From assembly GCA_021818475.1 (NCBI GenBank), contig JAKADZ010000003.1, forward strand, positions 27,988-91,987: DNA of 64,000 nucleotides, given 5' to 3'. The stretch comes from Nanobdellota archaeon. GTDB lineage: Archaea > Nanobdellota > Nanobdellia > Pacearchaeales > GW2011-AR1. Below the pieces are notes generated by a model, which did no database searches, was not told the origin of the DNA, and saw only the letters and a list, made by a program, of their open reading frames with translations. Both the position numbers and the translations under genes were made by a program. Of this stretch, positions 1 through 64,000 are shown in pieces (position 1 is the first letter of the stretch; every line of letters starts with the position of its first letter).

Positions 1-1401
1 TTCTCTTATTAATTCCATTCCTAAAGATAATAATTTTTGCTGTCCTCCAGAAAGTTTGCTCGCGATTAAATCTTTTCTTTCATCTAAATTTATTTGTTCA
101 AGAACTTTGAATATTTTTTCTTTAGAATTTTTAATTCCCCATTTAATCGCGCTATTTTCTAAATTTTGTAACACAGTTTGATTTAAATAAATCTCATTTC
201 CCTGCGGAACAAATCCAAGATAATTATTAATTTCTTCTTTATCAAATTCTTTTCCGAATATCTTTATTTTTCCGTTCGAAGGTTTTCTTCTCCCTGCAAG
301 AATTTCTATTATTGTTGATTTTCCCGAGCCCGATTGACCAAGCAAAGAAACAAATTCCCCTCTTTTAATTGAAAAATTAACATTTTCTAAAATAGTACTT
401 GAACCTTTTTTAACTCCAAGTCCACTAATTGTAATTGCTTCAGTTATGTCATTTGAAATTTCTTCTTTTGTTTCTTTTTCTGGCAAAGCATGAACTTCTT
501 CAATATTTTCTTTAATTTTCAACTTTGAATGTTTATTTCTTTTCTTCGATAAATAAAGAGTTCCAAGAAGAATAATTATTAAAATCGGAGTTGCAATAAA
601 AAAAATTGAGAGATTTTTATCTTTGCCATTCAAATTTTCTCTTACTTCTTTATCCTTACTAGTCATTGGAGGGTCTATACAATCTCCATTAGAACAAATT
701 TGTCCAGATAAACTACAATCTGTTGTTTTAGAATCTAAGCAAATATCTGAATCAAATTCTCCACATTCATTTTTTATATATTGTCCGCTGCAATCTTTTG
801 CTCCAAAAGTACCACATTCATTCGTACATTCTATTCCATTATTACAATCGAATAAGGAAGAATAAAGAGGCATCCCATTATAATATCCTGCAGGACTTCC
901 AATTTGAGAACAGGATCCATAAGCGGGAGGATAACTTTTCACTTCACATATCCCATTCTTTTTATAATAACATGTTGTATCTCCTGTTGAAATTACTTTG
1001 GGAGAAGAGCAAGAGAAACTAACTTCATCAGACCAAGCCCCATCTACGGTGTTTGTATCCAAATATAATTTATATCCTTTGTTTAATTCTGGGGAAAATC
1101 CTCCTAAATCAGAGGAATGAAAACTTATAATATCTCCAGATGCTAAATAACCATTGGACCAAGTTCCAGTAAGACTATATTGTATTTCTCCATTATTTGA
1201 AGGAATTGGAACAAATACATGAATACTTTGAGAAGAAATTGAAGAGTTTCCAATATATTCCACTTCAAAATCTATATTTTTCATATCACAATTTGGTCCT
1301 TGTACAAATACTAAATCTTTTCCCGCAGAGATTACCGAAAGGGAAAAAATTACTATTAATCCAAAACAAAGTAAAGAGAAATATTTTTTATTGGTTTTCA
1401 T
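1..1401 (-). CDS. ABC-type ATPase with an N-terminal signal peptide, a ~250-aa Cys-rich extracellular domain and one TM before the nucleotide-binding domain; the window edge cuts off the C-terminus
   Basis: Reverse-strand translation from ATG at 1401-1399: MKTNKKYFSLLCFGLIVIF...; TM ...IFFIATPILIIILLGTLYL; Walker A GQSGSGKST; ABC signature LSGGQQK near coordinate ~40. No stop before position 1. Confidence 0.6.
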   Translation of the reverse strand, partial: MKTNKKYFSLLCFGLIVIFSLSVISAGKDLVFVQGPNCDMKNIDFEVEYIGNSSISSQSIHVFVPIPSNNGEIQYSLTGTWSNGYLASGDIISFHSSDLGGFSPELNKGYKLYLDTNTVDGAWSDEVSFSCSSPKVISTGDTTCYYKKNGICEVKSYPPAYGSCSQIGSPAGYYNGMPLYSSLFDCNNGIECTNECGTFGAKDCSGQYIKNECGEFDSDICLDSKTTDCSLSGQICSNGDCIDPPMTSKDKEVRENLNGKDKNLSIFFIATPILIIILLGTLYLSKKRNKHSKLKIKENIEEVHALPEKETKEEISNDITEAITISGLGVKKGSSTILENVNFSIKRGEFVSLLGQSGSGKSTIIEILAGRRKPSNGKIKIFGKEFDKEEINNYLGFVPQGNEIYLNQTVLQNLENSAIKWGIKNSKEKIFKVLEQINLDERKDLIASKLSGGQQKLLSLGMELIRE

Positions 1402-1475
1402 TTTACTTTTCAATATGTAAAACAATAAGAAAGTTATTTAAAAAGATATCTGGGAATAATTTTTTTATCTTTATC

Positions 1476-1754
1476 TTAATATCTCTTCACAAAAATAGAC
1501 CATATCCCCTTGATTAAGAAAAGCATAATCATTGCAGCAATAATTGTTGTCCAGATAAAACCAATAAAATTGTCTTTTGTAACAAATTGTGAACAAGATA
1601 ATATCAATCCAGAAATTATTCCTCCAATTGTTCCAACAAAAATATTTGAAAAGTATGCGTCTCTTTTATTATAAATAATTTTTTTAATCTCTTTATCTCT
1701 TTCCTGAACCTTCTTTTCTAACTCTTCTATTTCGGTTATCTTCTTTTTTACCAT
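1476..1754 (-). CDS. small membrane protein (N-terminal charged coiled-coil, two C-terminal TM helices), hypothetical
   Basis: 92-aa ORF; hydrophobic segments GTIGGIISGLIL and FIWTTIIAAMIMLFLI. Confidence 0.3.
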   Translation of the reverse strand: MVKKKITEIEELEKKVQERDKEIKKIIYNKRDAYFSNIFVGTIGGIISGLILSCSQFVTKDNFIGFIWTTIIAAMIMLFLIKGIWSIFVKRY

Positions 1755-1771
1755 TATTTTTAGAATTTTAT

Positions 1772-1918
1772 TTATTCTAAGTCAACTGGTTCTTCATTTT
1801 GACGATTTGATAATATTCTTAGACTCTTACGAATATCAAAGAGAAGATTCTTTATATCATTTAAACTGTTATCTATATCTTCTAAATCTGTGGGTCTTAC
1901 TTCAATTTCTTCATCCAT
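1772..1918 (-). CDS. 48-aa acidic small ORF, hypothetical
   Basis: Manual reverse translation MDEEIEVRPTDLEDIDNSLNDIKNLLFDIRKSLRILSNRQNEEPVDLE. It is below the ORF-track cutoff and fills an otherwise empty gap. Confidence 0.2.
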   Translation of the reverse strand: MDEEIEVRPTDLEDIDNSLNDIKNLLFDIRKSLRILSNRQNEEPVDLE

Positions 1919-1966
1919 TTTTTAATTAAACCTCTTCTCTTCTTAAAATTTATTTAGGAATACTAA

Positions 1967-2677
1967 TCACGCTTCAAATCCCACTTCCTCTTTGATTGCC
2001 TGTCCGTCAATTTCTCCTCTTCTGATAATCTTTCCCTTTCTCAGGCTTTTTTCCCTTACAACTGCAAAATCCTTTTCCTTTTTCAGAGAATCAGGGATCA
2101 CAATTGAGTCAATAATAAAATCATGAATTAGCGATGCATTTTTGAAGTCCGGCTTTTCAAATACGAAACCTGAAGCAATTTCCTTGTCTGTTGTAACAAG
2201 TTTGCAAAAATCAGGTTTTGGTGCTTCTTCATCACCCTTTGATTTCGGTTTTCCAGATTTTGGAGCTTTTGGTTTTACTTTAAGAGTGTTATTTTCCACT
2301 GAAAAACTTAATGCAAAGAAATTTTTTGGAAATTTTTCAATCAAATTCAAAATTTCATTTCCAGACATTTCCATTTCAATTGAATAATTCTTCACTCCCT
2401 GAAACTGGGAGATTTTCTTAAATTCCAATTCCCCCTTCAAATCATTTGTTCCGATTATAGAACCCGTAACATTTGTTTTCTCATTTCCAAGCTTCTCTGC
2501 AAGCATCTTAACCATCCCGTTTGCAAATTCTGCTGTTGTGTTTATTGTATATTTCCCAGAAGAATTTTTTGCAGCAATTCCTGCCCTGTCCCTGAATTCC
2601 CCTCTGCTGAATTTTTGAAACTGCAGGTGAACATCTTCATCCACTTTTTTGTCAAACAACTTTTTAATAAAATTCAT
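1967..2677 (-). CDS. hypothetical protein (236 aa)
   Basis: Long ORF in AT-rich DNA with a K/P-rich central linker (KPKAPKSGKPKSKGDEEAPKP); no family recognised. Confidence 0.45.
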   Translation of the reverse strand: MNFIKKLFDKKVDEDVHLQFQKFSRGEFRDRAGIAAKNSSGKYTINTTAEFANGMVKMLAEKLGNEKTNVTGSIIGTNDLKGELEFKKISQFQGVKNYSIEMEMSGNEILNLIEKFPKNFFALSFSVENNTLKVKPKAPKSGKPKSKGDEEAPKPDFCKLVTTDKEIASGFVFEKPDFKNASLIHDFIIDSIVIPDSLKKEKDFAVVREKSLRKGKIIRRGEIDGQAIKEEVGFEA

Positions 2678-2824
2678 GATTATGAAAATTTTTTTTAATT
2701 TATAAATTTATCACAACCCAATATTCCAAGGAGGTAATAGGAACTTGGGTTCTTAACGCCTAAACTTTTTCTCTGTCATAACTTCTATTTCCGTCGAACT
2801 TATAGAAGAGTTTTTAAATTTCCT

Positions 2825-3874
2825 TTGCATAAAAATATCATGGACGAGGAATATTTCAGAAAGATAACTTCTACGGGGATTATTTTGATTTTGGGGGTCT
2901 TGTCCTTCTTTCTTTTAAAACCGATTTTGCTCTCGGTAATCGCAGGTTTTTTGCTTGCATTTGTATTTTCCCCAATTTACAATCTCCTTGTGAAATGGAC
3001 TAAATCCCGGGGGTTTTCTGCGGCAATTTTGCTGATAATCCTTCTGGCATTAATTATAATCCCGATTTGGTTTTTGACTCCGGTACTGATAAGCGAGTCC
3101 ATAAAACTTTATGTAGCTTCACAGCAGATTGACCTCGTAACCTTCTTGAAAGATATTTTCCCTTCTATTTCAAGTTCAGTAATATTGTCCCATGCAGTTG
3201 ATTCGACAATTCACTCATTTATCACAAATGCAACTAATTCGTTGATGAATTATTTTGCAAATATCATTTCAGATATTCCAAATATTGCAGCGCAGATTTT
3301 AGTCATATTCTTTACATTTTATTATGCATTAAGAGATAAAGATCAGATAATCAGTTACATTCAAAGCCTTCTTCCATTTTCAAAGGAAGTTCATAAAAAA
3401 TTATTTGATTCAACAAGGGACATAACTTCGTCAATCCTTTTCGGTCAGATTCTCGTGGGATTGATTCAGGGGCTGATTTTATCCCTGGGATTTTTTATAT
3501 TCAATGTGCCAAATCCTTTCCTTCTGGCAATTGTTGCAATTCTAATCTGCATCTTTCCAATTTTGGGCCCAACATTTATCGGAGTACCTGTAGCTTTATA
3601 TTTTGTAATCGGCGGAAATACTTTTGCCGCATTTGGAATTATATTATTTACAATCCTTTCTCATTTATCCGATCATTTTACAAGACCTTTCTTTGTTGCG
3701 AAGAGGGCGAAACTGCATACTGCTTTGGTTTTGATAGGAATGATTGGCGGATTTATCTTCTTCGGAATTCTCGGATTTGTCCTTGGCCCTTTAATCCTTG
3801 CTTATTTGATTATAATTATAGAAGTATATAGAAACAAGAACCTTCCCGACGTTCTTATTCAGTCCAAGCAATAA
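2825..3874 (+). CDS. AI-2E family (PerM/UPF0118) membrane transporter
   Basis: 349 aa with ~8 TM helices; the overall hydropathy and conserved G/P pattern is typical of the AI-2E family. Confidence 0.6.
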   Translation: MHKNIMDEEYFRKITSTGIILILGVLSFFLLKPILLSVIAGFLLAFVFSPIYNLLVKWTKSRGFSAAILLIILLALIIIPIWFLTPVLISESIKLYVASQQIDLVTFLKDIFPSISSSVILSHAVDSTIHSFITNATNSLMNYFANIISDIPNIAAQILVIFFTFYYALRDKDQIISYIQSLLPFSKEVHKKLFDSTRDITSSILFGQILVGLIQGLILSLGFFIFNVPNPFLLAIVAILICIFPILGPTFIGVPVALYFVIGGNTFAAFGIILFTILSHLSDHFTRPFFVAKRAKLHTALVLIGMIGGFIFFGILGFVLGPLILAYLIIIIEVYRNKNLPDVLIQSKQ

Positions 3875-3910
3875 ATATAAAAATAAATTTTATCTTATTT
3901 TATAAAAGAG

Positions 3911-5398
3911 ATGGAACTAAAAGTAAAACTTCTAAAATGGTCTGCAGGATTTCCTGTGGCGATGCTGCATGAGCATACTGCAAATATAATCGGAGTTAAA
4001 ACAAAGGGGAGAGTTTTCATAAAAACTATTTCAAAAAATCCGAAGGGAGTTTATACAATAATCGACACTACAACTTCGCTTGTTAAAAAAAATGAAATCG
4101 CAATTTCCTCTGAACTTAAAGAAAGATTAAATCTCTCATTGGGGCAAAAGGTTGATGTTGGTCTTGCTCCTCTTTCCGAGAGTTTGCTCTTCATAAAAAA
4201 GAAAGTAAACAATGAGGAGCTTTCAGAAAAAGAAATTGATTCTATCATCCGCGATGTTATTGATAATTCCCTCTCCGAAGCAGAGATTGCACTTTTTATT
4301 TCTGCAATGTATGAAAGAGGAATGAATATGAAGGAGACTGTTTTCCTCATCAAAGCAATTCTTGGTTCAGGCCAGCAGCTGAAATTTGACAATAAATTTG
4401 TTGTTGATAAACATTCAATCGGGGGAATACCAGGAAACAGGACTACTCCGATAGTTGTTTCAGTCTGCGCAGCAGGAGGATTAATTTTTCCAAAATCTTC
4501 ATCAAGGGCGATTACAACTGCGGCAGGAACTGCAGACGTCGTCGAAACAATTGCAAAGGTTGAATTTTCAATTCCTGAACTAAAGAAAATTGTGAAAAAA
4601 GTCGGTGCATGTTTGATATGGGGCGGCTCGCTTGAGATAGTTCCTGCGGATGAAAAAATAATTACAATTGAAAAAATGCTTAACATTGATCCTGAATCAC
4701 AGCTTCTTGCTTCGATTATGTCAAAGAAACTGGCTCTTGGCGCGAAATACATTCTGATTGACATCCCATACGGGAAAACTGCAAAAGTAAGTTATAATGA
4801 AGGCATGAAATTAAAAAATAAATTTGAATATCTCGGCAAACATTTCAACAAGAAACTAAAAGTTGTTTTAACTCACGGTGATGAGCCTATCGGAAATGGA
4901 GTTGGTCCTGCTCTTGAAATAATGGACATCCTGAAGATTCTGAAAAATTCTGATGACAGACCTATGGACTTGGAAAAGAAATCTTTATTCCTTGCAGGAG
5001 AAATTTTCGAGATGACAGGAAAAGCAGGAAAGGGAAAGGGGATTGAAAGGGCAAGGGAAATTTTGTATTCAGGGAAAGCATTTGAAAAATTCAGGCAGAT
5101 CATAAAAGCCCAGGATGGAAATATTGACGGAATTTGCCTCGGGAGTTTTAGAAAAGATATAATCATGAAAAAAAACGGAACTATTTCTGAAATAGACAAC
5201 AAAAAAATAAATTCTCTTGCGAGAATGGCGGGATGCCCGATGGATAAATATGCAGGACTTTATCTTTATCATCATGTTGGGGACAAGCTTAAGAGCGGAG
5301 ATAAACTCATGACTGTTTATGCCGAATCAAGAGCACGTCTTAATGAAGCAGTCAATTTTTTTGAAGAACAAAAACCTATCACATTCAAAAACAACTAA
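3911..5398 (+). CDS. deoA: AMP phosphorylase / thymidine phosphorylase-family (glycosyltransferase family 3) enzyme, archaeal long form
   Basis: 495 aa with an N-terminal extension; motif DKHSIGGIPGNRTT matches the pyrimidine-nucleoside phosphorylase DKHSTGGVGD loop, followed by AAGG and TAAGTAD segments. Confidence 0.75.
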   Translation: MELKVKLLKWSAGFPVAMLHEHTANIIGVKTKGRVFIKTISKNPKGVYTIIDTTTSLVKKNEIAISSELKERLNLSLGQKVDVGLAPLSESLLFIKKKVNNEELSEKEIDSIIRDVIDNSLSEAEIALFISAMYERGMNMKETVFLIKAILGSGQQLKFDNKFVVDKHSIGGIPGNRTTPIVVSVCAAGGLIFPKSSSRAITTAAGTADVVETIAKVEFSIPELKKIVKKVGACLIWGGSLEIVPADEKIITIEKMLNIDPESQLLASIMSKKLALGAKYILIDIPYGKTAKVSYNEGMKLKNKFEYLGKHFNKKLKVVLTHGDEPIGNGVGPALEIMDILKILKNSDDRPMDLEKKSLFLAGEIFEMTGKAGKGKGIERAREILYSGKAFEKFRQIIKAQDGNIDGICLGSFRKDIIMKKNGTISEIDNKKINSLARMAGCPMDKYAGLYLYHHVGDKLKSGDKLMTVYAESRARLNEAVNFFEEQKPITFKNN

Positions 5399-5428
5399 TT
5401 TTTTAAACCCCTTTTCTGTAGATTTATC

Positions 5429-5707
5429 ATGGTTGAAAATACTTACAAGGTAAAACTTGTTGAATATGTAAAAAGAAATCTGAAAAAAGGCTACCCTGTT
5501 GATACATTAAAAATCGCATTGATAAATCAGGGTTACATAAGGTCAACTGTTGACGAGGCAATTCAGGAAGCAATGAAACAGATGGCTTCAGAAGCCCCAA
5601 TAATAAAGGAAAAACCTGAAATCGAGCACGAAATAATCGTTGAAGAAGAGGAACAGCCTGTCCCTGAAAAAAAATCTTTCTGGAAGAGATTGTTTGGAAG
5701 GAAATAA
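5429..5707 (+). CDS. hypothetical small protein (92 aa)
   Basis: ORF with a charged, E-rich C-terminus; immediately followed by the GC-rich structured region. Confidence 0.4.
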   Translation: MVENTYKVKLVEYVKRNLKKGYPVDTLKIALINQGYIRSTVDEAIQEAMKQMASEAPIIKEKPEIEHEIIVEEEEQPVPEKKSFWKRLFGRK

Positions 5708-6077
5708 TTCTTTAGGCTCACCTTGTCGCCTATTAATACCATTACGCCCCAGACTTTGTCAAGGCGCTTCATTCAATAAGTTATCGCGATAAATCTAAGT
5801 TAAACAATTAATTTTTTTTTCACATTAAATATTTTTGCGAAGAAATCTAACAAAGTTGATTTCGAAGCTTTGAAAATTTGCGAGTGAAGTGAGCAGAATA
5901 TTCTTCCCTTCAGAAAGTTTTAAAACCTAACAAATAATTTATAATTTATCAAGATGCCTCTGCGCGAAATTTATTGAGCGTAGAGCGAACGAAGTGAGCC
6001 TCCGTCGCATATGAGAACCTCCTGCGGGTTCTTCACAGTTCCAGCATCCATGGAACAATATGCTTGTTGGCAAAGAT

Positions 6078-6205
6078 GCCTCCGTCGCATAATGGTATTG
6101 CACCGGTCTTGAGTGAGGATAAAACCTCCTAATTGTTCGTCGAGGTTTCGTCAAACAAGAGAACCGGGCCTTTATGGCTTCCAGGTTCGATTCCTGGCGG
6201 GGGCG
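6078..6205 (+). tRNA. tRNA-Ser (anticodon UGA) with a ~48-nt intron at the canonical 37/38 position and a long variable arm
   Basis: Manual fold: acceptor GCCTCCG/CGGGGGC (one G-U pair); D-arm GCAT-AATGGTAT; anticodon stem CCGGT/ACCGG with loop CTTGAGT (U33, anticodon TGA 6110-6112, R37); intron ~6114-6161 interrupting the 3' anticodon stem; variable arm GCCTTTATGGCTT (13 nt); T-arm CCAGG-TTCGATT-CCTGG; discriminator G; CCA not encoded. Confidence 0.7.
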
Positions 6206-6366
6206 TGATGGCGTGATGCGGGCTTGAAATGCCCGCCTGTTCTTAACAAAATTAATGCTAGATTATTCTGAAAATTCGATTCCGAGCGATTTCACGAATG
6301 CGGGAAATTTTTGAAAGCAATGAGTGGGGTCGCGAGCATTGACGGGGGCGTTCCTACAAAATGTCT

Positions 6367-7599
6367 TTAAGAATTCATCTGACTGCTTGATTCCTGTGCA
6401 CTTGCAAAATTATTTGGGTTGGGTATGCTCTCTTCGTTCCCAAGATTTTTCCAAAAGAAATTAACTGTATCGTTGCTAATTTCGTCAATTGACGGATTTA
6501 CTATGCTCCCCGGAGGTGACGGAAGGAATTCATGGCTGGCATTTGCGACAAGGATATAAGTAGCATCATTATTATATGATCGTAAGTCCTCATAAAATTG
6601 TTTTGTCATTGTTGGCAAGCTTAATGGGTCATGGTCGCCTTGAACAATCAAAAAAGAAGGATCATTGTAATTAACAAAGTTTCCAGCGTTAGCAAGACTC
6701 ATGAGTGTTAAATTTCCATTGTATTCTGAAACAAGAGCCTGATATCCTTCCGTGCTCATAAGTTTGGTAAAAAATATTTGGACTTTGTTAACAGGGGTAA
6801 TCCCGCTTCCGTAAAAATTCACAACTGCCTGTGGCCTTGTTGGTATTTTAATATATTCATCATAACTGAGATTAGCCCCATCTATTTTCAAGTCTGGGGA
6901 ATTTTGCCAGCTTTCACTACCATTAATTACTCCTACAATAGATGAGAGCTGCCCACCGACGCTGCCCCCGAAGATTCCAATCTCATTTTGATTTCCCCCA
7001 AATCCATTTGAATAATATTTTAAGAACCGTATCGCACATAAAATGTCCTGAACTTGTGTGGGGTATTTATTTTCTGGAGCAAGTTTGTAATCAACAGCAG
7101 CGACAATAAAATCATGGCTTAACAGATTTGATATTACTGAACCCGCATCATAACCTATCCTGTCTTTGTTACCACTTGTAAATCCCCCTCCGAAGACGTA
7201 GATTACAATAGGTCTGTTCGATTTGCTCGAAGAATTTAGTGGAGAATTGGCGTAAAGATTCAGCTTAATTGGACTACCTTGAGATACGCAGTAAGTTATG
7301 TCAGTTGCTTCATAAAACTTCCCCTCTGAAGGAGTCCATAGATAGACTGTTCTTTGTAAATTCTCAAAAGAACCTCCCTGTTCTGGAAGATTATCTGCCT
7401 TAGCGCTGTACACGCCGGGAATTTCGTTCCAACTTAAACTAAGGTTATTTTTGTAATTCGTAATTGATGCAGCTGCATCATAAGTTTCAATATAATGCGG
7501 ATGATTGTGCGATGGAACCGCGAAGAAGATTACAAACAGAACAAATAATATAATAAAAAATCCTACTGGTATGATTATAAATAACCACCACTTTTTCAT
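6367..7599 (-). CDS. membrane-anchored alpha/beta-hydrolase (esterase/lipase, Abhydrolase_3-like)
   Basis: N-terminal TM; oxyanion motif VFGGGF (HGGG-like); nucleophile elbow GGSVGG (GxSxG). Confidence 0.65.
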   Translation of the reverse strand: MKKWWLFIIIPVGFFIILFVLFVIFFAVPSHNHPHYIETYDAAASITNYKNNLSLSWNEIPGVYSAKADNLPEQGGSFENLQRTVYLWTPSEGKFYEATDITYCVSQGSPIKLNLYANSPLNSSSKSNRPIVIYVFGGGFTSGNKDRIGYDAGSVISNLLSHDFIVAAVDYKLAPENKYPTQVQDILCAIRFLKYYSNGFGGNQNEIGIFGGSVGGQLSSIVGVINGSESWQNSPDLKIDGANLSYDEYIKIPTRPQAVVNFYGSGITPVNKVQIFFTKLMSTEGYQALVSEYNGNLTLMSLANAGNFVNYNDPSFLIVQGDHDPLSLPTMTKQFYEDLRSYNNDATYILVANASHEFLPSPPGSIVNPSIDEISNDTVNFFWKNLGNEESIPNPNNFASAQESSSQMNS

Positions 7600-7712
7600 A
7601 TAACTACTTATTATTAATGTTTAATAATTTTTTCCTTCTTTGATTTTAATCTGGTTTGGCATTATTGCATAATATATTCCTCAAAGATATTTTATCTGGG
7701 CGTTCGTCACTT

Positions 7713-8036
7713 TTATCCCATCAAAATTCTGCTGATAATTCCTATCACAATTCCCAATCCCGCAATCCCCCCGATTACAGTTATCTTCTTTGCTGTGGAA
7801 ACTTTTTTGATATGAAGCATAAATGCAATAATCATCAGGACAAGATACCAGAGGGCATCAAGAAAATACCAGTCGAAAATCTGCAGTCCGATTTTTGCAA
7901 ACCCTGTAAGATGCGGGACAACATAATTTTCCAGATAAAAATAAATCGGGTCGATAGGACTAGGAACTAATGTTCCTATGAATGCCCCAAGTAAAAAAAT
8001 TCCTATCTGTGACTTAAAAAATTTTTCTTTTTTCAT
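7713..8036 (-). CDS. small integral membrane protein, hypothetical
   Basis: 107 aa with 3-4 hydrophobic helices. Confidence 0.35.
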   Translation of the reverse strand: MKKEKFFKSQIGIFLLGAFIGTLVPSPIDPIYFYLENYVVPHLTGFAKIGLQIFDWYFLDALWYLVLMIIAFMLHIKKVSTAKKITVIGGIAGLGIVIGIISRILMG

Positions 8037-8075
8037 CTCTTTTATTCAGTCTAATATTTTTCCCTATTTAAATTA

Positions 8076-9320
8076 TCAGATTCTGAAAATTTTTACCTGC
8101 TTTCTCTCGCATGATTTGCAGATTTTTTTCCCGTTGTTTTTTGTTATGTGATAATCACAGAAAATTTTTCCGCAGGCATCACATCTGTTCCAGCAGTGAG
8201 AGCATAATGTCCTTCCGCATTCCTCGCATTTTTTTGTCTGGCAGCTCTTGCAGTAAACACTCCCGCATGATGCACATTTGTCTCCGCATTCTCTGCAGGT
8301 TATATGCCCCGAAGAGCATAATATTATCTCCTTGACTTCTTTTCCGCAGCTTTTGCAATGGACAGGGGAAACAATTTTTTTCAGCGGATCATAGCCAAGT
8401 TCAATAATTTTTAAGTTATTCTTCTCAACTTCCATGGTCAGATTAAGATTATAAAACGGAAAATAAATAATCGTGGTATTGACGAGCTTAGTGTCAATTT
8501 TCAGCCCGTGCTTTCGGATTTCTTTTTGTATGAACTCTTGCTCTTCTTCTTTTATTTTATTTTTATTACTATTCTCATTCAGATTCTCAAGCATTTTGTT
8601 CAGCCTTTTTACTTTGTCGCGGTCTTCCCTGTTTGCTTCAATCTGTTTCTTCAGCGAATTTTCCTGCTCCTCAACTTCCGACAGATTATTCTGGTAAAGC
8701 TGGTTAATCCTCGCAATTTCATTATTGAGCTGCTCCCCCAATTTTTTCTTAAGTTCTTCGGTCTTAGGCAAAATTATTTTTTTCAGCTCTTCTCTTGCAA
8801 GGGAGTACTCTTTCTCCGCGCTGACTTCCTGAAAGTCTCTTTTATTCCCTTCAGCCAGATTTAGGGAATTATCAAAATCAATTATTTTATTATCCAGAAC
8901 GTAAATCTGATTGATTACAGTCTCCTTTTCATTCAGATACTGGAATGTGGTTGCAAAGGAAAATTTGAAAATAAACCTGTTCGTAGAATTTTTATTGATG
9001 CTTCTTATTTCAGAATTAAGAAAAGGAATTCTCTTCGGAATTTCTTCCTTGAAATTAATTCCAAAATCAATTCTCAGAAGAGTGGTTTCCCCTCTTCCTT
9101 CAAGAAATTCTTTTATTGTTTTTACAAGATAATGACTTTGGGAGACATACTCATATCCTTCCCTTTCTCTGTCAAATGAAAAAAAATACGGTCCCTTTTT
9201 TCCGGAAAACTTTTCGAAATTCGCGGGGATTTCTGAAACAACAAGTTCTCTCTCTCTCTGCTGGACATTGCACCCTATGCTTTTGAAAAATTTGGAATAA
9301 AAATTAATCAGTTCATTCAT
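8076..9320 (-). CDS. coiled-coil protein with a C-terminal cluster of ~9 CxxC zinc-ribbon motifs; last gene of the helicase operon
   Basis: 414 aa: N-domain, long K/E/N-rich coiled coil, then HCKSCG...CRECGDKCASCGSVYCKSCQTKKCEECGRTLCSHCWNRCDACGKIFCDYH...CKSC. Its start overlaps the SNF2 gene stop (9313-9320). Confidence 0.55.
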   Translation of the reverse strand: MNELINFYSKFFKSIGCNVQQRERELVVSEIPANFEKFSGKKGPYFFSFDREREGYEYVSQSHYLVKTIKEFLEGRGETTLLRIDFGINFKEEIPKRIPFLNSEIRSINKNSTNRFIFKFSFATTFQYLNEKETVINQIYVLDNKIIDFDNSLNLAEGNKRDFQEVSAEKEYSLAREELKKIILPKTEELKKKLGEQLNNEIARINQLYQNNLSEVEEQENSLKKQIEANREDRDKVKRLNKMLENLNENSNKNKIKEEEQEFIQKEIRKHGLKIDTKLVNTTIIYFPFYNLNLTMEVEKNNLKIIELGYDPLKKIVSPVHCKSCGKEVKEIILCSSGHITCRECGDKCASCGSVYCKSCQTKKCEECGRTLCSHCWNRCDACGKIFCDYHITKNNGKKICKSCERKQVKIFRI

Positions 9321-11097
9321 TGTCTAAAAACTCCCTGTTCTCTTTTTCATTTTGTTTGTAGCATTTAACCCCCTCCTCAATCTGCTGCGCAATTTTTTGT
9401 ATATCCTGCGAGAATATCTGGAGATTATTTTTTGAATCAATAAATGAGTCCATTATAAGCTCCTCTATCTTATTCACCCCTTCATTGTTTTCAGAATCAA
9501 GGCCGAGATTAAAAAGAATTATCGGCAGCTCTCCGATTACTAGTCCTATACAGCACATCTTATTGATTATTAAATCAACAACATGCTCTTCTAAAGTGTC
9601 TTTTGTTGCAAGGCTGTAGATATTAATGTCATTTTTCTGCCCGATTCTGTCAAGCCTCCCTATTCTTTGTTCAACTGACATCGGATTCCACGGCAGGTCA
9701 TAATTTATCAGATTCCTGCAGAACTGGAAATTAAGGCCCTCTGCTCCCGTATCCGTGCTTATTAAAATATCTGCCCCGTTCCTGAATTCCTGAACTCTTC
9801 TTGTTCGCTCCTCCCTTTCAAGCCCTCCGACAAATTCAACAATCTTCAGATTAAGGTGTTTTAAATTTTCAATTATATATTCAAGCGTTGAAGGATGCCG
9901 TGTATAAATTAAAATCTGATCTTTTGGATTTTCTTTTTTTATTTTTTCAACAATCTCAACGAGTTTTTTCATTTTTGAATCAACTCCTACTGACTCATAT
10001 TCAACAAGAATTTTTTTTGCTATATCCCTTGTTTTTTCATGATATCTTTCATCGTCAATTATCCTGAGCAGGGATTCTTTTGCGGATTTGGAGGAGCTTG
10101 TAACTTTCGGAAGGATTGCATACACAATCAGCTTCCCGTTGATGGAATCACCATTGGCGGAAAAATACTGCGTTTTAAGCATCTCGCATGTCGCATCATA
10201 AATTTCCTTTTCCTTTTTTGTGAGTTCAACAGGAATTATTTTTGGAATTCTTTTTTTGTAATTAATTCCTGTCTGGCTTCTTTTTCTTCTTATCATTACT
10301 TCTTCAAGTTTTTTCCTGAGTTCCTTCGGATTTAGCGGATATCTTTTATTCCCTCTGTTCATAAATCTTTTTTTGAATTCCTTTATTGTCCCCAAATGCC
10401 CTCTTTTAAGAAGATGAAGCAGATTGTAAAGTTCAATTAAATCATTCTGGAAGGGTGTGGCTGTAAGAATCAAAAATCTTTTTTTCTGCAGCTTATCCAC
10501 AAATATCCATCTGACTGTCCTCCTGGCTTTTAATTTATGCCCCTCGTCGACAATAAGAAGGTCCCACGGAATCTGGTGAGCTTTGTGATGTGTGAACTGC
10601 CCTGTTTTTTTATTCCAGGATTTAACGCGGTCAATTGATGCAATTGCAAGCTCCGCATTGTCCCAGCTGTTTTCATTTTCTATTATTTTAAAATCAAGAT
10701 TAAACTTATCTCTTAACTCACTTTTCCACTGGTCCACTAATGAAGGCGGAACCAATATAAGGATTGTTTTTGCAAATCCTCTTGTAATCGATTCTTTTAT
10801 CACCATCCCCGCAGTGATTGTTTTTCCAAGCCCGACTTCGTCGGCAAGAAGTGCGGTGCAGTTTAAGTCGCGTATTATTTTTATTGCTCCTTCTTTCTGA
10901 TAATCAAGTTTGTATTCAAGATTGTCTTTTATCAGTTCGTAAGAAATAAGTTCATTAACGTCATCTTTTGAAAATTCTTCTGCTTCAAATTTTAAATCGG
11001 AAATTTCCTTTGATTCAAATTCTTTTTTTTCTATCTTTTCAATTAAGTCAAGTCCTTCATCGGAAAAATTTTCTTCAACAATTATTTCATAACCCAT
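9313..11097 (-). CDS. SNF2/Swi2-family ATPase (SF2 helicase-like)
   Basis: Motif I LLADEVGLGKTITAG; motif II LLIVDEGHKLK (DEGH); helicase-C motifs ISTDTGAEGLNFQ and QRIGRLDRIGQK. Confidence 0.8.
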   Translation of the reverse strand: MGYEIIVEENFSDEGLDLIEKIEKKEFESKEISDLKFEAEEFSKDDVNELISYELIKDNLEYKLDYQKEGAIKIIRDLNCTALLADEVGLGKTITAGMVIKESITRGFAKTILILVPPSLVDQWKSELRDKFNLDFKIIENENSWDNAELAIASIDRVKSWNKKTGQFTHHKAHQIPWDLLIVDEGHKLKARRTVRWIFVDKLQKKRFLILTATPFQNDLIELYNLLHLLKRGHLGTIKEFKKRFMNRGNKRYPLNPKELRKKLEEVMIRRKRSQTGINYKKRIPKIIPVELTKKEKEIYDATCEMLKTQYFSANGDSINGKLIVYAILPKVTSSSKSAKESLLRIIDDERYHEKTRDIAKKILVEYESVGVDSKMKKLVEIVEKIKKENPKDQILIYTRHPSTLEYIIENLKHLNLKIVEFVGGLEREERTRRVQEFRNGADILISTDTGAEGLNFQFCRNLINYDLPWNPMSVEQRIGRLDRIGQKNDINIYSLATKDTLEEHVVDLIINKMCCIGLVIGELPIILFNLGLDSENNEGVNKIEELIMDSFIDSKNNLQIFSQDIQKIAQQIEEGVKCYKQNEKENREFLDNE

Positions 11098-13027
11098 TTT
11101 GATTTATTGCTCTCAGGACTCTTTCATCCGGAGAAAGAATGTAAACATGGTCTTCCTTGAACCTGAGTCCCCTGTAAATTCTCTGCAGCAATTCTCTTCT
11201 CGCTTTATCTTTGTAAAAATCCCAGTAATAATCAGGATTTGTTTTTTTGAGAACGTCCCAGAATGCCGATTTCACGTCGGGATTTGGATATTTTGTGAAA
11301 ACAATGCTGTTGCATTGCTCCCCCGGAAAGTCAATTCCTCTCGTGCATTTTGTAGAAAATAACACTTCCATTTCCCCCTCTTTGAATTTCCTTATGTCCT
11401 CTCCGGTTTTGTCATTTTCCTGCATCTTCATAAGTTCATCTCTGCTTATGGTGCTGTTTAATCCAAATTTTTTTATTTCGTAATCATCCGGAAGATCATA
11501 AAAGGAATTTATATGAATCAGGGTTGGTTTTTTTGAAATTTCTATGCTTTTGTCAAGAGCTTTCAGATATTTTTCCCTGCTTTCTATGGGATATTTGCAG
11601 TCAAATTCCAGCCCCGTCCTCATTACTTCCATGCTTCCCTGCTGTTCTGTTTCAGCCTCGAGAATTTTGAATTTATCAAGCCCGAAAATATTTTTTAATA
11701 CATTTTCAGAATGTATCGTCCCGGACATCATGATAATTACTTTATTTTTGTCCATCATTTCTTTCAATCTTTTTGCGAGATTTGTTGTAACCAGCTCTGC
11801 AATAAGATTATTGTCTTTTTTGCTGAAGGTTAAATAAGTTTCATTAAGAAATTCATCAAACATTCTTGCAGTTTCTGCGACGTCAAAAAGGTAACTTTCA
11901 TCATCAATGTCATAAAGAAATTCCTGATTATCAAGAATCAGCTTTAGCAGATCATAAACTTCTGTCTTGTTTAATGGGATTATTTGTTTTGAAAAAACTG
12001 AATGCTGTATTTCCTGATTTTCTTTTATTTCTTCAATCTTTCTCCACATTTTCCTCATTATCCCGTCTGCTTCTTCCATTTCAGAAACAATCTGGTTAAG
12101 GGAATTCTGCAGCCTGTCAAAATTTATTATTCTCTGGCTTGAAAATCCGTCGAGAAATTCATCGCATTCATCGATTATCTCGGCTTCAGTTTCAGGCTTC
12201 CTATTCATGCCTGATTCAAGTTTGTATTTAAGAGAATTGAAGACCAAAACATCAGCATCAATGTAAGAATTAAACTGCTCGTAAAAAGGGCATCCTTTTT
12301 TTCTTTCATAAAAAATAAATTTTGTTCCTTTCAGCCCGGTATAACTTCTTTTTTTTGCATGTTCAAAACTTTTTCCGTTAAGTTCAAATTTGTCAGGAAA
12401 AACCGGGCACCAGTAAGGGCAAACAGGAGCGATTGATGCTCTTTTGACATCTTTTACTGTATTGAAATTTTTTGGATTTATATTATGATTATCTTTAAGC
12501 AATGCAAAAATTCTGTTTGAATTTTTTTCCTTGAGTTCTATCCTGCACGGGATAAAAGGATTGTCTGCAGTCAGATTTGTTTCTTTTTCTCTTCTGTCAA
12601 AAATTTCATTTAATTTTAGATTTCTTTCTTCCCGAAAAATCGGGACATTCTTATCCTCGAGATATTTGCATTTGTGATTATTTCGTCCCGTTATTACAGA
12701 AATTTTTAATCTCTCCCCGTTTTCTTTAAGTAGATATTTTTGGTTTTCATAATCTTCTTTATACTGGTTCTGCAAAGTTTTTCCAGGAACAACAATGCAG
12801 CTCTTTCCTAGTTCTCTTGCAATATTCAAGGCTATTGCGCTTTTTCCTGTCCCGCAGACTCCATGTATAAAAATTATTCTGTTCCCTTCTTCAATTAATT
12901 TCAGAACTTCATTGACAGTATCTTCCTGTGTTTTTCCGTTGGAAAATTGCAATGGTTTCAGAAATTTATCTCCATAATATAAGCTCCACATCTTTTTTCC
13001 TCTATTTTTACAAATTAGTAAATTCAA
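11087..13027 (-). CDS. XPD/Rad3/DinG-like Fe-S SF2 helicase
   Basis: Walker A GVCGTGKS; four Cys between motifs I and II (HKCKY, IPCR, VCPYWCP, KGCPFY), typical of the XPD Fe-S domain; motif II IIDECDEF; motif III MMSGTI; TRGIDFPGE; motif VI QRIYRGLRF. Confidence 0.6.
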   Translation of the reverse strand: MNLLICKNRGKKMWSLYYGDKFLKPLQFSNGKTQEDTVNEVLKLIEEGNRIIFIHGVCGTGKSAIALNIARELGKSCIVVPGKTLQNQYKEDYENQKYLLKENGERLKISVITGRNNHKCKYLEDKNVPIFREERNLKLNEIFDRREKETNLTADNPFIPCRIELKEKNSNRIFALLKDNHNINPKNFNTVKDVKRASIAPVCPYWCPVFPDKFELNGKSFEHAKKRSYTGLKGTKFIFYERKKGCPFYEQFNSYIDADVLVFNSLKYKLESGMNRKPETEAEIIDECDEFLDGFSSQRIINFDRLQNSLNQIVSEMEEADGIMRKMWRKIEEIKENQEIQHSVFSKQIIPLNKTEVYDLLKLILDNQEFLYDIDDESYLFDVAETARMFDEFLNETYLTFSKKDNNLIAELVTTNLAKRLKEMMDKNKVIIMMSGTIHSENVLKNIFGLDKFKILEAETEQQGSMEVMRTGLEFDCKYPIESREKYLKALDKSIEISKKPTLIHINSFYDLPDDYEIKKFGLNSTISRDELMKMQENDKTGEDIRKFKEGEMEVLFSTKCTRGIDFPGEQCNSIVFTKYPNPDVKSAFWDVLKKTNPDYYWDFYKDKARRELLQRIYRGLRFKEDHVYILSPDERVLRAINQNGL

Positions 13028-13055
13028 GAATGAGTTATAAATATTACTGTAAAAA

Positions 13056-13454
13056 TTAATCTATAAACGGAGCTTTAAAATAATCTTCATCCCTGTCAGG
13101 AGAATATTCTCCCCAAAAAAGTTTTCCTTTTTCTTTTCCTTCTGTTTTAACAAGAAGTCTTCTGCGTTCAATTCCTTCTGTTGAGTCCATGTCTCCCTCA
13201 TCCCATGCCCCTTTCATAAATCCAATTCCTTCTTCATTAATATCTATTCTGTATTCTCCTGGATTTCCATTTTTATCTTTGTATTCAAAAGTAAGATACA
13301 AAAATCCTCTTTTTGTATTCGGATTTATTCCGTTTCGAATATGTAGATTATATTTATTCTCTCCCAGAGTAATATTTTCAACATCCAGGTCACGTCCAAC
13401 TTTAGCAACTTGTTCAAATACTCTTCTTACAAGCATAGAATTTTCCTCTTCCAT
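13056..13454 (-). CDS. hypothetical protein (132 aa), first gene of the putative operon with the XPD-like helicase
   Basis: ORF preceded by a TTTAAAT box ~24 nt upstream of its ATG; its stop lies 29 nt before the XPD start. Confidence 0.4.
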   Translation of the reverse strand: MEEENSMLVRRVFEQVAKVGRDLDVENITLGENKYNLHIRNGINPNTKRGFLYLTFEYKDKNGNPGEYRIDINEEGIGFMKGAWDEGDMDSTEGIERRRLLVKTEGKEKGKLFWGEYSPDRDEDYFKAPFID

Positions 13455-13572
13455 AAAAATCTTTGATTAATTTCATTTAAATAGATTATTATCAATCAAA
13501 ATATATTTTAGAAGAATTCTTGTCCAGACTAAAAGTGTAAAGATTATCAGCGTACAATAAAAATAAGTCGGC

Positions 13573-13857
13573 TTAGCCGAATAATGCTGATAATCCTTCT
13601 GCTGCAGCTTCTTTCTTTTCTTCTACTGCTTTGTTTTCTTTCTTTTCTGCTTTAGGAGCTTCTGCTGGAGCTGCTGCAACTAAACTTGCACTCTCCAATT
13701 CTTTATCGATGTCTACTCCCTTCAAGCTGGCAACAAGTGACTTAAGTTGTGATTCATCAACCTGTCCGCCTGCAGCTGCAACAACACTTTTCAAATTATT
13801 CTCGTTAACTTCCTTTCCGAGTTTGTGCAACAAAAGTGCTGCGTATATGTTTTCCAT
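13573..13857 (-). CDS. rpl12: 50S ribosomal stalk protein P1 (L12)
   Basis: [16 protein letters not shown]... with Ala-rich hinge and acidic tail ...[16 protein letters not shown]. Confidence 0.85.
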
Positions 13858-13861
13858 TTTT

Positions 13862-14665
13862 TTAATTTACCTCTCCAGATTTATTTTCTGAAGTATTTGT
13901 TAAATTTTCCAAAGCCAGTTCATGTCTTCCTGCTTTCTGAAGTAAATATTTTATCGTATCATCTGAAACATAACCAATCTCTACAGCGAATGGAAGCGCC
14001 TTGCTGAATGCATTCTTCAACTCTGCAAGCACTTTCTCCGTGTCAATATCTATATTCAGATATGCTTTCTTTTCCTTATTATCATATCCTGCAAGAGGAA
14101 TTAAACTGATTGTGAATGGTCTTATGTCAAGTTTGCTCAAAACGTCTGCAACAGGAGCTGAAATTTTGTCTCCTTTCTTCGCGACAACTTTTGCTTCTTT
14201 AATGCTCAACTTCCCTTTATCTATCTGAACCTGAAGTCCGACTGCTCCCAATTCACTTATTGCCGGGCCAGGAACAAGATCTGTTGGTCCTGCTGGAATT
14301 TCAATATCCATCGGAGCTTCCTGTCCTGCTTTTGCTTTTGCCGGACTTTTATTCTTAGCAAGTTCAGCGGCAAGTTCGAAACAGTCCATGTCAGAAAAAA
14401 GCATCGCGACATTATCATTAATCTTAGTTTCAGTAATTTTTGCCTCGCTTTCTCCTGAATCATTTATAGATTTAATTATAAGATTTTTCTTAGGGACTTT
14501 AACCACTGCTTTTCCTCTTAGTTTCTTGACTATCTCCTGAAATTGTGAAGCAGGAATTCCTTTTATTGAAACGAGAAGGAACGTTCTGTTTTTCTTCATC
14601 AAATCATTAAGTTCCTTTACAGTTTTTTTCTTGACTTCTGAAACGTGTGCTTTTGGGTTTGTCAT
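13862..14665 (-). CDS. rplP0: 50S ribosomal protein L10 / acidic P0
   Basis: 267 aa, position between L1 and L12 and typical P0 N-terminal region. Confidence 0.85.
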
Positions 14666-14666
14666 C

Positions 14667-15299
14667 TTATTTTAGTTTTATTTTCTGAGGCTTGCTCATT
14701 GTAAATTTTAATTCAAGATTTTTTATGTTTTCTTTTCCTTTAGCCAATGCTTTCAAAACTGCATTGTAAACTGCCAAAGCATTTTCTGCAATTTCCTCAT
14801 CTTTCATGCTTTGTCTTCCAATCTGGACTTTTATGCTTGCTTCTTTTGTTTTTATTTTAACACTATTATTGATTCTGCTTTTCAGGTCATTTATTGTTTT
14901 GTCGTCTGCATTTACCATAATCCCCATCTGAGGCGAGGGCATTTTTCCGGTAGGACCTAAAGCTCTTCCGAAAGTTGTAGCAACAATTGGCATGAGGCTT
15001 GCCTGAGCAATGAAGAAATCATAATCTCTTGCAAGTTTTTTTATCTCTTTCTTTGTCGAATATTTTTTGAATTCAGAACGGGTGATTGTGTCAACAACAT
15101 TGCTCTTTATTTCCAAAAATCCGCAGATTTTTTTGTCCTTTATTTTGTAAGGAACAGAAATGAAAAGATTTACCTGCTCTTTCTTTATATCAAATTTTTG
15201 CAGATTGATAATTAAGTCTACTGACTGGTCAAACTTTCTTTGTTTGCTTTTTCTCAATTCTGCTAATGCTTGTTTTAATTCTTCGCTTAATTCTGCCAT
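14667..15299 (-). CDS. rpl1: 50S ribosomal protein L1
   Basis: 210 aa; FDQSVDLIINL and GKMPSPQ segments typical of L1; adjacency to L10/L12. Confidence 0.85.
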   Translation of the reverse strand: MAELSEELKQALAELRKSKQRKFDQSVDLIINLQKFDIKKEQVNLFISVPYKIKDKKICGFLEIKSNVVDTITRSEFKKYSTKKEIKKLARDYDFFIAQASLMPIVATTFGRALGPTGKMPSPQMGIMVNADDKTINDLKSRINNSVKIKTKEASIKVQIGRQSMKDEEIAENALAVYNAVLKALAKGKENIKNLELKFTMSKPQKIKLK

Positions 15300-15465
15300 T
15301 TTTCTGAACTGTTTTAGTTGTCTCCCATTTATGCGCCGGCACCATAGAATTTATGCGTCAGCGACATGGTTCAATCGACAAAATCTTTAGAAAATTATCA
15401 TTTATAAATTATTCTATAATAGTTATCTCTGTCCAATTAGCATTTCCTTCCGTAAAATAAATCCA

Positions 15466-15511
15466 ATTTTTACAATAATTCTTATAAATCGTTTTAATTT
15501 ACTCTTTCACT
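15466..15511 (+). promoter_or_regulatory. BRE/TATA promoter plus short leader, near-identical to the ftsZ promoter
   Basis: TTTACAATAATTCTTATAAATCGTTTTAATTTACTCTTTCACTATGG versus 20578-20622 TTTACAACAATTCTTATAAATGGATTTTAATTCTATTGAATATGG; TATA TTATAAAT lies ~22 nt before the ATG. Confidence 0.55.
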
Positions 15512-15862
15512 ATGGAATTCATTGCATTATTATCTTCAGGAAAAGGAACCTGGGCGCAGGTTTCAGGGTTGATTAAATATGGCGAATGGGAAAAAATAAT
15601 TTTATTAGGCGACGAATTTGCGAAACAGTTTACTGCAGAAAAACCATTTGAATTTATTAAAGTTGACTTAGGAAAAAAATTAAAAGATTTGCGTGATGAA
15701 TTTTCCCAGAAATTAAAAGGAAAAATTGACGGAACAGAAGTTGCACTTTCAATTGCATCTGGCGACGGAAAAGAACATATGGCTTTAATTTCTGCTTTGA
15801 TTAATTCCCCTGTTGGAGTAAGATTTGCTGCTTTAACCAAAGACGGAGTTGTTGATTTGTAA
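15512..15862 (+). CDS. hypothetical protein (116 aa) expressed from the ftsZ-like promoter
   Basis: ORF with good codon continuity; no recognisable family. Confidence 0.45.
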   Translation: MEFIALLSSGKGTWAQVSGLIKYGEWEKIILLGDEFAKQFTAEKPFEFIKVDLGKKLKDLRDEFSQKLKGKIDGTEVALSIASGDGKEHMALISALINSPVGVRFAALTKDGVVDL

Positions 15863-16079
15863 AATGAGAAAAAGTGCAGATTACAGATTTGAAATGTTAA
15901 AAAGTGATCTCGATCAGATGATGGTTGAAGAATCAAAAGCAATTCTTGAAAGAATTAAAGATTATAATCCTGAAGAAAGAAGACTCTACCTTAAAGGATA
16001 TTTTGATTCATTGCAAAGATTCGTTGATTTAGACACCGATTTGTTTATTCATCTGGTTCATAATATTTCATTAAAATAA
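15849..16079 (+). CDS. hypothetical small protein (start possibly the ATG at 15864)
   Basis: 76-aa ORF overlapping the previous stop. Confidence 0.3.
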   Translation: MLICKMRKSADYRFEMLKSDLDQMMVEESKAILERIKDYNPEERRLYLKGYFDSLQRFVDLDTDLFIHLVHNISLK

Positions 16080-16102
16080 TTCTTTTTTGCAACTAATGAA
16101 AA

Positions 16103-17098
16103 TTAAAACTGATTTTTCTTAATTTTCATATCTGCTTTGCTTTTTCCTAGAAGAACGACTCTTGATTCTTTTTTCTCGTCGAGGAATTTATATTCTGGTA
16201 AAAATTCTAAAAGTTTTTTTGAAAACTCAATAATTTCTTTATGATACGGCATCCTTTCATAACCCAGTCTTTGCCTCGCAAAACCAACACTCATAAATCC
16301 TTTCATCTCTATAAACATCGGATTCGCTTTTTTGATAAGATTGGCATATTCCTCTGCCATTTCATCGGACATATTCAGTTCCCTTACTAAATTCATTCTG
16401 AAAACAGTTCTTGTTTTATCCTTTACACGAGCCATAATTTCAAGGCTTTTGTTGAGTCTTTCCCATGCATCTTTTTTCGAGCTTCTGTGAAATTTCTGAT
16501 AAAGTTCTTTATTGGGGGTGTTGACAGAAATATATAGCTGCGTCGGCAATTGCTTATTCTTTTCCATCTCTTCCAATTTTTCAGGATATAATCCATTTGT
16601 AACCAAGAAACTTGTTTTTCCTCTCTTTCTCAATTCATCAATCAATCCTCCGATGTGTTCATAAACTGTGGGCTCTCCTGAAAGTGAAATTGCAAACTGC
16701 ATCGGTTCCTGGGCTTCCAGATATTTTTTCTGATTTGCCTTGCTAAGCTGTTTCTTATTTGATTTTTTATCGACGTTAAATCCGATTAGTAACTTTCTCT
16801 GCGCTTCTATGCATTTGTCAACAACCTCCTTTGGAGAGTCTACATTCCCTTTTAATTCACTGTCAATTGTCATTTCAATTGCTCTCCAGCAATGTACGCA
16901 TCGGTTTGGACACCACATAACTGCAGGGGACATCTGGCAGCATAAATGTGATTTAATTCCGTAAAATTGTTCTTTATAACAGACTCCCTCATCTAAAAGA
17001 GATTTCTTGGTCCATCTGCAAATTTGAACTGCAGAATGTTTTCCTGCAATTGCATAATGCTGTTTCTTCAAAATTTTTTTAACTTTTTCAGGTATCAT
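16103..17098 (-). CDS. taw1: radical SAM tRNA 4-demethylwyosine synthase (Taw1/TYW1-like)
   Basis: N-terminal extra cysteines (HSAVQICRWTKK, CYKEQFYGIKSHLCCQ) followed by the radical-SAM CPNRCVHC (CX3CX2C), the pattern of archaeal Taw1. Confidence 0.65.
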   Translation of the reverse strand: MIPEKVKKILKKQHYAIAGKHSAVQICRWTKKSLLDEGVCYKEQFYGIKSHLCCQMSPAVMWCPNRCVHCWRAIEMTIDSELKGNVDSPKEVVDKCIEAQRKLLIGFNVDKKSNKKQLSKANQKKYLEAQEPMQFAISLSGEPTVYEHIGGLIDELRKRGKTSFLVTNGLYPEKLEEMEKNKQLPTQLYISVNTPNKELYQKFHRSSKKDAWERLNKSLEIMARVKDKTRTVFRMNLVRELNMSDEMAEEYANLIKKANPMFIEMKGFMSVGFARQRLGYERMPYHKEIIEFSKKLLEFLPEYKFLDEKKESRVVLLGKSKADMKIKKNQF

Positions 17099-17128
17099 AA
17101 AAGGAGGATAGAAATTTTATTTTTAAAT

Positions 17129-18553
17129 CTACTTAAACAAACCTACTGCCCAGAAAACCATAAGGACTAAAAGAAGGAATAAAAATAATCCGGTCATAAA
17201 CTTGAATGCTTTTTCTGCTTTTTGTTTGCTCTTTGTAATTGCCAGGATTGTCAGATAAAAAAATCTTCCGCCGTCGAAAATTCCTACAGGAAGCATATTA
17301 ACAAGTGCAACGCTGAAGCTTATTACAACAAGCCACCATAATAAATTGTAGATAAATTCTGCAGCCTCAAAGTTAGATTTGTAGTAAACATTAGAGTCTT
17401 TAAATGAGAACCAGCTCATAATCTTGTTAAAAATGCCAGTGCTTCCTCTGCTCATAAACCCGATTCCAAGATAAGGTGCACTTTTATTCTGGGGGTTTTG
17501 TCCGAGGGTGATTTTATAATCCTGATAAGAATTACCATTCAGGGCAGTTATTGTAATATTGCTTCCCGGAGAATAGTTCATTAATATTTTTCCAAGTTGC
17601 TCTTCATTGTTCACATTGATGCCGTTAATTCTTACAATTGTATTCGGAAGATTTGCTTTTATTGCGGGAGCATTATCATAAAGGTAAATATATCCCTGAT
17701 TATTTTTCTGTTGGGTAAGGAAATTCTCCGTTATGAAATATTCAGAATCATTGGTTTTCACGTCTGCCAAAGCAGAAGTATTCGCCAGACTTAATAACTG
17801 ATTATAAGAAATATTGCTCACATGAACGTTGTTTACAGAGGTTATTGCAGAAATTCCGACAACCGAATAAGTATAAGTGTCAAATATAACTCCTGACGGG
17901 GTAAATGCTATCCAGAAAAATAATAATAAAACTGCAAAAAACAAAATTGCAACAAGCGTGTTGGCAAAAGTTCCTGCAGATAAAATTGCCATCTGGTGTG
18001 AAATTTTTTTCTTCTGCATTTTCTTTTCATCAAGCTCTACAAATGCTGCTAAAAATATCGGAAGGAAGAATGGGAAAAATCCAAAGCCTGTGCTTTTTAT
18101 CTTCACTTTTTTATTCGCTGCGAAAATTCCATGGCTGAATTCGTGGCTTATTGCAACAACTGCAATTATAATTATCCAATAAATAAAATAGAAAGGCGGA
18201 AGAAAATTAAGCTGGAAAACCTGGGGGAGATAAGGTAACAGGGGCATTATTGGGGGAACTTTAACCAGACTGACTATTTCCGGATTGAAAACATAAATCC
18301 AGACTATTCTCCCGAATAAGTATAACATTCCCGCCATCAGAAGAAATCCGAGTGCGATTGAAACATAACTTAAAACATTGAGCAGTTTTTTGTACTTTTC
18401 ACCTATCTTATTTATTGCCTTTATTCCCGCACTGGTTTTATATAAAATCAGAAACCCCTCTCTTTTAAGATTCTTTTTTCTCCTATATAAAAAAATAGAA
18501 ACAAATATGACAAATGCAGTTAGCAGGACTATATCGTATATTACAAAATTCAT
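17129..18553 (-). CDS. site-2 protease (M50 family zinc metalloprotease) with PDZ domain
   Basis: HEFSHG (HExxH) in a TM helix, polytopic membrane topology, PDZ-like segment IVRINGINVNNEEQLGKIL. Confidence 0.75.
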   Translation of the reverse strand: MNFVIYDIVLLTAFVIFVSIFLYRRKKNLKREGFLILYKTSAGIKAINKIGEKYKKLLNVLSYVSIALGFLLMAGMLYLFGRIVWIYVFNPEIVSLVKVPPIMPLLPYLPQVFQLNFLPPFYFIYWIIIIAVVAISHEFSHGIFAANKKVKIKSTGFGFFPFFLPIFLAAFVELDEKKMQKKKISHQMAILSAGTFANTLVAILFFAVLLLFFWIAFTPSGVIFDTYTYSVVGISAITSVNNVHVSNISYNQLLSLANTSALADVKTNDSEYFITENFLTQQKNNQGYIYLYDNAPAIKANLPNTIVRINGINVNNEEQLGKILMNYSPGSNITITALNGNSYQDYKITLGQNPQNKSAPYLGIGFMSRGSTGIFNKIMSWFSFKDSNVYYKSNFEAAEFIYNLLWWLVVISFSVALVNMLPVGIFDGGRFFYLTILAITKSKQKAEKAFKFMTGLFLFLLLVLMVFWAVGLFK

Positions 18554-18611
18554 CTCTTTATTTTAAATTTATTTTCTTTATGTAAATTTCCATTTTATTT
18601 AATGGAAATAT

Positions 18612-18773
18612 TTATTTTTTCCTCAATGGTCTGAATGCTTTCTTTTTGCATTTTCGACATTTGACTTTTCCCTTCAAAACTTTCTGCGGGTCTGCCTTAT
18701 TTTTAGTCTGGCAGTTTTTACAGACGAAAACATTCTTAAAAATTCTATTTGTTGCTTCAGGAATTTTAGTCAT
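18612..18773 (-). CDS. rpl40e: 50S ribosomal protein L40e
   Basis: Manual translation MTKIPEATNRIFKNVFVCKNCQTKNKADPQKVLKGKVKCRKCKKKAFRPLRKK; C4 zinc-ribbon pattern and length match L40e. Below the ORF-track cutoff. Confidence 0.7.
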   Translation of the reverse strand: MTKIPEATNRIFKNVFVCKNCQTKNKADPQKVLKGKVKCRKCKKKAFRPLRKK

Positions 18774-18780
18774 ATTTTAG

Positions 18781-19167
18781 TTATACCTTTCGTTTAATTA
18801 TTTTTTCTCCTTCAACATCCCAATATTCTACATTGTCATTTTCGGCTAGTTCAGCCTTTATCTCTTCGGGGCATTCTACTTCTATTGTTTCGAAGTTCTC
18901 CAGGTCCATTAAGCTGACTTTCTCTCCAACTGAAAGAACCTGCCCTTTTCTTTTTTCAACCAGAGGAATTTCCAATCGGTCATGTCCCGGGATTACAAAA
19001 ACTTTTTTTGCATCGGTTATTATGCCTGAACATTCAATTCTGCATTTTGCATGTCCGTGCTTTCCGGTCTTTGAAATATCTATTTTTTTTATAGTGCAGG
19101 GCATTCCATCCACGATGATATTCGTTCCGACTTTCGCCTCTGTTGCGTTTATTATCTTTAAAACCAT
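18781..19167 (-). CDS. eif5a: translation initiation factor 5A (aIF-5A)
   Basis: Hypusine loop SKTGKHGHAK. The annotated ORF extends to 19317 but the conserved protein begins at MVLKIINATEAK (19167). Confidence 0.85.
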   Translation of the reverse strand: MVLKIINATEAKVGTNIIVDGMPCTIKKIDISKTGKHGHAKCRIECSGIITDAKKVFVIPGHDRLEIPLVEKRKGQVLSVGEKVSLMDLENFETIEVECPEEIKAELAENDNVEYWDVEGEKIIKRKV

Positions 19168-19218
19168 AACTAAACCAAAAAAAATACATTTATAAACATT
19201 TTTACTCAAGAAAATAAA

Positions 19219-19857
19219 ATGACATTGCAAAAAAAGGATTTCATTGAAATTGAATTTACCGGAAAAATCAAAGGAGGAGAAGTTTTTGATTCTAATATAA
19301 AAAAGGATCTCGAACACCTAAACCCCGAAGCAAAACCTAAGCCGCTTGTATTCTCCCTCGGTGAAGGTATGTTCCTGAAAGGAATAGATGATTTTCTTAT
19401 AGGAAAAGAAGTTGGGAAATACACAATAGAATTATCTCCCGACAAGGCATTTGGACCGAGGATTCCTGACTTTGTCCAAAAAGTTCCGATAAAAATATTC
19501 CACTCCCAAAACCTAAATCCGGTTCCTGGTGCATTATTTAATTTTGACGGGAGGATTGCAAAAGTCCTTTCTGTTTCAGGAGGAAGAGTTATGGTGGATT
19601 TCAACAACCCCCTTGCAGGAAAAGACGTTATCTATGAAATTAATATTTTAAGAAAAATTGACGACATGAATGAAAAAGTGAAATCTTTAATTGACTTTTT
19701 ATTCAGAAGGGAAATGAATTTTAAAATAGAAAATGAAAAGGTGATAATTGAAGTTGAGAAAAATTTAGTTCAGTTCGTAGAGATGTTCAAGGAAAAATTC
19801 AAAGACATAATTGGATTGGATTTGGAAGTAAAGGCAGTAGACCAAAAATCACAATAA
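19219..19857 (+). CDS. FKBP-type peptidyl-prolyl cis-trans isomerase (SlyD-like, with insert/IF domain)
   Basis: IEFTGKIKGGEVFDSN..., LVFSLGEGMFLKGIDDFLIGKEVGK, and the long flap typical of archaeal FKBP. Confidence 0.7.
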   Translation: MTLQKKDFIEIEFTGKIKGGEVFDSNIKKDLEHLNPEAKPKPLVFSLGEGMFLKGIDDFLIGKEVGKYTIELSPDKAFGPRIPDFVQKVPIKIFHSQNLNPVPGALFNFDGRIAKVLSVSGGRVMVDFNNPLAGKDVIYEINILRKIDDMNEKVKSLIDFLFRREMNFKIENEKVIIEVEKNLVQFVEMFKEKFKDIIGLDLEVKAVDQKSQ

Positions 19858-19888
19858 TTCTTAAAAAGTTTTATTCTATGAATTCAAA

Positions 19889-20512
19889 ATGACATTTTTG
19901 ATAAAAGATGCTGAATATGAAAATTTTGTCTCTGCATACGTAGAGGCGAGAGATTTGGATGAAGGAAGAAGTGCTCTTGAATCAGAAGGTTATCAGATTA
20001 TTCCGCTTGAACAAAATGCTAAGTTAAGAGTGAATAACGGAGGCAATTCCAGTATTTCAAGAATTGGGAATTGGGTTTCAGAAGGAGTAATTTATGTTAA
20101 AGGAAAAGGGAAGTTTTTGACGAAAAAATCTCCTATCCTGGCAAGGTCTCCAGACCAAGAGGGGAAAAATGGAAATAGTTTATATATAAATGAAGAGCAG
20201 ATTGAGTTTTCCCTTAAAGATTCTTTTCAGATTTCAGATAAACTTGGAAATCCTTTTTCTATTCCAACAAAAAGATTTGGGGAAGAAGAAATTGCAGTTT
20301 TTCTTTTTGGAGATTTTGCTAAAGATTACGGATTCTTTTTGAAAGATGCTAAAATAAAAAATGTTCCTTTTTGGTTTGCAGATTTCAGAGACAAGCCATT
20401 TGCAAGATTATTGTGGTTTGACTGCATGGATGAACAATCACGAATCGTCGGAGACGGAGGTTCTGTTGGCGGATTTGTCCGGGGAATAAAAACTCTTGAC
20501 TCAGTCAGTTAA
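19889..20512 (+). CDS. hypothetical protein (207 aa)
   Basis: ORF only. Confidence 0.4.
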   Translation: MTFLIKDAEYENFVSAYVEARDLDEGRSALESEGYQIIPLEQNAKLRVNNGGNSSISRIGNWVSEGVIYVKGKGKFLTKKSPILARSPDQEGKNGNSLYINEEQIEFSLKDSFQISDKLGNPFSIPTKRFGEEEIAVFLFGDFAKDYGFFLKDAKIKNVPFWFADFRDKPFARLLWFDCMDEQSRIVGDGGSVGGFVRGIKTLDSVS

Positions 20513-20560
20513 GCTTAATCTTTAGAACGATAATTATTCAATTCGGTGAGCAAGTGAAGT

Positions 20561-20576
20561 TTTGAACTTGTTCAAA
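20561..20576. promoter_or_regulatory. perfect palindrome TTTGAAC-TT-GTTCAAA abutting the ftsZ BRE/TATA (candidate operator)
   Basis: Inverted repeat seen directly. A related ATTTGAAC-N-GTTCAAAT palindrome occurs at 26204-26222, and a partial GAATTTGAACAATTC hairpin at 56984-56998. Confidence 0.4.
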
Positions 20577-20619
20577 TCTTTACAACAATTCTTATAAATG
20601 GATTTTAATTCTATTGAAT
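20575..20619 (+). promoter_or_regulatory. ftsZ promoter (BRE/TATA TTATAAAT at 20592-20599) and short leader
   Basis: See the 15466 feature; the TATA lies 21 nt upstream of ATG 20620. Confidence 0.55.
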
Positions 20620-21720
20620 ATGGCCGAGATTTTCAAAAAGGGTGCATCAATGTCAAATGTTTCTGATGAAGTAAAAGAAATAGATCGGGAACTCGAAGAG
20701 CTGATAAAAAAACAATCCGCAAAAATAAAAGTAATCGGCGTCGGAGGAGCGGGAAATAATTCTTTAAGCAGAATGAGAGAAATTGGAATTCGCGGAGGAG
20801 AGCTTATCGCTGTTAATACTGATGCCCAGGATTTGCTTTATGCAAATGCAGACCAGAAAATATTAATCGGGAGAGATTTAACTCAGGGACTTGGTGCAGG
20901 AAGCAATCCAAAAATAGGAGAGCAGGCTGCAAAAGAATCAGAATCCGATATAAAGAAAAAAATTGCAAATTCAGATATGATTTTTATAACCTGCGGAATG
21001 GGCGGAGGAACAGGAACAGGTGCTGCGCCTTATATTGCTGACCTTGCAAAAAAACAGGGTGCTTTGACAATTGGAATAATTACACTTCCATTCACTATTG
21101 AAGGAAAAAAGAGAATTGAAAATGCGATGGAAGGATTGGAAAAAATGCAGGAAGTAGTTGACACCTTGATAGTAATTCCAAACGACAAACTTCTTGAACT
21201 TGCTCCGGAACTTCCTCTTCACACTGCATTCAAAATTGCTGATGAGATATTAACCAATGCGGTAAAAGGGATTACAGAGCTTGTAACTACAACGGGATTA
21301 GTCAATCTTGATTTTGCAGACATAAGGGCAGTTATGGTAGACGGCGGGGTTTCATTAATCGGATTAGGGGAAGCAGATTCAGGACAGAGAGCAACAGAAG
21401 CAGTGGAAAAAGCAATCCAAAATCCTCTTCTTGATGTTGATATTTCTGGGGCAACAGGAGCATTAGTGAATATCATAGGTGGTCCTAATATGAGCCTGGA
21501 AGAATGCAAAACAATAATTGAAACTGTAGGAAATAAATTAAGCCGGGAAGCAAAATTGATATGGGGTGCTCAGCTTGCCGACGATATGGACAAATCAATA
21601 CGGGTTCTTCTCGTAGTTACAGGAGTTAAAAGTTCACAGATTTTGGGAAATGAAGATTCCATTATTGAATCAAAACATAAAGAGATAGAAGAAGAGCTGG
21701 GGATTGAATTTTTTGAATGA
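20620..21720 (+). CDS. ftsZ: cell division GTPase FtsZ
   Basis: GVGGAGNN and the tubulin signature GGGTGTG. The ORF-track start at 20614 is a TTG; ATG at 20620 is preferred. Confidence 0.9.
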
Positions 21721-21769
21721 TGTATTTCATCTACACAAACTTTAAAAGTTATTCTTATAATATTCTATT

Positions 21770-22024
21770 ATGAATAAAGAAGAAGTTTACGAAACGTTAA
21801 GAAATCTAGGAACATCAATTGCCAGAATAACCTGGGACAGAGGAAACGGAAAACTCGATGAACTGGTTTATTTTGACGGGGAATTTGACAGCGAGCAAAA
21901 TCCAAAGATGTATTTTGCAAATGGAAGGGCACAGTTGGACATAAAGAAAATGGGCGGTTATTCTTCAATAATTTCAATTGAGGAAGAATGCCCTGACGGA
22001 TATTGCATTAAAAGAACTGCTTAG
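21770..22024 (+). CDS. hypothetical small protein (84 aa)
   Basis: ORF only. Confidence 0.35.
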   Translation: MNKEEVYETLRNLGTSIARITWDRGNGKLDELVYFDGEFDSEQNPKMYFANGRAQLDIKKMGGYSSIISIEEECPDGYCIKRTA

Positions 22025-22072
22025 TTCAGTGCTAAATCTTAAAAACCCAGATTTTCTAATTAGAATATGAAA

Positions 22073-22134
22073 ATCAGCCTTGAGCAGTATTTCAGTGGGA
22101 AATTCGAGCGGAAGAAACCGGAGGTGTCGTCGCA
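22073..22134 (+). repeat. repeat family 2, copy a (5' UTR of secE; supplies its GGAGGTG Shine-Dalgarno)
   Basis: ATCAGCCTTGAGCAGTATTTCAGTGGGAAATTCGAGCGGAAGAAACCGGAGGTGTCGTCGCA is ~85% identical to 58656-58719 and related to 27626-27690. Confidence 0.6.
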
Positions 22135-22314
22135 ATGAAATTAATTACTAATTTAAAATCATTTTACGAGAAATGTAAAAGAGTGTGGATGGTTTTGAAA
22201 AAACCAAGCAAAGATGACTTTCTCAAAATCGCAAAAGTATCTGCAGTTGGAATTCTTGTAATTGGAGTATTAGGTTTTCTGATTTCTATTATTATGAAGT
22301 TTTTCACCCAGTAA
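22135..22314 (+). CDS. secE: protein translocase subunit SecE (Sec61 gamma)
   Basis: Manual translation MKLITNLKSFYEKCKRVWMVLKKPSKDDFLKIAKVSAVGILVIGVLGFLISIIMKFFTQ: 59 aa with a single C-terminal TM; lies upstream of the Spt5-L11 neighbourhood. Confidence 0.65.
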   Translation: MKLITNLKSFYEKCKRVWMVLKKPSKDDFLKIAKVSAVGILVIGVLGFLISIIMKFFTQ

Positions 22315-22315
22315 G

Positions 22316-22780
22316 ATGGAAAAATTAAATAATAAAAATTTTTGGACTCCTTTATTTATCGCTTCAATTATATCTATTTTATTACTCTTTTTTGCTTTAC
22401 CTTATGCTTTACTCATCTCTTTAAAATTGTTGATAGAGAATGTTCAATCCTATGGAGAAACCCTTTTGATAGATATTTTTCTCCTTCCTTTATTTTTAGT
22501 TATTGCTATACCCCCAATTTTTTTTATAATAAAGCGATTATTAAGTGATAATCCAAAAAAAGTTTTTTATTTTGAACTTCCAATTTTAATAATAGTTTAT
22601 TCAATATTATTAAGTCTTAATCAACTTTTTGGATTGATGATGGGGGGACCAAGAGATACAACTTTCCTACTTTTTCTGAGTTTAATTCTTCCGCAGATAA
22701 TAGTCATTTCTCTTTGGCTCGTTCTTCTGACCTTCTCTTTATATTTTTATTATAAGAAAAAGATTATAAACCGCAGATAA
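22316..22780 (+). CDS. integral membrane protein, hypothetical
   Basis: 154 aa with 4 hydrophobic helices; starts 2 nt after the secE stop. Confidence 0.4.
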   Translation: MEKLNNKNFWTPLFIASIISILLLFFALPYALLISLKLLIENVQSYGETLLIDIFLLPLFLVIAIPPIFFIIKRLLSDNPKKVFYFELPILIIVYSILLSLNQLFGLMMGGPRDTTFLLFLSLILPQIIVISLWLVLLTFSLYFYYKKKIINRR

Positions 22781-22791
22781 ATATTACAGGA

Positions 22792-24801
22792 ATGAATCTT
22801 GAAAAATCCTTTTTTAAGAGGATAAAAAATGTTGCAGCCGCAGTTGCAATAAGTTCTATGATTTTTGCATGCACTCCTGCAGTCTCTCCAAAGCCGTCGC
22901 AGGAAAATCAAAATCAGCAGACAACTCAGACACAACCTCAGCCTCAACCAACTAATTCGGTTTATGATTACACCACTTCTTCTGCTATTGCAGTTTCGCA
23001 GTATTTAACTTCTCAAAATGGGGGAATTGTCGAAGTGAATGATTTTAAAAGTTCAATTAATGGTGCACAATTGCAAATCTTGGCTGATTCATTAAAATAT
23101 GATACTACAATTTCTATCGGCAGAGTTGATAACCCTCCTGAACTTCCAAGCGGATTAAACTATGTCGGTCCCCCTATAGATTTAACTCCCGACGGAACTG
23201 CTTTCCGCACATCGTCGATAATAACAATCCCCTATCAAAATGAATTTTTAAGTGATGCAGGAATTTCTGATGATTCAAATTTGAAATTATACTCTTACGA
23301 CAAATTTGCAAAAAAATGGACAGAGGTAACAGGATTTTTAAAAATCCCCTCTGAGAAAAAAATAATGGCTTATGTAAACCATTTTAGTTATTATGCAATT
23401 ACAGTTATGGATGGTGTGCCCCCTTCAGATATGGGGAATCCACAGGCGGGGGATTTATTGTACTGTTTGGGTTCTATTTTTACAAATCATGGTACGGGAT
23501 GGAGGCCTGGGCACGTTGGAATTTATGTAGGGGAAAAAAGTTGGAATGGACAAAGGTATAATGTAATAGAAGCTCTTGGCCATGGTGTTCAGCGTAGTTA
23601 TTATAACCCGATATCAAATTTTAGTAATGGTTCAGTGTATATGGGCGCAAGAGAACCAAAAAATTTCACTTTAACATCTAACCAACGCAGATTAATTGTT
23701 GAATATGCAGAAGAACAGATTGGAAAACCTTATGCATGGGTGCAGACGACTGTAGGAGTTTTATTTGGATTAGCAAAAGGTTCTTTGGTAAAAGGAGGAA
23801 TTGGTTCATACAATTGTGTTGGTTTGGCAGAAGCAGCATATGAATATGCGGGAACAAATAATGGAGACGGGCTTGTTCCATATTTGCAGGAGGAGACTGG
23901 ATTTGGTGATGTGCCTGGAGCTTTAACTCCGGCAGAACAATATAATTATACTAAACCGGCAACGGGAATTTCTCCTGGATCAGGAAATAATTCTTCTTTA
24001 GAAAAAATCCTTTTTCAGTCTAATCGCGATGATGGTTCTGCAATTTACATTATGAACTCTGATGGAACAAATGTTCAGAGACTAACTGATTTATCATATG
24101 CGAGTGAAAGTCCAAAATGGAATAAGACAAGAGATAAAATTGTCTTTGTTTCAAATAAAGGGACCTCTTTTGGCCAGGAATGGAGTTCAAGATACGAAAT
24201 TTATTCCATGAACTCTGATGGAACAAATGTTCAAAGATTAACTAATAATTCTTATGATGATAATGAACCATGTTGGTCACAAGATGGGACTAAAATTGTC
24301 TTTGTTTCAAATAGGGACAAATTAACGACGGGTTATGATTTTCAATTATATATAATGGATGCTAATGGAGCTAATCAAACTAAACTCTCTCCAGATAATT
24401 TTTTTGCCGAAGAACCTTCTTTTTCTCCAGACGGAACAAAAATTATTTACAGCGGATATAATGGAGTTTATACCTTAAATCTTTCAGATAAAAAAAGAAC
24501 AAAATTAAATTCAGATAATATCAACATCCATAATCCTTCTTGGTCATCTTTCTGGGGGAAAATATTGTTTACTTCTGAAGAAGATAATCAGATTTATGTG
24601 ATGGATTCTAATGGATTAAATAAACGTAAAATAATCTCTAGCCCCGGGCTTAACTTCTGGCCTTCTTGGTCAAAAGACGAATCCAAAATTTTATTTTCTT
24701 CCAATCGAGATGGTAATTGGGAAATTTATTCTGTTTATTACGACGGTCATGGATTGACTGATCTTACTAATAATCCTTCTGCAGATATCTCCCCAAATTG
24801 A
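22792..24801 (+). CDS. lipoprotein with a permuted NlpC/P60-like cysteine peptidase domain and a C-terminal TolB-like (PD40) beta-propeller
   Basis: Lipobox-like MIFAC; His-containing PGHVGIYVG precedes the Cys-containing SYNCVGLAEAAY (permuted order); at least six SNRDGxxEIY / MNSDGTNVQRLT PD40-type repeats. Confidence 0.55.
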   Translation: MNLEKSFFKRIKNVAAAVAISSMIFACTPAVSPKPSQENQNQQTTQTQPQPQPTNSVYDYTTSSAIAVSQYLTSQNGGIVEVNDFKSSINGAQLQILADSLKYDTTISIGRVDNPPELPSGLNYVGPPIDLTPDGTAFRTSSIITIPYQNEFLSDAGISDDSNLKLYSYDKFAKKWTEVTGFLKIPSEKKIMAYVNHFSYYAITVMDGVPPSDMGNPQAGDLLYCLGSIFTNHGTGWRPGHVGIYVGEKSWNGQRYNVIEALGHGVQRSYYNPISNFSNGSVYMGAREPKNFTLTSNQRRLIVEYAEEQIGKPYAWVQTTVGVLFGLAKGSLVKGGIGSYNCVGLAEAAYEYAGTNNGDGLVPYLQEETGFGDVPGALTPAEQYNYTKPATGISPGSGNNSSLEKILFQSNRDDGSAIYIMNSDGTNVQRLTDLSYASESPKWNKTRDKIVFVSNKGTSFGQEWSSRYEIYSMNSDGTNVQRLTNNSYDDNEPCWSQDGTKIVFVSNRDKLTTGYDFQLYIMDANGANQTKLSPDNFFAEEPSFSPDGTKIIYSGYNGVYTLNLSDKKRTKLNSDNINIHNPSWSSFWGKILFTSEEDNQIYVMDSNGLNKRKIISSPGLNFWPSWSKDESKILFSSNRDGNWEIYSVYYDGHGLTDLTNNPSADISPN

Positions 24802-24873
24802 TACTACTAAAAATTTATAAACCCCAATTTTCACTTAATTATATCTTTCTAAGATATTAAGTCTTAGACGGAG

Positions 24874-24930
24874 CCGAGCGATTTTGCGAGTGCTGGTAAA
24901 AATAAAAATGCAACGAGCAGGGTCGGGAGC
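24874..24930 (+). repeat. GC-rich repeat family 1, copy B (upstream of spt5)
   Basis: CCGAGCGATTTTGCGAGTGCTGG...AAATGCAACGAGCAGGGTCGGGAGC; shares the CCGAGCGATTTYRCG core and the GGGTCG.GAG tail with copies at 6281, 26221, 37588, 44405 and 56872 (reverse orientation). Confidence 0.55.
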
Positions 24931-24941
24931 TAAACAAGAAA

Positions 24942-25394
24942 ATGATTTTCATAGTAAAAGTAACAACAAATAAAGAAGAAAGAGTTTTGGACATGATAGC
25001 TGAAAGAGCACAGAAAAAAAATTTAAACATCTTTTCAGTTTTTCGTCCTCATGGACTTAGAGGTTATGTTCTTTTGGAAGCAGAAGACAGAGAATCTGCT
25101 GAAGAAGCGGCATTTGACTTGCCTTATGTTAAAGGAATAATCGGGAAAACAATTAATTACGACGAGATAAAAAATATGGTTGAACCTTCTGCAGCAACAA
25201 TATCAATCAAGGAAGGGGACATTGTCGAAATGATCGCTGAACCTTTCAAAAAAGAAAAAGCGAAAGTTATAAGAATAGATAAACAAAAAGATGAAGTAGT
25301 GGTAAGCTTGCTTGGAGCAGTTGTTCCATTGCCGGTTACTGTTAGATTAGATAACGTTAAAGTCATAAGGAGAGAAGAAGAAAATGCAGATTAA
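24942..25394 (+). CDS. spt5: transcription elongation factor Spt5 (NusG homolog; NGN + KOW)
   Basis: 150 aa; KOW-like GDIVEMIAEPFKKEKAKVIRID; its stop overlaps the L11 start, as in archaeal spt5-rpl11 operons. Confidence 0.85.
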   Translation: MIFIVKVTTNKEERVLDMIAERAQKKNLNIFSVFRPHGLRGYVLLEAEDRESAEEAAFDLPYVKGIIGKTINYDEIKNMVEPSAATISIKEGDIVEMIAEPFKKEKAKVIRIDKQKDEVVVSLLGAVVPLPVTVRLDNVKVIRREEENAD

Positions 25395-26067
25395 ACTTTT
25401 AGTTGATGGTGGCGCAATGAAGCCGGGTCCAGCTCTTAGTCAGAAGCTCGGCCCAGTTGGAATTCCAATCAATCAGGTTATTCAAAAAGTAAATGACGCT
25501 ACAAAATCTTTCGCTGGAATTCAGGTTCCTGTTGAATTGAACGTCGATGCATCTACAAGAGAATTTGAAGTAAAAGTTTTCTCGCCTCCGGTTTCAGGAT
25601 TATTAAAAAAAGAATTAGGGGTTGAAAAAGGATCAGGAGCTCAGAAAAAAGTTAAAATTGGAAATATTTCTATTGAACAGATAATTGCTTTAGCACAGAC
25701 TAAGTCTCCAAATTTGCTCTGCAAGGATTTGAAATCATCAGTAAAGACTGTTGTTGGAACTTGTGCAAGTCTCGGAATATTGGTTGAAGACAAGCCCGCA
25801 ACAGAAGTAGAACAGGAAATTATCGAAGGAAAATATGATAAGGAAATAAATTCATGCAAGACCGATGTTTCACCGGAAAAGAAGAAAAGGCTTGCAGAAT
25901 TTTTTGCAAAAGTTAAGAAAGATCAGGAAAAGACTATGCAACAGGAACAGGCAGCTAAAGCTGCTGAAGAAACCAAGGCGGCAGAAACTCCTGCTGCTGC
26001 AGCTGCTGCTCCAGAAAAAAAACCCGCAGAAAAAACCCCTGCAAAAACTCCCGCGAAGAAAAAATAA
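25384..26067 (+). CDS. rpl11: 50S ribosomal protein L11 with a ~65-aa Ala/Lys/Pro-rich C-terminal extension
   Basis: MKPGPALSQKLGPVGIPINQ...; tail ...AAKAAEETKAAETPAAAAAAPEKKPAEKTPAKTPAKKK. Confidence 0.85.
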   Translation: MQIKLLVDGGAMKPGPALSQKLGPVGIPINQVIQKVNDATKSFAGIQVPVELNVDASTREFEVKVFSPPVSGLLKKELGVEKGSGAQKKVKIGNISIEQIIALAQTKSPNLLCKDLKSSVKTVVGTCASLGILVEDKPATEVEQEIIEGKYDKEINSCKTDVSPEKKKRLAEFFAKVKKDQEKTMQQEQAAKAAEETKAAETPAAAAAAPEKKPAEKTPAKTPAKKK

Positions 26068-26103
26068 AACAATTTATAAATTAATATTCGTTAAATTTTT
26101 TAT

Positions 26104-26176
26104 GGGGCTGTGGGGTAGCCTGGTAGCCTTAGAGGTTTGGGACCTCTCGACCCCGGTTCAAATCCGGGCAGCCCCA
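26104..26176 (+). tRNA. tRNA-Pro (anticodon UGG)
   Basis: Manual fold: acceptor GGGGCTG/CAGCCCC; anticodon stem AGAGG/CCTCT with loop TTTGGGA; T-arm CCCGG-TTCAAAT-CCGGG; discriminator A; 73 nt, no intron. Confidence 0.8.
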
Positions 26177-26220
26177 TTGTTTCGAAAAAATAAAACCCAT
26201 AACGGATTTGAACTTCAAAT

Positions 26221-26290
26221 CCCGAGAGTTTGCACGAGTGCGTGCAAAGATAAAAATGCAATGAGTGCGGGCTCGAGTTCGGCAGCCCCA
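26221..26290 (+). repeat. GC-rich repeat family 1, copy C, ending in a 12-nt copy of the tRNA-Pro 3' end
   Basis: CCCGAGAGTTTGCACGAGTGCGTGCAAAGATAAAAATGCAATGAGTGCGGGCTCGAGTTCGGCAGCCCCA; GGCAGCCCCATT at 26281-26292 repeats tRNA positions 26167-26178. Confidence 0.6.
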
Positions 26291-26313
26291 TTTAATAAAA
26301 TACAGAAAAGAAA

Positions 26314-26535
26314 ATGCCATCAAAATCAAAAAAAACAAAATCAGCAGGAAGATTCGGAGCAAGATACGGACGTTCAGTCAGAATTAAACTTGTTAATGTT
26401 GAACAGAAGCAGAGGCAAAAACAGGAATGTCCTTACTGTCATAAACTCGGAGTCAAAAGAGTTTCAAAAGGAATTTGGGAATGTTCAAAATGCGGAAAAA
26501 AATTCGCATCAGACATATACTATTTAAACAAATAA
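26314..26535 (+). CDS. rpl37ae: 50S ribosomal protein L37Ae
   Basis: GRFGARYG and C4 zinc ribbon CPYC...CSKC. Confidence 0.85.
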   Translation: MPSKSKKTKSAGRFGARYGRSVRIKLVNVEQKQRQKQECPYCHKLGVKRVSKGIWECSKCGKKFASDIYYLNK

Positions 26536-26549
26536 AACTATACTATAAA

Positions 26550-26687
26550 ATGGTTGCATACAAATGTTTCAAATGTGAGAAAAAAGTTGTCAGTACTAAT
26601 TTGGAAAAGAGATTTGTCTGTCCATACTGTGGCAGCAAAATCTTTTACAAGCCAAGAACTCACGTTAAAAAAATAAAAGCAGAATAA
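26550..26687 (+). CDS. rpoP: DNA-directed RNA polymerase subunit P (RpoP/Rpb12-like)
   Basis: MVAYKCFKCEKKV...VCPYCGSKIFYKPR: 45 aa, CxxC...CxxC, directly after L37Ae as is usual in archaea. The ORF-track start at 26475 is probably too far upstream. Confidence 0.65.
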   Translation: MVAYKCFKCEKKVVSTNLEKRFVCPYCGSKIFYKPRTHVKKIKAE

Positions 26688-26700
26688 TTCTCAGAATAAA

Positions 26701-27006
26701 ATGGACCAGGAAAAAATTCAGGAAATGCAGATTACAGAACAGAAGTTGCAGAATACAATCCTCCAGAAGCAGGCTTTTCAGATGGAGTTGGCAGAAACAA
26801 ATGCTGCCCTGGAAGAACTGGAAAAATCAGGTGATGAAGTTTTCAAAATTATCGGACAACTCATGATTAAATCTGAAAAATCAAAAATAAAAGAAGATTT
26901 GCTGGATAAACAAAGAATTCTTGACCTGAGGGTAAAATCTCTGGAGAAACAGGAAAATTCTTTGACGGAACAGCTTGAAAAAATTCAGAATGAAATTTCA
27001 TCATAA
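26701..27006 (+). CDS. pfdB: prefoldin beta subunit
   Basis: 101 aa coiled-coil, QKLQNTILQKQAFQMELAETNAALEELEK. Confidence 0.75.
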   Translation: MDQEKIQEMQITEQKLQNTILQKQAFQMELAETNAALEELEKSGDEVFKIIGQLMIKSEKSKIKEDLLDKQRILDLRVKSLEKQENSLTEQLEKIQNEISS

Positions 27007-27079
27007 GTAAAAATAAATTTTTTTCTAAAAAATTTTTAATTTATAAAACCTCGTCGGTAAAAAAAGAAGAAATTGTTTT

Positions 27080-27535
27080 TTGATATATAAAATAAAATAT
27101 CAAAATGTTTATAAACGCAATATTTCTAAATTCAATATGGTGTTTGATAAAATAAAAAAAGCTTTTACAGGTGCTAAAGGTGAAGGTTCTGCTGAAGATT
27201 ACCTTGAGATTGACTTGGAAAAAGAGCAGCAGGAAAGCAAAGTTTTGGTTAAGCTTTTCGTTCTTAAAAAATATGATGATGTTAATGGAATACTTAATGT
27301 TCTTAGAGAAGGTTATACAATTGCAATAATTGATATCAAACCTTTGAAGCAGAAAGACCCTATAGAGTTGAAAAGAGCTGTTTCAAAAGTTAAAAAAACA
27401 GCAGAGGCTCTTGAAGGAAATATTGCCGGATTTGGAGATAACTTATTAATTGTTACTCCTGCATTCGCTCAGATTCAGAGAGACGTTTCAAATATGGTTC
27501 CGGACCAGCCAGCAAAAGGCAATAAATTCGAATAA
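27080..27535 (+). CDS. sepF: SepF-like cell-division protein (DUF552); start more likely the ATG at 27137
   Basis: C-terminal domain YDDVNGILNVLREGYTIAIIDIKPL...ELKRAVSKVKKTAEALEGNIAGFGDNLLIVTP matches the SepF fold signature. Confidence 0.6.
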   Translation: MIYKIKYQNVYKRNISKFNMVFDKIKKAFTGAKGEGSAEDYLEIDLEKEQQESKVLVKLFVLKKYDDVNGILNVLREGYTIAIIDIKPLKQKDPIELKRAVSKVKKTAEALEGNIAGFGDNLLIVTPAFAQIQRDVSNMVPDQPAKGNKFE

Positions 27536-27610
27536 TTCTGTTAATCTTTTACTTCCTCAATCTAAACTTCTATTCGAAAAGTTATATAAATTAGGAATCG
27601 CTTTTGTATT

Positions 27611-28297
27611 ATGGTAAAAACTCGCATCAGCCATGAGCACACTTTTAAAGGGAAAAACTGGAAAGAAGAACCGATTAGGTTCGTCTTCATTCCGGCTAAG
27701 ATAAAAGACGAGATTGATGAGAAAAAAATAAGCTCCCTGAAACTTCCCAAGACTTTAGCAATTGCTTATTCAATTCAATATAAGCCTATTGCAGAAAAAA
27801 TAAAGGAAATTCTTTCCAAGAATCATGAAATTACTTCAATAATTCAGGTTCTTGGCTGTTCTTCACCAAAATTTTCAAAAAACACAAAAGCAATTTTGCT
27901 TGTCGGTTCAGGAAGATTTCACGCTTTCTCCCTGCAGTTTGAGACAGGGATTCCTGTTTATATCTTGGAAGCAGATGAGCTGAAAAAAATTTCCGGCGAG
28001 GAAGTTGAATCTTTCAGGAAGAAAAAAACTGCATCTTACCTTAAATTTTTGAATGCAGACAAAGTAGGGGTATTGATATCAACAAAACCCGGGCAGGAAA
28101 ATCTGAAAACTGCTCTTTCTCTTAAATTAAAAGATAAAAAACAATATTTCTTTTTGGGGAATAACATTGATACTCGGGAATTTGAAAATTTTGGATTAAC
28201 TTCATGGGTGAATACTGCCTGTCCCCGACTGGATTATGACAGCTCAGTAATAAACCTTGCAAATTTAAACTCGGGCAAGTCCAAAAACAGTTTTTAA
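27611..28297 (+). CDS. diphthamide synthase Dph2-like protein, apparently N-terminally truncated (two of three domains)
   Basis: ILLVGSGRFHAFSL, VGVLISTKPGQENL, WVNTACPRLDYD resemble Dph1/Dph2 domain motifs; 228 aa versus ~330 expected. The first ~25 codons are repeat family 2, copy b. Confidence 0.4.
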   Translation: MVKTRISHEHTFKGKNWKEEPIRFVFIPAKIKDEIDEKKISSLKLPKTLAIAYSIQYKPIAEKIKEILSKNHEITSIIQVLGCSSPKFSKNTKAILLVGSGRFHAFSLQFETGIPVYILEADELKKISGEEVESFRKKKTASYLKFLNADKVGVLISTKPGQENLKTALSLKLKDKKQYFFLGNNIDTREFENFGLTSWVNTACPRLDYDSSVINLANLNSGKSKNSF

Positions 28298-28651
28298 TGC
28301 TACAATAATAGTTGCGGGAATGAATAATGCAAGCAATGCTGCAAAGGCTGTGGAAACTACATCTCCGAGACCGATGCCAATCAGGGAACTTATTGCACTT
28401 TCCATCCCAAATCTGCTTACTATGACTATAATTGTTCCTGTGATAAGAAAAGTTTGTGAATCTCTGCCAGTTGCATTTACTGATGCCCCCACGATTAATC
28501 CCAGGATTACCAATATTAAATAAATAAAACTGCTGTATCTTGTAAGAGCAGGAATAGGTATCAGACTCATTGATATTCCTATAATTAATGCAAGAATAAC
28601 TGCGACAAGAAATGCCCAGGCTCCGACAGAATTCTCTTTTGATTTTAACAT
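28265..28651 (-). CDS. integral membrane protein, hypothetical
   Basis: 128 aa with 4 TM helices. Confidence 0.35.
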   Translation of the reverse strand: MLKSKENSVGAWAFLVAVILALIIGISMSLIPIPALTRYSSFIYLILVILGLIVGASVNATGRDSQTFLITGTIIVIVSRFGMESAISSLIGIGLGDVVSTAFAALLALFIPATIIVALKTVFGLARV

Positions 28652-28750
28652 AATAAATTAATTCTTAAAAAATATTTAAATCTTTCATTTAACGTATATT
28701 TTGCAGGACGAAAAAATTTATAAACGATAGCAACTCCGCAATGATTACAC

Positions 28751-30397
28751 ATGAAATCAAAATCATTACCTTTGCTCATTTTTGGAGTTTTGGCATTATC
28801 GGTTCTTATGAATTTTGCAAGCGCAGATGTTAGTTTTTCTAACCCCGTGTTTAATTCAAACAACACATTCAGTGTTACTGCAACAAGCACTACATCAACT
28901 AGTGAGACAATAACATCTTTGACTCCCGTTTTAACTGATGCATATGGGACAAATTATACTCCTGTTTTGGCAAATACTCCTAATTTGGTTTTTAATTCAA
29001 CTAATTCAACTCATTTAACTGAAACAATTACTTACTCAATCCCAACAGGATTCATATTTCAATCAACAGGAGGATTGGCTTCTTTTTCATTAACTGGAAC
29101 TGGAACTACTGTAACTCCTTTATCTTATACATTTCAGGATCAGCCACAGCAGGTAACTTCCTGCCAATTGACTGGAAAAAATAATCCTGCAAATAATCTT
29201 GAAGTAAGCATAGACTCAACAAATGTTGTTGACGGATATGGAAGTGATTTAACCTGGTATCCTTTGGATGATATTGAAGCAAAAGTAATTGTAACTAACA
29301 ATGGTCCAGATACTGTAAGAGATATTCAGGTTAGATGGGTTTTATATGACACCACAACAAAGAAAAAAATTATTTCTGGAACTCAGGATACTTTCAGCTT
29401 GAGAGGAGACGGAACTGACAAAACAGTGAATGTTGATTTTAAATTAGATTCAGTCAGCAATTTAAACAGCGGAGATAATTATGTATTCTATGCATGGGCT
29501 ACAGGAGATGATGAAGCTTATGATGGAAATCCCCAGACATGCGCAGCAGGAAATTCAGATAATATTAATGTAAACATCGATTCTCATTTTGTTGTTTTAG
29601 ACTCATTGACAATTCCAAGTTCTGTTAATTGTGGAGGAACAGCTCAGGTAACAGGAACTGCATGGAACATTGGGGAAGACGATGAAAATAATGTTTATCT
29701 TGTGGTGTACAACAGCCAGCTTGGAATAAATCAAAGAGTAAATATCGGAGATATTTCTCAGGAAGACAGCAGAGATTTCTCTTTCACATTAAATGTCCCT
29801 GACGGAACTCCTGTCGGAACTTACTCATTGACTTTGAATCCATATAACGATGACAATGATATTTTTGAAAATGACAATAATGACAAATCAACCTCTCAGT
29901 TGATTTTAAATGTAAATCAAAGCTGCTCAACTGTTCCTCAGGTTTCAGTCGCTGCAAATCTGCAGTCTCAGGCTAAATCAGGGCAGGAGTTAGACGTTGA
30001 AGCGACAATAGTAAATACAGGTTCAGAAACAACTACTTACAATATGGATTTGGATAATTATACAAGTTGGGCTTCATTAATCAGCATGGATAAAACTTCA
30101 GTTACATTAAACGCGGGAGCTTCACAGGATGTTTTAATAAAATTAAAAGTAAATAATGATGCTTCAGGCGACCAGAAATTCAATCTGAATGTCAGAGATG
30201 GAACCAAAGTTTTGGCTCAGCCTATTCTGGTTTCAGTTGAAAAAGGATTTTCATTTGCCGGACTTACAGGATTTGTAACCAATCTTGGCGGGGACAATTG
30301 GTATTTGTGGGGAATTGGAGCATTAAACTTAATCTTAGTTGTAGTTATAATTGCCGTAGCATTGAAAGTTGTAAGGAAAAATAAAAAGAGTGAATAA
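28751..30397 (+). CDS. secreted surface protein with CARDB-like Ig domains and a C-terminal TM anchor
   Basis: Signal peptide MKSKSLPLLIFGVLALSVLMNFASA; Thr/Ser-rich; C-terminal WYLWGIGALNLILVVVIIAVALKVVRKNKK. Confidence 0.5.
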   Translation: MKSKSLPLLIFGVLALSVLMNFASADVSFSNPVFNSNNTFSVTATSTTSTSETITSLTPVLTDAYGTNYTPVLANTPNLVFNSTNSTHLTETITYSIPTGFIFQSTGGLASFSLTGTGTTVTPLSYTFQDQPQQVTSCQLTGKNNPANNLEVSIDSTNVVDGYGSDLTWYPLDDIEAKVIVTNNGPDTVRDIQVRWVLYDTTTKKKIISGTQDTFSLRGDGTDKTVNVDFKLDSVSNLNSGDNYVFYAWATGDDEAYDGNPQTCAAGNSDNINVNIDSHFVVLDSLTIPSSVNCGGTAQVTGTAWNIGEDDENNVYLVVYNSQLGINQRVNIGDISQEDSRDFSFTLNVPDGTPVGTYSLTLNPYNDDNDIFENDNNDKSTSQLILNVNQSCSTVPQVSVAANLQSQAKSGQELDVEATIVNTGSETTTYNMDLDNYTSWASLISMDKTSVTLNAGASQDVLIKLKVNNDASGDQKFNLNVRDGTKVLAQPILVSVEKGFSFAGLTGFVTNLGGDNWYLWGIGALNLILVVVIIAVALKVVRKNKKSE

Positions 30398-30405
30398 GAA
30401 AAGGC

Positions 30406-30729
30406 ATGATTTTTTTAAATAATGTTCTCCGGGATTTTGTTCATAACTTTGTTGTAATAAGAAGCAATTATTTTGAAACAGGTGAAGTGGCAGGTGTAAT
30501 AAAATGCGGAATTAAAATGGATTACTCCAACGGGGAGCATTTTATTTTTGAACCTAATTTAAACGGAAAAGAATCTCTCAGCGCTTCCTACTGGTTTGTA
30601 TCTTATGACAAAAAATTAAATGTCAGACTTTTAACTTCTAAAAAAAATGAGCAGGGGATAATTTCAGGAATCGGCATTCATAATTTTATCCCGTTAAGAT
30701 ATTCTTTATTGAAAGAATTTGGAGAATAA
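30406..30729 (+). CDS. hypothetical protein (107 aa)
   Basis: ORF only. Confidence 0.3.
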   Translation: MIFLNNVLRDFVHNFVVIRSNYFETGEVAGVIKCGIKMDYSNGEHFIFEPNLNGKESLSASYWFVSYDKKLNVRLLTSKKNEQGIISGIGIHNFIPLRYSLLKEFGE

Positions 30730-31344
30730 TTATTTTCTGAAAATTTTATTATAAACTTTTTCTCCCCATCTGTTTTCTTTTTCAATATTCATCACCAGCA
30801 ATCCGATGATATATCCTATCAGCCCTCCGCTTATTACATCACTGACAAAATGAACTCCGAAATAAACCCTGGAAAATGCAACAAGCACTGCAAAAATAAT
30901 CCAGAATTTTTTAAGTCTTGGAAATTCTTTTGATAATATCGGAACTGCACAGAATGCAATCATGCTTTCAAATGATGGAAATGAAAAATTCCACGTCGAG
31001 AAACCTACTTCCCGAAGAGCGGGAAGCAACGGAACAATTCCCATCTGGAATGGTCTTGGTCTCTGGACTGTTATTTTCAATATAAATGCGACTATTACAG
31101 ATATTGCCAGGGAAGCCCATAACGGAAGTATCCATTTCCTTTTTCTCTCGCTCCATAAAAAAAGAGAAGTAAGAATAAAAGAAAACATTATTTCCGAGCT
31201 TGCAAAAGTTATTCCAAGAAAAAATTCATCAAGAATTGCATTTCTCAGAAAAGAAATATCTTTTATCAGTGCATTATCAAAATAAAGACTTACAAAAATC
31301 GCGGCAATCGTTATTATAACAAAAATTATTCCCTTTTTTTTCAT
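30730..31344 (-). CDS. PAP2-superfamily membrane phosphatase (motif 2 His not conserved)
   Basis: Motif 1 KITVQRPRP (KxxxxxxRP); motif 3 SRVYFGVHFVSD (SRxxxxxHxxxD); motif 2 reads SFPSFES rather than PSGH. Confidence 0.6.
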   Translation of the reverse strand: MKKKGIIFVIITIAAIFVSLYFDNALIKDISFLRNAILDEFFLGITFASSEIMFSFILTSLFLWSERKRKWILPLWASLAISVIVAFILKITVQRPRPFQMGIVPLLPALREVGFSTWNFSFPSFESMIAFCAVPILSKEFPRLKKFWIIFAVLVAFSRVYFGVHFVSDVISGGLIGYIIGLLVMNIEKENRWGEKVYNKIFRK

Positions 31345-31392
31345 ATTTTTATCAACAAGAAATTATTTAAATATGTTTCTCTATTCCTTGAA

Positions 31393-31923
31393 ATGAAAAA
31401 AAGAGACTGGATAGATATTGCATTAAGATACTCTATACTTTTAATTATAGGAATAATTGGTAATCAATTTTTTTATTCAATATTTTCTTATATCACTATT
31501 CAGCCTGTTTTTTTGCTCTTAAGCATTTTTTATAATCCTGCTTTAATCTCGTCGGTGATTGTGATAAACAGCCTTCCTCTCGAGATAATCGGCGCCTGCG
31601 TTGCAGGCTCTGCATATTATCTTCTTTTAATCCTGAATCTGTCAGTTCCAAATATAAAATTTCTGAAAAGAGTTTACATCCTTCTTTTTTCATTTGCATT
31701 ATTATTAATTGTAAACATACTGAGAATTTTTCTGCTTTCAGTTCTTTATGTAAATCAATGGCCGTTCTTTGATATTACTCATGAGCTGTTCTGGTATGCA
31801 GGAAGCATATTATTTGTAGTTGGAATCTGGTTCTTAAGTGTATATCTATTTAAGATAAAAGAGATACCTTTCTATTCAGACATAAAAAATATACTTGGCC
31901 TCAGAAGAAAAAGAAAAAAATAA
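31393..31923 (+). CDS. small polytopic membrane protein, possibly a minimal exosortase/archaeosortase-family protein
   Basis: 176 aa, 5 TM helices; Cys in EIIGACVAGSAY and Arg in IVNILRIFLL resemble the Cys/Arg active-site motifs of the family. Weak. Confidence 0.3.
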   Translation: MKKRDWIDIALRYSILLIIGIIGNQFFYSIFSYITIQPVFLLLSIFYNPALISSVIVINSLPLEIIGACVAGSAYYLLLILNLSVPNIKFLKRVYILLFSFALLLIVNILRIFLLSVLYVNQWPFFDITHELFWYAGSILFVVGIWFLSVYLFKIKEIPFYSDIKNILGLRRKRKK

Positions 31924-31925
31924 TT

Positions 31926-32678
31926 TTATTTGCTCATAACTGAATTAACATAAGCAAGAGTTTCAACCATAAATTTTTCTGTTGCAGGAAGAATCTCGCA
32001 GTTGTTTACATAAACATCATAGCAGCTTGGACCAAACTGAACAATCTTTGTTTCATTTGCTTCCTGTATATTCAGATACATATATCGCCCCTGCAAATCA
32101 CAGCTTGCATTTTCATCTTTTATCACTTTCACTCCGAGTACGCTGTATAAATTTACTACATTAGCTACTGCAATGACTCCGCTTCCCCCGCAATTTAAGT
32201 TGTTGGTTGTATTCAGAACCATATTCTTTAAAAGAGAAATGCTCCCGTTAAATGCCATTGTATCAAAAGTTCTTGGATCAGTTCTCAGATAAAAATTATA
32301 ATTTGCCAAAGAGCCGTTATAAGTCACAGGAAGCGATGTTTTGTAAAGTGTTTTTCCGACTAAGTCAGTTTTGTCTATTGTAAATTTTACTCCTTTATAT
32401 TCAAAATTATTTTGGGAGACCATTATAAAATAAACTGCAAAAAACATTGCAGCAAGCCCCAAGACAACTGCAAGAATTATCCAGAGTGTTTTTTTCTCTT
32501 TTTTCAGCTGTTCTTTTGAAGCAATATCTTTCTCGCTTTCAATGCCGCAGCTCTTTATCTCCTGTTCTTTTCCATTTCTCTCGACGTCAAAAACTTCGCA
32601 GACTTCTTCCTTAACAACAGGAGTTTTCTCTTTTCTTGCAGCCTTCTTTTTTCCGCTCTCTTTTTTATCTTTAGCCAT
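31926..32678 (-). CDS. type II membrane-anchored extracellular protein, hypothetical
   Basis: Charged N-terminus, single TM LWIILAVVLGLAAMFFAVYFIM, Cys-containing ectodomain. Confidence 0.4.
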   Translation of the reverse strand: MAKDKKESGKKKAARKEKTPVVKEEVCEVFDVERNGKEQEIKSCGIESEKDIASKEQLKKEKKTLWIILAVVLGLAAMFFAVYFIMVSQNNFEYKGVKFTIDKTDLVGKTLYKTSLPVTYNGSLANYNFYLRTDPRTFDTMAFNGSISLLKNMVLNTTNNLNCGGSGVIAVANVVNLYSVLGVKVIKDENASCDLQGRYMYLNIQEANETKIVQFGPSCYDVYVNNCEILPATEKFMVETLAYVNSVMSK

Positions 32679-32709
32679 CTTGTTAAAAATTATTTTTAAT
32701 TTATAAGGT

Positions 32710-33327
32710 TTATTGTATTCCGATTATCTTCAGCAAAAAGCTGTCGCTCATCCGGGAAAGGTTCTCTGCAGGTCCGCTTATGAAGACACAGTTATTCTGC
32801 TGAGTTATTCCTGTCGAACTGTTCTCTCTTATTATAATAAAATTGTCGCTGCAGGTTTTAACAGGGAAATTTCCGCTGCATGGTTCTCCTGCAACACAAG
32901 CATCCTGCACTCTCTCTGCGATTGGATTAAGATAAAATAAATTTCTGTAAATTTCTGTTTCTGCATCTGAACTGTCTGAACTTATGTAAAGCGGTTTTCC
33001 GCTGTAGCTGTCAATTGAGTTTAATGTTGAATTTGTTTTATAAATTTCATAAGGATTGTACTCAAAAGAAAAATTAAGATTTCCCTTGTTCATGTCCCAT
33101 AAATTTGTTGAAGAATCCTGCGTGAATCTGAATCCGTTATAATCCACTGTAACTGTCCCGCTCTGTCCGTTGCTGTTTAATGAATAACCCAGAAGGCTGA
33201 ACACCATTACAAGAATTAAAATCGTTCCGACAAGAAGCTGATTTCTCCTTCTCTTTTTTTCTGCTTTCTCTTTTGAAATTATTTTTCTCATTTGTTTGGC
33301 AAAAACTTCCCCCTTTTTGGCGAACAA
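32710..33327 (-). CDS. type II membrane-anchored extracellular protein, hypothetical (same architecture as 31926-32678)
   Basis: Basic N-terminus, TM LLVGTILILVMVFSLLGY, ectodomain with CVAGEPCSG. Confidence 0.4.
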   Translation of the reverse strand: MFAKKGEVFAKQMRKIISKEKAEKKRRRNQLLVGTILILVMVFSLLGYSLNSNGQSGTVTVDYNGFRFTQDSSTNLWDMNKGNLNFSFEYNPYEIYKTNSTLNSIDSYSGKPLYISSDSSDAETEIYRNLFYLNPIAERVQDACVAGEPCSGNFPVKTCSDNFIIIRENSSTGITQQNNCVFISGPAENLSRMSDSFLLKIIGIQ

Positions 33328-33530
33328 ACTAAAAATTCTTCCTGAATTTTTTGGCTTCGCTGGGAAAAATTTATTTTTCTCCTGATAAAAGATAGGAAAT
33401 TTGGCTTATAAATTTTTATCTTCATACAGCTCCCTCTTTTATTCTATTTTCTATTCCGCAAAAAATTCTTTTATATTAATTTATTTTCCATCAATTAAAA
33501 ACTTGGCTAAGCCGATTTTGAATTTTTATT

Positions 33531-33700
33531 AAAGTAAACTTTTTCTTAAATAAATTTTATGGCTGCCGCCAAGAATTAAAAAAAGAAAGAAAGCACAAAT
33601 CAAAGATTTGTACTAACACAAAGATGTTGTGTTAAAGTAAACTTTTTCTTAAAATAATTTTCATGGCTACCGCCAAGAATTAAAAAAAGAAAGAAAAAGA
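33531..33700 (+). repeat. tandem ~104-nt direct repeat (2 copies) just 3' of the S-layer-like gene; each copy carries a TATA-like box and a 6-codon mini-ORF
   Basis: AAGTAAACTTTTTCTTAAATAAATTTTATGGCTGCCGCCAAGAATTAAAAAAAGAAAGAAAG (33531-33593) versus AAGTAAACTTTTTCTTAAAATAATTTTCATGGCTACCGCCAAGAATTAAAAAAAGAAAGAAAAAG (33637-33700); mini-ORFs MAAAKN (33559-33579) and MATAKN (33663-33683). Confidence 0.6.
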
Positions 33701-33723
33701 AAAATAAAAAATAAAATCTAGTT

Positions 33724-36399
33724 TTAAGCGCTAGTTGTTGTGCTTGTACTTGTTGTTACAAGTGTAGCTGTTGTTGCAGAAGTACCTTGGTATTTCTTTC
33801 CAACAGTTGTATCCACAGTTTGTGTTCTTAAGTAAGTAGCAGCGTTTACAGTGTCTGCAGCTTCATAACCTGCAACAAGCAATGCAACCTTACCAGTTGT
33901 GTAAGGGCTTGCGAAGCTTTGGATCAAGAATTGTCCTGAACCAATGCCAGTAGCAGTTGTGAAATCAGCACCGCATGCAGCTGAACCTAACAAATTAGCA
34001 GCAACTGAATTTACGCAGCTTCCGCCAACTACGATTAAGTTCTTAGCACTTACTCCGCTAACTTCAGCATCTGTTACAAGAACATCTCCAAGTTGAGTTG
34101 CTCCTGTTGTTGATACCTGGCCAGCTGTTACTGTAGCAGAAACTGCTCCAGCATAAACCTGTGCATAAACTTGTTCACTTGGATAGCTTATTGAAGCTAT
34201 ATACTGATCAGAATCACTTGTATCTATTGTTGCAATACTACCATATAGGTCTGCTTTAGTTGTAAGCTTATTATTGCTATGCAATGTTAAGGCTGAACTA
34301 TTTGCGTAAGTGTCTGCAACTCCAGTAGTAGAAGAACTAACTCCTACTTTAGCTCCTGCACGTTCAGTTGTGATAACCATACCATTATAGTTATTGTTAT
34401 CATCTTTAGCTTCAATGACTTGTACTGCAGGTCCTGTTATCTGTGCTCCTCCTGGTTGGATTGGGGTTATTTGAAGTGCTTCAGAAGTTCCAGTACCAGA
34501 TACATTATAATTAAATTCTCCTGCGTGTAATATAGTAGAAGAACTTGTATCTGCTGTATTAATCAAAACACTATTTACTGTCCAATAACCAGTTGCAGTA
34601 GCATTACTTTCTGCAGAAGCAACAGTATACGTTTGATACTGTCCGTTTCCAAGAGGGAACATCAATCCAGTTACATTACTGGTTGCAATTCCATTCCAAC
34701 TTAGTAAGCTAGGGATTGTAGTAGGTTCCCAAAATGCAACTTTAGCTCCATCTTGAGTCTGTATCGTTGGATACAATATTACATTTCCACTAGCACTATC
34801 TGGATAACCAATACTAACATTCTTTCCAGAAGTTAGTACACTTCCGGCAACTCCTGGTTGTATAGTCAAGCTGTAAGACTTGCCTCCAACAGTTACTGTT
34901 CCAGTTGATGTACCTGCAACGAATGTAGAATCTATTGTGCTTCCTGTAGATTCATCAACAAATTTTACATCTGTATTAGTTGAGGTATTCAAAATACTTT
35001 GAACTTTCAAAAGATATCCTGAATTTTCATTTCCTACAACAACATAGTCTCCTTCATGAAGGAGTTTACCTTCACGAACGCTTATGTTATGTCCGTCATC
35101 GTCATGTACAAGACTGAACCATCCACCTGTTGATGAATTCTTTGCGAATACAGTAGAAATTGGATTTCCATTGTAATCGTTGAAAGCTAATTGTAGCTTG
35201 TCATCACCAGCAGAAGTTACTGCAATATTCTCTCTTGATGAAGAGTTTGCAGGAACATTTAATCCGGCAAAGTTAACTTGCACTGTTCCGAATGCAGGGT
35301 CAACATAAGAACTTCCTGGAAGTATAGCATCATGGTCTGAATCTACTGCATAGTCAGATATTGTAAGTGAAGTTAAGTTTTGTGGAGTTCCTGTCCCAAA
35401 ACTAACCATTGTCCCTTGTACAACATCATTATTGTCCCCAGTTTCGATTGATTGACCATTTATTAAAGTTAACTTATCAGAACCGGCAACAACTGATGCA
35501 GATACTACATTACCTGCCTGGCTTGAGCTTGTTACTGCAATAGTTATGCCCTGTATCTTCTTTGAAGATGCTTCGTTAACTGTTTCAGTTTCGCTTGCTC
35601 CAGTAGAGTCTGTAACTTTTATTGTTGAAGAAGTGCTTGTACCAGAAATTAATTCTACTGTATAAGTCATTCCTCCGATTGTTACAGTTGTTTGTGCATT
35701 AGGACTGCTTGCAGTTGCGCTTGATACATCCTTTGTCAAATCTATTTTCTGTGCGCTCTTTAAAAGAACTAAATCATTTGCATCTGTAGAAGAACTAACA
35801 GTAAAGTCAGTTCCAAATAAATGCAATGTTTGTCCTTCTGAGTTTGCATCAGTGAAATTTACAGCTTTATTGAATGTAGCTGTAAGATTCATCAAAGGAG
35901 CTGAACTTGTTGTGTTCAATAATATCCCATATTGAGGATCATCTGAACTTGTAGGTTGTTGTGCGAAGATTAATCTTGGAGCTTGACCAACAGTTATTGT
36001 TTGTTGTATATTGGCATCAACGTTTCCAGAGAATTCTTCATCTGCCAAAACTGTAGGTAAATCGGTCTTTGTTATAACTGTTTTAACAGTGTTTAACGGA
36101 TCATTTAAGTACAATTTTGTTCCGCCTGTGAACAATGGAGTTGCTTCTCCTGAAACACTTCCAGTTGTTGAAGTAGTGCCTCCAGCCATGTAAGACTGCA
36201 AGTTACTTTGAATGTTTCCAGCCTGAACTACATCAAGTGAAGAAACACCGGCGCCAGTACCATAAACTATTGCTACATCTGCAGCTCCAGATACCACGAA
36301 TGGACTTGGATAATTTGCCGCAGCAGCAACGCCCATAGTCATGCCTACCATCAATGCGCTAGCCGCAATTGCTGATACTTTTTTGAAATTTAATCTCAT
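33724..36399 (-). CDS. giant Thr/Ser/Gly-rich secreted surface (S-layer-like) protein
   Basis: Signal peptide MRLNFKKVSAIAASALMVGMTMGVAAAANYPSP; ~890 aa of low-complexity beta-rich sequence; strong SD AGGAGGT 8 nt before the ATG at 36399 (the ORF-track start at 36495 is upstream of this). Confidence 0.6.
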   Translation of the reverse strand: MRLNFKKVSAIAASALMVGMTMGVAAAANYPSPFVVSGAADVAIVYGTGAGVSSLDVVQAGNIQSNLQSYMAGGTTSTTGSVSGEATPLFTGGTKLYLNDPLNTVKTVITKTDLPTVLADEEFSGNVDANIQQTITVGQAPRLIFAQQPTSSDDPQYGILLNTTSSAPLMNLTATFNKAVNFTDANSEGQTLHLFGTDFTVSSSTDANDLVLLKSAQKIDLTKDVSSATASSPNAQTTVTIGGMTYTVELISGTSTSSTIKVTDSTGASETETVNEASSKKIQGITIAVTSSSQAGNVVSASVVAGSDKLTLINGQSIETGDNNDVVQGTMVSFGTGTPQNLTSLTISDYAVDSDHDAILPGSSYVDPAFGTVQVNFAGLNVPANSSSRENIAVTSAGDDKLQLAFNDYNGNPISTVFAKNSSTGGWFSLVHDDDGHNISVREGKLLHEGDYVVVGNENSGYLLKVQSILNTSTNTDVKFVDESTGSTIDSTFVAGTSTGTVTVGGKSYSLTIQPGVAGSVLTSGKNVSIGYPDSASGNVILYPTIQTQDGAKVAFWEPTTIPSLLSWNGIATSNVTGLMFPLGNGQYQTYTVASAESNATATGYWTVNSVLINTADTSSSTILHAGEFNYNVSGTGTSEALQITPIQPGGAQITGPAVQVIEAKDDNNNYNGMVITTERAGAKVGVSSSTTGVADTYANSSALTLHSNNKLTTKADLYGSIATIDTSDSDQYIASISYPSEQVYAQVYAGAVSATVTAGQVSTTGATQLGDVLVTDAEVSGVSAKNLIVVGGSCVNSVAANLLGSAACGADFTTATGIGSGQFLIQSFASPYTTGKVALLVAGYEAADTVNAATYLRTQTVDTTVGKKYQGTSATTATLVTTSTSTTTSA

Positions 36400-36407
36400 C
36401 TTTTTTA

Positions 36408-36413
36408 ACCTCC
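36408..36413 (-). promoter_or_regulatory. Shine-Dalgarno GGAGGT for the S-layer-like gene
   Basis: Reverse strand reads AGGAGGTTAAAAAAGATG. Confidence 0.55.
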
Positions 36414-36656
36414 TTTCAACTCTTTTTAACATGTTGTCTATGACAACCATCGTCTCAACGTGATATATAGGGTAATATCCTGTTGAGATGAACATTAATT
36501 TTCTAACACCCTATTAGAACACCCTTGCGAGTGTTATAGACAAAAATCCGTTTTGCTTTAAAAAACTTATTATGGCTCTTTATCATTCCTACATGAAAAT
36601 GTGGTTTTTTAGCCATTTTATTTATAAGGGTGATGGTATCACTTAATTATGATTAC

Positions 36657-36678
36657 ACTTTCAGGCAGCCGCCTGAAA
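36657..36678. promoter_or_regulatory. perfect GC-rich hairpin CTTTCAGGC-AGCC-GCCTGAAAG in the divergent intergenic region
   Basis: 9-bp stem and 4-nt loop seen directly; lies between the S-layer-like gene (-) and the HTH regulator (+). Confidence 0.4.
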
Positions 36679-36777
36679 GAAATATTTATTAATTCAACCT
36701 CTGTCTATATAATATATTCAAATAAAAACATATATGTTAAATATATAATAACCTAAATATATAAATAAAAATACCAT

Positions 36778-37128
36778 ATGTCACAGACAACACGGGAAAT
36801 CACCCTTAAGGAATCAAAAGGAACATTTTCAATATTCAGGAAATCGTCGTCAAATAAAGAAAATTATGATTTTTCAGGGATTTCCGCATTAAGACAGCTT
36901 CTAAGCAACGAAAAGGCAAGAATACTTGATGTAATAAAAAATGAAAATCCTTCTTCATTATACCTTCTGTCTAAAAGGCTTGGGAGAGATTTCAAATCTG
37001 TCCACGAAGATGTAAAATTGCTAGAAAGATTTGGATTTTTGGAGCTTGTAGAGGAAAAAACAAAGAACAGAATAAGGCATAAACCAAGGCTTATTTCAGA
37101 TTCTATAACTATTCACATAAAACTTTAA
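36778..37128 (+). CDS. small winged-helix transcriptional regulator (HTH), divergent from the S-layer-like gene and adjacent to the pilin cluster
   Basis: LDVIKNENPSSLYLLSKRLGRDFKSVHEDVKLLERFGFLEL resembles an ArsR/PadR-like wHTH. Confidence 0.45.
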   Translation: MSQTTREITLKESKGTFSIFRKSSSNKENYDFSGISALRQLLSNEKARILDVIKNENPSSLYLLSKRLGRDFKSVHEDVKLLERFGFLELVEEKTKNRIRHKPRLISDSITIHIKL

Positions 37129-37712
37129 CTGTAAACAGTCAGAGAAACCTCATAATCCTGCCCGCTTCTTGCAAAATCCTGGAATCCTCCCTGATATTCT
37201 GCAGTTTTATTCCCCTTATCAATAGTAAGCTTGTCCTGTCCGTCAGCACTCACTTTCAGCTCATATCCCTTTATCGCGCTTTGATTCCCCGCATTCCACG
37301 AGTTTTCAACTATTCCCGCAAACGTCGAATTAAGAACATCACAGCTTGCCCTTCCGTCAATACAGCTTTCTCCGCTATTGCATGATATAATCAAATCCTG
37401 CAGGTTAAGAAATTGGATTTCATTCTCGCAGTCAGTGGTGTATTGGAGTGAAGCCTGAATAAAACTGTCAATCTGGTAACTTTCAGTTGTTCCTTTGGTT
37501 GGGCTTTTTATTAAAAAACTAAGCAAAATCAGCAATCCTACTGACACAATGATCGCAATAAGCGCAAATCCAACCATTTCCTCTTGCCCCGAGCGATTTC
37601 GCGGAGTTAAGGTCAGTGATTTGGAAGCGAGGTCGGGAGTTGTTTTGTTGCGGTACAAATGAAAAAAATTTCCTGTTTTTTGCTTCTGCCCTTTATTATT
37701 TAATCTTATCAT
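37125..37712 (-). CDS. archaeal type IV pilin-like protein (class III signal peptide, long leader)
   Basis: ...KSLTLTPRNRSGQEEMVGFALIAIIVSVGLLILLSF: basic residues then G-Q followed by a hydrophobic helix. The leader-coding region contains family-1 element D. Confidence 0.55.
   Translation of the reverse strand: MIRLNNKGQKQKTGNFFHLYRNKTTPDLASKSLTLTPRNRSGQEEMVGFALIAIIVSVGLLILLSFLIKSPTKGTTESYQIDSFIQASLQYTTDCENEIQFLNLQDLIISCNSGESCIDGRASCDVLNSTFAGIVENSWNAGNQSAIKGYELKVSADGQDKLTIDKGNKTAEYQGGFQDFARSGQDYEVSLTVYS
37588..37639 (+). repeat. GC-rich repeat family 1, copy D, embedded antisense in the leader-coding region of pilin gene 37125-37712
   Basis: CCCCGAGCGATTTCGCGGAGTTAAGGTCAGTGATTTGGAAGCGAGGTCGGGAG is ~85% identical to 44405-44460 although the rest of the two genes is diverged. 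Confidence 0.6.
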
Positions 37713-38308
37713 GTTGTGGTTTTATCCTCTGATGCTACGAGAAGCATCGCAAGTTCGCATTTATCATAAACAATTTTCCCGTCAGTTTCTTTTCTGCACA
37801 GGGAAATATAATTTGAACTGTAAGGAAGTATTTTCACATTTTGGTCCAAAATTTTTATATCTCCGCAGTCAGGATAATTATTTGCGTCGCATATTTTATT
37901 ATTTCCTGCAGGATAAATTACCCTTATCTCTATTTTTGCAACTCCCCAGAAATTTGAGTAATCTGAATTATTTTTTAAGGCCATCACTTTGTCAAAATCG
38001 ACACAGTCTGTCGCGCTGCTTCCAAAAGAATTTCCGCATGAAAATTCAGGGGAATTTGCAAGTTTTGATACGAGGAGCATAGAACTTTCTTCTGCAATAT
38101 TAACTGCGCTTTTCTTGACATTCGAGAGAAGTATTGAAAGGAAAAAAAGCCCGACGAGAACAAAGAGAATTGTGACTGCTATAATCATAAATATTGTCTG
38201 CTGAATTTTAATCTGCCCGGATTTGTTTTTAGCAGGCGTGACCACACTTTTAAATGGAAAATCCCACGAAGAAAATCTGTGAGGTGTCGTCGCTACCATA
38301 ACATGCAC
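37709..38308 (-). CDS. archaeal type IV pilin-like protein
   Basis: ...PAKNKSGQIKIQQTIFMIIAVTILFVLVGLFF; likely start is the ATG at 38299 (MVATTPHR); overlaps neighbours by 4 and 16 nt. Confidence 0.5.
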   Translation of the reverse strand: MHVMVATTPHRFSSWDFPFKSVVTPAKNKSGQIKIQQTIFMIIAVTILFVLVGLFFLSILLSNVKKSAVNIAEESSMLLVSKLANSPEFSCGNSFGSSATDCVDFDKVMALKNNSDYSNFWGVAKIEIRVIYPAGNNKICDANNYPDCGDIKILDQNVKILPYSSNYISLCRKETDGKIVYDKCELAMLLVASEDKTTT

Positions 38309-39273
38309 ACCCTCGCATTATTTGTCTGATCGATAGATTCTGCTTCTGCCTGAATAACAGATAAATCTGAGGATTGATTGAGGTTCCCCGCATCTTTCCC
38401 GAGGGTGTTCAGTTCTTCCCCTAAATTGCTGTCACATCCTTTTCCCTCGGTGATAAGCTCTTTATTTGCATAAAGTGAAGACAACTCCCTCAGTCTAAGC
38501 ATCAGCCTTTTAACCTGGCATTCATAGACAGTGCTGTTTGAAAAAATAGCGGCATACATCAATGCTTTTGAATCGCTGACTCCTGAGAAATACATGACCG
38601 TCCCGTTTTTCTCAACCGAATCAGAACTAAAGTCGACATTTATATTGCATCTCTGCTGACCGAAACAAACTTTCACGTCGCTGTCTGAACAGTCGTTAAT
38701 TTTTAAATTGCTCTGGTTTAACTGTGAAATTTCTGTGCTTATATCATTCGGAGCGCCAACAAAGCAATAATTCACGTCGGCAGAAGTGATGTACATTAAA
38801 TCTGCAATTTTAAACGGAAAATTAAACGGCTCAGAAAAAATATAAAATTTCTGCCCTTCTACCTGGCTTTCAGAAAAAATATATTTATTTTCAAATCCGA
38901 CTCGGGTATCTGTTGCGACCCATTTTCCAAAATTTTTCTGGTCTAACTGTATAACTTGCTGCCCAAAATCTCCGGTCGGAATGCATATATTATCTATCCT
39001 GGTATCTGTCGGTATTGTTATCGACGTAGTTTGTGCAGATTCAAAGCTGGTCTCCATCGGGTCGAGCAAAACCCCTATCTGCTGTCCTGTTTCAGCGCTT
39101 ACTGCTGTCTGTTGTGTTCCTATAAGTTTTGAACTGAGATAAATAGCAAGAAAGATTATTACTATCCCTGCGATAATTGCAAAAAGCCATCCAAAAGATA
39201 TTTCCAAAGCCCCTCTGCTGTTTTTTCCTGAAAAATTAGCGAGAGAAAAATTTTTATTCTGGCTTCTTTTCAT
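38293..39273 (-). CDS. archaeal type IV pilin-like protein (326 aa)
   Basis: ...FSGKNSRGALEISFGWLFAIIAGIVIIFLAIYL, class III signal-peptide pattern. Confidence 0.5.
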   Translation of the reverse strand: MKRSQNKNFSLANFSGKNSRGALEISFGWLFAIIAGIVIIFLAIYLSSKLIGTQQTAVSAETGQQIGVLLDPMETSFESAQTTSITIPTDTRIDNICIPTGDFGQQVIQLDQKNFGKWVATDTRVGFENKYIFSESQVEGQKFYIFSEPFNFPFKIADLMYITSADVNYCFVGAPNDISTEISQLNQSNLKINDCSDSDVKVCFGQQRCNINVDFSSDSVEKNGTVMYFSGVSDSKALMYAAIFSNSTVYECQVKRLMLRLRELSSLYANKELITEGKGCDSNLGEELNTLGKDAGNLNQSSDLSVIQAEAESIDQTNNARVCMLW

Positions 39274-39279
39274 TTTATA

Positions 39280-39723
39280 TCACCTCGTTACTGTAACCAG
39301 CGTCTCTCCGAAATTTTTTTCAATTGTCATGCTTAATTTTCCGTTTGCAGTCTGGATGCAATAAGGATTTTCATCTTGGGTTATTTTTGCCTGATCTATA
39401 TTTTCAATTGTTTTCTCAGGAACTATCTGGCTCGAGGTAAATTTCAGATTGCCGACAGGATCTCCGTTGATAAAACAGACTGCACTTATATAAGAAGGCA
39501 GAGGATAAACCACTGTCTGGCTTCCCTGAACACTTTTCCACATCTTATTTATATCATCCTGAAAATTATTGAGAAATGTATCTATCTGAACTGACTGCTG
39601 CAAATCTATAAATTTTTTTATTGCATAAAATGCGAATGCGAGAAAAACAATTATCATAATTATTGTAAAAATCATTCCGAACGACAAATTCATCTGCCCC
39701 TTAATGTTCCCTCTTTTATCCAT
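39280..39723 (-). CDS. archaeal type IV pilin-like protein (~147 aa)
   Basis: MDKRGNIKGQMNLSFGMIFTIIMIIVFLAFAF; the ORF-track start at 39771 is probably too far upstream. Confidence 0.5.
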   Translation of the reverse strand: MDKRGNIKGQMNLSFGMIFTIIMIIVFLAFAFYAIKKFIDLQQSVQIDTFLNNFQDDINKMWKSVQGSQTVVYPLPSYISAVCFINGDPVGNLKFTSSQIVPEKTIENIDQAKITQDENPYCIQTANGKLSMTIEKNFGETLVTVTR

Positions 39724-39873
39724 ATCTAAAAATATCCAATATAACTTATAAATTTTTACATAACCAATCATCAGTCATGAGCACTATCTCAGGGGAAAAT
39801 GATTGTAGCGAAAAATAAATTTTTCACTAATTCGTATAAATCCAAATTAAAGAAACCGCGTAGGTTTCGTTCA

Positions 39874-42051
39874 TCAGTAACTGCTGAAGGGTCTTACAGT
39901 TATACTGCATTCATCAGGATTTGGCTGATTTCCAAATTCATCCTGGCATTTTACATAGTAATTGCTGTTTGTATTCCAGTCAGTAAAGTGGTTTATGAAA
40001 TCTGTTGTTGTCATGTTAATGCCGTCGGCAAAATTATAACTGCAGCTGTTTGTTCCATAAACGCAGTTAGACTGTTCATCGGTTACAATGTTTAGTTGAT
40101 TATTCTCATTGTAAACTCTCACAACAGTTGGTGGCTGGAAGTCGCTTTCTACAGAGAATTGTGTTGACTGTGTAGCGCAGTTTCCATTTAATTCAGCGAG
40201 GTCACAGCATTTTATTGTATAATCATAATTTCCTGCATCCAGCCATAAATCCTGAGAATGCTGGTATGAGTTTGTGTTTGCGAATAATACATAAGCGCTG
40301 TCAGGCTGAGAGGTCTGCTTGAAATCGCAATATGCCTGTCCTTTATTGTATCCTGCAGAAGTGTGAGCAGTCAATGTGACTTTCACACTTTGTGTTGAAT
40401 CTTTGATTGTGCTTCCGACGTCAGGCGTTACAGAGTCAATAACTAAAGGCTGTGTCCCGTATAAAATATATTTGTAATCTGTTGCCATAGTATACCTGTC
40501 TGATTCATTATTAAGAGGATAACTCTTACAGTTGAAATAAAAATCGTTTTCAGTGCTGTCTTTCAGTCCGTCGACTGTCCCGGAACATTTGTAATAAGTA
40601 TTTGCATTCATTTCAGTTATACTCTGGGCACAGGTCATTGTATTGGGCATATTGTCATAAGATTCATCATTATGGCTCCATTTGCAGTCTGCAGGTTTGT
40701 CTGTGTAAATATTTACATCCTGCGAAGTCTTTCCGCTTTCAACAAACCATCCATTTAAAGGTTCTGTTAATTCAATTGAAGGAGCAGTGGTATCAGGACT
40801 CTTCTGCACGCAATATTTGAATACAAATGTTCCGACATTTGAATAACCATTTTCACTCTGGCATCTTACATAGACATTGAAATTTCCTCCGTTGCTTAAA
40901 TTGATTCCCTCATTAGATAATTCCGTTAATCCGCCGTGGACAGACATTAAAGTATGATTATACAAATATTCTCCGCTGCTGATTGCCTGTGCCATCTCGT
41001 CAAATGTGTCTGTTCTGTTTGTGTCTATTTTGCACATTCCTGGTTTATCAAGGGAAATTCCATAAGTTAATCTTGTGAATGCAGGAATGCATCCATCTGA
41101 TGTTTTTTTATCTTTTATTACAACTCCTGTATCTCCGGGAAGCGTCGCAGTATAAGGGTCATATTCAAATTGTGTTTTATCCAATGGTCCATCCCATGCA
41201 GTTATTGCAGGAGGATAAACATCATTTCTGTTGTTCCAGACGCACATTTCATCACTTGTTCCTGAATTCAGCAATTTGCAACTCTGGCCTAAACTTTCAC
41301 ATTTGTATTCAGTACAGGGCAATGCTCCTTTATTGCATTGTTCACAGTCAGCTCCTCCTGTTACTGGATGCCAAGGCAGACAACTGAATTGCACTGCATC
41401 AAATCTTACATCTCTGTAAGTAAATAATGCAATTAGGACACCAATTCCTGCCCCAATTAATCCTAACCCTGAAATAACTAATCCTCCAAAAGGAAGTGCA
41501 AGCCCCCAAAGAGGAGTTCCTGTTGCAGCAGAATATAATAATCCTACTGCTGCCCCAACCCCGAATCCAATTCCCACTGCATGTGAGACAGAATCTGATA
41601 ACTGCGGACTTACTCCCATCCATTGTAAAACATAAGTTGTTCCGTAATATAATGCTACTGCAATTCCTCCGTTAGTTAATATGTTCATTCCATTAGCCCA
41701 AAGATTGGCTCCAAACTGACTCCATCCGACAAAACTTGTTCCTCCTGCTCCTCCGGCCCCACCTGCTCCGCCAGCTCCTGCTGCAGGATACATTGAAGGA
41801 TTTTCTGCTCCCATAAATGCATAAGGATTTTTTACTCCTGACAATGCTGCAGTTGGCGTGGGTGCAGACGAAAGTGCTGCTTTTGCCTCGGCCATCATAT
41901 CAGGAAGATTGGAACTAACTGTAGTTATATCTGCAGCGTTGACAAATCCAAATTCATTTCCTACAAAATAAGAAAATGCAGAAATACTTCCAATTAATAT
42001 CATAATTTCAAATATTGCAATTGCCCCTTTTTCAAAATTTTTCTTTTTCAT
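39874..42051 (-). CDS. large pilin-like/polytopic membrane protein with class III signal peptide, Gly-rich segment, 3-4 extra TM helices and a big Cys-rich extracellular domain
   Basis: MKKKNFEKGAIAIFEIMILIGSI (start at 42051 avoids an 80-nt overlap); GAGGAGGAGGAGG; hydrophobic block GIGFGVGAAVGLLY...GLVISGLGLIGAGIGVLIALF; ~40 Cys in the C-terminal 450 aa. Confidence 0.5.
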   Translation of the reverse strand: MKKKNFEKGAIAIFEIMILIGSISAFSYFVGNEFGFVNAADITTVSSNLPDMMAEAKAALSSAPTPTAALSGVKNPYAFMGAENPSMYPAAGAGGAGGAGGAGGTSFVGWSQFGANLWANGMNILTNGGIAVALYYGTTYVLQWMGVSPQLSDSVSHAVGIGFGVGAAVGLLYSAATGTPLWGLALPFGGLVISGLGLIGAGIGVLIALFTYRDVRFDAVQFSCLPWHPVTGGADCEQCNKGALPCTEYKCESLGQSCKLLNSGTSDEMCVWNNRNDVYPPAITAWDGPLDKTQFEYDPYTATLPGDTGVVIKDKKTSDGCIPAFTRLTYGISLDKPGMCKIDTNRTDTFDEMAQAISSGEYLYNHTLMSVHGGLTELSNEGINLSNGGNFNVYVRCQSENGYSNVGTFVFKYCVQKSPDTTAPSIELTEPLNGWFVESGKTSQDVNIYTDKPADCKWSHNDESYDNMPNTMTCAQSITEMNANTYYKCSGTVDGLKDSTENDFYFNCKSYPLNNESDRYTMATDYKYILYGTQPLVIDSVTPDVGSTIKDSTQSVKVTLTAHTSAGYNKGQAYCDFKQTSQPDSAYVLFANTNSYQHSQDLWLDAGNYDYTIKCCDLAELNGNCATQSTQFSVESDFQPPTVVRVYNENNQLNIVTDEQSNCVYGTNSCSYNFADGINMTTTDFINHFTDWNTNSNYYVKCQDEFGNQPNPDECSITVRPFSSY

Positions 42052-42055
42052 TTTT

Positions 42056-43639
42056 TTATCCGCTGCTCCCGGTTTGTATTGATATCTGACTTTGAGTATA
42101 TCCATCTTTTCCGAGATAATTCTTCTGATTTCCACAGTCTCCTAACTGAGTGCAGATATTATTCATCTGAGTCTGCCAATTTGGACTTAAACATGAACAG
42201 TTATTTTTTCCGCTCCATCCCAAAAAAGTACTGTCTGGAGAACAAGTCCAGCTTCCGCCGATTGATTTTTCCATTCTTACTATGCAGGTTGAACTTGCTC
42301 CTGCACAGCTCGAAGTTGTGTCGCTGCTTGGGGTTTGACTAAATCCCGGCGCATAATTTGGAACACAAATTCCAGAAGAACCGGTATTTTGAAGTCCGCT
42401 CGATGTAAAATTATATCCTGAAGAACTTACCCATTTGCAATCTCTTACATTACTGTCTTCACAATCTGATTGTGTTGACTGGCCCCAGCAATCCTGCCAA
42501 ATATTCACTTTGCAGTTTGCAGTATAAAATTTGCTTCCTGATGAAGTTATTGTATCATTTTCTACACAAACTTTTTGTCTTGGTGAATCACATTCTTCAT
42601 TTGTGACTTCTCCATTATAACACATTAATCTGAAATCAGTTGCTCCTGGGGAATAGCTGTTTCCTGTTTTTGAATCTGTTGAACACCATGTCTCTCCTTG
42701 TTTTGGATAGTTAGTTGAAGTGGCATATCCTGTTGGGGAACCGCTGTATGGCCCGCGATAATTCACACAGTCTAGATTTCTGCATAAGTTATTCCCGTAA
42801 TTTACAGAATCTCCTGACTGCTTCGCCTGGCACATACTTCCTGAATAATAATCACAAACTCCGCAGCTTGGGGAATTCTTATTCCCTTTGCCGTCGTCGC
42901 ATGTGGGAGATTGTATTTTTGTCCAGTAATTTTCATCATTTATCTTTGAAGAATCATAAACATTTGCCAGGTTTCCGCAGCTGTCTTCAAAATAAACATT
43001 TCCGTCGTCACCGCAAATAGTGTTTTGTGTTTTTCCGCAGACAGTTCCCAATTCCTGCGCACTGCACAAATATCCTTCGTGGAATGAAACATTTCCGAGG
43101 GCAGAATTTTGCGCCATTGTCTGGCAGTCTTTTTTTGTATCCATTTCACAGGTTGTTACATAATCTTTTGTGTAAACACACGCCCCCTTTGCCTGGGGAT
43201 TTGCGCTTGCAAGACAGGTTAATTCATCGTTGACATTTGGCTGGTAAGTAGAATCAATTCCATAAAGCACAGACATTCTGTTGCATGCAACTTGCGTAAC
43301 AAATGCCGCCTGGTCTCCCATTAAACAGCACCCTAATTTACATTGGGGAAGACTGCTTTGTGGCTGAGGGCTCCAAAACCCGTTATTGCTTTCACATGCT
43401 CTTTCTGTTGAAGGCATACATGTTCCTTCCTGCTGGTCGATGCAGGTTCCTTCTGCACAAAAAGATGTTGATGCGCAGGGAGTAGACAAACTTTTGTAAT
43501 TGCTGTCGCATTGAGATTGATCATTTACATTCTGGCAAAATGCTCCTGAAGTTGTTTTTTCACAGCAATAACTTGCTGCACTCACAATTCCAATTAGTAA
43601 AATTCCAAAGAACAATAATAAAAATATTTTTCCCCTCAT
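42056..43639 (-). CDS. secreted Cys-rich protein (527 aa), candidate pilus-associated adhesin
   Basis: Sec signal MRGKIFLLLFFGILLIGIVSAAS; more than 60 Cys; no TM. Confidence 0.5.
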   Translation of the reverse strand: MRGKIFLLLFFGILLIGIVSAASYCCEKTTSGAFCQNVNDQSQCDSNYKSLSTPCASTSFCAEGTCIDQQEGTCMPSTERACESNNGFWSPQPQSSLPQCKLGCCLMGDQAAFVTQVACNRMSVLYGIDSTYQPNVNDELTCLASANPQAKGACVYTKDYVTTCEMDTKKDCQTMAQNSALGNVSFHEGYLCSAQELGTVCGKTQNTICGDDGNVYFEDSCGNLANVYDSSKINDENYWTKIQSPTCDDGKGNKNSPSCGVCDYYSGSMCQAKQSGDSVNYGNNLCRNLDCVNYRGPYSGSPTGYATSTNYPKQGETWCSTDSKTGNSYSPGATDFRLMCYNGEVTNEECDSPRQKVCVENDTITSSGSKFYTANCKVNIWQDCWGQSTQSDCEDSNVRDCKWVSSSGYNFTSSGLQNTGSSGICVPNYAPGFSQTPSSDTTSSCAGASSTCIVRMEKSIGGSWTCSPDSTFLGWSGKNNCSCLSPNWQTQMNNICTQLGDCGNQKNYLGKDGYTQSQISIQTGSSG

Positions 43640-43640
43640 T

Positions 43641-44492
43641 TTATGTTGTTGGCGTTAAGTATCCTGCAGGCCATATTTGCCCTCTTATTGCAAACTGAAA
43701 TTTATCTCCTGTGTCTCTGTCAGTCAGTACGTAAATTTTTCCGTCATTTCCCCTCAAAATTTTTTCTGCTTTCAGATTATGATAGTAAGTCATGTATGTT
43801 GCTACATCAACATCACCATAACTTGCTTCCCATTCGATTATACTATTAGCTATTGAAACTAATTCATAAAGATTATTATTCACCAAAACAACAAATGAAT
43901 TATACTTCTGCGCATTTTCTCCTTTTGTCAAAGTTAAGGAATAATTAAAAGTTGCGACAATCCTGTTTGGAAATAATTCAACTGTTTTCATTCCAGGTTT
44001 TAAATCGACGCTGAATCCTTGTTTGACATAACTCTGCTGCATTGATGTAAAACAGGCATCGACGTTATTGCTTATCTGATTTTTAATCTCTGATTCAATA
44101 TGTGATTTTAACATTGGCTGCTGCACTTCGCACGGACGGTAATATTCATTTGTGTAACATAGGTATTCAACTTTTGAATCGTTGTAAAGAAGATAATTTG
44201 TTGCATTTATGCTTCCTCCCTGCAGTGAAAGAGTGTCGACGGCATTTTTAATATCCTGTTCAATGCAGGATTGAATAAATTGTTGCGGACTTTGCTGTGC
44301 TGTTCCCAAACTTGTTTTAATCTGCGGATAAAAACTATAAATAAGAAGTCCTACAGCGACGATGATTATTCCGATGATAATAAAAATAGTTACCTGCCCC
44401 GAGCGATTTCGCGGAAGTAAGGTCAGTGACTTGCAAGCGGGGTCGCAAGCAGTTTTATTACTTAGAAAATTATTTCCCTCTTTTTTATCCAT
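43641..44492 (-). CDS. archaeal type IV pilin-like protein (283 aa), paralog of 37125-37712 at the leader
   Basis: ...ACKSLTLLPRNRSGQVTIFIIIGIIIVAVGLLIYSF; the leader-coding region contains family-1 element E (44405-44460). Confidence 0.55.
   Translation of the reverse strand: MDKKEGNNFLSNKTACDPACKSLTLLPRNRSGQVTIFIIIGIIIVAVGLLIYSFYPQIKTSLGTAQQSPQQFIQSCIEQDIKNAVDTLSLQGGSINATNYLLYNDSKVEYLCYTNEYYRPCEVQQPMLKSHIESEIKNQISNNVDACFTSMQQSYVKQGFSVDLKPGMKTVELFPNRIVATFNYSLTLTKGENAQKYNSFVVLVNNNLYELVSIANSIIEWEASYGDVDVATYMTYYHNLKAEKILRGNDGKIYVLTDRDTGDKFQFAIRGQIWPAGYLTPTT
44405..44460 (+). repeat. GC-rich repeat family 1, copy E, in the leader-coding region of pilin gene 43641-44492
   Basis: CCCCGAGCGATTTCGCGGAAGTAAGGTCAGTGACTTGCAAGCGGGGTCGCAAGCAG. 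Confidence 0.6.
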
Positions 44493-44548
44493 CTGATTTT
44501 TAAGATATTATTATTTATAAATCTTAAGAAAAATTTTCGATATAGTTT

Positions 44549-45280
44549 TTAATCTTCGGTTTCAACTCTCGGAGCCAAAAGGAAATTCAATTCCATATGT
44601 TCTGTTTTGATATCAAGTTTTAATGGATGGTCATTTGCAAAATTCAAAATAGTTTTTTCTGCAACTTTGGCGCCTTTCATAAATTTCTGAAGATATTCCA
44701 GACTGTATTTTGATTTGCATTCTTCCCCTTCAATTTTTATTGCATCTCTTGAAAATTCAGAACGTGTTGAATTCAATCCGCGCGCTTCAATGACAAAATT
44801 CCCGTTGTTTATTGCAAAAGAGCAGGCATCAGACACGACAACGCAATCGTCAATTGATGAAGCTAAATCTGCAGGATATATTTCAACTTTTGCGCTGTAA
44901 TCTAAAACAGGCATTTCTTTTTCCTGCCCTTCAACTTCAATTAGATTCAGGCTGAAGTCTCTTTTTATTTTGTCAAGAATTTGTATGTCCAAATAATTGT
45001 CTCTTTTTTCAAAAATAAGCGGACTTCCTGCACTGCATCTTTTTAGTATTCTTTTAAGACTGTCAAGATTAATTCCCAAAACTTCATCTCCGGTTTCAAA
45101 TTGCGAGAATGCGCTTTTTGGAATCCTGAATTTTACCATCGCAACATTTGCGGGGTCAATTGCAGTTATGCTCATTCCAAATTCATTTACTTTTATTCTC
45201 ACTTCGCTCACTAATTCAGAAATTACCTCTATTGTTTTTGAGAGGAAACTCGCATCTTCTAATCTTACTAGCATATTCAA
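44549..45280 (-). CDS. pcn: DNA polymerase sliding clamp PCNA
   Basis: 243 aa; three-part beta-clamp pattern; C-terminal NFLLAPRVE. Confidence 0.8.
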   Translation of the reverse strand: MNMLVRLEDASFLSKTIEVISELVSEVRIKVNEFGMSITAIDPANVAMVKFRIPKSAFSQFETGDEVLGINLDSLKRILKRCSAGSPLIFEKRDNYLDIQILDKIKRDFSLNLIEVEGQEKEMPVLDYSAKVEIYPADLASSIDDCVVVSDACSFAINNGNFVIEARGLNSTRSEFSRDAIKIEGEECKSKYSLEYLQKFMKGAKVAEKTILNFANDHPLKLDIKTEHMELNFLLAPRVETED

Positions 45281-45359
45281 GAAAATATATTACCTCTTTT
45301 AAGGATTACTATTTTTCAGTATAGGTTATTTATTTAAACTTTTCATAATTTTATTCGGA

Positions 45360-46679
45360 ATGGAAAACATTCAAAAAGAGAATTCTTCCGACCCTTCAAA
45401 AATTAAAGAAGAAAGAATAAGAAAAATAACACATTTATATTATTCCAAGCCTGAAATTCAGAAAGCAATTTTTGAATTTTCCGGAAACAGGGAAATCTCT
45501 CCCAGATATTTTGAAGGATTTGGAAAACGGCCTGATACATTTGAATATGTCGGAGATATTTTCGGACTTGTAAAAAAAGGAGCCACTTCTTTTCATTGTT
45601 CTGAAGAACTTTGGGAAAATCCCCTGAATATAATGACAAATGCAGACCGAAAAGAGCTGGATAAAATGAGAATTGGATGGGATTTGCTTTTGGATATTGA
45701 CAGCAAATACATTGATTACAGCAAGATTATGGCGAAGATAATAATTAATTTTCTTGAATTTAGCGGAGTAAAAAATGTCGGGATAAAATTTTCAGGGAGC
45801 AAAGGATTTCATATAATTGTTCCATGGAAAGCATTTCCGAAGGAAATTAACGGAGTCAAAACTTCTGATATGTTCCCGGAATGGCCGAGAATTCTTACTA
45901 AATATATCATGGAAAAAACTCATGATTATCTGATAACAGAAATTACAAAACTTCATTTTCCTGATTCAAAATATGTAAAAGACAGGGAAGCCCCGAAAGA
46001 AGTTATGCCCGATTTGATTCTTGTTTCACCGCGTCATCTTTTCAGAATGCCTTATTCCCTTCACGAAAAAACTTCACTTGCAAGTGTTGTAATTGACAAA
46101 AATAAAATTATGGAATTTCAGCCAAAAGATGCCGACCCGTTCAAAGTCGAGGTAAAAAATTTTTCTCCGAACTGTAGGGAAGGCGAAGCAACCCAACTAT
46201 TAATGCAGGCTCTTGATTGGAATAAAGAAAATTCTTTTGAAGAGGAAAAGAAAACTTTTGAATTCAGGCCTGTTCAGATTACTGACCGTTCAGAAAAAAA
46301 TTTTCCCCCTTGCGTAAAACAGATACTTCTCGGAATTAAAGACGGAAAAAAGCGTGCCTTGTTTTTTCTGATAAATTTTTTCCGCTCAATCGGAGTTGAT
46401 AAGGAGGAACTGGAAAAAATAATTTATTCATGGAACGAAAAAAATCAGCCGCCTCTTCAGGCAGGTTACATTAAATCACAGATTTCCTGGGCCTTAAGGA
46501 AAAAACCAATCATGCCCCCAAATTGCAGAGAGTTCTATCAGGGAATAGGAGTTTGCGCTTTTGATGACGCTCTTTGCAGGAAAATAAAAAATCCGATTAA
46601 TTATGTAATCAGAAAAAATTTTGCTTCTGCAAAAAGAAAATCATCGAAAAATAAAGATAATTTTAAAAATAAGGATTGA
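45360..46679 (+). CDS. priS: DNA primase: PriS catalytic domain fused to a PriL-CTD-like Fe-S domain
   Basis: PriS motifs LLLDIDS (DxD) and FSGSKGFHIIVPW; the C-terminal ~150 aa carry FPPCVKQILLG (the PPCM-like PriL-CTD motif) plus further Cys (CREF, CAFDDALC). Confidence 0.7.
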   Translation: MENIQKENSSDPSKIKEERIRKITHLYYSKPEIQKAIFEFSGNREISPRYFEGFGKRPDTFEYVGDIFGLVKKGATSFHCSEELWENPLNIMTNADRKELDKMRIGWDLLLDIDSKYIDYSKIMAKIIINFLEFSGVKNVGIKFSGSKGFHIIVPWKAFPKEINGVKTSDMFPEWPRILTKYIMEKTHDYLITEITKLHFPDSKYVKDREAPKEVMPDLILVSPRHLFRMPYSLHEKTSLASVVIDKNKIMEFQPKDADPFKVEVKNFSPNCREGEATQLLMQALDWNKENSFEEEKKTFEFRPVQITDRSEKNFPPCVKQILLGIKDGKKRALFFLINFFRSIGVDKEELEKIIYSWNEKNQPPLQAGYIKSQISWALRKKPIMPPNCREFYQGIGVCAFDDALCRKIKNPINYVIRKNFASAKRKSSKNKDNFKNKD

Positions 46680-48454
46680 TTAAAATAACTATGAAAAAAA
46701 AGGTGTTTGTAATTTTCTTTTTCCTATTAATACTATCTGCATTCTTTATCTCTGCAGAAACAAATCAAAGTGTTGATGACAAAGGTTATTCATGTCTGTT
46801 AAGCAAGGTCACTAATAATTGTGCATCTCTCTCAACAGAAGAAAAAATATTTTCATTATTGGCAGTCGGACAGTGCAAAACAGAATTGCTTTCAGATTCA
46901 TCAGGAAATCAGTGCTGGCCTCAGTCGGGATGTACAATAAAGACAACCGCTCAGGCAATTATGGCATTAAGCCAGACCGGTTCTGACACTTCGCAGGCAG
47001 AAAGCTGGCTATCTTCACGGAATATGACTTATCCTAATATTGACTGGTTATTGCAAATCGATACAACAAATTCAACTTCGTGTACTGCAAATTATTTAGG
47101 GGGAACTTATTCTTTTTCAACTAATGAAGATAAAACATTAAGCGGGAGTGCAGGAAGCTGTTTGAGTTTATACCAAAATTATTGGCTGAAAATTTCTCCA
47201 AACTGTTATAATCAGGATATTCAGATATCATGTTCTGATTCTTTTATGACTTCCTTACTGTACAAGAAAAAAACTTCCGATACCGTTTATGTTTCAGATA
47301 AAACTGTTTCTGCAGCAGGTGAAGGAACAACAACTGAAAGAGTAAACTCTCTGTGTTTTTCTTCTGACGGCAGTTCATGCGATTATGAAGGGACTTTGTG
47401 GGCTGCATTAGTTTTGAAATCACGTGGGAAAGATGTTTCTGCATACATCCCCTATCTGATTGCTTTGGCAGATGATAACTCAAAGTATGTTCCATACTCT
47501 TTTATTTATTCTTTAACAGGAAATTTCAGAACAGACTTGCTTGCACAGCAGCAGCAAAATCAGTGGTGGTCTGCATCGGGTGATAAAATATATGACACTG
47601 CAGTTGCTCTTCTCCCTTTCCAGAATGAAAATTCTCTTCTTGAAAAAACAAACTCTCAAAACTGGCTGACTCAGATTCAGGGAACTGACGGATGCTGGCA
47701 GGATAATATAAGAAATACTGCATTCATCCTTTATTCATTATGGCCTAGACAGGTTTCTACACAGATTTCTCCTGATTGTCAGAACTCAGGAAATTATTGT
47801 ACTTCAAGTGCATTATGTTCTTCTGTGTCAGGCAATGTATTAAGTAATTATAGTGGATGTTTCGGGACAAATGTCTGCTGTGATAAACAGCCGCCTACCC
47901 CAAGTTGCGCAGATCAAAATGGGCAGATATGTTCTTCTGGGCAGACATGCATTGGGGGAACAACGGTAAGTTCATCTGATACAACTTCCTTGACTTCATG
48001 CTGTATAAACGGAAATTGCGGGACTCCGACAACTTCCGATTGTGAATTAAATAATGGTGTTTGTAAAAGTTCCTGTGCAACAAATGAGCAGTTTGCTTCT
48101 TATTCCTGTTCTTCGGGAGTATGCTGTATCGCTAAACCTGCTGCAACTACATCAAATGTTTTGTTGATAATTCTTCTTGTTGTGCTGATTGTTTTGGTTG
48201 CATTGGGGATAATCTTCCGAAATAAACTAAGAATACTTTGGCTTAAATTTAAATCAAAAGGGAAAGGCAAACCTTCAGCGGTAGCAGGAGGTCCAAGATT
48301 CCCTCCAACCTCTTCGGCAAAAGTTTATCCTGGAGCAATTCCGCGAAAGATAATCACTCCTCAGCAGCCACAGAGAATGCCTGTGAGACCCATGGCCAAG
48401 AATAAACCTGAATATGACGAAGTACTCAAGAAATTAAAAGAAATGGGCAAATAA
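46676..48454 (+). CDS. type I membrane surface protein: alpha/alpha-toroid-like repeats, Cys-rich modules, TM, basic Pro-rich tail
   Basis: Signal peptide; repeated QAIMAL / WAALVL / DTAVALL / NTAFILYSL helices; CADQNGQICSSGQTC...CELNNGVCKSSC; TM LLIILLVVLIVLVALGIIF. Confidence 0.45.
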   Translation: MIKITMKKKVFVIFFFLLILSAFFISAETNQSVDDKGYSCLLSKVTNNCASLSTEEKIFSLLAVGQCKTELLSDSSGNQCWPQSGCTIKTTAQAIMALSQTGSDTSQAESWLSSRNMTYPNIDWLLQIDTTNSTSCTANYLGGTYSFSTNEDKTLSGSAGSCLSLYQNYWLKISPNCYNQDIQISCSDSFMTSLLYKKKTSDTVYVSDKTVSAAGEGTTTERVNSLCFSSDGSSCDYEGTLWAALVLKSRGKDVSAYIPYLIALADDNSKYVPYSFIYSLTGNFRTDLLAQQQQNQWWSASGDKIYDTAVALLPFQNENSLLEKTNSQNWLTQIQGTDGCWQDNIRNTAFILYSLWPRQVSTQISPDCQNSGNYCTSSALCSSVSGNVLSNYSGCFGTNVCCDKQPPTPSCADQNGQICSSGQTCIGGTTVSSSDTTSLTSCCINGNCGTPTTSDCELNNGVCKSSCATNEQFASYSCSSGVCCIAKPAATTSNVLLIILLVVLIVLVALGIIFRNKLRILWLKFKSKGKGKPSAVAGGPRFPPTSSAKVYPGAIPRKIITPQQPQRMPVRPMAKNKPEYDEVLKKLKEMGK

Positions 48455-48652
48455 TTATTTTTTATTCTTTTCAATTTTAAATTCTAAATTTGACTTTGGT
48501 TCTTTTGGGTAAAGAAGGGGAATAATTCCTCTGTTTTGAATTTTATCTAACTCATCTAATCTTTTTCTGGCAGCCCAATAATTTTCATTCATGTAAACTT
48601 CATTCATATTATAATCTATAAAAATAAACTTTATTAACTTAATTTATTTTTA

Positions 48653-49915
48653 TTGTTTATGAAAAAGAATGTGATAATATTTTTTTGGATAATCTTAATT
48701 TTATTTCCGTTTATTTCTGCAGTTGAGTTTAATATAAACCAAAATTTCAGTCAGGGTGAAACAATAATTGCAAAACTTTCGGGAAACTTTTTGACTCCGG
48801 TTACAAATGATAATCTTTTATTTTACAAAGGACATGTCCAGATACCGATGGTTTATGACGTGGTAAAAGCAGGAACTGATTATTATTTTTATGCTTTGAC
48901 AACAGGTAAGTCTCCGGATAATTATTCAGTTTCGGTTCAAAATGTTCAATATACAAAAGGAACAGGTGTCAGCTCGGATAATCTAGCAGCAAATTTTTCA
49001 ATATTAAATACTACTGCAGCTTTTTCTGTCAATCCCGGAGTTATTTCAACTTCAGGAGATTTCAGCCTTGAAATTCAGAATCTGCTGGACAATCAAATTA
49101 ATGTAAATGTAAACACACAGACAAATAATTCTGTCAGGGAAATTTTTATTTCCGGTTCTCAAAGCTCGTCACTCTCTCTAAATTCAGGGGAGACTAAACA
49201 GATAGATTTCACTTTGGGGGACGGAGATTCAGGGCTTACTATGATTGGATTAAGTTCAGGAAATTTCAGTTATCAGATTCCTGTTTATATACTCTCTTCC
49301 TCTAAGACTGCTTCAGCACAGTCATTTGGAATGGATCCTCCCCAGTTATATCTTTCAGTTCCGACAAATACAACATTAACAAGGACTGTTCTGTTTTATA
49401 ACACGGGGGATGTTGACCTTCAGAATATTTCTCTTTCCCTTTCTGACTCATTAACTTCTTCAATGAATCTCTCGACTTATACAATAAATAATTTAAGTTC
49501 AAAATCAGGGACTCAGTTTGATTTATCCTTTTTTTCTTCCTCTGCAGGAACAGTTGAAGGGTATCTGAAGGCAAAATCGGGGGATTTATCAAATTCTTTT
49601 TTTGTCTCTCTTAATTTTATTAATAATTATACCACAAATCAAAGTGAATCTATTCTGACAAAAACCTGCGCAGAATTTAATGGGACTGTTTGTTCTTCCG
49701 ATGAGCAATGTGACCGAACTCCTGTTTACGCAAAAGATAGTGTATGCTGTCTGGGGTCCTGCATTCAGTCACAGGGAGGTTCATCAGGACAGACTGTAGG
49801 AATAATCCTTTTGGGGGTGGTAATTTTGGCAATTATTTTTTTCTACATAAGATATAAAAAAGCAAAGAGAAAACCCGTTAATCTGTTGGAAGTAGCAAAG
49901 GGGAAAAAGTTCTAA
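48653..49915 (+). CDS. type I membrane surface protein: Ig-like domains, Cys-rich module, TM anchor
   Basis: Signal peptide; CAEFNGTVCSSDEQCDRTP...CCLGSC module; TM VGIILLGVVILAIIFFYI; basic tail. Confidence 0.45.
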   Translation: MFMKKNVIIFFWIILILFPFISAVEFNINQNFSQGETIIAKLSGNFLTPVTNDNLLFYKGHVQIPMVYDVVKAGTDYYFYALTTGKSPDNYSVSVQNVQYTKGTGVSSDNLAANFSILNTTAAFSVNPGVISTSGDFSLEIQNLLDNQINVNVNTQTNNSVREIFISGSQSSSLSLNSGETKQIDFTLGDGDSGLTMIGLSSGNFSYQIPVYILSSSKTASAQSFGMDPPQLYLSVPTNTTLTRTVLFYNTGDVDLQNISLSLSDSLTSSMNLSTYTINNLSSKSGTQFDLSFFSSSAGTVEGYLKAKSGDLSNSFFVSLNFINNYTTNQSESILTKTCAEFNGTVCSSDEQCDRTPVYAKDSVCCLGSCIQSQGGSSGQTVGIILLGVVILAIIFFYIRYKKAKRKPVNLLEVAKGKKF

Positions 49916-49983
49916 ACTTTATTGCCTATTTTTTAAAACTGTGTTTGTAAACATTTGGACTTTCAATCAAAAGATAATATTTT

Positions 49984-50199
49984 TTAAACAAGTAAATTAA
50001 GATACCTTCCTGTTTTTTCGTGTTCAATTAATTTTCCCTGTGAACTATATATCCCGGAAATTTTACTTTTCTCCTCTTCAAATCTTTTTTTAATTTTTCT
50101 TTCGAGTTGCAATTCAGAAATTTTTCCTGCATCAATAGTTTGTTTTATTGGCTGATAAAAATACCCTGTAAAACTCGTTATCGTAAGAATGTCGCTCAT
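49984..50199 (-). CDS. hypothetical small protein
   Basis: ORF only. Confidence 0.3.
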   Translation of the reverse strand: MSDILTITSFTGYFYQPIKQTIDAGKISELQLERKIKKRFEEEKSKISGIYSSQGKLIEHEKTGRYLNLLV

Positions 50200-50696
50200 T
50201 TTCTTTTCTTTTTCTTTGGTTCAGCGTTTTCAGATTTTTTTTCTTCCCGCTCTTTCTTTTCCTGTTTCATCTCCATAGCTTCTTTCAGTCTTCTTTCAAG
50301 AATAGTTTTTTCATTCTGTAAAATTCTGGCAATCTCTTCATATCCGTGGAGCCTTCTTGTAAGCTCACTCAAGACATCGCTAAGTTCAGCATTTGTGAAG
50401 GATAAATTTTGTGGGGAAATTATCTCTATATAAGCGGGCATATATTTGAACATTAAAATTGTAAGGTAAAGAAGATTTTCTGTTTCAATTTCTACTTCTG
50501 CAAAACTGGTGTAAAAGTCTTTCTGGTCTTTCATTAAGACCGGTTCATTTATTTTAACACTTTTTATTGATACTCCCTTTTCTTCCCCTATATTTTTGAC
50601 CAATCCATTAAGAGTTTCAGTTAAAAATTCAGGGGGTCTGCCAAGTATTTCAAGAACAAACATCGAATTTATTTTTTTATTTTCAGTTGAACTCAT
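50196..50696 (-). CDS. hypothetical protein with K/E-rich C-terminus, co-oriented with and overlapping the ComEA-like gene
   Basis: 166-aa ORF. Confidence 0.4.
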   Translation of the reverse strand: MSSTENKKINSMFVLEILGRPPEFLTETLNGLVKNIGEEKGVSIKSVKINEPVLMKDQKDFYTSFAEVEIETENLLYLTILMFKYMPAYIEIISPQNLSFTNAELSDVLSELTRRLHGYEEIARILQNEKTILERRLKEAMEMKQEKKEREEKKSENAEPKKKKRK

Positions 50697-51207
50697 TTTT
50701 TCTTTTTCTTCCTTTTAATAAAAGCAACGCCCCAAAGATTATTCCCATGGCAATAAGGCCATAAAAAGGCAAATTCTTTTTCAAAACTTCTGAATTATTT
50801 TCCGTTTTTATAGTTTTTGCATTTAGAATAATCGGTGTTGAACTTGTAGTAATCTCTTCTTTGGAATTATTAATCAGGTAAATCCCCTCATCTGAAATAT
50901 TTTCTTCAGCGTGACTTTGAACTGAATAATTTTTAGCAACAGGCAAGTCCTCGCTGACACAGGCCAGCTCCTGTTCTTTTATTTTTGTTAAAGTAGAGTT
51001 TCCAATTCCTTTTACTTTAATCATATCTTCAACACTGCTAAATGGTCTTGATTCAATAATTGCCATCGCTTTGACACTTCCTATTCCTGCAAGCTTGTCA
51101 AGGTCATCGGCAGAAGCAGAATTTATATCAATTTGGGAGGAATTGCATGAAGCAGAAATCGTTGACAATAAAAAAATAAAAATTAATAACTCTCCTGATT
51201 TAATCAT
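50683..51207 (-). CDS. comEA: ComEA-like helix-hairpin-helix DNA-binding protein (signal peptide, C-terminal TM)
   Basis: DINSASADDLDKLAGIGSVKAMAIIESRPFSSVEDMIKVKGIGNSTLTKI is a canonical tandem HhH ComEA motif; C-terminal TM GLIAMGIIFGALLLL. Confidence 0.65.
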   Translation of the reverse strand: MIKSGELLIFIFLLSTISASCNSSQIDINSASADDLDKLAGIGSVKAMAIIESRPFSSVEDMIKVKGIGNSTLTKIKEQELACVSEDLPVAKNYSVQSHAEENISDEGIYLINNSKEEITTSSTPIILNAKTIKTENNSEVLKKNLPFYGLIAMGIIFGALLLLKGRKRKNEFN

Positions 51208-51231
51208 ACTAAAAATAACTTCATATAATTT

Positions 51232-51798
51232 TTATTCTTTGTGATACTTTTCCCTGAAATCAAGATATTCAATTCCTCTTCCTTCCAGCAATTTCATTGC
51301 TGGCGAAATGGATTTCCTATTCATTTCCTTCCCTTTTTTTGATTTCCTTGCAATTAAAATTCTTGAAAAAATTTTATTCTCCAGAAGCCATAAACACATG
51401 CCCTTTTCAATTTGGTCAAGATACCCATTCGCTTTTACTTCTACTCCAATAACTTCATAACTTCCATTGTCATCTTCTTTAATTTTGCTTTCAGGAATTA
51501 ATGTTCCGTCAATCATTTCTTCCTCCTCTTTTTTTTCTATTCTTCTAAAACAGACAAAATCCGGAAATCCTGTTCCTATCGTCATGGCTTTCATAAATGG
51601 ATTATATTTTCTTTTTGAAGGAACCAATTTTCCTGTATTTCCGTTTTTATCATAATCAACGGTATTCATCCATTTGCTGACAATCCACCCCAAATTTTCA
51701 AGTTCCTGCCTGGCTTTTGCTTCAAATCTTTGCCCGGCAGCGCGATTCTTTTTTCCTTGTTTTGATTTTTCAGAAGAAGCACCTTCTTTTTTTTCCAT
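51232..51798 (-). CDS. PD-(D/E)xK nuclease, Hjc (Holliday-junction resolvase)-like with an insertion
   Basis: GQRFEAKARQELENLGW...GFPDFVCF...IGVEVKANG matches the G..ERE..L-GF/D.IA/.EVK Hjc pattern. Confidence 0.4.
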   Translation of the reverse strand: MEKKEGASSEKSKQGKKNRAAGQRFEAKARQELENLGWIVSKWMNTVDYDKNGNTGKLVPSKRKYNPFMKAMTIGTGFPDFVCFRRIEKKEEEEMIDGTLIPESKIKEDDNGSYEVIGVEVKANGYLDQIEKGMCLWLLENKIFSRILIARKSKKGKEMNRKSISPAMKLLEGRGIEYLDFREKYHKE

Positions 51799-51828
51799 GA
51801 TATTCTTTTGAGATGAAACTTTATATTT

Positions 51829-52689
51829 TTATTTATAACCAATCATATTCAGAATTTTAGAGACGACATCACTTTTGTTCATGCAATAAAAATGAATCCC
51901 CCTTGCCCCGTTTGTTCTTAGTTCATCTGCCTGCAATGCCGCATAATGTATCCCATATCTCTCAATATCTTCTGGTTTATCCTCCAGCGTTTCAAGTTTA
52001 TTCATTAATTTTTTTGGAAGTTCATGCCCGCTAAGTGCAGCCATCTTTTTTATCTGGTGATAATTTGTTATCGGCATAATTCCCGGGATAATAGGAATTT
52101 TTATCCCTGCTTTTTCGGTCCTTTCAATAAATTCATAAAATTTTTCATTATCCAAAAATAATTGTGTAATCAAAAAATCAGTTCCGGCATCAACTTTCTT
52201 CTTCAGATTTTCTATATCCTCCTCAAGGGATAAAGATTCCAAATGCCCCTGCGGGTAACAAGCTCCGCCAATGCAAAATCCGTTGCTTCTTTTCACAAAA
52301 GAAACTAAATCACTTGCATAATTAAAATCGTTCTGATACTGTTCCAGTTTTTTTCCATTCGGCAAATCCCCCCTTAATGCAAGAACATTTTCGATCCCCC
52401 GTCTTTTAAGTTCCCCCAAGATTTCTTTTATTTCTTCTTTATTTGAATTAATGCAGGTTAAATGAGCCAATACTTCCGTATTAAAAAAAGTTTTTACAAC
52501 AGAAGCTACGTCGACGCTTTTGTCTTTTGTGCTTCCTCCTGCCCCATATGTAACTGATATCCAGTCAGGATTGTATTTTCTTAATTGTGAGATTGTCATA
52601 ACTAAGCTTTCAAATTCCCCTTCTTTCTTTGGAGGAAATATTTCAAAAGATAATGTTCTTTTTTCAGAAAGAATATCTTTAATTTTCAT
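51829..52689 (-). CDS. metF: 5,10-methylenetetrahydrofolate reductase
   Basis: SFEIFPPK, VTYGAGGST, HLTC, ALRGD. Confidence 0.8.
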   Translation of the reverse strand: MKIKDILSEKRTLSFEIFPPKKEGEFESLVMTISQLRKYNPDWISVTYGAGGSTKDKSVDVASVVKTFFNTEVLAHLTCINSNKEEIKEILGELKRRGIENVLALRGDLPNGKKLEQYQNDFNYASDLVSFVKRSNGFCIGGACYPQGHLESLSLEEDIENLKKKVDAGTDFLITQLFLDNEKFYEFIERTEKAGIKIPIIPGIMPITNYHQIKKMAALSGHELPKKLMNKLETLEDKPEDIERYGIHYAALQADELRTNGARGIHFYCMNKSDVVSKILNMIGYK

Positions 52690-52739
52690 AAAAAAAATTA
52701 CCCTGGATTATTTATAATTTTTATTGCAATAGGAATCAA

Positions 52740-52925
52740 TTAAATGTCACGTCCCTGCAAAGTTCTGCGACCATTTAATTTTGCTCTTCTGATTCCTTCT
52801 CTTAGAATATCTTCAACTTTTTTTTCGAGTTCAACACCCACTTCGTCAGAAACAGAAGAAATTTCTCCTGCTTTGTCAAGTTCCCGGATAACTTTTCGGA
52901 TATTTGATTTTATAATTAATGCCAT
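52740..52925 (-). CDS. archaeal histone-fold protein
   Basis: 61 aa; IRKVIREL...VSDEVGVELEKKVEDILREGIRRAKLNGRRTLQGRDI matches the HMf-type histone fold. Confidence 0.6.
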   Translation of the reverse strand: MALIIKSNIRKVIRELDKAGEISSVSDEVGVELEKKVEDILREGIRRAKLNGRRTLQGRDI

Positions 52926-53720
52926 TTATTTTCCTCCTGCTTTTTTCACATTCTCTTCAAAGTCTTTTATAACTGCTTTAAGCTGTTCAACTTCTTTTTC
53001 AGAAACCTTATATTCCTCATGGACAATTTTGTTATGTAATATTTCAATCTTATTTATTTTTTCTTTAGTATCGTATTTTATCAGATTGTTATCAAGCAAA
53101 AGATTTGATGCCCCCTTTAAATCAATTGATTCGTCTTCTTCTATTGAGATATTCATTCTTTCAACAATTGCATTTTTTACCACAGAATCTAAGATTAGAT
53201 AATATCTCAGGAATTCTGATACGTTGTCTTTTGTCGGAGGCTCTAATTTTAATTTTTCTATTTCCTCTTCAAGTTCCATTGAATCATTTTCCCTGTCCTT
53301 CCTTTCAGACCATATTGAAGCAAAAATGCCAAAGACCGCGAAGAATAATGAAAGGATGCTAAGGATAATTCCCTGAACAAATAAAGATTGGAAAAATAAA
53401 ATTATCATTATGTAAAATGGGGACAGGAATGAAATAAACCAGAGAATAGAAGCGATGCTATTCATGTACCTTTTCATTCTGTTTAAAGGATCCTGAACTA
53501 TGTAATTAACTCCATAAAAATAAATTGATAAAAACTGAATTAAAATAATAAAATTGACAAACTGTTCAGGCGAAACATCCATCCAGAAAACATTGAAAGT
53601 TATTCCAGAGGAAAAAAGCTGGACTATAGATTCCTTAAGCGTAAAAATTATTAAAAGAAACGAAAGTGCATAAACTACCTTGCTGTCAATAAATGCAAAA
53701 AATTTATTTTCGTCTGCCAT
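52926..53720 (-). CDS. membrane protein with a C-terminal soluble domain, hypothetical
   Basis: 264-aa ORF with 4 TM helices. Confidence 0.4.
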   Translation of the reverse strand: MADENKFFAFIDSKVVYALSFLLIIFTLKESIVQLFSSGITFNVFWMDVSPEQFVNFIILIQFLSIYFYGVNYIVQDPLNRMKRYMNSIASILWFISFLSPFYIMIILFFQSLFVQGIILSILSLFFAVFGIFASIWSERKDRENDSMELEEEIEKLKLEPPTKDNVSEFLRYYLILDSVVKNAIVERMNISIEEDESIDLKGASNLLLDNNLIKYDTKEKINKIEILHNKIVHEEYKVSEKEVEQLKAVIKDFEENVKKAGGK

Positions 53721-53773
53721 AATTCCCTCTTTTACTAATTATCCTAACGATTAATTATTTATTAATCTTGTCA

Positions 53774-54382
53774 TTAAATCAGTCCGACTTCTTCCTTAAT
53801 TTTTTTTATCGATTCTATCCCTACCTCAAAAAATTCATCAAGGGAAATTCCTGTTTTTTCTATTTCACTTATTATCCTTCTGTCGCATCCTGCAGCAAAT
53901 GCTTTATCTTTGAATTTTTTCTTTAATCCTTTAGCTTCCATATCTGAAATCTTTCCACTCCTCATCAGAGCATAAGCATGAATCAGTCCCGTAAGGGTTT
54001 CAGCAGCAGCAAGAGCAAATTCAATTTTCTCTGTTCTTTGTTTTTCAGAAAATACTGGTATATCTTTATGCCCGTAAGCATGGCTCTGGATTATCTGAAT
54101 AAACTTTTCATCAAATCCTGCTTCTTTCAGAATTTTTTCTGCCTTGATTGTGTGTTCTGCCCAATTATCTTTTGTAATGCTCCAATCCACATCATGCAGC
54201 AGCCCAAGCATTCCAAAATAATTTTCATCTTCTCCGAATTTTTTTGCAAGTCCGCGCATAATAGCTTCGCTTTCTAAATAATGATTCATATCCGAATTTA
54301 ATTGAGGATATTTTTTTAGAATTTCAACAGCCTTTTCTCTTGAAATCGGAAGATTCATTTTATTTTTCCTTTCGCTCGGCAT
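53774..54382 (-). CDS. HD-domain phosphohydrolase
   Basis: LLHDVDW and HAYGHKD (HD motif). Confidence 0.7.
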   Translation of the reverse strand: MPSERKNKMNLPISREKAVEILKKYPQLNSDMNHYLESEAIMRGLAKKFGEDENYFGMLGLLHDVDWSITKDNWAEHTIKAEKILKEAGFDEKFIQIIQSHAYGHKDIPVFSEKQRTEKIEFALAAAETLTGLIHAYALMRSGKISDMEAKGLKKKFKDKAFAAGCDRRIISEIEKTGISLDEFFEVGIESIKKIKEEVGLI

Positions 54383-55856
54383 TTTTGGCGGACGAAGCCT
54401 GAACTTTATGTTCAGAACTAGGTTTCATTAACGGAAATATAACTGCTTCCCTTGCAGGTTTGTCGACGAGATACCCAAAAAATCTTTCTGATAATCCGAA
54501 TCCGCATGTTGGCGGCATACCATATTTAAGAGCTTCCACAAATCCTTTATCATGTTCCATACTTTCAGTGTCCCCTTTTTCTTTTTTCTCCATCTGTTCT
54601 TTGAATCTTTCTTCCTGGTCAATAGGATCATTAAGTTCTGAATAACCGTTCCCCATCTCTGTTCCTGCGATAATTACCTGAAACTGCTGGACTACTTTGT
54701 TATCTTCGGGATTTCTTTTTGCCAGAGGAGCAAGTTCAACTGGCTGATTAATCAGGAAACCCGGTCCTGAAAGTTTTTTCCTGCAATATTTCCAAAGAAT
54801 ATCGACCATTCTCCATTTGTCAACGTTCTTATTATATTCCATCTCCAACTCATCGAGTTTTTTCTTTATCTTATGTTCATCATCCTTGTAAATGTCAATT
54901 CCTGTTTTTTCTTTTATCAGCGTTTTATAGTCGTAAGTCTCCCATGTTTTTCCTAAATCCACTTCATATCCGTGAGTTTTGAATTTCAAAGTTCCTAAAA
55001 CTTCTTTGGCGACTTTTTTATACATCTCTTCAACGAGTTTCATCCCTTCTTTGTAATCTGCATATGCCCAATAGAATTCCATCTGGCTGTAATCCTGCAA
55101 ATGCTCCATATCCATTCCTTCATTTCTGAACTGTCTTCCGATTTCAAATGTCTTGTCATATCCAGCAACCATCAATCTCTTTTGCCACAATTCTCCCATT
55201 GAAATTCTCAGATAAACATCAATATCAAGGGCATTGTGGTGAGTCCTGAATGGCGTCGCTGCCGCTCCGCCTGCAGAATTTTCAAGGGCGGGAGTTTCTA
55301 CTTCCAAAAATCCCCTTTCAATAAGAAAATTTCTTATAGTCTGCCAGAATTTTGCTTTTTTTATGAATAATTCTTTTATTTCCGGATTAATCATGATATC
55401 AAGATATCTTTTTCTCAATCTTTCTTCATCGTCCTGCAGGCCGTGGAATTTTTCAGGCAGCGGAAGAATAGCTTTGCTTAACAATTCAATCTTTTTTACA
55501 AGAATGGAAATTTCTCCTGTTTTTGTTTTGAAAGTTTCACCTTCAACTCCGACAAAATCCCCTTCGTCGATATATTTTTTGAAAAAATCAAAAATTTTGT
55601 CAGGCGTTTTTTCTTCCTGAAAAACAATTTGTACATCTCCTGAAACATCTCTCAATTTTGCAAATGCAATTTTCCCCAAATCTCTTTTGCTCATTAATCT
55701 GCCTGCAGTTTTGACTTTTGTTTCAAGTTTTGCTTTCAGGCATTCTGAAGCAGAATTTTTTTTGTCGAATTTTGCAGGATAAGGATCAATTCCTTCTTTT
55801 CTAAGCTCTTCAATTTTTTTTATTCTTTCATTGATTATCTGTTCTTCGCGCCCCAT
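54360..55856 (-). CDS. lysS: lysyl-tRNA synthetase, class II
   Basis: FEIGRQFRNEGMDMEH...MEFYWAYADY (motif 2); GTEMGNGYSELNDP; GMPPTCGFGLSERFF (motif 3); N-terminal OB fold. Confidence 0.8.
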   Translation of the reverse strand: MGREEQIINERIKKIEELRKEGIDPYPAKFDKKNSASECLKAKLETKVKTAGRLMSKRDLGKIAFAKLRDVSGDVQIVFQEEKTPDKIFDFFKKYIDEGDFVGVEGETFKTKTGEISILVKKIELLSKAILPLPEKFHGLQDDEERLRKRYLDIMINPEIKELFIKKAKFWQTIRNFLIERGFLEVETPALENSAGGAAATPFRTHHNALDIDVYLRISMGELWQKRLMVAGYDKTFEIGRQFRNEGMDMEHLQDYSQMEFYWAYADYKEGMKLVEEMYKKVAKEVLGTLKFKTHGYEVDLGKTWETYDYKTLIKEKTGIDIYKDDEHKIKKKLDELEMEYNKNVDKWRMVDILWKYCRKKLSGPGFLINQPVELAPLAKRNPEDNKVVQQFQVIIAGTEMGNGYSELNDPIDQEERFKEQMEKKEKGDTESMEHDKGFVEALKYGMPPTCGFGLSERFFGYLVDKPAREAVIFPLMKPSSEHKVQASSAKNAERKEK

Positions 55857-55942
55857 ATTATCAGATGATTTTTGTCATTAAAATACTTTACTATATTCTT
55901 CAATACAGAATTATTTTTAAATTAAGTTTATGCTTTATTTTT

Positions 55943-56536
55943 ATGTCTGTCAAGAAAAAATATGTGTCAATTGATGTAGAAACTAACGGCCCGTATCCGT
56001 GGAGAAGTTCAATGCTTTCTTTTGGTGCATGCATAGTCGGGGATAAAAACAAAATTTTTTATAGAGAACTAAAACCAATTACCTCTGAATATGAAATTGA
56101 ACATTTTAGAATAGGGGCGAAAAGTCTGGCTGTTTTAAGTGATTATGATCATGAAAATTTTAATCCGGAAGAGGTGTTAAAAATTCTGGATATAAAAGGA
56201 GATTCTCCTAAGTTGGCAATTCCAAAATTCGTGGGATGGGTTCTGGAAAATACTGAAGGATATCGTCCTGTTCTATTAGCTGCTCCAATTATTTTTGACG
56301 GGCAGTTTATTAATTATTATATTGATAAGTTTCATCCAAGGCAAAATCCATTTGGTCATTCAGGGGAAGATATAAATTCTGTATTTCGCGGAAATGTCAA
56401 GGACATGACTGCTAATATCAGGGAACTTGATTTGCGTGCAGATCTTCCAAGACATAATGCTCTTGAAGATGCAGTTCAGCAGGCAAGAGAATTTTACACG
56501 ACATTGGTTCATATGAGGCAGCAGGGGAGAATTTAA
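55943..56536 (+). CDS. DEDDh 3'-5' exonuclease (DnaQ/RNase T-like)
   Basis: SIDVETNGP (exo I), HNALEDAVQQA (exo III). The ORF-track start at 55865 adds an unlikely hydrophobic extension. Confidence 0.7.
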   Translation: MSVKKKYVSIDVETNGPYPWRSSMLSFGACIVGDKNKIFYRELKPITSEYEIEHFRIGAKSLAVLSDYDHENFNPEEVLKILDIKGDSPKLAIPKFVGWVLENTEGYRPVLLAAPIIFDGQFINYYIDKFHPRQNPFGHSGEDINSVFRGNVKDMTANIRELDLRADLPRHNALEDAVQQAREFYTTLVHMRQQGRI

Positions 56537-56570
56537 CAAGATTTAAAAATAATTTTTCATTAAGATTATA

Positions 56571-56804
56571 ATGCCACGAAAAAACAGAAGAAAATATTTA
56601 TTCAAAAGAGGAAAAGAAGAAATGAACTGTGAAAAAAATAATCATCATTGTCATAGAGGCGGCGGAATTTACTTCTTAGGATTTGTCGGCGCAGCAATTT
56701 ATTATATTCAAATGGCTACTTCATTCTGGGACGGAGTTCTCGGCTTTCTAAAAGCATTGGTATGGCCTGCATTTTTAGTGTACAAGTTATTGGGCGGATT
56801 CTAA
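56571..56804 (+). CDS. small membrane protein, hypothetical
   Basis: 77 aa, basic N-terminus, two TM helices. Confidence 0.35.
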   Translation: MPRKNRRKYLFKRGKEEMNCEKNNHHCHRGGGIYFLGFVGAAIYYIQMATSFWDGVLGFLKALVWPAFLVYKLLGGF

Positions 56805-56871
56805 AAATTATTTCTTATGTTTTCTTAACAGAATATATTCGCTCACTCCAAAGTCGTTCGCTGATTTCTAT

Positions 56872-56943
56872 TCCCGCCCACCCAACTCGAGCCCTCACTC
56901 ATTGCTATTATATTTTTTCCTGCATTCGTGAAAACTCTCGCCC
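56872..56943 (-). repeat. GC-rich repeat family 1, copy F (reverse orientation) in a convergent intergenic region
   Basis: Reverse complement reads GGGCGAGAGTTTTCACGAATGCAGGAAAAAATATAATAGCAATGAGTGAGGGCTCGAGTTGGGTGGGCGGG. Confidence 0.55.
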
Positions 56944-57087
56944 AAAGAGAAAATTTGTATCACCTCTTTTTTTGGGGTAGGTAGAATTTGAACAATTCAT
57001 TTTAGATTTAACATTAACTTATTTTTCTCAACGAAGCGTCGTGTCTGAAAGCCGACGCGGAGAAATTAATCTGCGTAAGCACAAATT

Positions 57088-57140
57088 CAAGGGGAAAATG
57101 AATGTAAAGAAACAGTGTAGGTGTCGTTCATTGCGAGCGA
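57088..57140 (+). repeat. repeat family 2, partial copy d
   Basis: AAGGGGAAAATGAATGTAAAGAAACAGTGTAGGTGTCGTTCATTGCGAG aligns with the 3' half of 58656-58719. Confidence 0.4.
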
Positions 57141-57157
57141 TAGCGAGCGTATTTGTT

Positions 57158-57559
57158 TCATTTCTCATCTAATTCCCGATTTAGCAATTCATCTACAATA
57201 ACCTGAAATTTATCTTCCCGTGAAACATGTTTATATTTTATTTTATGGAAGTTCTCCTGAAGTTTCTGGACTTTCAAAAATAAAGGAAGCAGATGTGGAT
57301 TTCTTACTTTATATTCTCCTAACAATTGTTTTACAACTAATTCAGAATCAAGAACACATGTAATCTCATCTTTTGTAAATCTTGATGCAAGTTCAAGAGC
57401 TTTTATCAGTGCTTCATACTCTGCAACATTGTTAGTTACAAACTTTCCTATTTTTGCAGAATATTGAGTAAGAATCTTTTCATCATCTCGCACAATTACT
57501 CCGATTGCTCCTGGTCCGGGGTTACCACGAGCTCCCCCATCGCTATTTGTGTATATCAT
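57158..57559 (-). CDS. rnhA: ribonuclease HI
   Basis: TNSDGGARGNPGPGAIG and VAEYEALIKALE. Confidence 0.8.
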   Translation of the reverse strand: MIYTNSDGGARGNPGPGAIGVIVRDDEKILTQYSAKIGKFVTNNVAEYEALIKALELASRFTKDEITCVLDSELVVKQLLGEYKVRNPHLLPLFLKVQKLQENFHKIKYKHVSREDKFQVIVDELLNRELDEK

Positions 57560-58245
57560 TTTATCTTGTTCTCATTTAACTCAGTATATTTTATTGTCTT
57601 TTCCATTGTTTTAACTGTTAAAGCAGGGTATTTGCCGATGGCGGTTTCTTCAGAAAGCATAACTGCATTAGAGCCGTCGATAATTGCATTTGCAATGTCG
57701 CTTATTTCTGCCCGTTCCGGAGATTTTGCTTTCACCATAGACAAAAGCATTTCGGTTGCGGTAATAACAAATTTTCTCTTTGCTTTTGCTTTCTTGATAA
57801 TTATCTTCTGTTCTATTGGAACTTTTTCATAGGAAATATTTTTTGCCAAATCTCCTCTCGCAACCATGACCCCATCACTTTCATTAATTATATCATCAAT
57901 ATTCCTGACTCCATCTTTGGTCTCTATTTTCGCAATAAGTTTTATTTTTTTCGGGGAGAATAATTTTCTTATCTTTCTTATTTCTTCTTTTCCAGAAGTA
58001 TATGATAACGCAATATAATCAAAATCCTGTTTTTTTATCCAATCAATTTTTTTTATGTTTTTTATGTCAAACATAATTTTGCAGTTTTTTAGTTTCTTAA
58101 TATTCCGGGTAATTTTTTCATATTGTTTTTCATTTCCATATTTTGTATTAACTCTGGCAATGCTCATGCCGTTTTTATACATCTCTTTAAGAACAGAAAA
58201 TTCAATACTCGCAGGTCCAATTGTTGCAATTATTTCGGTTTTCAT
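57556..58245 (-). CDS. pyruvate kinase-like protein, barrel domain only (229 aa, lacks the C-terminal domain)
   Basis: IIATIGPAS, MSIARVNTKYG, IAKIET, DGVMVARGDLA, VITATEMLLSM..SPERAEISDIANAI.DGSNAVMLSEETAIGKYP. Confidence 0.7.
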   Translation of the reverse strand: MKTEIIATIGPASIEFSVLKEMYKNGMSIARVNTKYGNEKQYEKITRNIKKLKNCKIMFDIKNIKKIDWIKKQDFDYIALSYTSGKEEIRKIRKLFSPKKIKLIAKIETKDGVRNIDDIINESDGVMVARGDLAKNISYEKVPIEQKIIIKKAKAKRKFVITATEMLLSMVKAKSPERAEISDIANAIIDGSNAVMLSEETAIGKYPALTVKTMEKTIKYTELNENKIK

Positions 58246-58257
58246 ATCTTTTTATAA

Positions 58258-58533
58258 CTAAATGTGCAGGATTTTAAATTCCTTTAGGTCTTGAAATTTC
58301 TCGTCTTTAATTTCCACTTTATCTATTTTAGAATGCTTCGGTCCTTTCTGGCAAAACTCCACAATTTTGTCAACATCTTCCTGATTTCCTTCGGCAAAAA
58401 CTTCAACCCTGCCGTCTTCAAGATTTCTAACAAATCCCTTTACATTATTTCTTTCTGCATTATCCTTAATAAATTGCCTAAAAAAAATTCCCTGCACTGT
58501 TCCAGAAATATAAAGTCTTACTGATTTTTTCAT
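58258..58533 (-). CDS. acyP: acylphosphatase
   Basis: ISGTVQGIFFR and GFVRNLEDGRVEV motifs. Confidence 0.85.
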   Translation of the reverse strand: MKKSVRLYISGTVQGIFFRQFIKDNAERNNVKGFVRNLEDGRVEVFAEGNQEDVDKIVEFCQKGPKHSKIDKVEIKDEKFQDLKEFKILHI

Positions 58534-58655
58534 AATATAAAATAAATTTTTTAGTTTTTATATATTTACGCTAGATTCACTCGCTTTCCCCCTCGCCCCC
58601 TCAAAAACGGAAATTTTCTATCCCCTCTTTTTTCACAGAGAGTTTATTATTTTTT

Positions 58656-58719
58656 ATCAGCCATGAGCAGTATTTTAAAGGGAAATTCGTGCGGAAGAAA
58701 CCGATAATGTGTCGTCGCA
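58656..58719 (+). repeat. repeat family 2, copy c
   Basis: ATCAGCCATGAGCAGTATTTTAAAGGGAAATTCGTGCGGAAGAAACCGATAATGTGTCGTCGCAG. Confidence 0.6.
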
Positions 58720-58805
58720 GTTGAACAAACACGTTAAATTTTTTTCAGAACGAAGCACTTTGACTTAGTCTTGTGTGGAGTAATTAAATTTGCGAAGCAA
58801 GAAAA

Positions 58806-59387
58806 TTAAATCCCTCTATAATCTAATTCGTTATTTACGACTGCAACTGTCTGCGATGCAAAATACATTTTGTTTCCAACAGAAACCATATTCGCAGCTT
58901 CTTTTAATCTTTTCAATTCTTTTTTAGGCAGCCCTTCATGATCCCCTAAAATAAAAACGCAATCTTCAGGAATTTTAACTTTTCTTATATCTTCTCCGCG
59001 TTTATCCAGTAAAAAAATTTCTTTTCCTTCATCAATCATTTCATCAATCAATTTCAAAAAACTTTTTTTCTCTATAAAACATCCCGGCAGGGCTTCTGTC
59101 TTTTTTCCTTCTTTATATTTATACAAAATTTTTCTTATAAGATTCCCCACATCTTTTTTGCTGATTTCAAGTTCATCTTTTATCTGAATTTCAATATGCT
59201 TCGGAGGGTCAGGCATCCCGTAAAAAACAAAATGGAATTTCATATCTTTTCTGAAACCATGAGATAAAAAAACTCCCTGAATAAAACTATGAATTGCAAT
59301 ATCCATTCTTCCAGCTTTCATTAAATCCTTGACATCAAAATTACCTGACGTTCTCGCACTTTGTGAAAAATATACAAATTCTCTCAT
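58806..59387 (-). CDS. trmY: SPOUT methyltransferase, likely tRNA (pseudouridine54-N1)-methyltransferase TrmY
   Basis: 193 aa; the C-terminal VSVGNKMYFASQTVAVVNNELD resembles the TrmY/DUF358 knot motif. Confidence 0.55.
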   Translation of the reverse strand: MREFVYFSQSARTSGNFDVKDLMKAGRMDIAIHSFIQGVFLSHGFRKDMKFHFVFYGMPDPPKHIEIQIKDELEISKKDVGNLIRKILYKYKEGKKTEALPGCFIEKKSFLKLIDEMIDEGKEIFLLDKRGEDIRKVKIPEDCVFILGDHEGLPKKELKRLKEAANMVSVGNKMYFASQTVAVVNNELDYRGI

Positions 59388-59558
59388 AGATAAAAGAAGA
59401 GTTAAGGAATTAAAAAGGTATCTTATTCCAAAAAAATTTAAACCCCCTTGTTTTATTTAATTCAAATAAGATGAATAAGAAATTTAAAAAAATTTTAATT
59501 AAATTATTACCGCAACTTCCCTAATTCTTTTTGGAGTCATCAAGAACTTAGAAAAATT

Positions 59559-59831
59559 ATGACTGAAGAAGCGTTAAATGCATTAGTAAAATCAAATTAT
59601 CTATTTGAAATAAAAATAGAACACTTTAATAAAAAGGTAAAATTAGATGGACAAGTATATGTTCCAAAAGACAACAGAAAGGTGGATTTAAAACAAGGAA
59701 TTGAACTAAATTATGGTTTAGGGCCAAATGCTTTAAGTATAATATATGCTTCTAGATTAGAAATTCTTACTTATTGGATTATTGCATTAACTCTTTCTAC
59801 TTTAATTTTTACAATACTCTCTATTTTTTGA
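59559..59831 (+). CDS. hypothetical protein with a C-terminal TM
   Basis: 90-aa ORF. Confidence 0.3.
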   Translation: MTEEALNALVKSNYLFEIKIEHFNKKVKLDGQVYVPKDNRKVDLKQGIELNYGLGPNALSIIYASRLEILTYWIIALTLSTLIFTILSIF

Positions 59832-59833
59832 TT

Positions 59834-60706
59834 TTAATTTCTTATCTCCTGATAAACAAACATCGGCTTGCCGAATATCTTCCCGTCATCAACAACTCTG
59901 AACATTCCAATAAATTTATCTCCTGCAAATCCACAGACAATTTTATTTTTCTCTATCTTAATCTTTTTCATTAAATCTTTTTCATACAAGGGCTGGCCGT
60001 GAAGAATTCTTTCAATTGGTTCCTCTTTGATTTCTACAATTGGATAAAGTTCAGAAACAATTTCAGCTGGAATTATAATTTCTTTTAATAATTTATCATT
60101 ACCCTTAAAATACGCATCAGCTGCTTTTTCAAATTCTTCTTTTGTAACCATTTCTTTTTCTTTGAAAATTCCGGCACGAATTCTTTTCAGCCCAATCATA
60201 TGCGCACCGATTCCCATCTCTTCTCCCAAATCATGAACAAGTTTTCTTACATAAGTTCCTCCCTGACATTCAACTGAAAAAGAAATATCTTTACCTTCTT
60301 TTTTTAATAGTTCAAATTTTTTTATTTCTCTTTCTCTTTCTTGTCTTTTTACTCTAGAGCGGACAGGCGGAAGCTGAATAATTGTTCCCATAAATTTTTC
60401 ATCAATAACTCTTTTTATTTGTTCAAGAGAAACATCTTCGTGTATTCTCATCGTGCCAATATACTCTTTATCCTCTCCAATAAAAAATCCCGTTAACTTC
60501 GTGGCACGATTTGATGCAATCGGCAAAACTCCTGTAACCATAGGATCTAAAGTTCCGAAGTGGCTTGTTTTCCTTAATTTTAATTTTTTCCTCACAAAAT
60601 CAGAAACATCAAAACTGGTGCAATCAGCAGGCTTATCAAAATTTATAATTCCAAATTCCAAAAGTTCATTTATTGTTTTTTTATTTTTCAGTTTTTCAAT
60701 ATCCAT
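59834..60706 (-). CDS. cbf5: tRNA/rRNA pseudouridine synthase Cbf5/TruB (H/ACA RNP catalytic subunit)
   Basis: HFGTLDPMVTGVLPIASNRATK (TruB catalytic Asp motif); C-terminal PUA-like domain. Confidence 0.8.
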   Translation of the reverse strand: MDIEKLKNKKTINELLEFGIINFDKPADCTSFDVSDFVRKKLKLRKTSHFGTLDPMVTGVLPIASNRATKLTGFFIGEDKEYIGTMRIHEDVSLEQIKRVIDEKFMGTIIQLPPVRSRVKRQEREREIKKFELLKKEGKDISFSVECQGGTYVRKLVHDLGEEMGIGAHMIGLKRIRAGIFKEKEMVTKEEFEKAADAYFKGNDKLLKEIIIPAEIVSELYPIVEIKEEPIERILHGQPLYEKDLMKKIKIEKNKIVCGFAGDKFIGMFRVVDDGKIFGKPMFVYQEIRN

Positions 60707-60945
60707 AAAAAAGAAAGAAGAAATGAGTTTATAGGGGTTTTGGAAGCCAGATAGTTTCTCACAAAATTCAAAAAAGAGGCGATAACAATAGACAAAAAAT
60801 TGCGGAGCAATTTTTTATGAAAAATAGCGCGCTTGCACGTGAATAATTTTATTTTTTTATGCAGCACTCTGTTTGCTAAAAAATATTTCTTTTAGAAAAA
60901 GAAAACAAAATTTGTTAGAGAATACTTATTTAATGTTTCATAAAA

Positions 60946-61662
60946 CTACTGAATAATTGAAGAATTTTTCTTTTCCTCTTTTAATTTTTCCTTTCTTATC
61001 TTTCTTAGCTCAGCCATTTTTTCTGTTGCATAAGAAAATGCATGAGGTTTCATATCAAGTCTTACAAGCAAAAATTCCCTGAGGCTTAACCGATTCTTTT
61101 TTCCGACTTCTCTTAACATCCAGCCTGCCCCTTTTTGCACATACATATCCTCATCATAAACTAATTTTTCAGCAAGTCTTAATGTTAATTCAATTTTATT
61201 TTTTTTAATAAGGGGATAAGTTGAAACAATGCTGATTCTCCTGATCCACGGACTTTTTGCCTCGCTCATCTTTTTAATTTCGCTCATAAGTTCAATTCGC
61301 TCGGCAAGCACAACTCCGAGAATATGAGTGGATAATTCATCAACTAAATCCCAGCTAGTTGCAAGGGAAATTTTATCTGATAAAAATTTCCAGACTTCAG
61401 TTGGATATTTTTTTACATAACTTCCAAGGAGATAAAGTGCGCAGTTCATTTCTTCATGATTTCCGCTTCCCCATAATTCCTCAATTAAATTAAGCGCAGA
61501 ATAAAATTCCATCTTCTGATATTCCTTCATGATTTTCCTCATGTCAGGAACTGTCAGTCCGTAAAAAGAATATTCTGATTTCAGATATTTCCTGCTGTGT
61601 TCTGCTCTTTCTTTATCCTGCAGGCTGAAAAGTTTGGCGCGGATTTGTTCAAGTTCAGGCAT
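60946..61662 (-). CDS. DNA alkylation repair protein (AlkD/AlkC-like HEAT-repeat glycosylase family)
   Basis: EDMYVQKGAGWMLREVGKKN is a typical AlkD-family motif. Confidence 0.6.
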   Translation of the reverse strand: MPELEQIRAKLFSLQDKERAEHSRKYLKSEYSFYGLTVPDMRKIMKEYQKMEFYSALNLIEELWGSGNHEEMNCALYLLGSYVKKYPTEVWKFLSDKISLATSWDLVDELSTHILGVVLAERIELMSEIKKMSEAKSPWIRRISIVSTYPLIKKNKIELTLRLAEKLVYDEDMYVQKGAGWMLREVGKKNRLSLREFLLVRLDMKPHAFSYATEKMAELRKIRKEKLKEEKKNSSIIQ

Positions 61663-61731
61663 ATTATTCTATAACCTCTTTCTCCGAATCTTTCATTTCC
61701 CGTGAAAGTTCGCAAATTGTAATTTCCTGTT

Positions 61732-62811
61732 TCAATTTATTTCCTCCTCCTCTACTTCAATTCTGTCATGGGTTGGATATTCCTCGACTCTGAAAATTTT
61801 ATATTTTCCTTCTTTCAGTAATCTTCTTGCAACCTTTTCGGAAAGAATAGTCCTTTTCTTTTTTTCGTCATAAAAAACCCCTTTTAATTTAATTTTTTTT
61901 CGACTTCCTGTCGGGTTGCTGGAGTTGTGAAGAACCCGCTGGAGGTTCCCATTGATTACCAGATAAATAACAGTTCCCTCTTCTGTCCTTTTTCCATACG
62001 GAAGAATCTCATGTCTCTTAAGTCTGTTGGCAAACTGGCAGAGATTTTTCAAATCGGCAGTGCACAAATGAACTTTCAGTTTTATTTTTTTATCAGCCAA
62101 CTGATTTAAAATCCATTTCCCCGCTTCAAGACTTCCTGCGACAACATATCCTCCTTCTTCAAGTTCGTATTTTTTTGTTATTATGTCAAAATTTGTTTCT
62201 GATAATTCGAATTCATTCAGGTTAACAAATGAAATATATTTTTCAGTTCCGAAGATAAAATCTAATATCTCATGTTTTCTTTCAGGAATCATCGGCATCT
62301 CAAGTCCGATATTCCGCTTACCGAATATTTTTTCCGCCATTTCTATTTTTTTGATATCATCATCAACTTTGTTTTGGTTTATGAGGAACTCTGGGTGGAA
62401 TCTGACTTCATCGACGCATTTTTTTAATTTTTTTAATTTTTCTTCTGTGACCAATTGTGTCGGAAGGTAAATATGAATATGAAATTTTTTTCCGAATTTT
62501 TCTTTTAATGCAGAGGCAAATTTAATCGTTCTGCCAAAATAAATTAAAGGATCTCCTCCGGTGATTCCTGCAGAAGGGGCTCTGCTCTCTATCGCTTCCT
62601 GTATAATTTCATCGATATTTTTTACCTCGCGTTCATTTGCAAAAATTAAATTTTTGTTTTTTCTTTTTTTGCTTAATGAACAGTACCAGCAATTTTTTTT
62701 GCAGACTCCTGTTACGAAAAGAACTAATTTTTTTCCTTTCACGCAGTATTTGCATCCGTTTGCAACGCCGTTAACACAGAAAGAATCAAATTTTGTTTTT
62801 TTAGTTTTCAT
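61732..62811 (-). CDS. radical SAM protein with extra N-terminal cysteines
   Basis: CKKNCWYC (CX3CX2C); upstream CVNGVANGCKYC; glycine-rich ITGGDPL SAM motif. Confidence 0.55.
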   Translation of the reverse strand: MKTKKTKFDSFCVNGVANGCKYCVKGKKLVLFVTGVCKKNCWYCSLSKKRKNKNLIFANEREVKNIDEIIQEAIESRAPSAGITGGDPLIYFGRTIKFASALKEKFGKKFHIHIYLPTQLVTEEKLKKLKKCVDEVRFHPEFLINQNKVDDDIKKIEMAEKIFGKRNIGLEMPMIPERKHEILDFIFGTEKYISFVNLNEFELSETNFDIITKKYELEEGGYVVAGSLEAGKWILNQLADKKIKLKVHLCTADLKNLCQFANRLKRHEILPYGKRTEEGTVIYLVINGNLQRVLHNSSNPTGSRKKIKLKGVFYDEKKKRTILSEKVARRLLKEGKYKIFRVEEYPTHDRIEVEEEEIN

Positions 62812-63066
62812 AATAATCTCAATTATCTTTGTTTTAAAAATTACTCGCTTCGCTCGTTTTATTTATCCCATCTTTTTTAACTGAATTTAATTAGTTTTTA
62901 TAACATTAAAATTGACGAAGATTTAACAAATTTCTGCTTCTCTTTTTAAGAGAAGTATTTTTTAGCAAACGAAGTGCCGCGTAAAAAAATAAGAATTATT
63001 GTGAGTTACTTTGGAACGAACGAAATTAAGAAGAATTGTAAAATTATTTTCTAAAAATTAATCTCT

Positions 63067-63651
63067 TTATTGTCCCTGACTTGCCTTGTTATAACTTACT
63101 TTCATATTCTTTTTCTCTTTTGGAGATTTTTCTTCAGTAGTATGTTTTGCTTCTTTAGCCTCGGCTTTTTCTATTTTCTGTTCTGATTCAACAACTGCTT
63201 CTTTTTTCTCTTCGGTTTCTTTCTTGTCTTCAACCCCGTTTTGGTCTTTGTCAGCTGCTTCTTCCTGAACCTTCTCAGCCTTTCTCTTCTTTGCAACTTC
63301 CTGACTTTGTGACTTTATTTTTTCTTCTCTCAATTTTTTGAATTTGATGTTTGTCGGCATTTCAACTGCTTCGACTCTAACAATTCCGTTTTCTTTTACT
63401 GCCTTGACTTTTATTTTTGCAGGAGGATTTCTTATTCCTCTGTTCCATACCATTTCATTAAGGAATTTGTCAAGCTTGACTTTATTCAAATCTCTGTCTT
63501 CAACTTTCATGTGTTTTGCCAAGAATTCTTTTATTGCCTTAACTGCCTTGTTTGCTTTTTTGTATCTTGGAACTTTGTTAGTTTGCTTTCTAAGTGGAAT
63601 AACATATTCTCTCTCAAGTTTTTTCTCGTCTGTTTTATTTTTTTTATTCAT
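63067..63651 (-). CDS. rpl31e: 50S ribosomal protein L31e with a K/E-rich C-terminal extension
   Basis: EREYVIPLRK...PRYKKANKAVKAIKEF...VWNRGIRNPPAKIKVKA. Confidence 0.8.
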   Translation of the reverse strand: MNKKNKTDEKKLEREYVIPLRKQTNKVPRYKKANKAVKAIKEFLAKHMKVEDRDLNKVKLDKFLNEMVWNRGIRNPPAKIKVKAVKENGIVRVEAVEMPTNIKFKKLREEKIKSQSQEVAKKRKAEKVQEEAADKDQNGVEDKKETEEKKEAVVESEQKIEKAEAKEAKHTTEEKSPKEKKNMKVSYNKASQGQ

Positions 63652-63712
63652 TTTATTTTTCCTGTAGGTTTTCTACCACGTTAGGTTCTTTTTTCAAAAG
63701 AACCCACTTTTA

Positions 63713-64000
63713 CTATCCTAGATGCCACTTCCTTATCTTTCGTGGCTTGATATGTAATTTAGTTCTTCTCCATGAACGTTTGTATGCAGTCATAGCAGAA
63801 GGATGAATTCTTTTTCCTGCTCCGTATTTTTTCATAACTGCCCAGACAGGAGCCCATTTTGTCTGTCTTCCTGCGACAGCAAGTTTTGCTTTTTTCTCGT
63901 TAAGTCCTCTCTGTTTTTTTGGAACTTTGATTTTTTTAAGTTCAACAGGAGCCTGAATTTTTACTTCTGTCTTTTTTTCCTTTTTAGCAAATATTTTTTT
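63713..64000 (-). CDS. rpl39e: 50S ribosomal protein L39e-like (N-terminally extended; 5' end beyond the window)
   Basis: Reverse translation ...KKAKLAVAGRQTKWAPVWAVMKKYGAGKRIHPSAMTAYKRSWRRTKLHIKPRKIRKWHLG*; position next to L31e. Confidence 0.5.
   Translation of the reverse strand, partial: KKIFAKKEKKTEVKIQAPVELKKIKVPKKQRGLNEKKAKLAVAGRQTKWAPVWAVMKKYGAGKRIHPSAMTAYKRSWRRTKLHIKPRKIRKWHLG

Follow-up and report, generated by a model that had tools for sequence, protein, structure and literature searches.

The repeat designated family 2 is somewhat more probably than otherwise a non-autonomous insertion element of about 60-65 nt without terminal inverted repeats (TIRs), found in DPANN archaea of the Woese-/Pace-/Nanoarchaeota type and equipped with a re-initiation cassette. 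As the host appears to translate almost everything from leaderless mRNAs, insertion just behind a start codon would leave a duplicated 5' ATG, from which a short upstream open reading frame (uORF) would run through the element. A ribosome translating this uORF would melt the tail hairpin, stop at or right beside the start codon's second copy and re-initiate there, aided by the element's perfect Shine-Dalgarno (SD) sequence (termination-reinitiation coupling). Copy a would apply this re-initiation route to secE, copy b would represent an alternative harmless outcome, in which an in-frame insertion adds 21 aa to a Dph2-like protein, and copies c-f would belong to an SD-less subfamily accumulating and decaying at the 3' ends of convergent genes.

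Repeat finding combined with a profile search detected six copies of family 2, all on the plus strand, in the window, i.e. the whole 64,000-nt stretch of DNA that was analysed (Table 1). The profile, which was built from relatives, recovered all six of them, with E-values from 5e-18 to 9e-4, and shuffles gave an expectation of 0 chance matches to the consensus quoted in the initial annotation. That consensus is exactly copy c. The four copies counted in the initial annotation all exist, and copies e and f bring the total to six. Copy d, which had been listed as partial (57088-57140), is near full-length though degenerate, while the 13-nt piece noticed at 38281-38293 is present but forms the tail of the complete, partly decayed copy e. 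The placement of this piece inside the 5' end of a pilin-like gene was not upheld, as in L009 the element's outer edge is where the orthologue starts (MGKKGQ); the start of the pilin-like gene thus probably lies downstream of copy e. No further family-2 copy was found in the 8-9 kb of source contig scanned beyond either window end.

Table 1. Positions of the repeat copies and of the features associated with copies a and b, counted from the first nucleotide of the window.
Feature	Position	Strand	Remarks
Copy a, class 1	22073-22134	+	profile E 5e-18
Copy a, head	22073-22102	+	
Copy a, hairpin tail	22103-22134	+	TTCGAGCGGAAGAAACC GGAGGTG TCGTCGCA
uORF from insertion, ATG AAA + element, 23 codons	22067-22138	+	MKISLEQYFSGKFERKKPEVSSQ; leaderless-type
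Shine-Dalgarno GGAGGTG, partly in hairpin loop	22120-22126	+	8 nt, then secE ATG at 22135
secE, 59 aa, gene invaded by copy a	22135-22314	+	Pfam PF00584
Copy b, class-2-type head and loop (AAA...GATTAGG)	27626-27689	+	profile E 4e-11
Dph2-like ORF, 228 aa	27611-28297	+	207-aa short-family protein + 21-aa element-encoded N-terminal extension
Copy c, class 2, perfect head, loop GATAATG, no SD	58656-58719	+	profile E 4e-16
Copy d, degenerate head, intact tail	57068-57130	+	profile E 6e-5
Copy e, class 2, decayed head	38231-38294	+	profile E 9e-4
Copy f, class 2, ~42-nt internal insertion (about 39808-39849)	39770-39873	+	repeat finding and profile
Family 1 copies	6290-6340, 24870-24925, 26220-26285, 37585-37649, 44395-44459, 56881-56940		last copy reverse

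The family-2 element measures about 63 nt (range about 60-65) and consists of a near-invariant 30-nt head and a hairpin tail. The head begins with ATCAGCCNTGAGCA, ends with GGGAAA and follows the consensus ATCAG(C/T)CNTGAGCA(G/C)NNTNT(C/T)A(A/G)NGGGAAA, and the tail is composed, in order, of a variable 5' arm, (A)AGAAA(A)CC, a loop of 4-7 nt, GGT(G/T)T(C) and a complementary 3' arm. The hairpin arms vary among copies with their complementarity kept, and arms paired more stably with their own partners than with permuted ones (mean -4.4 vs -3.6 kcal/mol, P=0.009), which amounts to modest covariation. The hairpin of copy a reaches -7.5 to -8.5 kcal/mol, and the commonest stem type is a weak hairpin of -2 to -4 kcal/mol. 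Single-sequence folds were no better than those of shuffles (z -1.9 to +0.8), and the head yielded neither a consensus fold nor a significant predicted one. The hairpin was slightly more stable on the forward than on the reverse strand (20 vs 10 copies), a difference that does not indicate the functional strand. In 10 copies, matching the first 22 nt against the reverse-complemented last 22 nt gave scores no better than those of shuffles, and no TIRs were seen. Searches of the window against Rfam at gathering score returned tRNA matches only, and at E<=5 the seven copy-bearing loci gave two sub-threshold snoRNA matches, which lie off the copies and were taken as chance.

The proteins adjoining the copies are 56-87% identical between orthologues, yet the head is near-invariant. 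Its invariance is partly a matter of ascertainment, because the head search pattern fixed 21 positions; selfish spread by itself does not account for it, and the invariance points to a conserved partner.

The consensus features of several known element types were also compared with family 2 by eye. Neither in its boxes nor in their arrangement did it fit C/D-box or H/ACA sRNAs, hammerhead or other small ribozymes, group II intron domain V, BHB introns, archaeal origin-recognition boxes or integron attC. A DGR template/variable repeat was rejected as well, since the differences between copies are not limited to adenines and the copies do not lie in sense at gene 3' ends.

Family 2 is not unique to the window, as about 45 further places in Woese-/Pace-/Nanoarchaeota MAGs and metagenomes carry it. 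The degenerate head pattern matched 8 archaeal loci in 4 DPANN MAGs, labelled Woesearchaeota (5 copies on 5 contigs), Pacearchaeota, Nanoarchaeota and 'uncultured archaeon', and 42 metagenomic loci, or about 40 when L016 and L046, both apparent chance matches, are left out. The viral contigs searched with the head pattern gave no match, and a viral origin was rejected on this ground.

Two subfamilies can be told apart by sequence and by position. In class 1 the head ends in ...AG(T/C)GGGAAA and the loop holds CCGGAGGTG, the hairpin contains the perfect SD GGAGGTG 8-9 nt 5' of the start of a real gene, and the element sits exactly on gene starts. The same motif at the same spacing was found in 19 more class-1 copies outside the window, which bears out the initial assignment of copy a as the SD of secE, although copy a does not literally end in GGAGGTG, 8 nt separating the motif from the secE ATG. 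The genes downstream of class 1 encode MTAP (four lineages), an MtnA-like isomerase, S8e, aEF-1beta, SecE, PolB-like, primase-like and aCPSF1-like proteins, membrane proteins and others. Class 2, which makes up half of all copies and has no downstream gene, ends its head in ...AA(A/G)GGGAAA, carries the loop CCGAT(A/T)AGG and is without a full SD. Subfamily and context were very strongly linked, with 19/23 copies combining AGY and GGAGG located at a gene start versus 0/22 of the other copies (Fisher P=4e-9).

With its hairpin end, class 2 faces a convergent gene or tRNA at the latter's 3' end, and often abuts the stop codon, as in window copies e and f, or the tRNA discriminator base, as in L018, L021, L027 and L045. 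Copy e takes up the gap between two minus-strand genes, from the stop of one encoding 326 aa (CTA 38293-38295) to where the pilin-like one starts, and the 3' end of copy f borders the stop codon (TCA 39874-39876) of a convergent 753-aa gene. Copy c lies 87 nt from the stop of a convergent SPOUT methyltransferase gene and copy d 28 nt from that of a convergent RNase H gene (57158-57559, minus strand). In L009, the syntenic counterpart of copy e bears a family-1 insertion. Class-2 copies frequently form zero-spacer head-to-tail arrays, are nested or 5'-truncated, or have family 1 between head and tail. The degenerate heads of copies d and e, the 5'-truncated and nested copies and the head-to-tail arrays are signs of decay, in a pattern typical of copies that are presumably dead.

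Retention of the head in class 2, despite there being no gene to serve, could also mean that these copies are small RNA genes or part of a sense/antisense network, in which class 2, or its reverse complements borne by the 3' UTRs of the convergent genes and tRNAs, would target the identical class-1 leaders in trans, either through pairing or through titration of a factor. Transcribed as part of the neighbouring gene or tRNA, whose 3' trailer it would form, the class-2 reverse complement would have complete complementarity to class-1 leaders, and the tandem arrays resemble decoy RNAs. This explanation is nonetheless quite improbable, given that class 2 has no consistent upstream promoter or downstream terminator, that copies d and e are visibly decaying and that the comparison of folds with shuffles revealed no structure signal.

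The conserved head and the hairpin enclosing both SD and start codon are, on the other hand, features expected of a conserved cis-regulatory leader, i.e. a riboswitch-like or protein-binding 5' RNA controlling an MTA/SAM-related regulon, with the head as the sensor and the SD hairpin as the expression platform. Such a leader would agree with the presence of family 2 at MTAP genes of four lineages, at the MtnA-like gene and at the gene of the MTA-producing Dph2-like enzyme, as well as with the modest stem covariation. We regard it as rather unlikely, since the other downstream genes (secE, S8e, aEF-1beta, PolB-like, primase-like, aCPSF1-like and membrane proteins) are unrelated, the unbiased MTAP genes in L007 and L035 are without the element, and class 2, half of the copies, faces a convergent gene or tRNA 3' end and has no gene to control. 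Moreover, the head is without significant predicted structure and no Rfam family matched the element even at E<=5.

The preferred reading, a re-initiation cassette carried by an insertion element, depends on how translation starts in this organism. Among the 58 window genes (long ORFs), a TATA box (TTTATAAA, TTATAAAT or TTTAAATA) starts 26-30 nt 5' of the ATG in about 21, and an SD precedes at most 3, so that the window organism looks almost wholly leaderless and nearly SD-free. In such a leaderless, SD-free host, the secE locus reads as a 5'-terminal ATG, a 23-codon uORF, an SD hairpin, an ATGA overlap and secE itself. The ATGAAA at 22067-22072 is repeated at 22135-22140, and the uORF TGA overlaps the secE ATG (ATGA). 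About 11/19 class-1 copies have an upstream ATG with the same TATA distance, and with this spacing the transcript should begin at the upstream, duplicated ATG. In 15/19 class-1 copies the uORF through the element ends between -4 and +13 nt from the main ATG, with an ATGA overlap in six. The uORFs are 21-27 codons long, or longer where there is an internal insertion. At L035 the signals form a relay, the ATG of the uORF being overlapped by the stop of MTAP, and that of MtnA by the stop of the uORF.

The upstream ATG is located 3 nt before the head in the CAG subfamily and 2 nt before it in the CAC subfamily, which use frame 1 and frame 2, respectively, and it is always in the open frame. Because the reading frame differs by subfamily, what is conserved appears to be an open frame delivering ribosomes to the main start, and not a peptide. 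It is accordingly very improbable that the frame-1 peptide M-x-ISxEQYFSGK..KKPEVS is itself the functional unit, as a leader/arrest peptide or small protein. Its frame is open in most copies, even across insertions of 40-60 nt (L025, L037, P0121-P0131), and in the Dph2 fusion its translation is certain, but the CAC subfamily uses the other frame and encodes an unrelated peptide. Codon 3 may be H, R, L or P, the C-terminal half changes with the stem, and KKPEV merely reflects the SD and hairpin sequence. A peptide profile search recovered only 11 tiny ORFs, all element-derived, and the proteins from the peptide search were ascertained for openness.

Archaea dominated by leaderless transcripts use SD sequences to re-initiate where gene pairs overlap, and local structure keeps ribosomes from initiating de novo (Huber et al. 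2019, PMC6728339). Class 1 resembles these gene pairs in its ATGA or near overlap, the SD within the upstream ORF and the structure at the junction; unlike in those pairs (PMC6728339), the upstream 'gene' of class 1 is a 21-27-codon by-product of insertion and stands before many unrelated genes. The layout of copy a fits termination-reinitiation, the coupling and the leaderless initiation themselves being inferred from sequence.

Family 2 is gained or lost at orthologous sites. The secE site, filled in the window, is empty in L053, whose secE is 80% identical, and the gene order is unchanged, both sharing secE-Spt5-L11-prefoldin-SepF-Dph2. The empty site in L053 reads ATGAAA directly followed by CTA, and so has a single ATGAAA, versus ATGAAA, element, ATGAAA TTA at the filled site in the window. 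The same picture, with ATGAAT, was obtained for the MtnA-like gene (L035 filled, L025 empty). For MTAP, L013, L025, L039/44 and L040 carry the element and L007 (81% aa identity) and L035 do not; for S8e, L050 carries it and L021 does not; and the Dph2-like gene is filled in the window and in L052-54 and empty in L055 and more than 100 homologues. The empty orthologous sites hold one copy of the flanking repeat. At 5/21 class-1 copies both ends of the element directly adjoin direct repeats, which are 6-10 nt long and contain the start codon (ATATGGCA, GGCATGGT, AATGAAT, TTCCAATGAA and ATGAAA), compared to 0.78 expected from permuted pairings (P=0.0002).

The filled and empty orthologous sites, together with the flanking direct repeats at gene starts, argue that family 2 is, or was, mobile. 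No TIRs exist, no flanking direct repeats are visible at the class-2 copies checked and 16/21 class-1 copies have no clear ones, so that the case for transposition is made solely by the indels and the five repeats. No transposase, reverse transcriptase (RT) or integrase was found among the window ORFs, and none was enriched among 130 neighbouring ORFs. Insertion mediated by RNA looks likelier than cut-and-paste transposition, as a lead only, because of the variable repeat length, the lack of TIRs, the conserved 3' hairpin, the 5' truncations and the end-to-end arrays. A look-up of secE for population polymorphism of copy a returned one distinct place only. MTAP starts carry family 2 in at least three apparently independent forms, which hints at selection or regulation over neutral insertion.

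The Dph2-like gene shows what would be the other outcome of an insertion. It is leaderless, with the TATA box TTATATAAA at about -29, and copy b adds 63 nt without a frame shift, after codon 5 and ahead of the conserved FIPAK motif, the 3' arm of its hairpin extending into the gene's own FVFIP codons. The repeat had initially been assigned to codons 5-25; it is indeed translated as the N-terminus of the ORF, and P0010 and P0021 retain the same in-frame fusion, but the codons concerned are 6-27. In the window as in two more distant genomes (L052-54), 63 nt of element separate codon 5 (or 2-3) from FIPAK and keep the frame, and since the variable stem ACTGGAAAGRAGAACC is common to all of these, the fusion is probably one old event.

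The ORF is about 100 aa short at its N-terminus, as first noticed: it matches Pfam PF01866 at profile positions 62-274 of 302 only, and the short-family protein P0002, which shares 85% identity with the window protein, covers residues 126-330 of the 378-residue P. horikoshii Dph2 chain 3lzc_A, corresponding to domains 2-3 of this solved three-domain enzyme. The initial annotation explained the shortness by an insertion that removed and replaced the N-terminal ~100 aa of a canonical Dph2, and the ORF does lack domain 1 and have element sequence as its N-terminus. There is next to no chance that this is correct, however, as the comparison with PF01866 and with related proteins revealed a complete member of a shorter family, whose more than 1000 DPANN members measure 200-210 aa, have MKTLFIPAK as their N-terminus and are without domain 1 although they carry no element. 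The closest homologue, in L055, is 85% identical and shares the TTATATAAA promoter, its ATG being leaderless too, but it has no element, and nothing is deleted between codon 5 and FIPAK. With its closest relative both short and element-free, the gene must already have been short when the element inserted in frame after codon 5. Judged from these alignments, the Dph2-like gene lost nothing and was lengthened by 21 aa at its N-terminus. Of the long window ORFs scanned (most of them), no other one matched PF01866.

Some further observations were made on the contig and on the loci carrying family 2. A second repeat, family 1 (CGAGCGATTTCGCGGAAGT..AAGGTCAGTGAT..GCGGGGTCGCGAG, about 55-65 nt, with small terminal hairpins), occurs after both tRNA genes, before Spt5 and within two minus-strand ORFs, towards their 5' ends, and in L009, L025 and L026 it separates the head of family-2 copies from the tail. 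Two genes between secE and Spt5 (22316-24801), one for a membrane protein of 154 aa and one for a PD40 beta-propeller/C92 peptidase-like protein of 669 aa, are absent from the syntenic L053. A 128-nt tRNA at 6078-6205, detected by Rfam and missed by ARAGORN, presumably contains an intron. One ORF (45360-46679) combines primase small- and large-subunit domains (fused PriS-PriL), and a 53-nt segment is directly repeated at 33540-33696, with 104-nt spacing and 89% identity, just 3' of the stop of a 923-aa minus-strand gene (33724-36495). The contig also carries an AMP-phosphorylase-like gene (Glycos_transf_3/PYNP_C, window 3911-5398) and, about 5.9-7.4 kb past the right end of the window, a RuBisCO large-subunit gene (L059 1931-3400), and their presence on one contig suggests the archaeal nucleotide-salvage pathway. 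MTA-linked (5'-methylthioadenosine-linked) genes are over-represented beside family 2, with MTAP (four lineages, with different stem types), the MtnA-like gene and the MTA-producing Dph2-like gene, at L013, L025, L035, L039, L040, L044 and window copy b. A short conserved sequence, AAACCAAATTGTAGACTCGAAGGTTTGCTC, follows or takes the place of some tails (L008 5640-5720, L028 1090-1130); it is directly repeated within L008, and L008 and L028 have the upstream motif GAGGACAATARCAAAYCTGAGAAT in common.

DPANN archaea have tiny, gene-dense genomes, the repeats of which have been little studied. Family 2 illustrates how a mobile repeat may persist where spare DNA is scarce, by way of gene boundaries and of signals that would keep the invaded gene expressed. 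The class-1 loci (secE, MTAP, S8e, aEF-1beta and others), in which a leaderless uORF, a hairpin and an SD precede the gene, are natural constructs for asking if SD-assisted termination-reinitiation operates in a leaderless and otherwise SD-free archaeon. For annotation, ORFs starting with M-x-ISxEQYFSGK should be treated as element-derived uORFs or N-terminal extensions, and not as gene truncations. A bolder reading, which we put forward as possible but doubtful, is that of a self-neutralising, TIR-less and possibly RNA-mediated repeat, restricted to Nanoarchaeia-type DPANN, which colonises gene boundaries with a portable re-initiation cassette and whose head is the recognition site of its machinery. 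The boundaries would be start codons, stop codons and tRNA 3' ends, and the cassette would consist of open frame, hairpin and perfect SD, by which a leaderless gene would become uORF-coupled and SD-dependent instead of being killed. The near-invariant 30-nt head would serve a mobilising or RNA-binding machinery. If true, the element would be a translation-initiation counterpart of introns, which act at the RNA level, and of inteins, which act at the protein level.

Among known repeats, MITEs acting on their neighbours, such as the Neisseria Correia element, are short, non-coding, multicopy and non-autonomous, and the archaeal ones reviewed come from Sulfolobus, Halobacterium, Haloquadratum and Desulfurococcus, with none from DPANN (PMC10969869). 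Family 2 is MITE-like in being small (~63 nt), non-coding and multicopy, with six copies in 64 kb and filled and empty sites at five genes, and it shares with MITEs, at some class-1 copies, flanking direct repeats, and more generally the insertion next to or into each other and the expression signals for the adjacent gene (PMC10969869). Unlike MITEs, it has no TIRs and no candidate parent IS among the window ORFs and 130 neighbours, and it supplies a translational signal (SD and uORF) and not a promoter. Copy b recalls the Rickettsia palindromic elements (RPEs; PMC10969869), being an in-frame insertion within a coding gene of a reduced genome, with the fusion conserved in L052-54. RPEs are, however, about 150 bp long and mostly intragenic, whereas family 2 is usually found at gene starts or ends, with the in-frame insertion of copy b as the exception, and both sequences and hosts are unrelated.

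REP/BIME elements combine a short conserved linear motif with a hairpin, and they are found at gene 3' ends, obey orientation rules and form tandem clusters, all of which are shared by family 2. The 30-nt head is, however, far longer than the REP tetranucleotide, and no RAYT/IS200-like gene was seen. To our knowledge, HUH-mediated spread of REP yields no flanking direct repeats, in contrast to those of class 1. The lack of TIRs, the variable flanking repeats of 6-10 nt, the conserved 3' hairpin and the 5'-truncated copies with intact 3' ends are reminiscent of SINEs and target-primed retroposition, as are the zero-spacer head-to-tail arrays, which would be expected from end-to-end template switching. 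Unlike SINEs, family 2 has no A-rich tail, and no reverse transcriptase lies near the copies (window ORFs and 130 neighbours). We know of no established case of SINE-like retroposition in archaea, and a SINE-like origin of family 2 is suggested here by analogy, as a lead and not as a test. Searches of the literature for a DPANN repeat family, leader or riboswitch found no description of family 2, which thus appears to be previously undescribed. It behaves like a MITE or REP but lacks the TIRs, and is unusual in carrying a restart module where a promoter might have been expected.

What the first reader, a model, noticed from the sequence alone, without database searches (positions are those of the whole stretch)
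37125..44492. Seven-gene pilin-like cluster with giant Cys-rich partners but no assembly ATPase/platform in view
Six consecutive minus-strand genes carry class III (FlaK/PibD-type) signal-peptide-like N-termini (basic stretch, G-Q/A, hydrophobic helix). They are tightly overlapping, and a 527-aa Sec-secreted protein with more than 60 Cys lies between them. One pilin-like protein (39874-42051) is about 725 aa, with a poly-Gly tract, extra TM helices and a very Cys-rich ectodomain. No PilB/FlaI ATPase, PilC/FlaJ or prepilin peptidase occurs within 64 kb. The cluster is flanked by an HTH regulator, an S-layer-like giant protein, PCNA/primase and, 6 kb away, ComEA. In a DPANN-like genome this is a candidate host-attachment or DNA-uptake fibre with unusual minor pilin/adhesin composition.
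Basis: partly seen in the sequence, partly recalled or inferred. Interest (0 to 1): 0.7.

Follow-up and report, generated by a model that had tools for sequence, protein, structure and literature searches.

The report
Conserved prepilin-like surface operon in DPANN
A seven-gene operon kept in the same place in hundreds of tiny DPANN archaea encodes five proteins with pilin-type signal peptides, a disulfide-rich secreted protein and a membrane protein with an Ig-like stalk; it probably supplies the subunits of a still undescribed type-IV-filament-like surface structure whose motor is encoded elsewhere.

Summary
The gene cluster is real but the description needs correcting. Five genes (g1, g4, g5, g6, g7), not six, carry a class III (prepilin) signal. 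Across 44-76 orthologues each, the residue before the hydrophobic helix is always G/A/S in four families, and those four begin their hydrophobic segment with Gln. The 725-aa protein (g3) has a pilin-like first helix with a conserved Glu/Gln but no conserved cleavage residue. It then has 3-4 further membrane helices and a confidently modelled stalk of about four Ig-like domains. The 527-aa protein has 43 Cys, not more than 60. None of the seven matches Pfam, NCBIfam or solved structures; the g5 model has no PDB neighbour. The operon sits in fixed synteny (PriS, PCNA, g1-g7, HTH, S-layer gene) in Pacearchaeota/Woesearchaeota MAGs, and 276 species representatives encode a g3 relative. No secretion ATPase lies within 81 kb here or within 10 kb in 90 related loci. 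That is normal for archaeal pilin sets, and published Woesearchaeota genomes carry flaI/J/K. Best reading (about 0.55): the pilin, minor-pilin and anchor module of a type IV filament assembled in trans. Host attachment or DNA uptake is untested. In passing, a 51-nt repeat element was found translated inside many prepilin leaders.

The parts
43641..44492 (-). g1: 283-aa prepilin-like protein. Leader of 32 aa ends ...PRNRSG, then QVTIFIIIGIIIVAVGLL. First gene of module A.
   Evidence: position -1 is G/A/S in 76/76 orthologues and the mature start QVTIF is conserved. No Pfam, NCBIfam or PDB match.
44401..44451 (-). 51-nt GC-rich repeat unit, translated as part of the g1 leader (TACDPACKSLTLLPRNRS).
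42056..43639 (-). g2: 527-aa Sec-secreted protein (signal ...GIVSA|AS) with 43 Cys. About 40 Cys columns are invariant or nearly so. No membrane anchor.
   Evidence: No Pfam or PDB sequence match in 30 orthologues.
39874..42051 (-). g3: 725-aa membrane protein (the gene caller gives 743 aa, starting at 42105). It has a pilin-like N-terminal helix with conserved E/Q but a variable -1 residue, a variable disordered linker and 3-4 Gly-rich TM helices. Its ectodomain is a Cys-rich cap followed by about four Ig-like domains.
   Evidence: 65 homologues at 29-74% identity; 276 species representatives encode a relative.
39852..39868 (-). Hairpin followed by a T-rich run just after the g3 stop codon. 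A TATA-like TTTATAAG lies about 25-30 nt before the ATG at 39726. This is the likely boundary between transcription units g1-g3 and g4-g7.
   Evidence: Other genomes carry insertions or duplications exactly at this junction.
39280..39726 (-). g4: 148-aa prepilin-like protein (163 aa from the longest ORF, start 39771). N-terminus MDKRGNIKG|QMNLSFGMIFTIIMII. Short paralogue of g5.
   Evidence: hhalign g4 versus g5 gives probability 96.9% over 133 columns.
38293..39273 (-). g5: 326-aa prepilin-like protein, ...KNSRG|ALEISFGWLFAIIAG. Model: TM helix, beta-sheet domain, C-terminal helical bundle.
37709..38299 (-). g6: 196-aa prepilin-like protein, ...AKNKSG|QIKIQQTIFMIIAVTILF.
37125..37712 (-). g7: 195-aa prepilin-like protein. 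Leader of 42 aa ends ...PRNRSG, then QEEMVGFALIAIIV.
37591..37641 (-). Second copy of the 51-nt repeat unit, translated inside the g7 leader (TTPDLASKSLTLTPRNRS).
36778..37128 (+). HTH protein of the HVO_A0114 family. It is convergent with g7 and divergent from the S-layer gene, and always sits next to the operon.
   Evidence: PF25212, E 7.7e-17. Synteny.
33724..36399 (-). 891-aa S-layer-like protein with a Sec signal. Constant neighbour of the operon.
   Evidence: Orthologues carry PF05124 S_layer_C. Synteny.

Best explanation
The cluster is a lineage-wide operon of Pacearchaeota/Woesearchaeota-type DPANN archaea, probably read as two transcription units (g1-g3 and g4-g7). It encodes the structural subunits of a type-IV-filament-like surface structure.

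Proposed mechanism:
- Five proteins (g1, g4, g5, g6, g7) are made as prepilins with a short basic leader.
- A FlaK/PibD/EppA-type peptidase, encoded elsewhere, cuts after [KR]-[G/A]. This exposes Gln in four of the five families, as in the Methanococcus Epd pilins.
- The mature hydrophobic N-terminal helices are then extracted from the membrane and bundled by a FlaI/FlaJ-type ATPase and platform, also encoded in trans.
- All five are single-copy, carry large globular domains and keep a fixed gene order. They therefore look like a defined minor-pilin or pseudopilus complex rather than one abundant major pilin.
- g3, a polytopic protein with a rigid Ig-like stalk, is the likely membrane or S-layer anchor or base. 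g2, a secreted protein knotted by disulfides, is the likely distal partner or adhesin.

Shown: the motif and its conservation, the synteny, the domain architectures, and the lack of known homologues. Inferred: cleavage, assembly into a filament, the roles of g2 and g3, and any biological function (adhesion to a host, or DNA uptake).
For: Motif. A conserved [KR][KR][G/A/S] | Q/x plus hydrophobic helix is present in five families across 44-76 orthologues each. In four of them the hydrophobic segment starts with Gln in essentially every orthologue seen. Median leader length is 7-12 aa.

Relatedness. The five are weakly related through their N-termini, and g4 is a paralogue of g5 (hhalign 96.9%).

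Leader tolerance. Leaders accept in-frame insertion of one to four copies of an unrelated 51-nt repeat directly before the G/A. This is expected if the leader is cut off and discarded.

Specificity. In the window only these five adjacent genes pass a class-III filter.

Operon structure and conservation. The genes are tightly packed. The synteny PriS-PCNA-g1..g7-HTH-S-layer is strictly conserved: 26 loci carry PCNA, all of g1-g7 and the HTH, and 276 species representatives have a g3 relative. Median identity is 40-52%, against 65% for PCNA.

g3 model. The ectodomain has pLDDT 85-93 and consists of tandem Ig-like domains.

Literature. Archaeal pilin loci are often separate from the ATPase/TadC genes and may include S-layer-like and large adhesin-like proteins (PMC4858521). 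TFF 'system 1' occurs in DPANN (bioRxiv 10.64898/2026.04.22.720090). Woesearchaeota are reported to encode flaI/J/K.
Against: No Pfam or NCBIfam pilin or class III model matches, even on isolated N-termini at E up to 10.

Profiles of g1, g4, g6 and g7 find no solved pilin.

The g5 model (pTM 0.75) has no pilin-like or any other significant structural neighbour. In it, the helix is joined to the globular part by low-confidence segments rather than packed as in classical pilins.

No ATPase, platform or peptidase lies on 81 kb of this contig or within 10 kb of the cluster in 90 related loci. Their presence in this genome could not be checked. One preprint states that type IV pilus parts are missing from groundwater DPANN (10.1101/2020.05.14.094862).

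No small major-pilin candidate is in the window.

g3 has extra TM helices, which are incompatible with extraction into a filament.
Confidence: 0.55

Rival explanations
1. A non-filamentous envelope complex. The pilin-like N-termini act as uncleaved signal anchors, as in the archaellum proteins FlaF/FlaG. The seven proteins would form a membrane-anchored scaffold that organises or tethers the S-layer, independent of any secretion ATPase.
For: The operon is invariably next to the S-layer gene and its divergent HTH. No ATPase lies nearby in 90 loci. g3 is polytopic with an Ig-like stalk. The g5 fold is unlike any solved pilin. Conservation is higher than is usual for pilins.
Against: A simple anchor does not explain an invariant small residue at -1 and basic residues at -2/-3 in four or five separate families, nor the Gln that starts the hydrophobic segment in four of them. 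It also does not explain why leaders tolerate 17-68 aa of junk insertion only upstream of that point. PCNA and primase are equally syntenic, so position alone is weak evidence.
Confidence: 0.2
2. A more specific version of the best explanation: a short competence-type pseudopilus, analogous to ComGC-GG of Gram-positive bacteria. It would span the S-layer and hand DNA to the membrane-anchored ComEA-like receptor.
For: Five different pilin-like subunits sit in one operon with no obvious major pilin. A secreted, C-terminally anchored HHH_3 protein lies 6 kb away and is conserved in 9 of 14 loci with enough flank. Ultra-small prokaryotes are reported to carry competence genes (PMC9938205).
Against: The ComEA-like gene is in a different transcription unit, separated from the operon by PriS, PCNA and two other genes. 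No ComEC, ComFA or DprA was seen in 81 kb. The large Cys-rich g2 and g3 have no counterpart in Com systems.
Confidence: 0.12
3. A bindosome-like set of substrate-binding proteins, as in Sulfolobus, where class III signals are used to assemble solute-binding proteins near the membrane.
For: Class III signals sit on proteins with sizeable, non-pilin-like globular domains.
Against: There are no ABC transporter genes in or next to the operon in any locus. There is no similarity to solute-binding protein folds and no Pfam SBP domain.
Confidence: 0.04

Closest known systems
Epd pili of Methanococcus maripaludis (archaeal TFF 'system 1'; EppA-processed pilins)
   Same: Both have several different pilin-like genes in one operon. 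Both have a class III signal with Gln at +1 (this property of EppA substrates is from my own knowledge). System 1 is reported in DPANN.
   Different: There is no sequence or Pfam similarity (PF04021 is not matched). No peptidase gene lies in the cluster. The subunits have large globular domains, and no short major pilin without a globular domain was seen. The Cys-rich g2 and polytopic g3 partners are unknown in Epd.
Bacterial minor-pilin/PilY1 priming complexes, T2SS pseudopilins GspH-K and ComGC-GG
   Same: Four or five distinct pilin-like subunits in fixed order, plus a large non-pilin partner. They probably work as a defined complex rather than a homopolymer.
   Different: The signal here is archaeal-type (no N-methyl-Phe or conserved E5 consensus in g1 and g4-g7). 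No fold similarity was detected. The assembly genes are not adjacent.
Euryarchaeal pilin sets encoded in trans to PilB/TadC (Haloferax PilA, arCOG02911 minor pilins; Makarova et al. 2016)
   Same: The pilin locus is separate from the ATPase/platform locus. It is associated with S-layer-like and large adhesin-like proteins with conserved cysteines.
   Different: No detectable homology to those families. g5 is not the all-beta Ig-like type described for arCOG02911.
Archaellum FlaF/FlaG
   Same: An N-terminal pilin-like helix without a conserved cleavage site, plus a beta-sandwich ectodomain that contacts the S-layer (own knowledge). This resembles g3.
   Different: g3 is far larger, has extra TM helices and a four-domain stalk, and there are no archaellum genes nearby.

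Membership tests
Archaeal class III signal peptide / type IV pilin-like proteins | Short basic leader ending in [KR]-[G/A], followed by about 20 hydrophobic residues (FlaFind-type rule) | tested here: met
   Met for g1, g4, g5, g6 and g7 and conserved in 44-76 orthologues each. Not met for g2, which has a Sec signal. Ambiguous for g3, whose -1 residue varies.
Archaeal class III signal peptide / type IV pilin-like proteins | Match to curated N-terminal pilin models (Pfam Class_IIIsignal PF04021, Pilin_N PF07790; NCBIfam equivalents) | tested here: not met
   No such hit for full proteins at E<=1, or for 50 isolated N-termini at E<=10.
Archaeal class III signal peptide / type IV pilin-like proteins | Pilin fold: long N-terminal helix packed on a beta-rich globular domain similar to solved pilins | tested here: not met
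Archaeal class III signal peptide / type IV pilin-like proteins | Cleavage by a FlaK/PibD/EppA peptidase | not testable with these tools
   Needs proteomics or a co-expression assay. Tolerance of leader insertions is indirect support only.
Type IV filament (TFF) system | Secretion ATPase (T2SSE/FlaI), platform (FlaJ/TadC) and A24 peptidase in the same genome | tested here: inconclusive
   Absent from 81 kb of the contig and from +-10 kb in 90 related loci. The rest of the genome could not be fetched. Literature reports flaI/J/K in Woesearchaeota, but another source says T4P parts are missing in DPANN.
Epd / TFF system 1 pilins | Gln at +1 of the cleavage site | tested here: met
   The hydrophobic segment starts with Q in essentially every g1, g6 and g7 orthologue displayed and in 44/53 g4. 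It is variable in g5.
Epd / TFF system 1 pilins | Dedicated EppA-type peptidase and a short major pilin without a globular domain in or near the locus | tested here: not met
   Neither is present in the window.
Competence pseudopilus (ComG-like) system | ComEA receptor together with a ComEC channel and a ComGA/GB-type ATPase and platform | tested here: inconclusive
   A ComEA-like HHH_3 protein is present at 50683-51207. ComEC, ATPase and platform were not seen in 81 kb. Genome-wide status is unknown.

The most novel reading that the evidence does not exclude
The operon may encode a hitherto unknown, lineage-defining envelope machine of Nanoarchaeota-type DPANN. It would be built from prepilin-like subunits with new folds, seated on a glycine-rich membrane base with an Ig-like stalk (g3) and capped by a disulfide-knotted protein (g2). 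This could be the molecular basis of the filament and portal that DPANN cells push through their S-layer towards a host. For the related Nanobdellota attachment organelle, the component proteins are explicitly unknown (PMC11420986).
Probability: 0.15. Interest if true: 0.85.

Novelty: new variant of a known kind. Interest (0 to 1): 0.55.

Why it matters
Pacearchaeota and Woesearchaeota are among the most abundant uncultured archaea, and how they touch or feed on other cells is unknown. One published analysis treats type IV pilus parts as missing in DPANN.

This operon is a concrete, near-universal and completely unannotated candidate for their surface apparatus. It comprises seven protein families with no Pfam model, at least one apparently new fold, fixed synteny beside the S-layer gene, and relatives in at least 276 species.

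It provides defined targets for structure prediction of the complex, for metaproteomic detection of processed N-termini, and for labelling in cryo-ET of enrichment cultures.

If the motor genes prove absent from these genomes, it would become an example of prepilin-like proteins used without a type IV machine.

Tried and rejected
- **Family libraries.** Pfam and NCBIfam on all seven proteins, Pfam on 30 g2 orthologues and Pfam on 50 isolated N-termini gave only transmembrane noise.
- **Solved structures by sequence.** Profile searches of g1, g2, g4, g6 and g7 against PDB sequences found nothing.
- **Looking for the motor genes.** I extended along the contig with two look-ups. This added about 17 kb and found no T2SSE, T2SSF or A24.
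- **Walker-A scans.** All ORFs in 90 related loci and 58 further loci showed only ABC and RFC-type ATPases.
- **The recurrent ORF of about 496 aa after g3.** In some loci this looked like a possible ATPase. It is most likely the aspartyl/lysyl-tRNA synthetase seen at window 54360-55856. I did not check this directly.
- **Profile search of g5 against 1.84 billion representatives.** It showed a large family (1532 clusters), but the listed hits are all close relatives, so there is no link to known families.
- **The repeat as a structured RNA.** RNAalifold gave a weak structure with no covariation. There was no Rfam match and no copy in viral contigs.
- **Promoter scan.** The bacterial sigma-70 scan is uninformative for an archaeon.
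- **Fusexin or class II fusogen reading of g3.** Rejected, because the best structural matches are plain Ig arrays.

Full report
**What is there.** The window is from a DPANN-type archaeon with about 35% GC. It carries archaeal ribosomal proteins, aIF5A, FtsZ/SepF, PCNA and PriS.

On the minus strand between 37125 and 44492 lie seven tightly packed genes:

| Gene | Coordinates | Length |
|---|---|---|
| g1 | 43641-44492 | 283 aa |
| g2 | 42056-43639 | 527 aa |
| g3 | 39874-42051 | 725 aa |
| g4 | 39280-39726/39771 | 148/163 aa |
| g5 | 38293-39273 | 326 aa |
| g6 | 37709-38299 | 196 aa |
| g7 | 37125-37712 | 195 aa |

The exact proteins occur on a 157.7-kb ENA metagenome contig, which the window samples at 77.3-141.3 kb.

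After the g3 stop codon there is a hairpin followed by a T-rich run. A TATA-like box sits about 25-30 nt before the ATG at 39726. A similar TTTATAAATA lies about 29 nt before the g1 ATG. The cluster therefore probably consists of two transcription units, g1-g3 and g4-g7. This fits with other genomes, which duplicate the g1-(g2)-g3 module or carry insertions exactly at the g3/g4 junction.

**The class III signal.** I collected orthologues from 90 related loci and aligned each family.

- Five families share the same N-terminal grammar: a short basic leader (median 7-12 aa), then K/R at -3 and -2, then G/A/S at -1, then about 20 hydrophobic residues.
- Position -1 is G/A/S in 76/76 g1, 53/53 g4, 44/44 g6 and 45/45 g7 sequences.
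- The hydrophobic segment starts with Gln in essentially every g1, g6 and g7 orthologue displayed and in 44/53 g4.
- g5 has KKG followed by A/Y/F-L-E-I-S-F-G-W-L-F.
- In the whole window a crude class-III filter picks out only these five genes as genuine hits.
- Profile-profile comparison shows that g4 and g5 are paralogues (96.9%). The others are related mainly through the N-terminus.

A plain Sec signal or signal anchor gives no reason for this conservation.

A second, independent argument comes from the leaders. In several genomes and several families, one to four copies of an unrelated 51-nt repeat have been inserted in frame, always directly upstream of the G/A. That tolerance is what one expects of a peptide that is cut off.

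g3 is not a clean sixth prepilin. Its first helix has a conserved Glu/Gln at +5 or +6 and resembles a pilin helix, but the residue before it varies (T, A, G, S, K, E...). The helix ends in a VSA-type site.

The AlphaFold model of g3 has mean pLDDT 75, and 85-93 in the ectodomain. It shows, in order:
- an N-terminal helix;
- a disordered, non-conserved linker that contains the poly-Gly tract;
- three to four glycine-rich TM helices;
- an ectodomain made of a Cys-rich cap and about four Ig-like sandwiches.

Foldseek returns only generic Ig/FN3 arrays. g2 has a normal Sec signal and 43 Cys, not more than 60. About 40 of its Cys columns are invariant or nearly so.

**No known relatives.** None of the seven proteins matches Pfam or NCBIfam. 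Isolated N-termini do not hit the class III or pilin models. Family profiles find nothing among PDB sequences.

**Distribution and context.** g3 has 65 homologues at 29-74% identity, and relatives in 276 GTDB species representatives. All but two of the 80 listed records are titled Pacearchaeota, Woesearchaeota, Nanoarchaeota/Nanoarchaeia or unclassified archaeon; the other two carry Methanosarcinales and Patescibacteria titles. g5 has 914 homologues and 1532 clusters at 50% identity.

The order PriS, PCNA, g1-g7, HTH (HVO_A0114 family), S-layer gene, then two small membrane/unknown genes is kept across the set. Median identity of the operon proteins to the window is 40-52%. That compares with 65% for PCNA and 46% for the S-layer protein.

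**The missing motor.** No T2SSE/FlaI, FlaJ/TadC or A24 peptidase occurs in the window or in 81 kb of the contig. No T2SSE-like Walker-A protein lies within 10 kb of the operon in any of the 90 loci.

This is not in itself unusual. Archaeal pilin sets are frequently encoded in trans (PMC4858521), and Woesearchaeota are reported to carry flaI/J/K. I could not check this genome as a whole, and one preprint states that type IV pilus parts are missing from DPANN. This is the main open point.

**Interpretation.** The best-supported model (about 0.55) is that the operon supplies a defined set of prepilin-like subunits for a type-IV-filament-like structure. g3 would be the membrane or S-layer anchor and g2 the distal partner. 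The peptidase, ATPase and platform would be supplied from elsewhere in the genome.

All five subunits are single-copy, large and fixed in order. A minor-pilin or pseudopilus-type complex is therefore more likely than a homopolymeric pilus.

Rival readings:
- An uncleaved, S-layer-associated scaffold (about 0.2).
- A competence-type pseudopilus working with the nearby ComEA-like protein. This is a functional sub-case (about 0.12). The ComEA-like gene is conserved in 9 of 14 loci, but PCNA and primase are equally syntenic.
- A bindosome-like set of binding proteins (about 0.04).

The most novel reading is that this is the unknown protein set of a DPANN host-contact organelle (PMC11420986). I put that at about 0.15.

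**Side finding.** A sharply bounded 51-nt GC-rich unit (ACTC[G/C]CGAC..CGCT.G.....CAC.G.CCTTA...CCGCGAAATCGCTC) occurs twice in the window, inside the g1 and g7 leaders.

A metagenome scan found about 48 related copies.
- 26 of them are translated directly before the cleavage site of at least 12 different class III families, and the next residue is always G/A.
- Some occur in tandem arrays of two to four copies.
- Others are non-coding. Six lie 19-99 nt beyond the 3' end of a convergent tRNA gene.

Differences between copies fall on codon positions 1 and 2. This points to a nucleic-acid repeat (MITE- or REP-like) that survives in prepilin leaders, not to a protein-selected motif. No RNA structure, Rfam family or viral copy was found.

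Noticed in passing
window 37591-37641 and 44401-44451 (minus strand); also L016, L096-L148: A 51-nt GC-rich repeat unit is translated in frame as part of prepilin leaders (...T[R/P]D.A..[S/T]L.L.PRNRS then G/A | mature N-terminus). It occurs in at least 12 different class III families and is sometimes tandem, x2 to x4. Other copies are non-coding; six lie 19-99 nt past the 3' end of a convergent tRNA gene. Variation between copies falls on codon positions 1 and 2, which suggests a DNA-level mobile or REP-like repeat tolerated in cleaved leaders. No RNA structure, Rfam hit or viral copy was found.
   Followed up: yes
related loci, e.g. L009, L021, L023, L026, L053, L069, L073: Many genomes carry a duplicated front module, g1 - g3' - g1' - g2 - g3. 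The extra g3-like protein can reach about 1260 aa (P0063-P0065, 29-32% identity). This suggests that g1 and g3 work as a pair.
   Followed up: partly
window 46676-48454 and 48653-49915 (+): Two further Sec-secreted proteins without Pfam matches. One is 592 aa with 30 Cys and a C-terminal TM anchor; the other is 420 aa. Both are conserved in the same synteny block, between the ComEA-like gene and PriS.
   Followed up: no
window 50683-51207 (-): A ComEA-like protein with a signal peptide, an HHH_3 domain and a C-terminal TM anchor. It is followed by an MJ0538-family gene. It is conserved in 9 of 14 related loci that have enough upstream flank.
   Followed up: partly
window 6078-6205 (+): A 128-nt Rfam tRNA match that ARAGORN did not call. 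It is probably an intron-containing archaeal tRNA.
   Followed up: no
same contig beyond the window: L094 6354-7664 and 1931-3400: A 436-aa DUF87/HerA-type ATPase and a RuBisCO large-subunit homologue lie beyond the window end: the ATPase about 1-2.5 kb past it, the RuBisCO about 5.5-7 kb past it. The ATPase is not a T2SSE-type protein, but it is the only secretion- or translocation-like ATPase seen on the 81 kb examined.
   Followed up: no
window 22792-24801 (+) and 28751-30397 (+): Other large surface-type proteins lie in the window. One is 669 aa with PD40 beta-propeller repeats and a papain-like amidase hit. The other is 548 aa with an NPCBM_assoc/CARDB-like domain.
   Followed up: no

Follow-up and report, generated by a model that had tools for sequence, protein, structure and literature searches.

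The 64-kb stretch of DNA analysed here (hereafter the window) contains two genes that share a GC-rich segment in their leader-coding regions, which raises the question of what this segment is and how it came to lie at the start of both genes. The two copies (designated here as D and E; Table 1) are identical at 44 of 51 positions (86%), and their 60-nt flanks match at 22/60 and 24/60 positions, representing background identity in a 35% GC genome. The first-pass annotation had described a conserved segment of ~52 nt with ~85% identity in two genes that are otherwise diverged, and both statements were borne out; its coordinates for D agree within 1 nt with those determined here, and those for E (44405-44460) are off by ~6-10 nt.

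Table 1. Copies of the element (A to F), their host ORFs and a related leader in the window, with covariance model scores
Feature	Position	Strand	Score (bits)	Description
Element copy A	6282..6336	+	60.2	Intergenic
Element copy B	24874..24929	+	56.9	Intergenic
Element copy C	26222..26277	+	32.1	Diverged variant, arms CCGAGAGTTTGCACG / GTGCGGGCTCGAG
Host ORF of D	37125..37712	-		195 aa; class III signal-type N-terminus ..RNRSG/QEEMVGFALIAIIV..; no Pfam family
Element copy D	37589..37639	+	55.8	51 nt
Decayed leader	38216..38254	-		Related to the element-derived leader at the protein level, but decayed; in neighbouring paralog 37709-38308
Host ORF of E	43641..44492	-		283 aa; N-terminus ..RNRSG/QVTIFIIIGIIIV..
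Element copy E	44399..44449	+	52.1	51 nt
Element copy F	56886..56941	-	30.6	Intergenic; variant arms like C

Both copies are located within the 5' ends of minus-strand ORFs, where they encode ..KSLTLTPRNRSGQ (D) and ..KSLTLLPRNRSGQ (E), each followed by a hydrophobic helix. The host proteins are paralogs with 33% amino acid identity, whereas the element inside them is far more similar at the nucleotide level. Archaeal pilins are characterized by a basic n-region, G or A at position -1 and a hydrophobic domain after the processing site (PMC4371748), and both host ORFs display a basic n-region, G/A/S at -1 and a hydrophobic domain immediately thereafter (..RNRSG/QEEMVGFALIAIIVSVGLLILL and ..RNRSG/QVTIFIIIGIIIVAVGLLIY). 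The earlier designation of these genes as pilin paralogs therefore holds with respect to their class III signal-type N-terminus, but not with respect to family assignment, as no Pfam pilin family was found for either protein. Compared with the class III signal peptides of archaeal pilins, element-bearing leaders are at least 17 residues longer and carry Ser at -2 (and Arg at -3) instead of the charged -2 residue that is critical for archaeal prepilin peptidases (PMC4371748). Uninterrupted homologs of the E host protein also use ..NKSG/Q, and signal-peptide cleavage of the element-bearing leaders would be expected from their sequences.

The Arg, Arg and Ser codons within D and E (CGA, CGC and TCG) each account for at most 5% of their own codon family in the window, and a TGA falls within the D/E reading frame of the intergenic copy A, which together indicate that conservation acts at the nucleotide rather than the protein level. 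Both this and the presence of stops in noncoding copies had been proposed in the first-pass annotation; the opposing scenario that it had named, in which the segment consists of plain signal-peptide codons and has no noncoding copies, fails given the noncoding copies and the nucleotide-level conservation. Furthermore, D and its ortholog in locus L181 retain the arms of the element at 51% amino acid identity and a third-position identity of 0.34, with unrelated loops, while E matches the element in its own ortholog (L199) at 41/51 positions. In the neighbouring paralog (37709-38308), the leader FKSVVTPAKNKSG/Q resembles that of D (SKSLTLTPRNRSG/Q), yet it is encoded by AT-rich codons and has no match to the covariance model; an intact element is present in the ortholog of this paralog in L189.

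Six copies (A to F) were identified in the window by means of a covariance model. The 15-mer CCGAGCGATTTCGCG, one arm of the element, occurs exactly in D and E only, with a single mismatch in both A and B, so that the earlier claim of a shared 15-nt core in four noncoding elements is correct as regards the existence of four relatives (A, B, C and F) and incorrect as regards an exact core; C and F are diverged and were detected by the covariance model only. When up to two mismatches were allowed, a search of the window with this 15-mer returned four matches compared with 0.02 expected, and the two-arm pattern returned four compared with 0.00 expected. Copy B is situated between an ORF ending at 24801 and an ORF starting at 24942 (putatively Spt5-like, as judged by eye), and F is the sole minus-strand copy in the window. 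The remaining two noncoding copies lie close to tRNA genes. Copy A is located 76 nt downstream of an intron-containing tRNA (6078-6205), being preceded by a copy of the T-loop of that tRNA (TTCGATTCC at 6275-6283, original at 6186-6194) and followed by a repeat of its 3' end (CGGGGGCGT at 6198-6206 and 6343-6351). A tRNA-Pro (26103-26177) is located upstream of copy C, and a hairpin formed by a T-loop inverted repeat (26204-26222) precedes this copy. The direct repeat GGCAGCCCCATT (26167-26178 and 26281-26292) borders copy C on both sides, and the variant arms of C retain the stem through compensatory changes.

The element as a whole is GC-rich, 45-72 nt in length, and can be represented as 5'-CC GA GCGAUUUYRC GA ..variable loop.. 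GA GYRRGGUCGS GA G(U)-3', with arm consensus CCGAGCGATTTYRCG / GYRRGGTCGSGAG. In copy D the second arm is GCGAGGTCGGGAG and the loop contains AAGGTCAGTGA; read on the minus strand, D corresponds to TPDLASKSLTLTPRNRS together with the initial base of the codon for the -1 Gly, and E to ACDPACKSLTLLPRNRS(G). The two arms pair as a 10-bp stem that includes two to three U.G pairs and is capped at both ends by tandem G.A/A.G mismatches, the inner-end tandem G.A being present in 113 of 115 copies. The loop is variable in both sequence and length and is able to host a further copy. This fold is specific to the plus strand, which folds better than the minus strand.

An analysis of covariation, as suggested in the first-pass annotation, revealed that 96.2% of stem cells are paired among 127 distinct sequences, with substitutions in both partners of seven of the ten stem pairs. 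In 500 shuffles the observed value was not attained for any of the measures, and the pairing collapses in every slid register. For example, one stem pair is G-C in 71 copies, A-T in 43, G-T in one and A-C in none, and U.G pairs are swapped for C-G or U-A in some copies. Since this covariation joins arm to arm, and not the two halves of each palindrome, a pair of palindromic double-stranded DNA protein sites (GCGANNTCGC twice) was rejected.

Known structured RNAs were likewise considered. At the gathering threshold, Rfam 15 reported only two tRNAs in the window, and E-value scans around E and A returned snoRNA and CRISPR matches at chance level only (E>2). A tRNA fragment or a split or permuted tRNA half was rejected, as ARAGORN and Rfam find no tRNA within the element; the T-loop-like bases beside tRNA-linked copies represent duplicated tRNA sequence outside the element. 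Similarly, C/D-box and H/ACA sRNAs were discounted, with no C/D boxes and chance-level Rfam snoRNA matches, as were small ribozymes and riboswitches (hammerhead, twister, pistol and fluoride), of which no core motifs were seen by eye and none were found in Rfam. An L7Ae-binding kink-turn was also rejected: the tandem G.A is present, but a C-G pair adjoins it without a 3-nt bulge, E being the sole copy for which such a bulge (CCC) can be drawn if its flanks are included.

Beyond the window, genome and metagenome scans yielded 125 distinct strict-pattern copies in contigs of Woese-, Pace- and Nanoarchaeota, although the arm conservation among these matches is partly circular because the pattern searches were ascertained on intact arms; the protein-based homolog search described below represents an unbiased control. 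True copies from the genome scan number ~27, every one of them in a MAG named Woesearchaeota, Pacearchaeota, Nanoarchaeota/Nanoarchaeia, Naiadarchaeum or 'archaeon'. The metagenome scan contributed 109 loci, and a collection of viral contigs gave no matches. Approximately 90 of the 125 copies are intergenic and lack a pilin-like flank; six occur within a single 8-kb stretch of L015, and nested and tandem copies exist. Other copies are located at the joints of partial tRNA duplications, where T-loop and D-loop sequences are duplicated, and the same tRNAs carry the element in different genomes (tRNA-Leu(TAG) in L069 and L092; tRNA-Pro in the window and in L096). Copies were also found within Cbf5, PheT, PheS, a RIO/Bud32-type kinase and ScpA, in each case with a single continuous frame. 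ORF-embedded copies occur in both orientations, those in PheS/PheT, the kinase and ScpA being in sense orientation. Removal of 57 nt from the cbf5 gene of L071 restores the consensus KELGIGAHM, as read directly, and the near-identical cbf5 genes of L071 and L138 carry one and two copies, respectively. In the searchable literature, neither the arm sequence nor the PRNRSG motif appeared in this context in any paper, and publications on DPANN repeats, hairpins and tRNA-linked elements, as well as a recent Nanobdellota genome survey, mention nothing similar.

Of the 125 copies, 22 form a distinct group situated antisense in the coding region of class III (prepilin-type) signal peptides, directly preceding the codon for the -1 Gly/Ala. 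Their host proteins belong to at least six non-orthologous families, several of which are encoded in one gene cluster. The frame is open in all 22, and 20 have a length that is a multiple of three, the other two being halves of tandem pairs. Since the minus-strand frame, reading T-R-D-L-A ... P-R-N-R-S, is open, the element would be translated through, and its insertion would add 17 residues to the basic n-region and recreate the [KR]-S-G/ motif. The CC/GG dinucleotide required by the element seems usually to coincide, in leaders, with the -1 Gly codon.

Two observations would fit the view that the segment represents conserved signal-peptide codons of a large paralog family, with intergenic look-alikes derived from decayed 5' gene fragments: all 22 copies encode ..PRNRSG/ leaders, and a third paralog of the window carries a leader related to these at the protein level. 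Conversely, the compensatory changes that keep the stem do so at the expense of the peptide (L to P and back; R, P and C interchanged), the residues encoded by the loop are not conserved, the D/E codons are rare, and the segment is missing from most E homologs. Most copies, moreover, are intergenic, and some lie in sense orientation inside housekeeping genes. We regard this explanation as refuted for all practical purposes by the noncoding copies, the sense-strand copies and the empty orthologous site presented below.

Homologs of the host protein of E (1043 at E<=1e-10) were examined for the presence of the element. In 97 of the best 120 of these 1043 homologs, the leader is shorter than 19 residues (mostly shorter than 14) and of the form M..[KR][KRS]G/QVTIF; among the same 120, three besides E have an intact element-type leader and ~20 have decayed remnants. 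When the 23 long leaders were placed on a neighbour-joining tree, 20 state changes were counted, compared with 21.4 for shuffled states. The closest homolog of E among those listed (P0002 in L226; 90% identical) shares its neighbours, with PCNA upstream and a gene of 524/527 aa downstream, and lacks the element. At this site P0002 reads AAA/CGGGGGCAG and E reads AAA/ACTG-CTTGCGACC...ATCGCT/CGGGGCAG, a difference of exactly 51 nt with 3-nt microhomology (CGG) and no target-site duplication. Capture of a mobile sequence, one of several options offered in the first-pass annotation, is thus upheld by a syntenic ortholog without these 51 nt and by the 125 or more copies in many contexts and genomes. 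Following insertion, leader copies appear to decay to AT-rich Lys/Arg codons (..FLKKNRRG/). Copies would persist at harmless sites, signal-peptide n-regions among them.

Removal of the element at the RNA level would offer another account of these observations, in which the element is an archaeal bulge-helix-bulge intron or other intervening sequence that is spliced from pilin-like and other mRNAs, as well as from tRNA-like transcripts, to restore an M..KKG/ leader. Deletion restores the canonical KK/G in leaders as well as the Cbf5 consensus; cbf5 carries an intron in some archaea, and the organism of the window has at least one intron-containing tRNA. However, splicing requires neither the open frame observed in all ORF-embedded copies nor the multiples of three observed in leader copies. 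By inspection, no 3-nt bulge/4-bp helix/3-nt bulge could be drawn at the ends of the element on either strand, these ends forming a continuous helix with tandem G.A. Copies furthermore occupy ORFs in both orientations, and decayed copies survive as coding sequence, so we consider such splicing very improbable.

A further alternative is that the hairpin is a functional cis- or trans-acting motif kept by the host, either as a protein-binding RNA or DNA site or through plus-strand transcripts of intergenic copies, some of them located just 3' of tRNAs, which would pair with the complementary arms in pilin-like mRNAs and thereby co-regulate the full set of surface proteins, mobility being only its way of spreading. 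Strong covariation, strand-specific U.G pairs and tandem G.A are typical of recognized RNA motifs, and the near-invariance of the arms across distant DPANN lineages and orders could reflect selection on a host function of the hairpin, as RNA or as DNA. Orthologous pilin-like genes hold the arms despite saturated synonymous sites, the same tRNAs bear the element in different genomes and, by sequence logic, the leader region of any pilin-like mRNA bearing the element has its complement in the intergenic plus-strand copies. Against this stand the two orientations relative to host genes, also inside unrelated housekeeping ORFs, the nested and tandem arrays, the absence of the element from most E homologs with a nearly random distribution on their tree, the decayed copies without nucleotide-level selection after insertion, and the lack of an Rfam family match. 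A host-kept motif is consequently judged unlikely. The dedicated regulatory RNA envisaged in the first-pass annotation is also disfavoured, since the favoured fold is antisense to the pilin mRNA, housekeeping ORFs carry it in both orientations and its presence is polymorphic.

The first-pass annotation had further proposed a recombination or gene-conversion site for pilin switching, that is, shufflon- or integron-type cassettes exchanged between pilin-like genes by a recombinase acting on the folded site between promoter or start codon and mature coding region. Such a site would fit with the constant location of the element at one boundary, immediately ahead of the -1 residue, which is shared by at least six class III families (several in one cluster), and with an architecture reminiscent of attC, in which conserved ends enclose a variable centre and the single strand folds with mismatches that are themselves conserved. 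D and E are also direct repeats, 6.8 kb apart, and are closer to one another than E is to the L199 copy, in agreement with within-genome homogenization. However, the surroundings of D and E showed neither a recombinase gene nor silent cassettes nor inverted partner sites; a Pfam scan there covered ten ORFs, and most of the cluster gave no match. In addition, the flanks of D and E lack homology, most copies are located away from pilin-like genes, and no attC-like GTTRRRY core is present. Pilin switching at this site is accordingly considered highly unlikely.

The interpretation that we favour, and consider probable, is that D and E are copies of a mobile hairpin family, similar in behaviour to Rickettsia palindromic elements (RPEs) and REP sequences, which resides in AT-rich genomes of DPANN archaea (Woese-, Pace- and Nanoarchaeota) and is translated through. 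Such a short hairpin repeat would land in frame, repeatedly, in the signal-peptide regions of DPANN surface proteins, where the inserted copy would be read through as 17 extra leader residues and would later decay.

RPEs are palindromic repeats found both in intergenic regions and in frame in unrelated genes, with no transposase of their own known (PMC10969869). They too are short palindromic repeats of a reduced-genome symbiont that are translated as extra peptide segments. The stable hairpin that defines RPEs is matched here by the 10-bp stem with its compensatory pairs, and their in-frame insertion in unrelated genes by the copies in Cbf5, PheT, PheS, the kinase, ScpA and the 22 leaders. 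The two nevertheless differ by their descriptions, RPEs being ~100-150 bp, bacterial and unrelated in sequence to the shorter archaeal element, and the resemblance is therefore one of mode of action. The DPANN element is further distinguished by a strand-specific stem with U.G pairs and tandem G.A, by a strong link to duplicated tRNA T-loop and D-loop sequences and by its fixed position in class III leaders.

Other families of small repeats share part of these properties. Palindromes of the REP/RAYT and IS200/IS605 type contain conserved mismatches, are highly repeated, mostly extragenic and strand-specific, and have neither terminal inverted repeats nor target duplications. The DPANN element resembles REP/BIME sequences, REPINs (RAYT, Y1 HUH) and IS200/IS605-derived elements in being a short, imperfect, mostly extragenic and orientation-biased palindrome with many copies (six per 64 kb in the window and six per 8 kb in L015). 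Unlike REP sequences, it has no GTAG-type conserved head, its 3' filler nucleotides are variable, and it is often inserted in frame within coding sequence, which is not characteristic of REP. The ~1 Mb of loci searched yielded no RAYT or TnpA gene with copies on both sides. MITEs, a review of which includes archaeal examples (PMC10969869), are similarly small, non-autonomous and multi-copy; however, they possess the terminal inverted repeats of a parent IS and fixed target-site duplications, whereas the entire DPANN unit is a single hairpin, the filled and empty sites of E differ without duplication, the repeats flanking tRNAs are not of fixed length and no parent IS is known. Integron attC sites share the conserved ends, variable centre and gene-boundary location, and function as a folded single strand with mismatches, but no RYYYAAC/GTTRRRY core was found in the element, nor any cassette arrays or integrase among the window ORFs or the ten Pfam-scanned ORFs, and, unlike attC, copies occur inside ORFs and beside tRNAs.

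How the element moves can be addressed more tentatively. Neighbouring copies are co-oriented in 21 cases and oppositely oriented in nine (p=0.04), and on long contigs the copies on one strand number 4/4, 2/2, 2/2 and 5/6. Based on the strand-specific fold, the lack of terminal inverted repeats and target-site duplications, and these co-oriented copies, mobilization may proceed via a single-stranded hairpin intermediate, either as ssDNA acted on by an HUH/Y1-type enzyme or by a switch of template at the hairpin, a proposal that we consider possible but not the likelier outcome. The junctions display one to seven variable filler nucleotides at the 3' side and microhomology at the 5' side, which is untypical of precise HUH transposition. 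A tblastn search of ~1 Mb of loci with approximate IS608 TnpA and Escherichia coli RAYT queries identified one TnpA-like ORF of the IS200/IS605 type (L220, 158-631; E=8e-8); it has no flanking copies, the nearest being at 8713, 8 kb away, so that these loci revealed no transposase linked to the element. Casposon- or integrase-type insertion with a fixed target duplication at tRNA 3' ends was rejected, since the direct repeats at tRNA flanks, which are copies of the tRNA end, range from 9 to 88 nt and the tRNAs differ. Beyond the CC set by the search pattern, a target-site logo was limited to a weak A (-5) and T (+1), and GC skew was uninformative with regard to leading or lagging strand, its profile tracking the gene strand. 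In a speculative and rather unlikely reading, the element would move by a new single-hairpin, duplication-free mechanism aimed at tRNA T-loop/D-loop sequences.

That copies are enriched at a single precise codon of class III leaders, with 22 of 125 copies, at least six families and ~20 separate events in a single family (the 120 closest E homologs), may point to targeting or function beyond mere tolerance. In a more speculative and rather unlikely extension of the mobile-hairpin interpretation, the hairpin would act as a toggling leader module that moves seamlessly in and out at the -1 Gly codon, with sense transcripts of intergenic and tRNA-linked copies pairing with the mRNAs of all element-bearing pilin-like genes; the ~20 separate state changes among close homologs of one protein are compatible with such toggling.

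DPANN archaea possess tiny genomes and rely on contact with host cells, a lifestyle in which their pilin-like surface proteins, nearly uncharacterized to our knowledge, play a central part. A selfish hairpin in signal peptides, Cbf5 and PheRS would extend to Archaea the concept of selfish DNA inside protein-coding genes, as known from Rickettsia, and would offer a tangible marker with which insertion, decay and possible exaptation within signal peptides could be dated. Annotators of DPANN proteins would be alerted that small insertions, and 'leaders' that are long and GC-rich, derive from the element, and the covariance model can be used to map the element across complete Nanobdellota genomes. 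The link to tRNA T-loops, the absence of target duplication and the strand bias make the mobilization mechanism a tractable question. Should the toggling module prove correct, these ultra-small episymbionts would vary or co-regulate their whole adhesion and pilus repertoire by way of a mobile element.

The leader-coding 5′ ends of two pilin-like genes share a 51-nt GC-rich block (copies D and E of a short hairpin-forming element), with 44 of 51 positions being identical, compared with only 22/60 and 24/60 in the 60-nt flanks on either side. The mature proteins of the two host genes exhibit 33% identity, with a third-codon-position identity of 0.29. Translation of the minus strand yields ..TPDLASKSLTLTPRNRSG/QEEMVGFALIAIIV.. 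for D and ..ACDPACKSLTLLPRNRSG/QVTIFIIIGIIIV.. for E (a slash in leader strings denotes the processing site of the class III, prepilin-type, signal peptide), in which the Arg, Arg and Ser codons (CGA, CGC and TCG) each represent ≤5% of their codon family in the window (35% GC). The 15-nt core, at ≤2 mismatches, and a two-arm pattern each matched the window four times (0.02 and 0.00 matches expected, respectively), and two diverged copies were added by a covariance model, therefore bringing the total to six. The first-pass annotation had correctly described the shared segment, its diverged surroundings and its noncoding relatives in the window; the coordinates assigned to D hold, while those of E were slightly shifted.

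Copies of the hairpin element in the window
Copy	Position	Strand	Remarks
A	6282-6336	+	
B	24874-24929	+	
C	26222-26277	+	diverged, added by covariance model
D	37589-37639	+	51-nt GC-rich block in 5′ end of minus-strand ORF 37125-37712
E	44399-44449	+	51-nt GC-rich block in 5′ end of minus-strand ORF 43641-44492
F	56886-56941	-	diverged, added by covariance model

All copies were shown to share the arms CCGAGCGAUUUYRCG and GYRRGGUCGSRAG, separated by a variable centre of ~20-45 nt. Pairing of these arms generates a 10-bp stem on the plus strand; the minus strand contains A.C mismatches and folds less well. Across 115 distinct strict-pattern cores, one stem position was G-C in 71, A-T in 43, G-T in one and A-C in none, and a second was C-G in 96, T-A in seven, T-G in nine and C-A in three. 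Two U.G pairs were invariant in these cores, but were fixed by the search pattern, and a third position was either U-A or U.G. The inner stem end is closed by G.A (113/115), mostly followed by A.G, and the outer end by G.A, A.R and a C-G pair. When 127 distinct sequences were gathered with the covariance model, 96.2% of cells were found to pair, changes on both sides were observed at seven of the ten stem pairs, and some sequences had C-G or U-A in place of the ‘invariant’ U.G pairs. None of 500 shuffles reached the observed value on any measure, and every slid register collapsed, which establishes the fold as genuine and specific to one strand. Variants C, F and the second copy at locus L047 retain the stem despite three arm positions altered on both sides. 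The folded molecule could be RNA or single-stranded DNA. A kink-turn was ruled out, as the 3-nt bulge is absent, and no Rfam family matched the element.

A loose pattern scan covering one genome per species retrieved ~27 copies in which the stem covaries; these come exclusively from MAGs of low GC content labelled Woesearchaeota, Pacearchaeota, Nanoarchaeota/Nanoarchaeia, Naiadarchaeum or ‘archaeon’; matches in GC-rich bacteria lacked the stem and were discarded as chance matches. A stricter pattern identified 109 metagenome loci and no match in viral contigs, and the genome and metagenome scans combined yielded 125 distinct copies. Approximately 60 are plainly intergenic, ~30 lie beside tRNA genes and ~10 reside inside conserved ORFs (encoding Cbf5, PheRS beta, PheRS alpha, a RIO/Bud32-type kinase and ScpA), with both orientations represented and the frame remaining continuous throughout. 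For example, cbf5 carries one copy at L071 and two tandem in-frame copies at the near-identical L138, and removal of 57 nt from the former restores the consensus ..GKELGIGAHM... Three PheRS beta orthologs have one common insertion site with inserts of 16-18 codons, and the gene at L163 harbours two separate in-frame copies (1219-1277 and 1631-1683). A dense array at L015 comprises at least six copies within 8 kb (2115-7777), all intergenic and on one strand. These copies occupy consecutive spacers separating ordinary genes, which themselves lie on both strands, and include tandem copies and a copy nested in the loop of another; L175 is near-identical to L015.

Homologs of the E host were retrieved independently of the DNA pattern, using only the mature part of the protein as a query (1043 matches at E≤1e-10). 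Among the best 120 of these, 97 have a leader of fewer than 19 residues (most <14) of the type M..[KR][KRS]G/QVTIF, three besides E itself contain an intact element-type leader, and ~20 have intermediate leaders resembling decayed copies (..TPTIFLKKNRRG/ and ..NFFPKNRRG/). The closest homolog among the matches listed, P0002, is 90% identical to the E protein and lacks the segment, and its neighbours are those of E, with PCNA located upstream and a gene of 524/527 aa downstream. DNA alignment of AAA/CGGGGGCAG in P0002 with AAA/ACTG-CTTGCGACC..ATCGCT/CGGGGCAG in the window showed that the filled and empty sites differ by exactly 51 nt, with CGG microhomology and no target duplication. In a rough neighbour-joining tree built from these 120 mature sequences, the 23 long leaders required 20 state changes, compared with 21.4 for shuffled states; the long-leader state is therefore gained or lost repeatedly, although the tree is crude and leader recombination could contribute. 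Of the functions proposed by the first-pass annotation, the multi-copy nature of the element and this exact presence/absence favour the capture of a mobile sequence, while nothing was found here in support of the less probable pilin switching site or regulatory RNA. D and E are considered, with good confidence, to represent in-frame insertions of a mobile or repeat hairpin element.

The cluster harbouring D and E (37125-44492, minus strand) comprises at least six ORFs with class III signal-type N-termini (..G/ followed by Q or A and a hydrophobic helix), and intact elements are present in the D and E hosts. ORFs 37709-38308 and 38293-39273 contain decayed, AT-rich protein-level remnants (..KSVVTPAKNKSG/ and ..NFSLANFSGKNSRG/), and the leaders of ORFs 39280-39771 and 39874-42135 are short, yet orthologs elsewhere (L129 and L095) carry intact elements. 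The D ortholog at L181 (51% amino acid identity; third-position identity of 0.34) has retained the arms, yet its loop is unrelated to that of D and a second tandem copy is present, which points to turnover rather than vertical conservation. The N-terminal 24 residues of the D host (37640-37712, minus strand), upstream of the intact element, read ..KTGNFFHLYRNKT and resemble the decayed pattern ..NFFPKNRRG of E homologs; the D host may therefore carry two copies, an early one that has decayed and, after it, a more recent intact one. The cluster also encodes a 527-aa Cys-rich, secreted-looking protein and a 923-aa protein; no significant Pfam family was assigned to cluster proteins. DPANN metagenomes contain many homologs of the cluster, whose synteny beside PCNA and primase is conserved. 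On the element-free contig of P0002 (L226), a nucleotidyltransferase/HepT-like toxin-antitoxin pair (5375-6002) lies between the 524-aa and 754-aa genes, the window counterparts of which (42056-43639 and 39874-42135) overlap and leave no room for such a pair. A small plus-strand ORF (36778-37128; Pfam HVO_A0114, E=8e-17) converges on the D host gene with a 4-nt overlap.

In all 12 tRNA-linked copies first examined, the bases immediately 5′ of the element reproduce the T-loop of the upstream same-strand tRNA in its CAAAT, CGATT or CGAAT form. The 3′ end and trailer of the upstream tRNA recur 1-7 nt after the element. These direct repeats span 9 to 88 nt; where they reach 83-88 nt (L127, 4370-4620; L183, 6300-6570), the element marks the precise junction of a tandem duplication running from the T-arm into the trailer, with GGTT microhomology to the T-loop at L183. 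In many copies, an inverted T-loop copy precedes the direct one, forming a second hairpin. Window copies A (region 6186-6351) and C (26167-26292) are of this 3′ type, and a mirror class (L123, L126 and L036) contains an oppositely oriented element inside a partial tRNA-Leu 5′ copy at the D-loop GG. Conserved tRNA loops would be preferred landing sites, and only events that leave an intact tRNA copy would survive. Such tRNA-loop-linked duplications are, as far as can be told, undescribed. Rfam predicted a 128-nt tRNA at 6078-6205 (plus strand; 41.4 bits), missed by ARAGORN and presumably an intron-containing archaeal tRNA, which is followed by a T-arm- or terminator-like GC-rich hairpin (~6217-6238, GCGGGC-TTGAAAT-GCCCGC).

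The element is a multi-copy, structure-constrained unit displaying presence/absence polymorphism, nesting and tandem copies. Insertion occurs without target duplication; microhomology of 2-5 nt marks the CC(GAG) end (CGG at E, CCGAG in cbf5 and CC at T-loops), and the opposite end carries 1-7 nt of filler (usually T, followed by A/T and then G). Adjacent copies lie on the same strand more often than not (21:9, p=0.04), as do those on long contigs (4/4, 2/2, 2/2 and 5/6) where surrounding genes occupy both strands, which is suggestive as to mechanism. IS200/IS605 and REP elements are mobilised as single-stranded DNA processed by HUH/Y1-type enzymes. Mobilisation of the present element may likewise proceed through a single-stranded hairpin intermediate, either processed in this manner or subject to a switch of template at the hairpin while DNA is being replicated or repaired, any particular mechanism being tentative. 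A 157-aa IS200/IS605-type TnpA-like ORF on a DPANN-like contig (L220, 158-631, plus strand; tblastn E=8e-8 with an approximate IS608 TnpA query) is neither flanked by nor linked to any copy, so that an HUH/Y1-type step remains a guess. REP/REPIN and IS200/IS605-derived palindromic elements are similar in size, abundance and strand specificity, and likewise lack terminal repeats and duplication. The nearest functional parallel is the Rickettsia palindromic element, a hairpin repeat that inserts in-frame into many genes of a symbiont with a reduced genome (PMC10969869). The present element falls outside these groups by sequence, host or defining features, and no description of it was found in Rfam or the searchable literature.

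In total, 22 copies lie antisense in the leaders of proteins whose N-terminus is of the class III signal type. Without exception, they are read as ..PRNRSG/ (or ..AKSLG/) and stand directly before the Gly/Ala at -1 (the residue preceding the processing site) and the hydrophobic helix. Their length is a multiple of three in 20 cases, the other two being halves of tandem pairs, and in silico deletion yields canonical short leaders (e.g. MKNKK-G/AMEMS.., MKKN-G/VLDISFGW.. and MNEVINKK-G/QVTIF..). That the element repeatedly occupies class III signal peptides in one frame and one orientation is, as far as can be told, undescribed. The antisense frame encodes a basic, stop-free peptide ending in R-N-R-S, which before the -1 Gly would mimic the ..NKSG/ motif also used by uninterrupted homologs. 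Length changes would be tolerated in signal-peptide n-regions, and the Gly codon would usually provide the sole CC/GG dinucleotide of these A-rich stretches, which may account for the exact position of the element. A requirement of archaeal prepilin peptidases for a charged -2 residue has been reported (PMC4371748). The element-derived leader presents Ser at -2 and Arg at -3, and in decayed copies of E homologs this Ser has mostly been replaced by Arg or Lys, a pattern that would fit adaptation after insertion.
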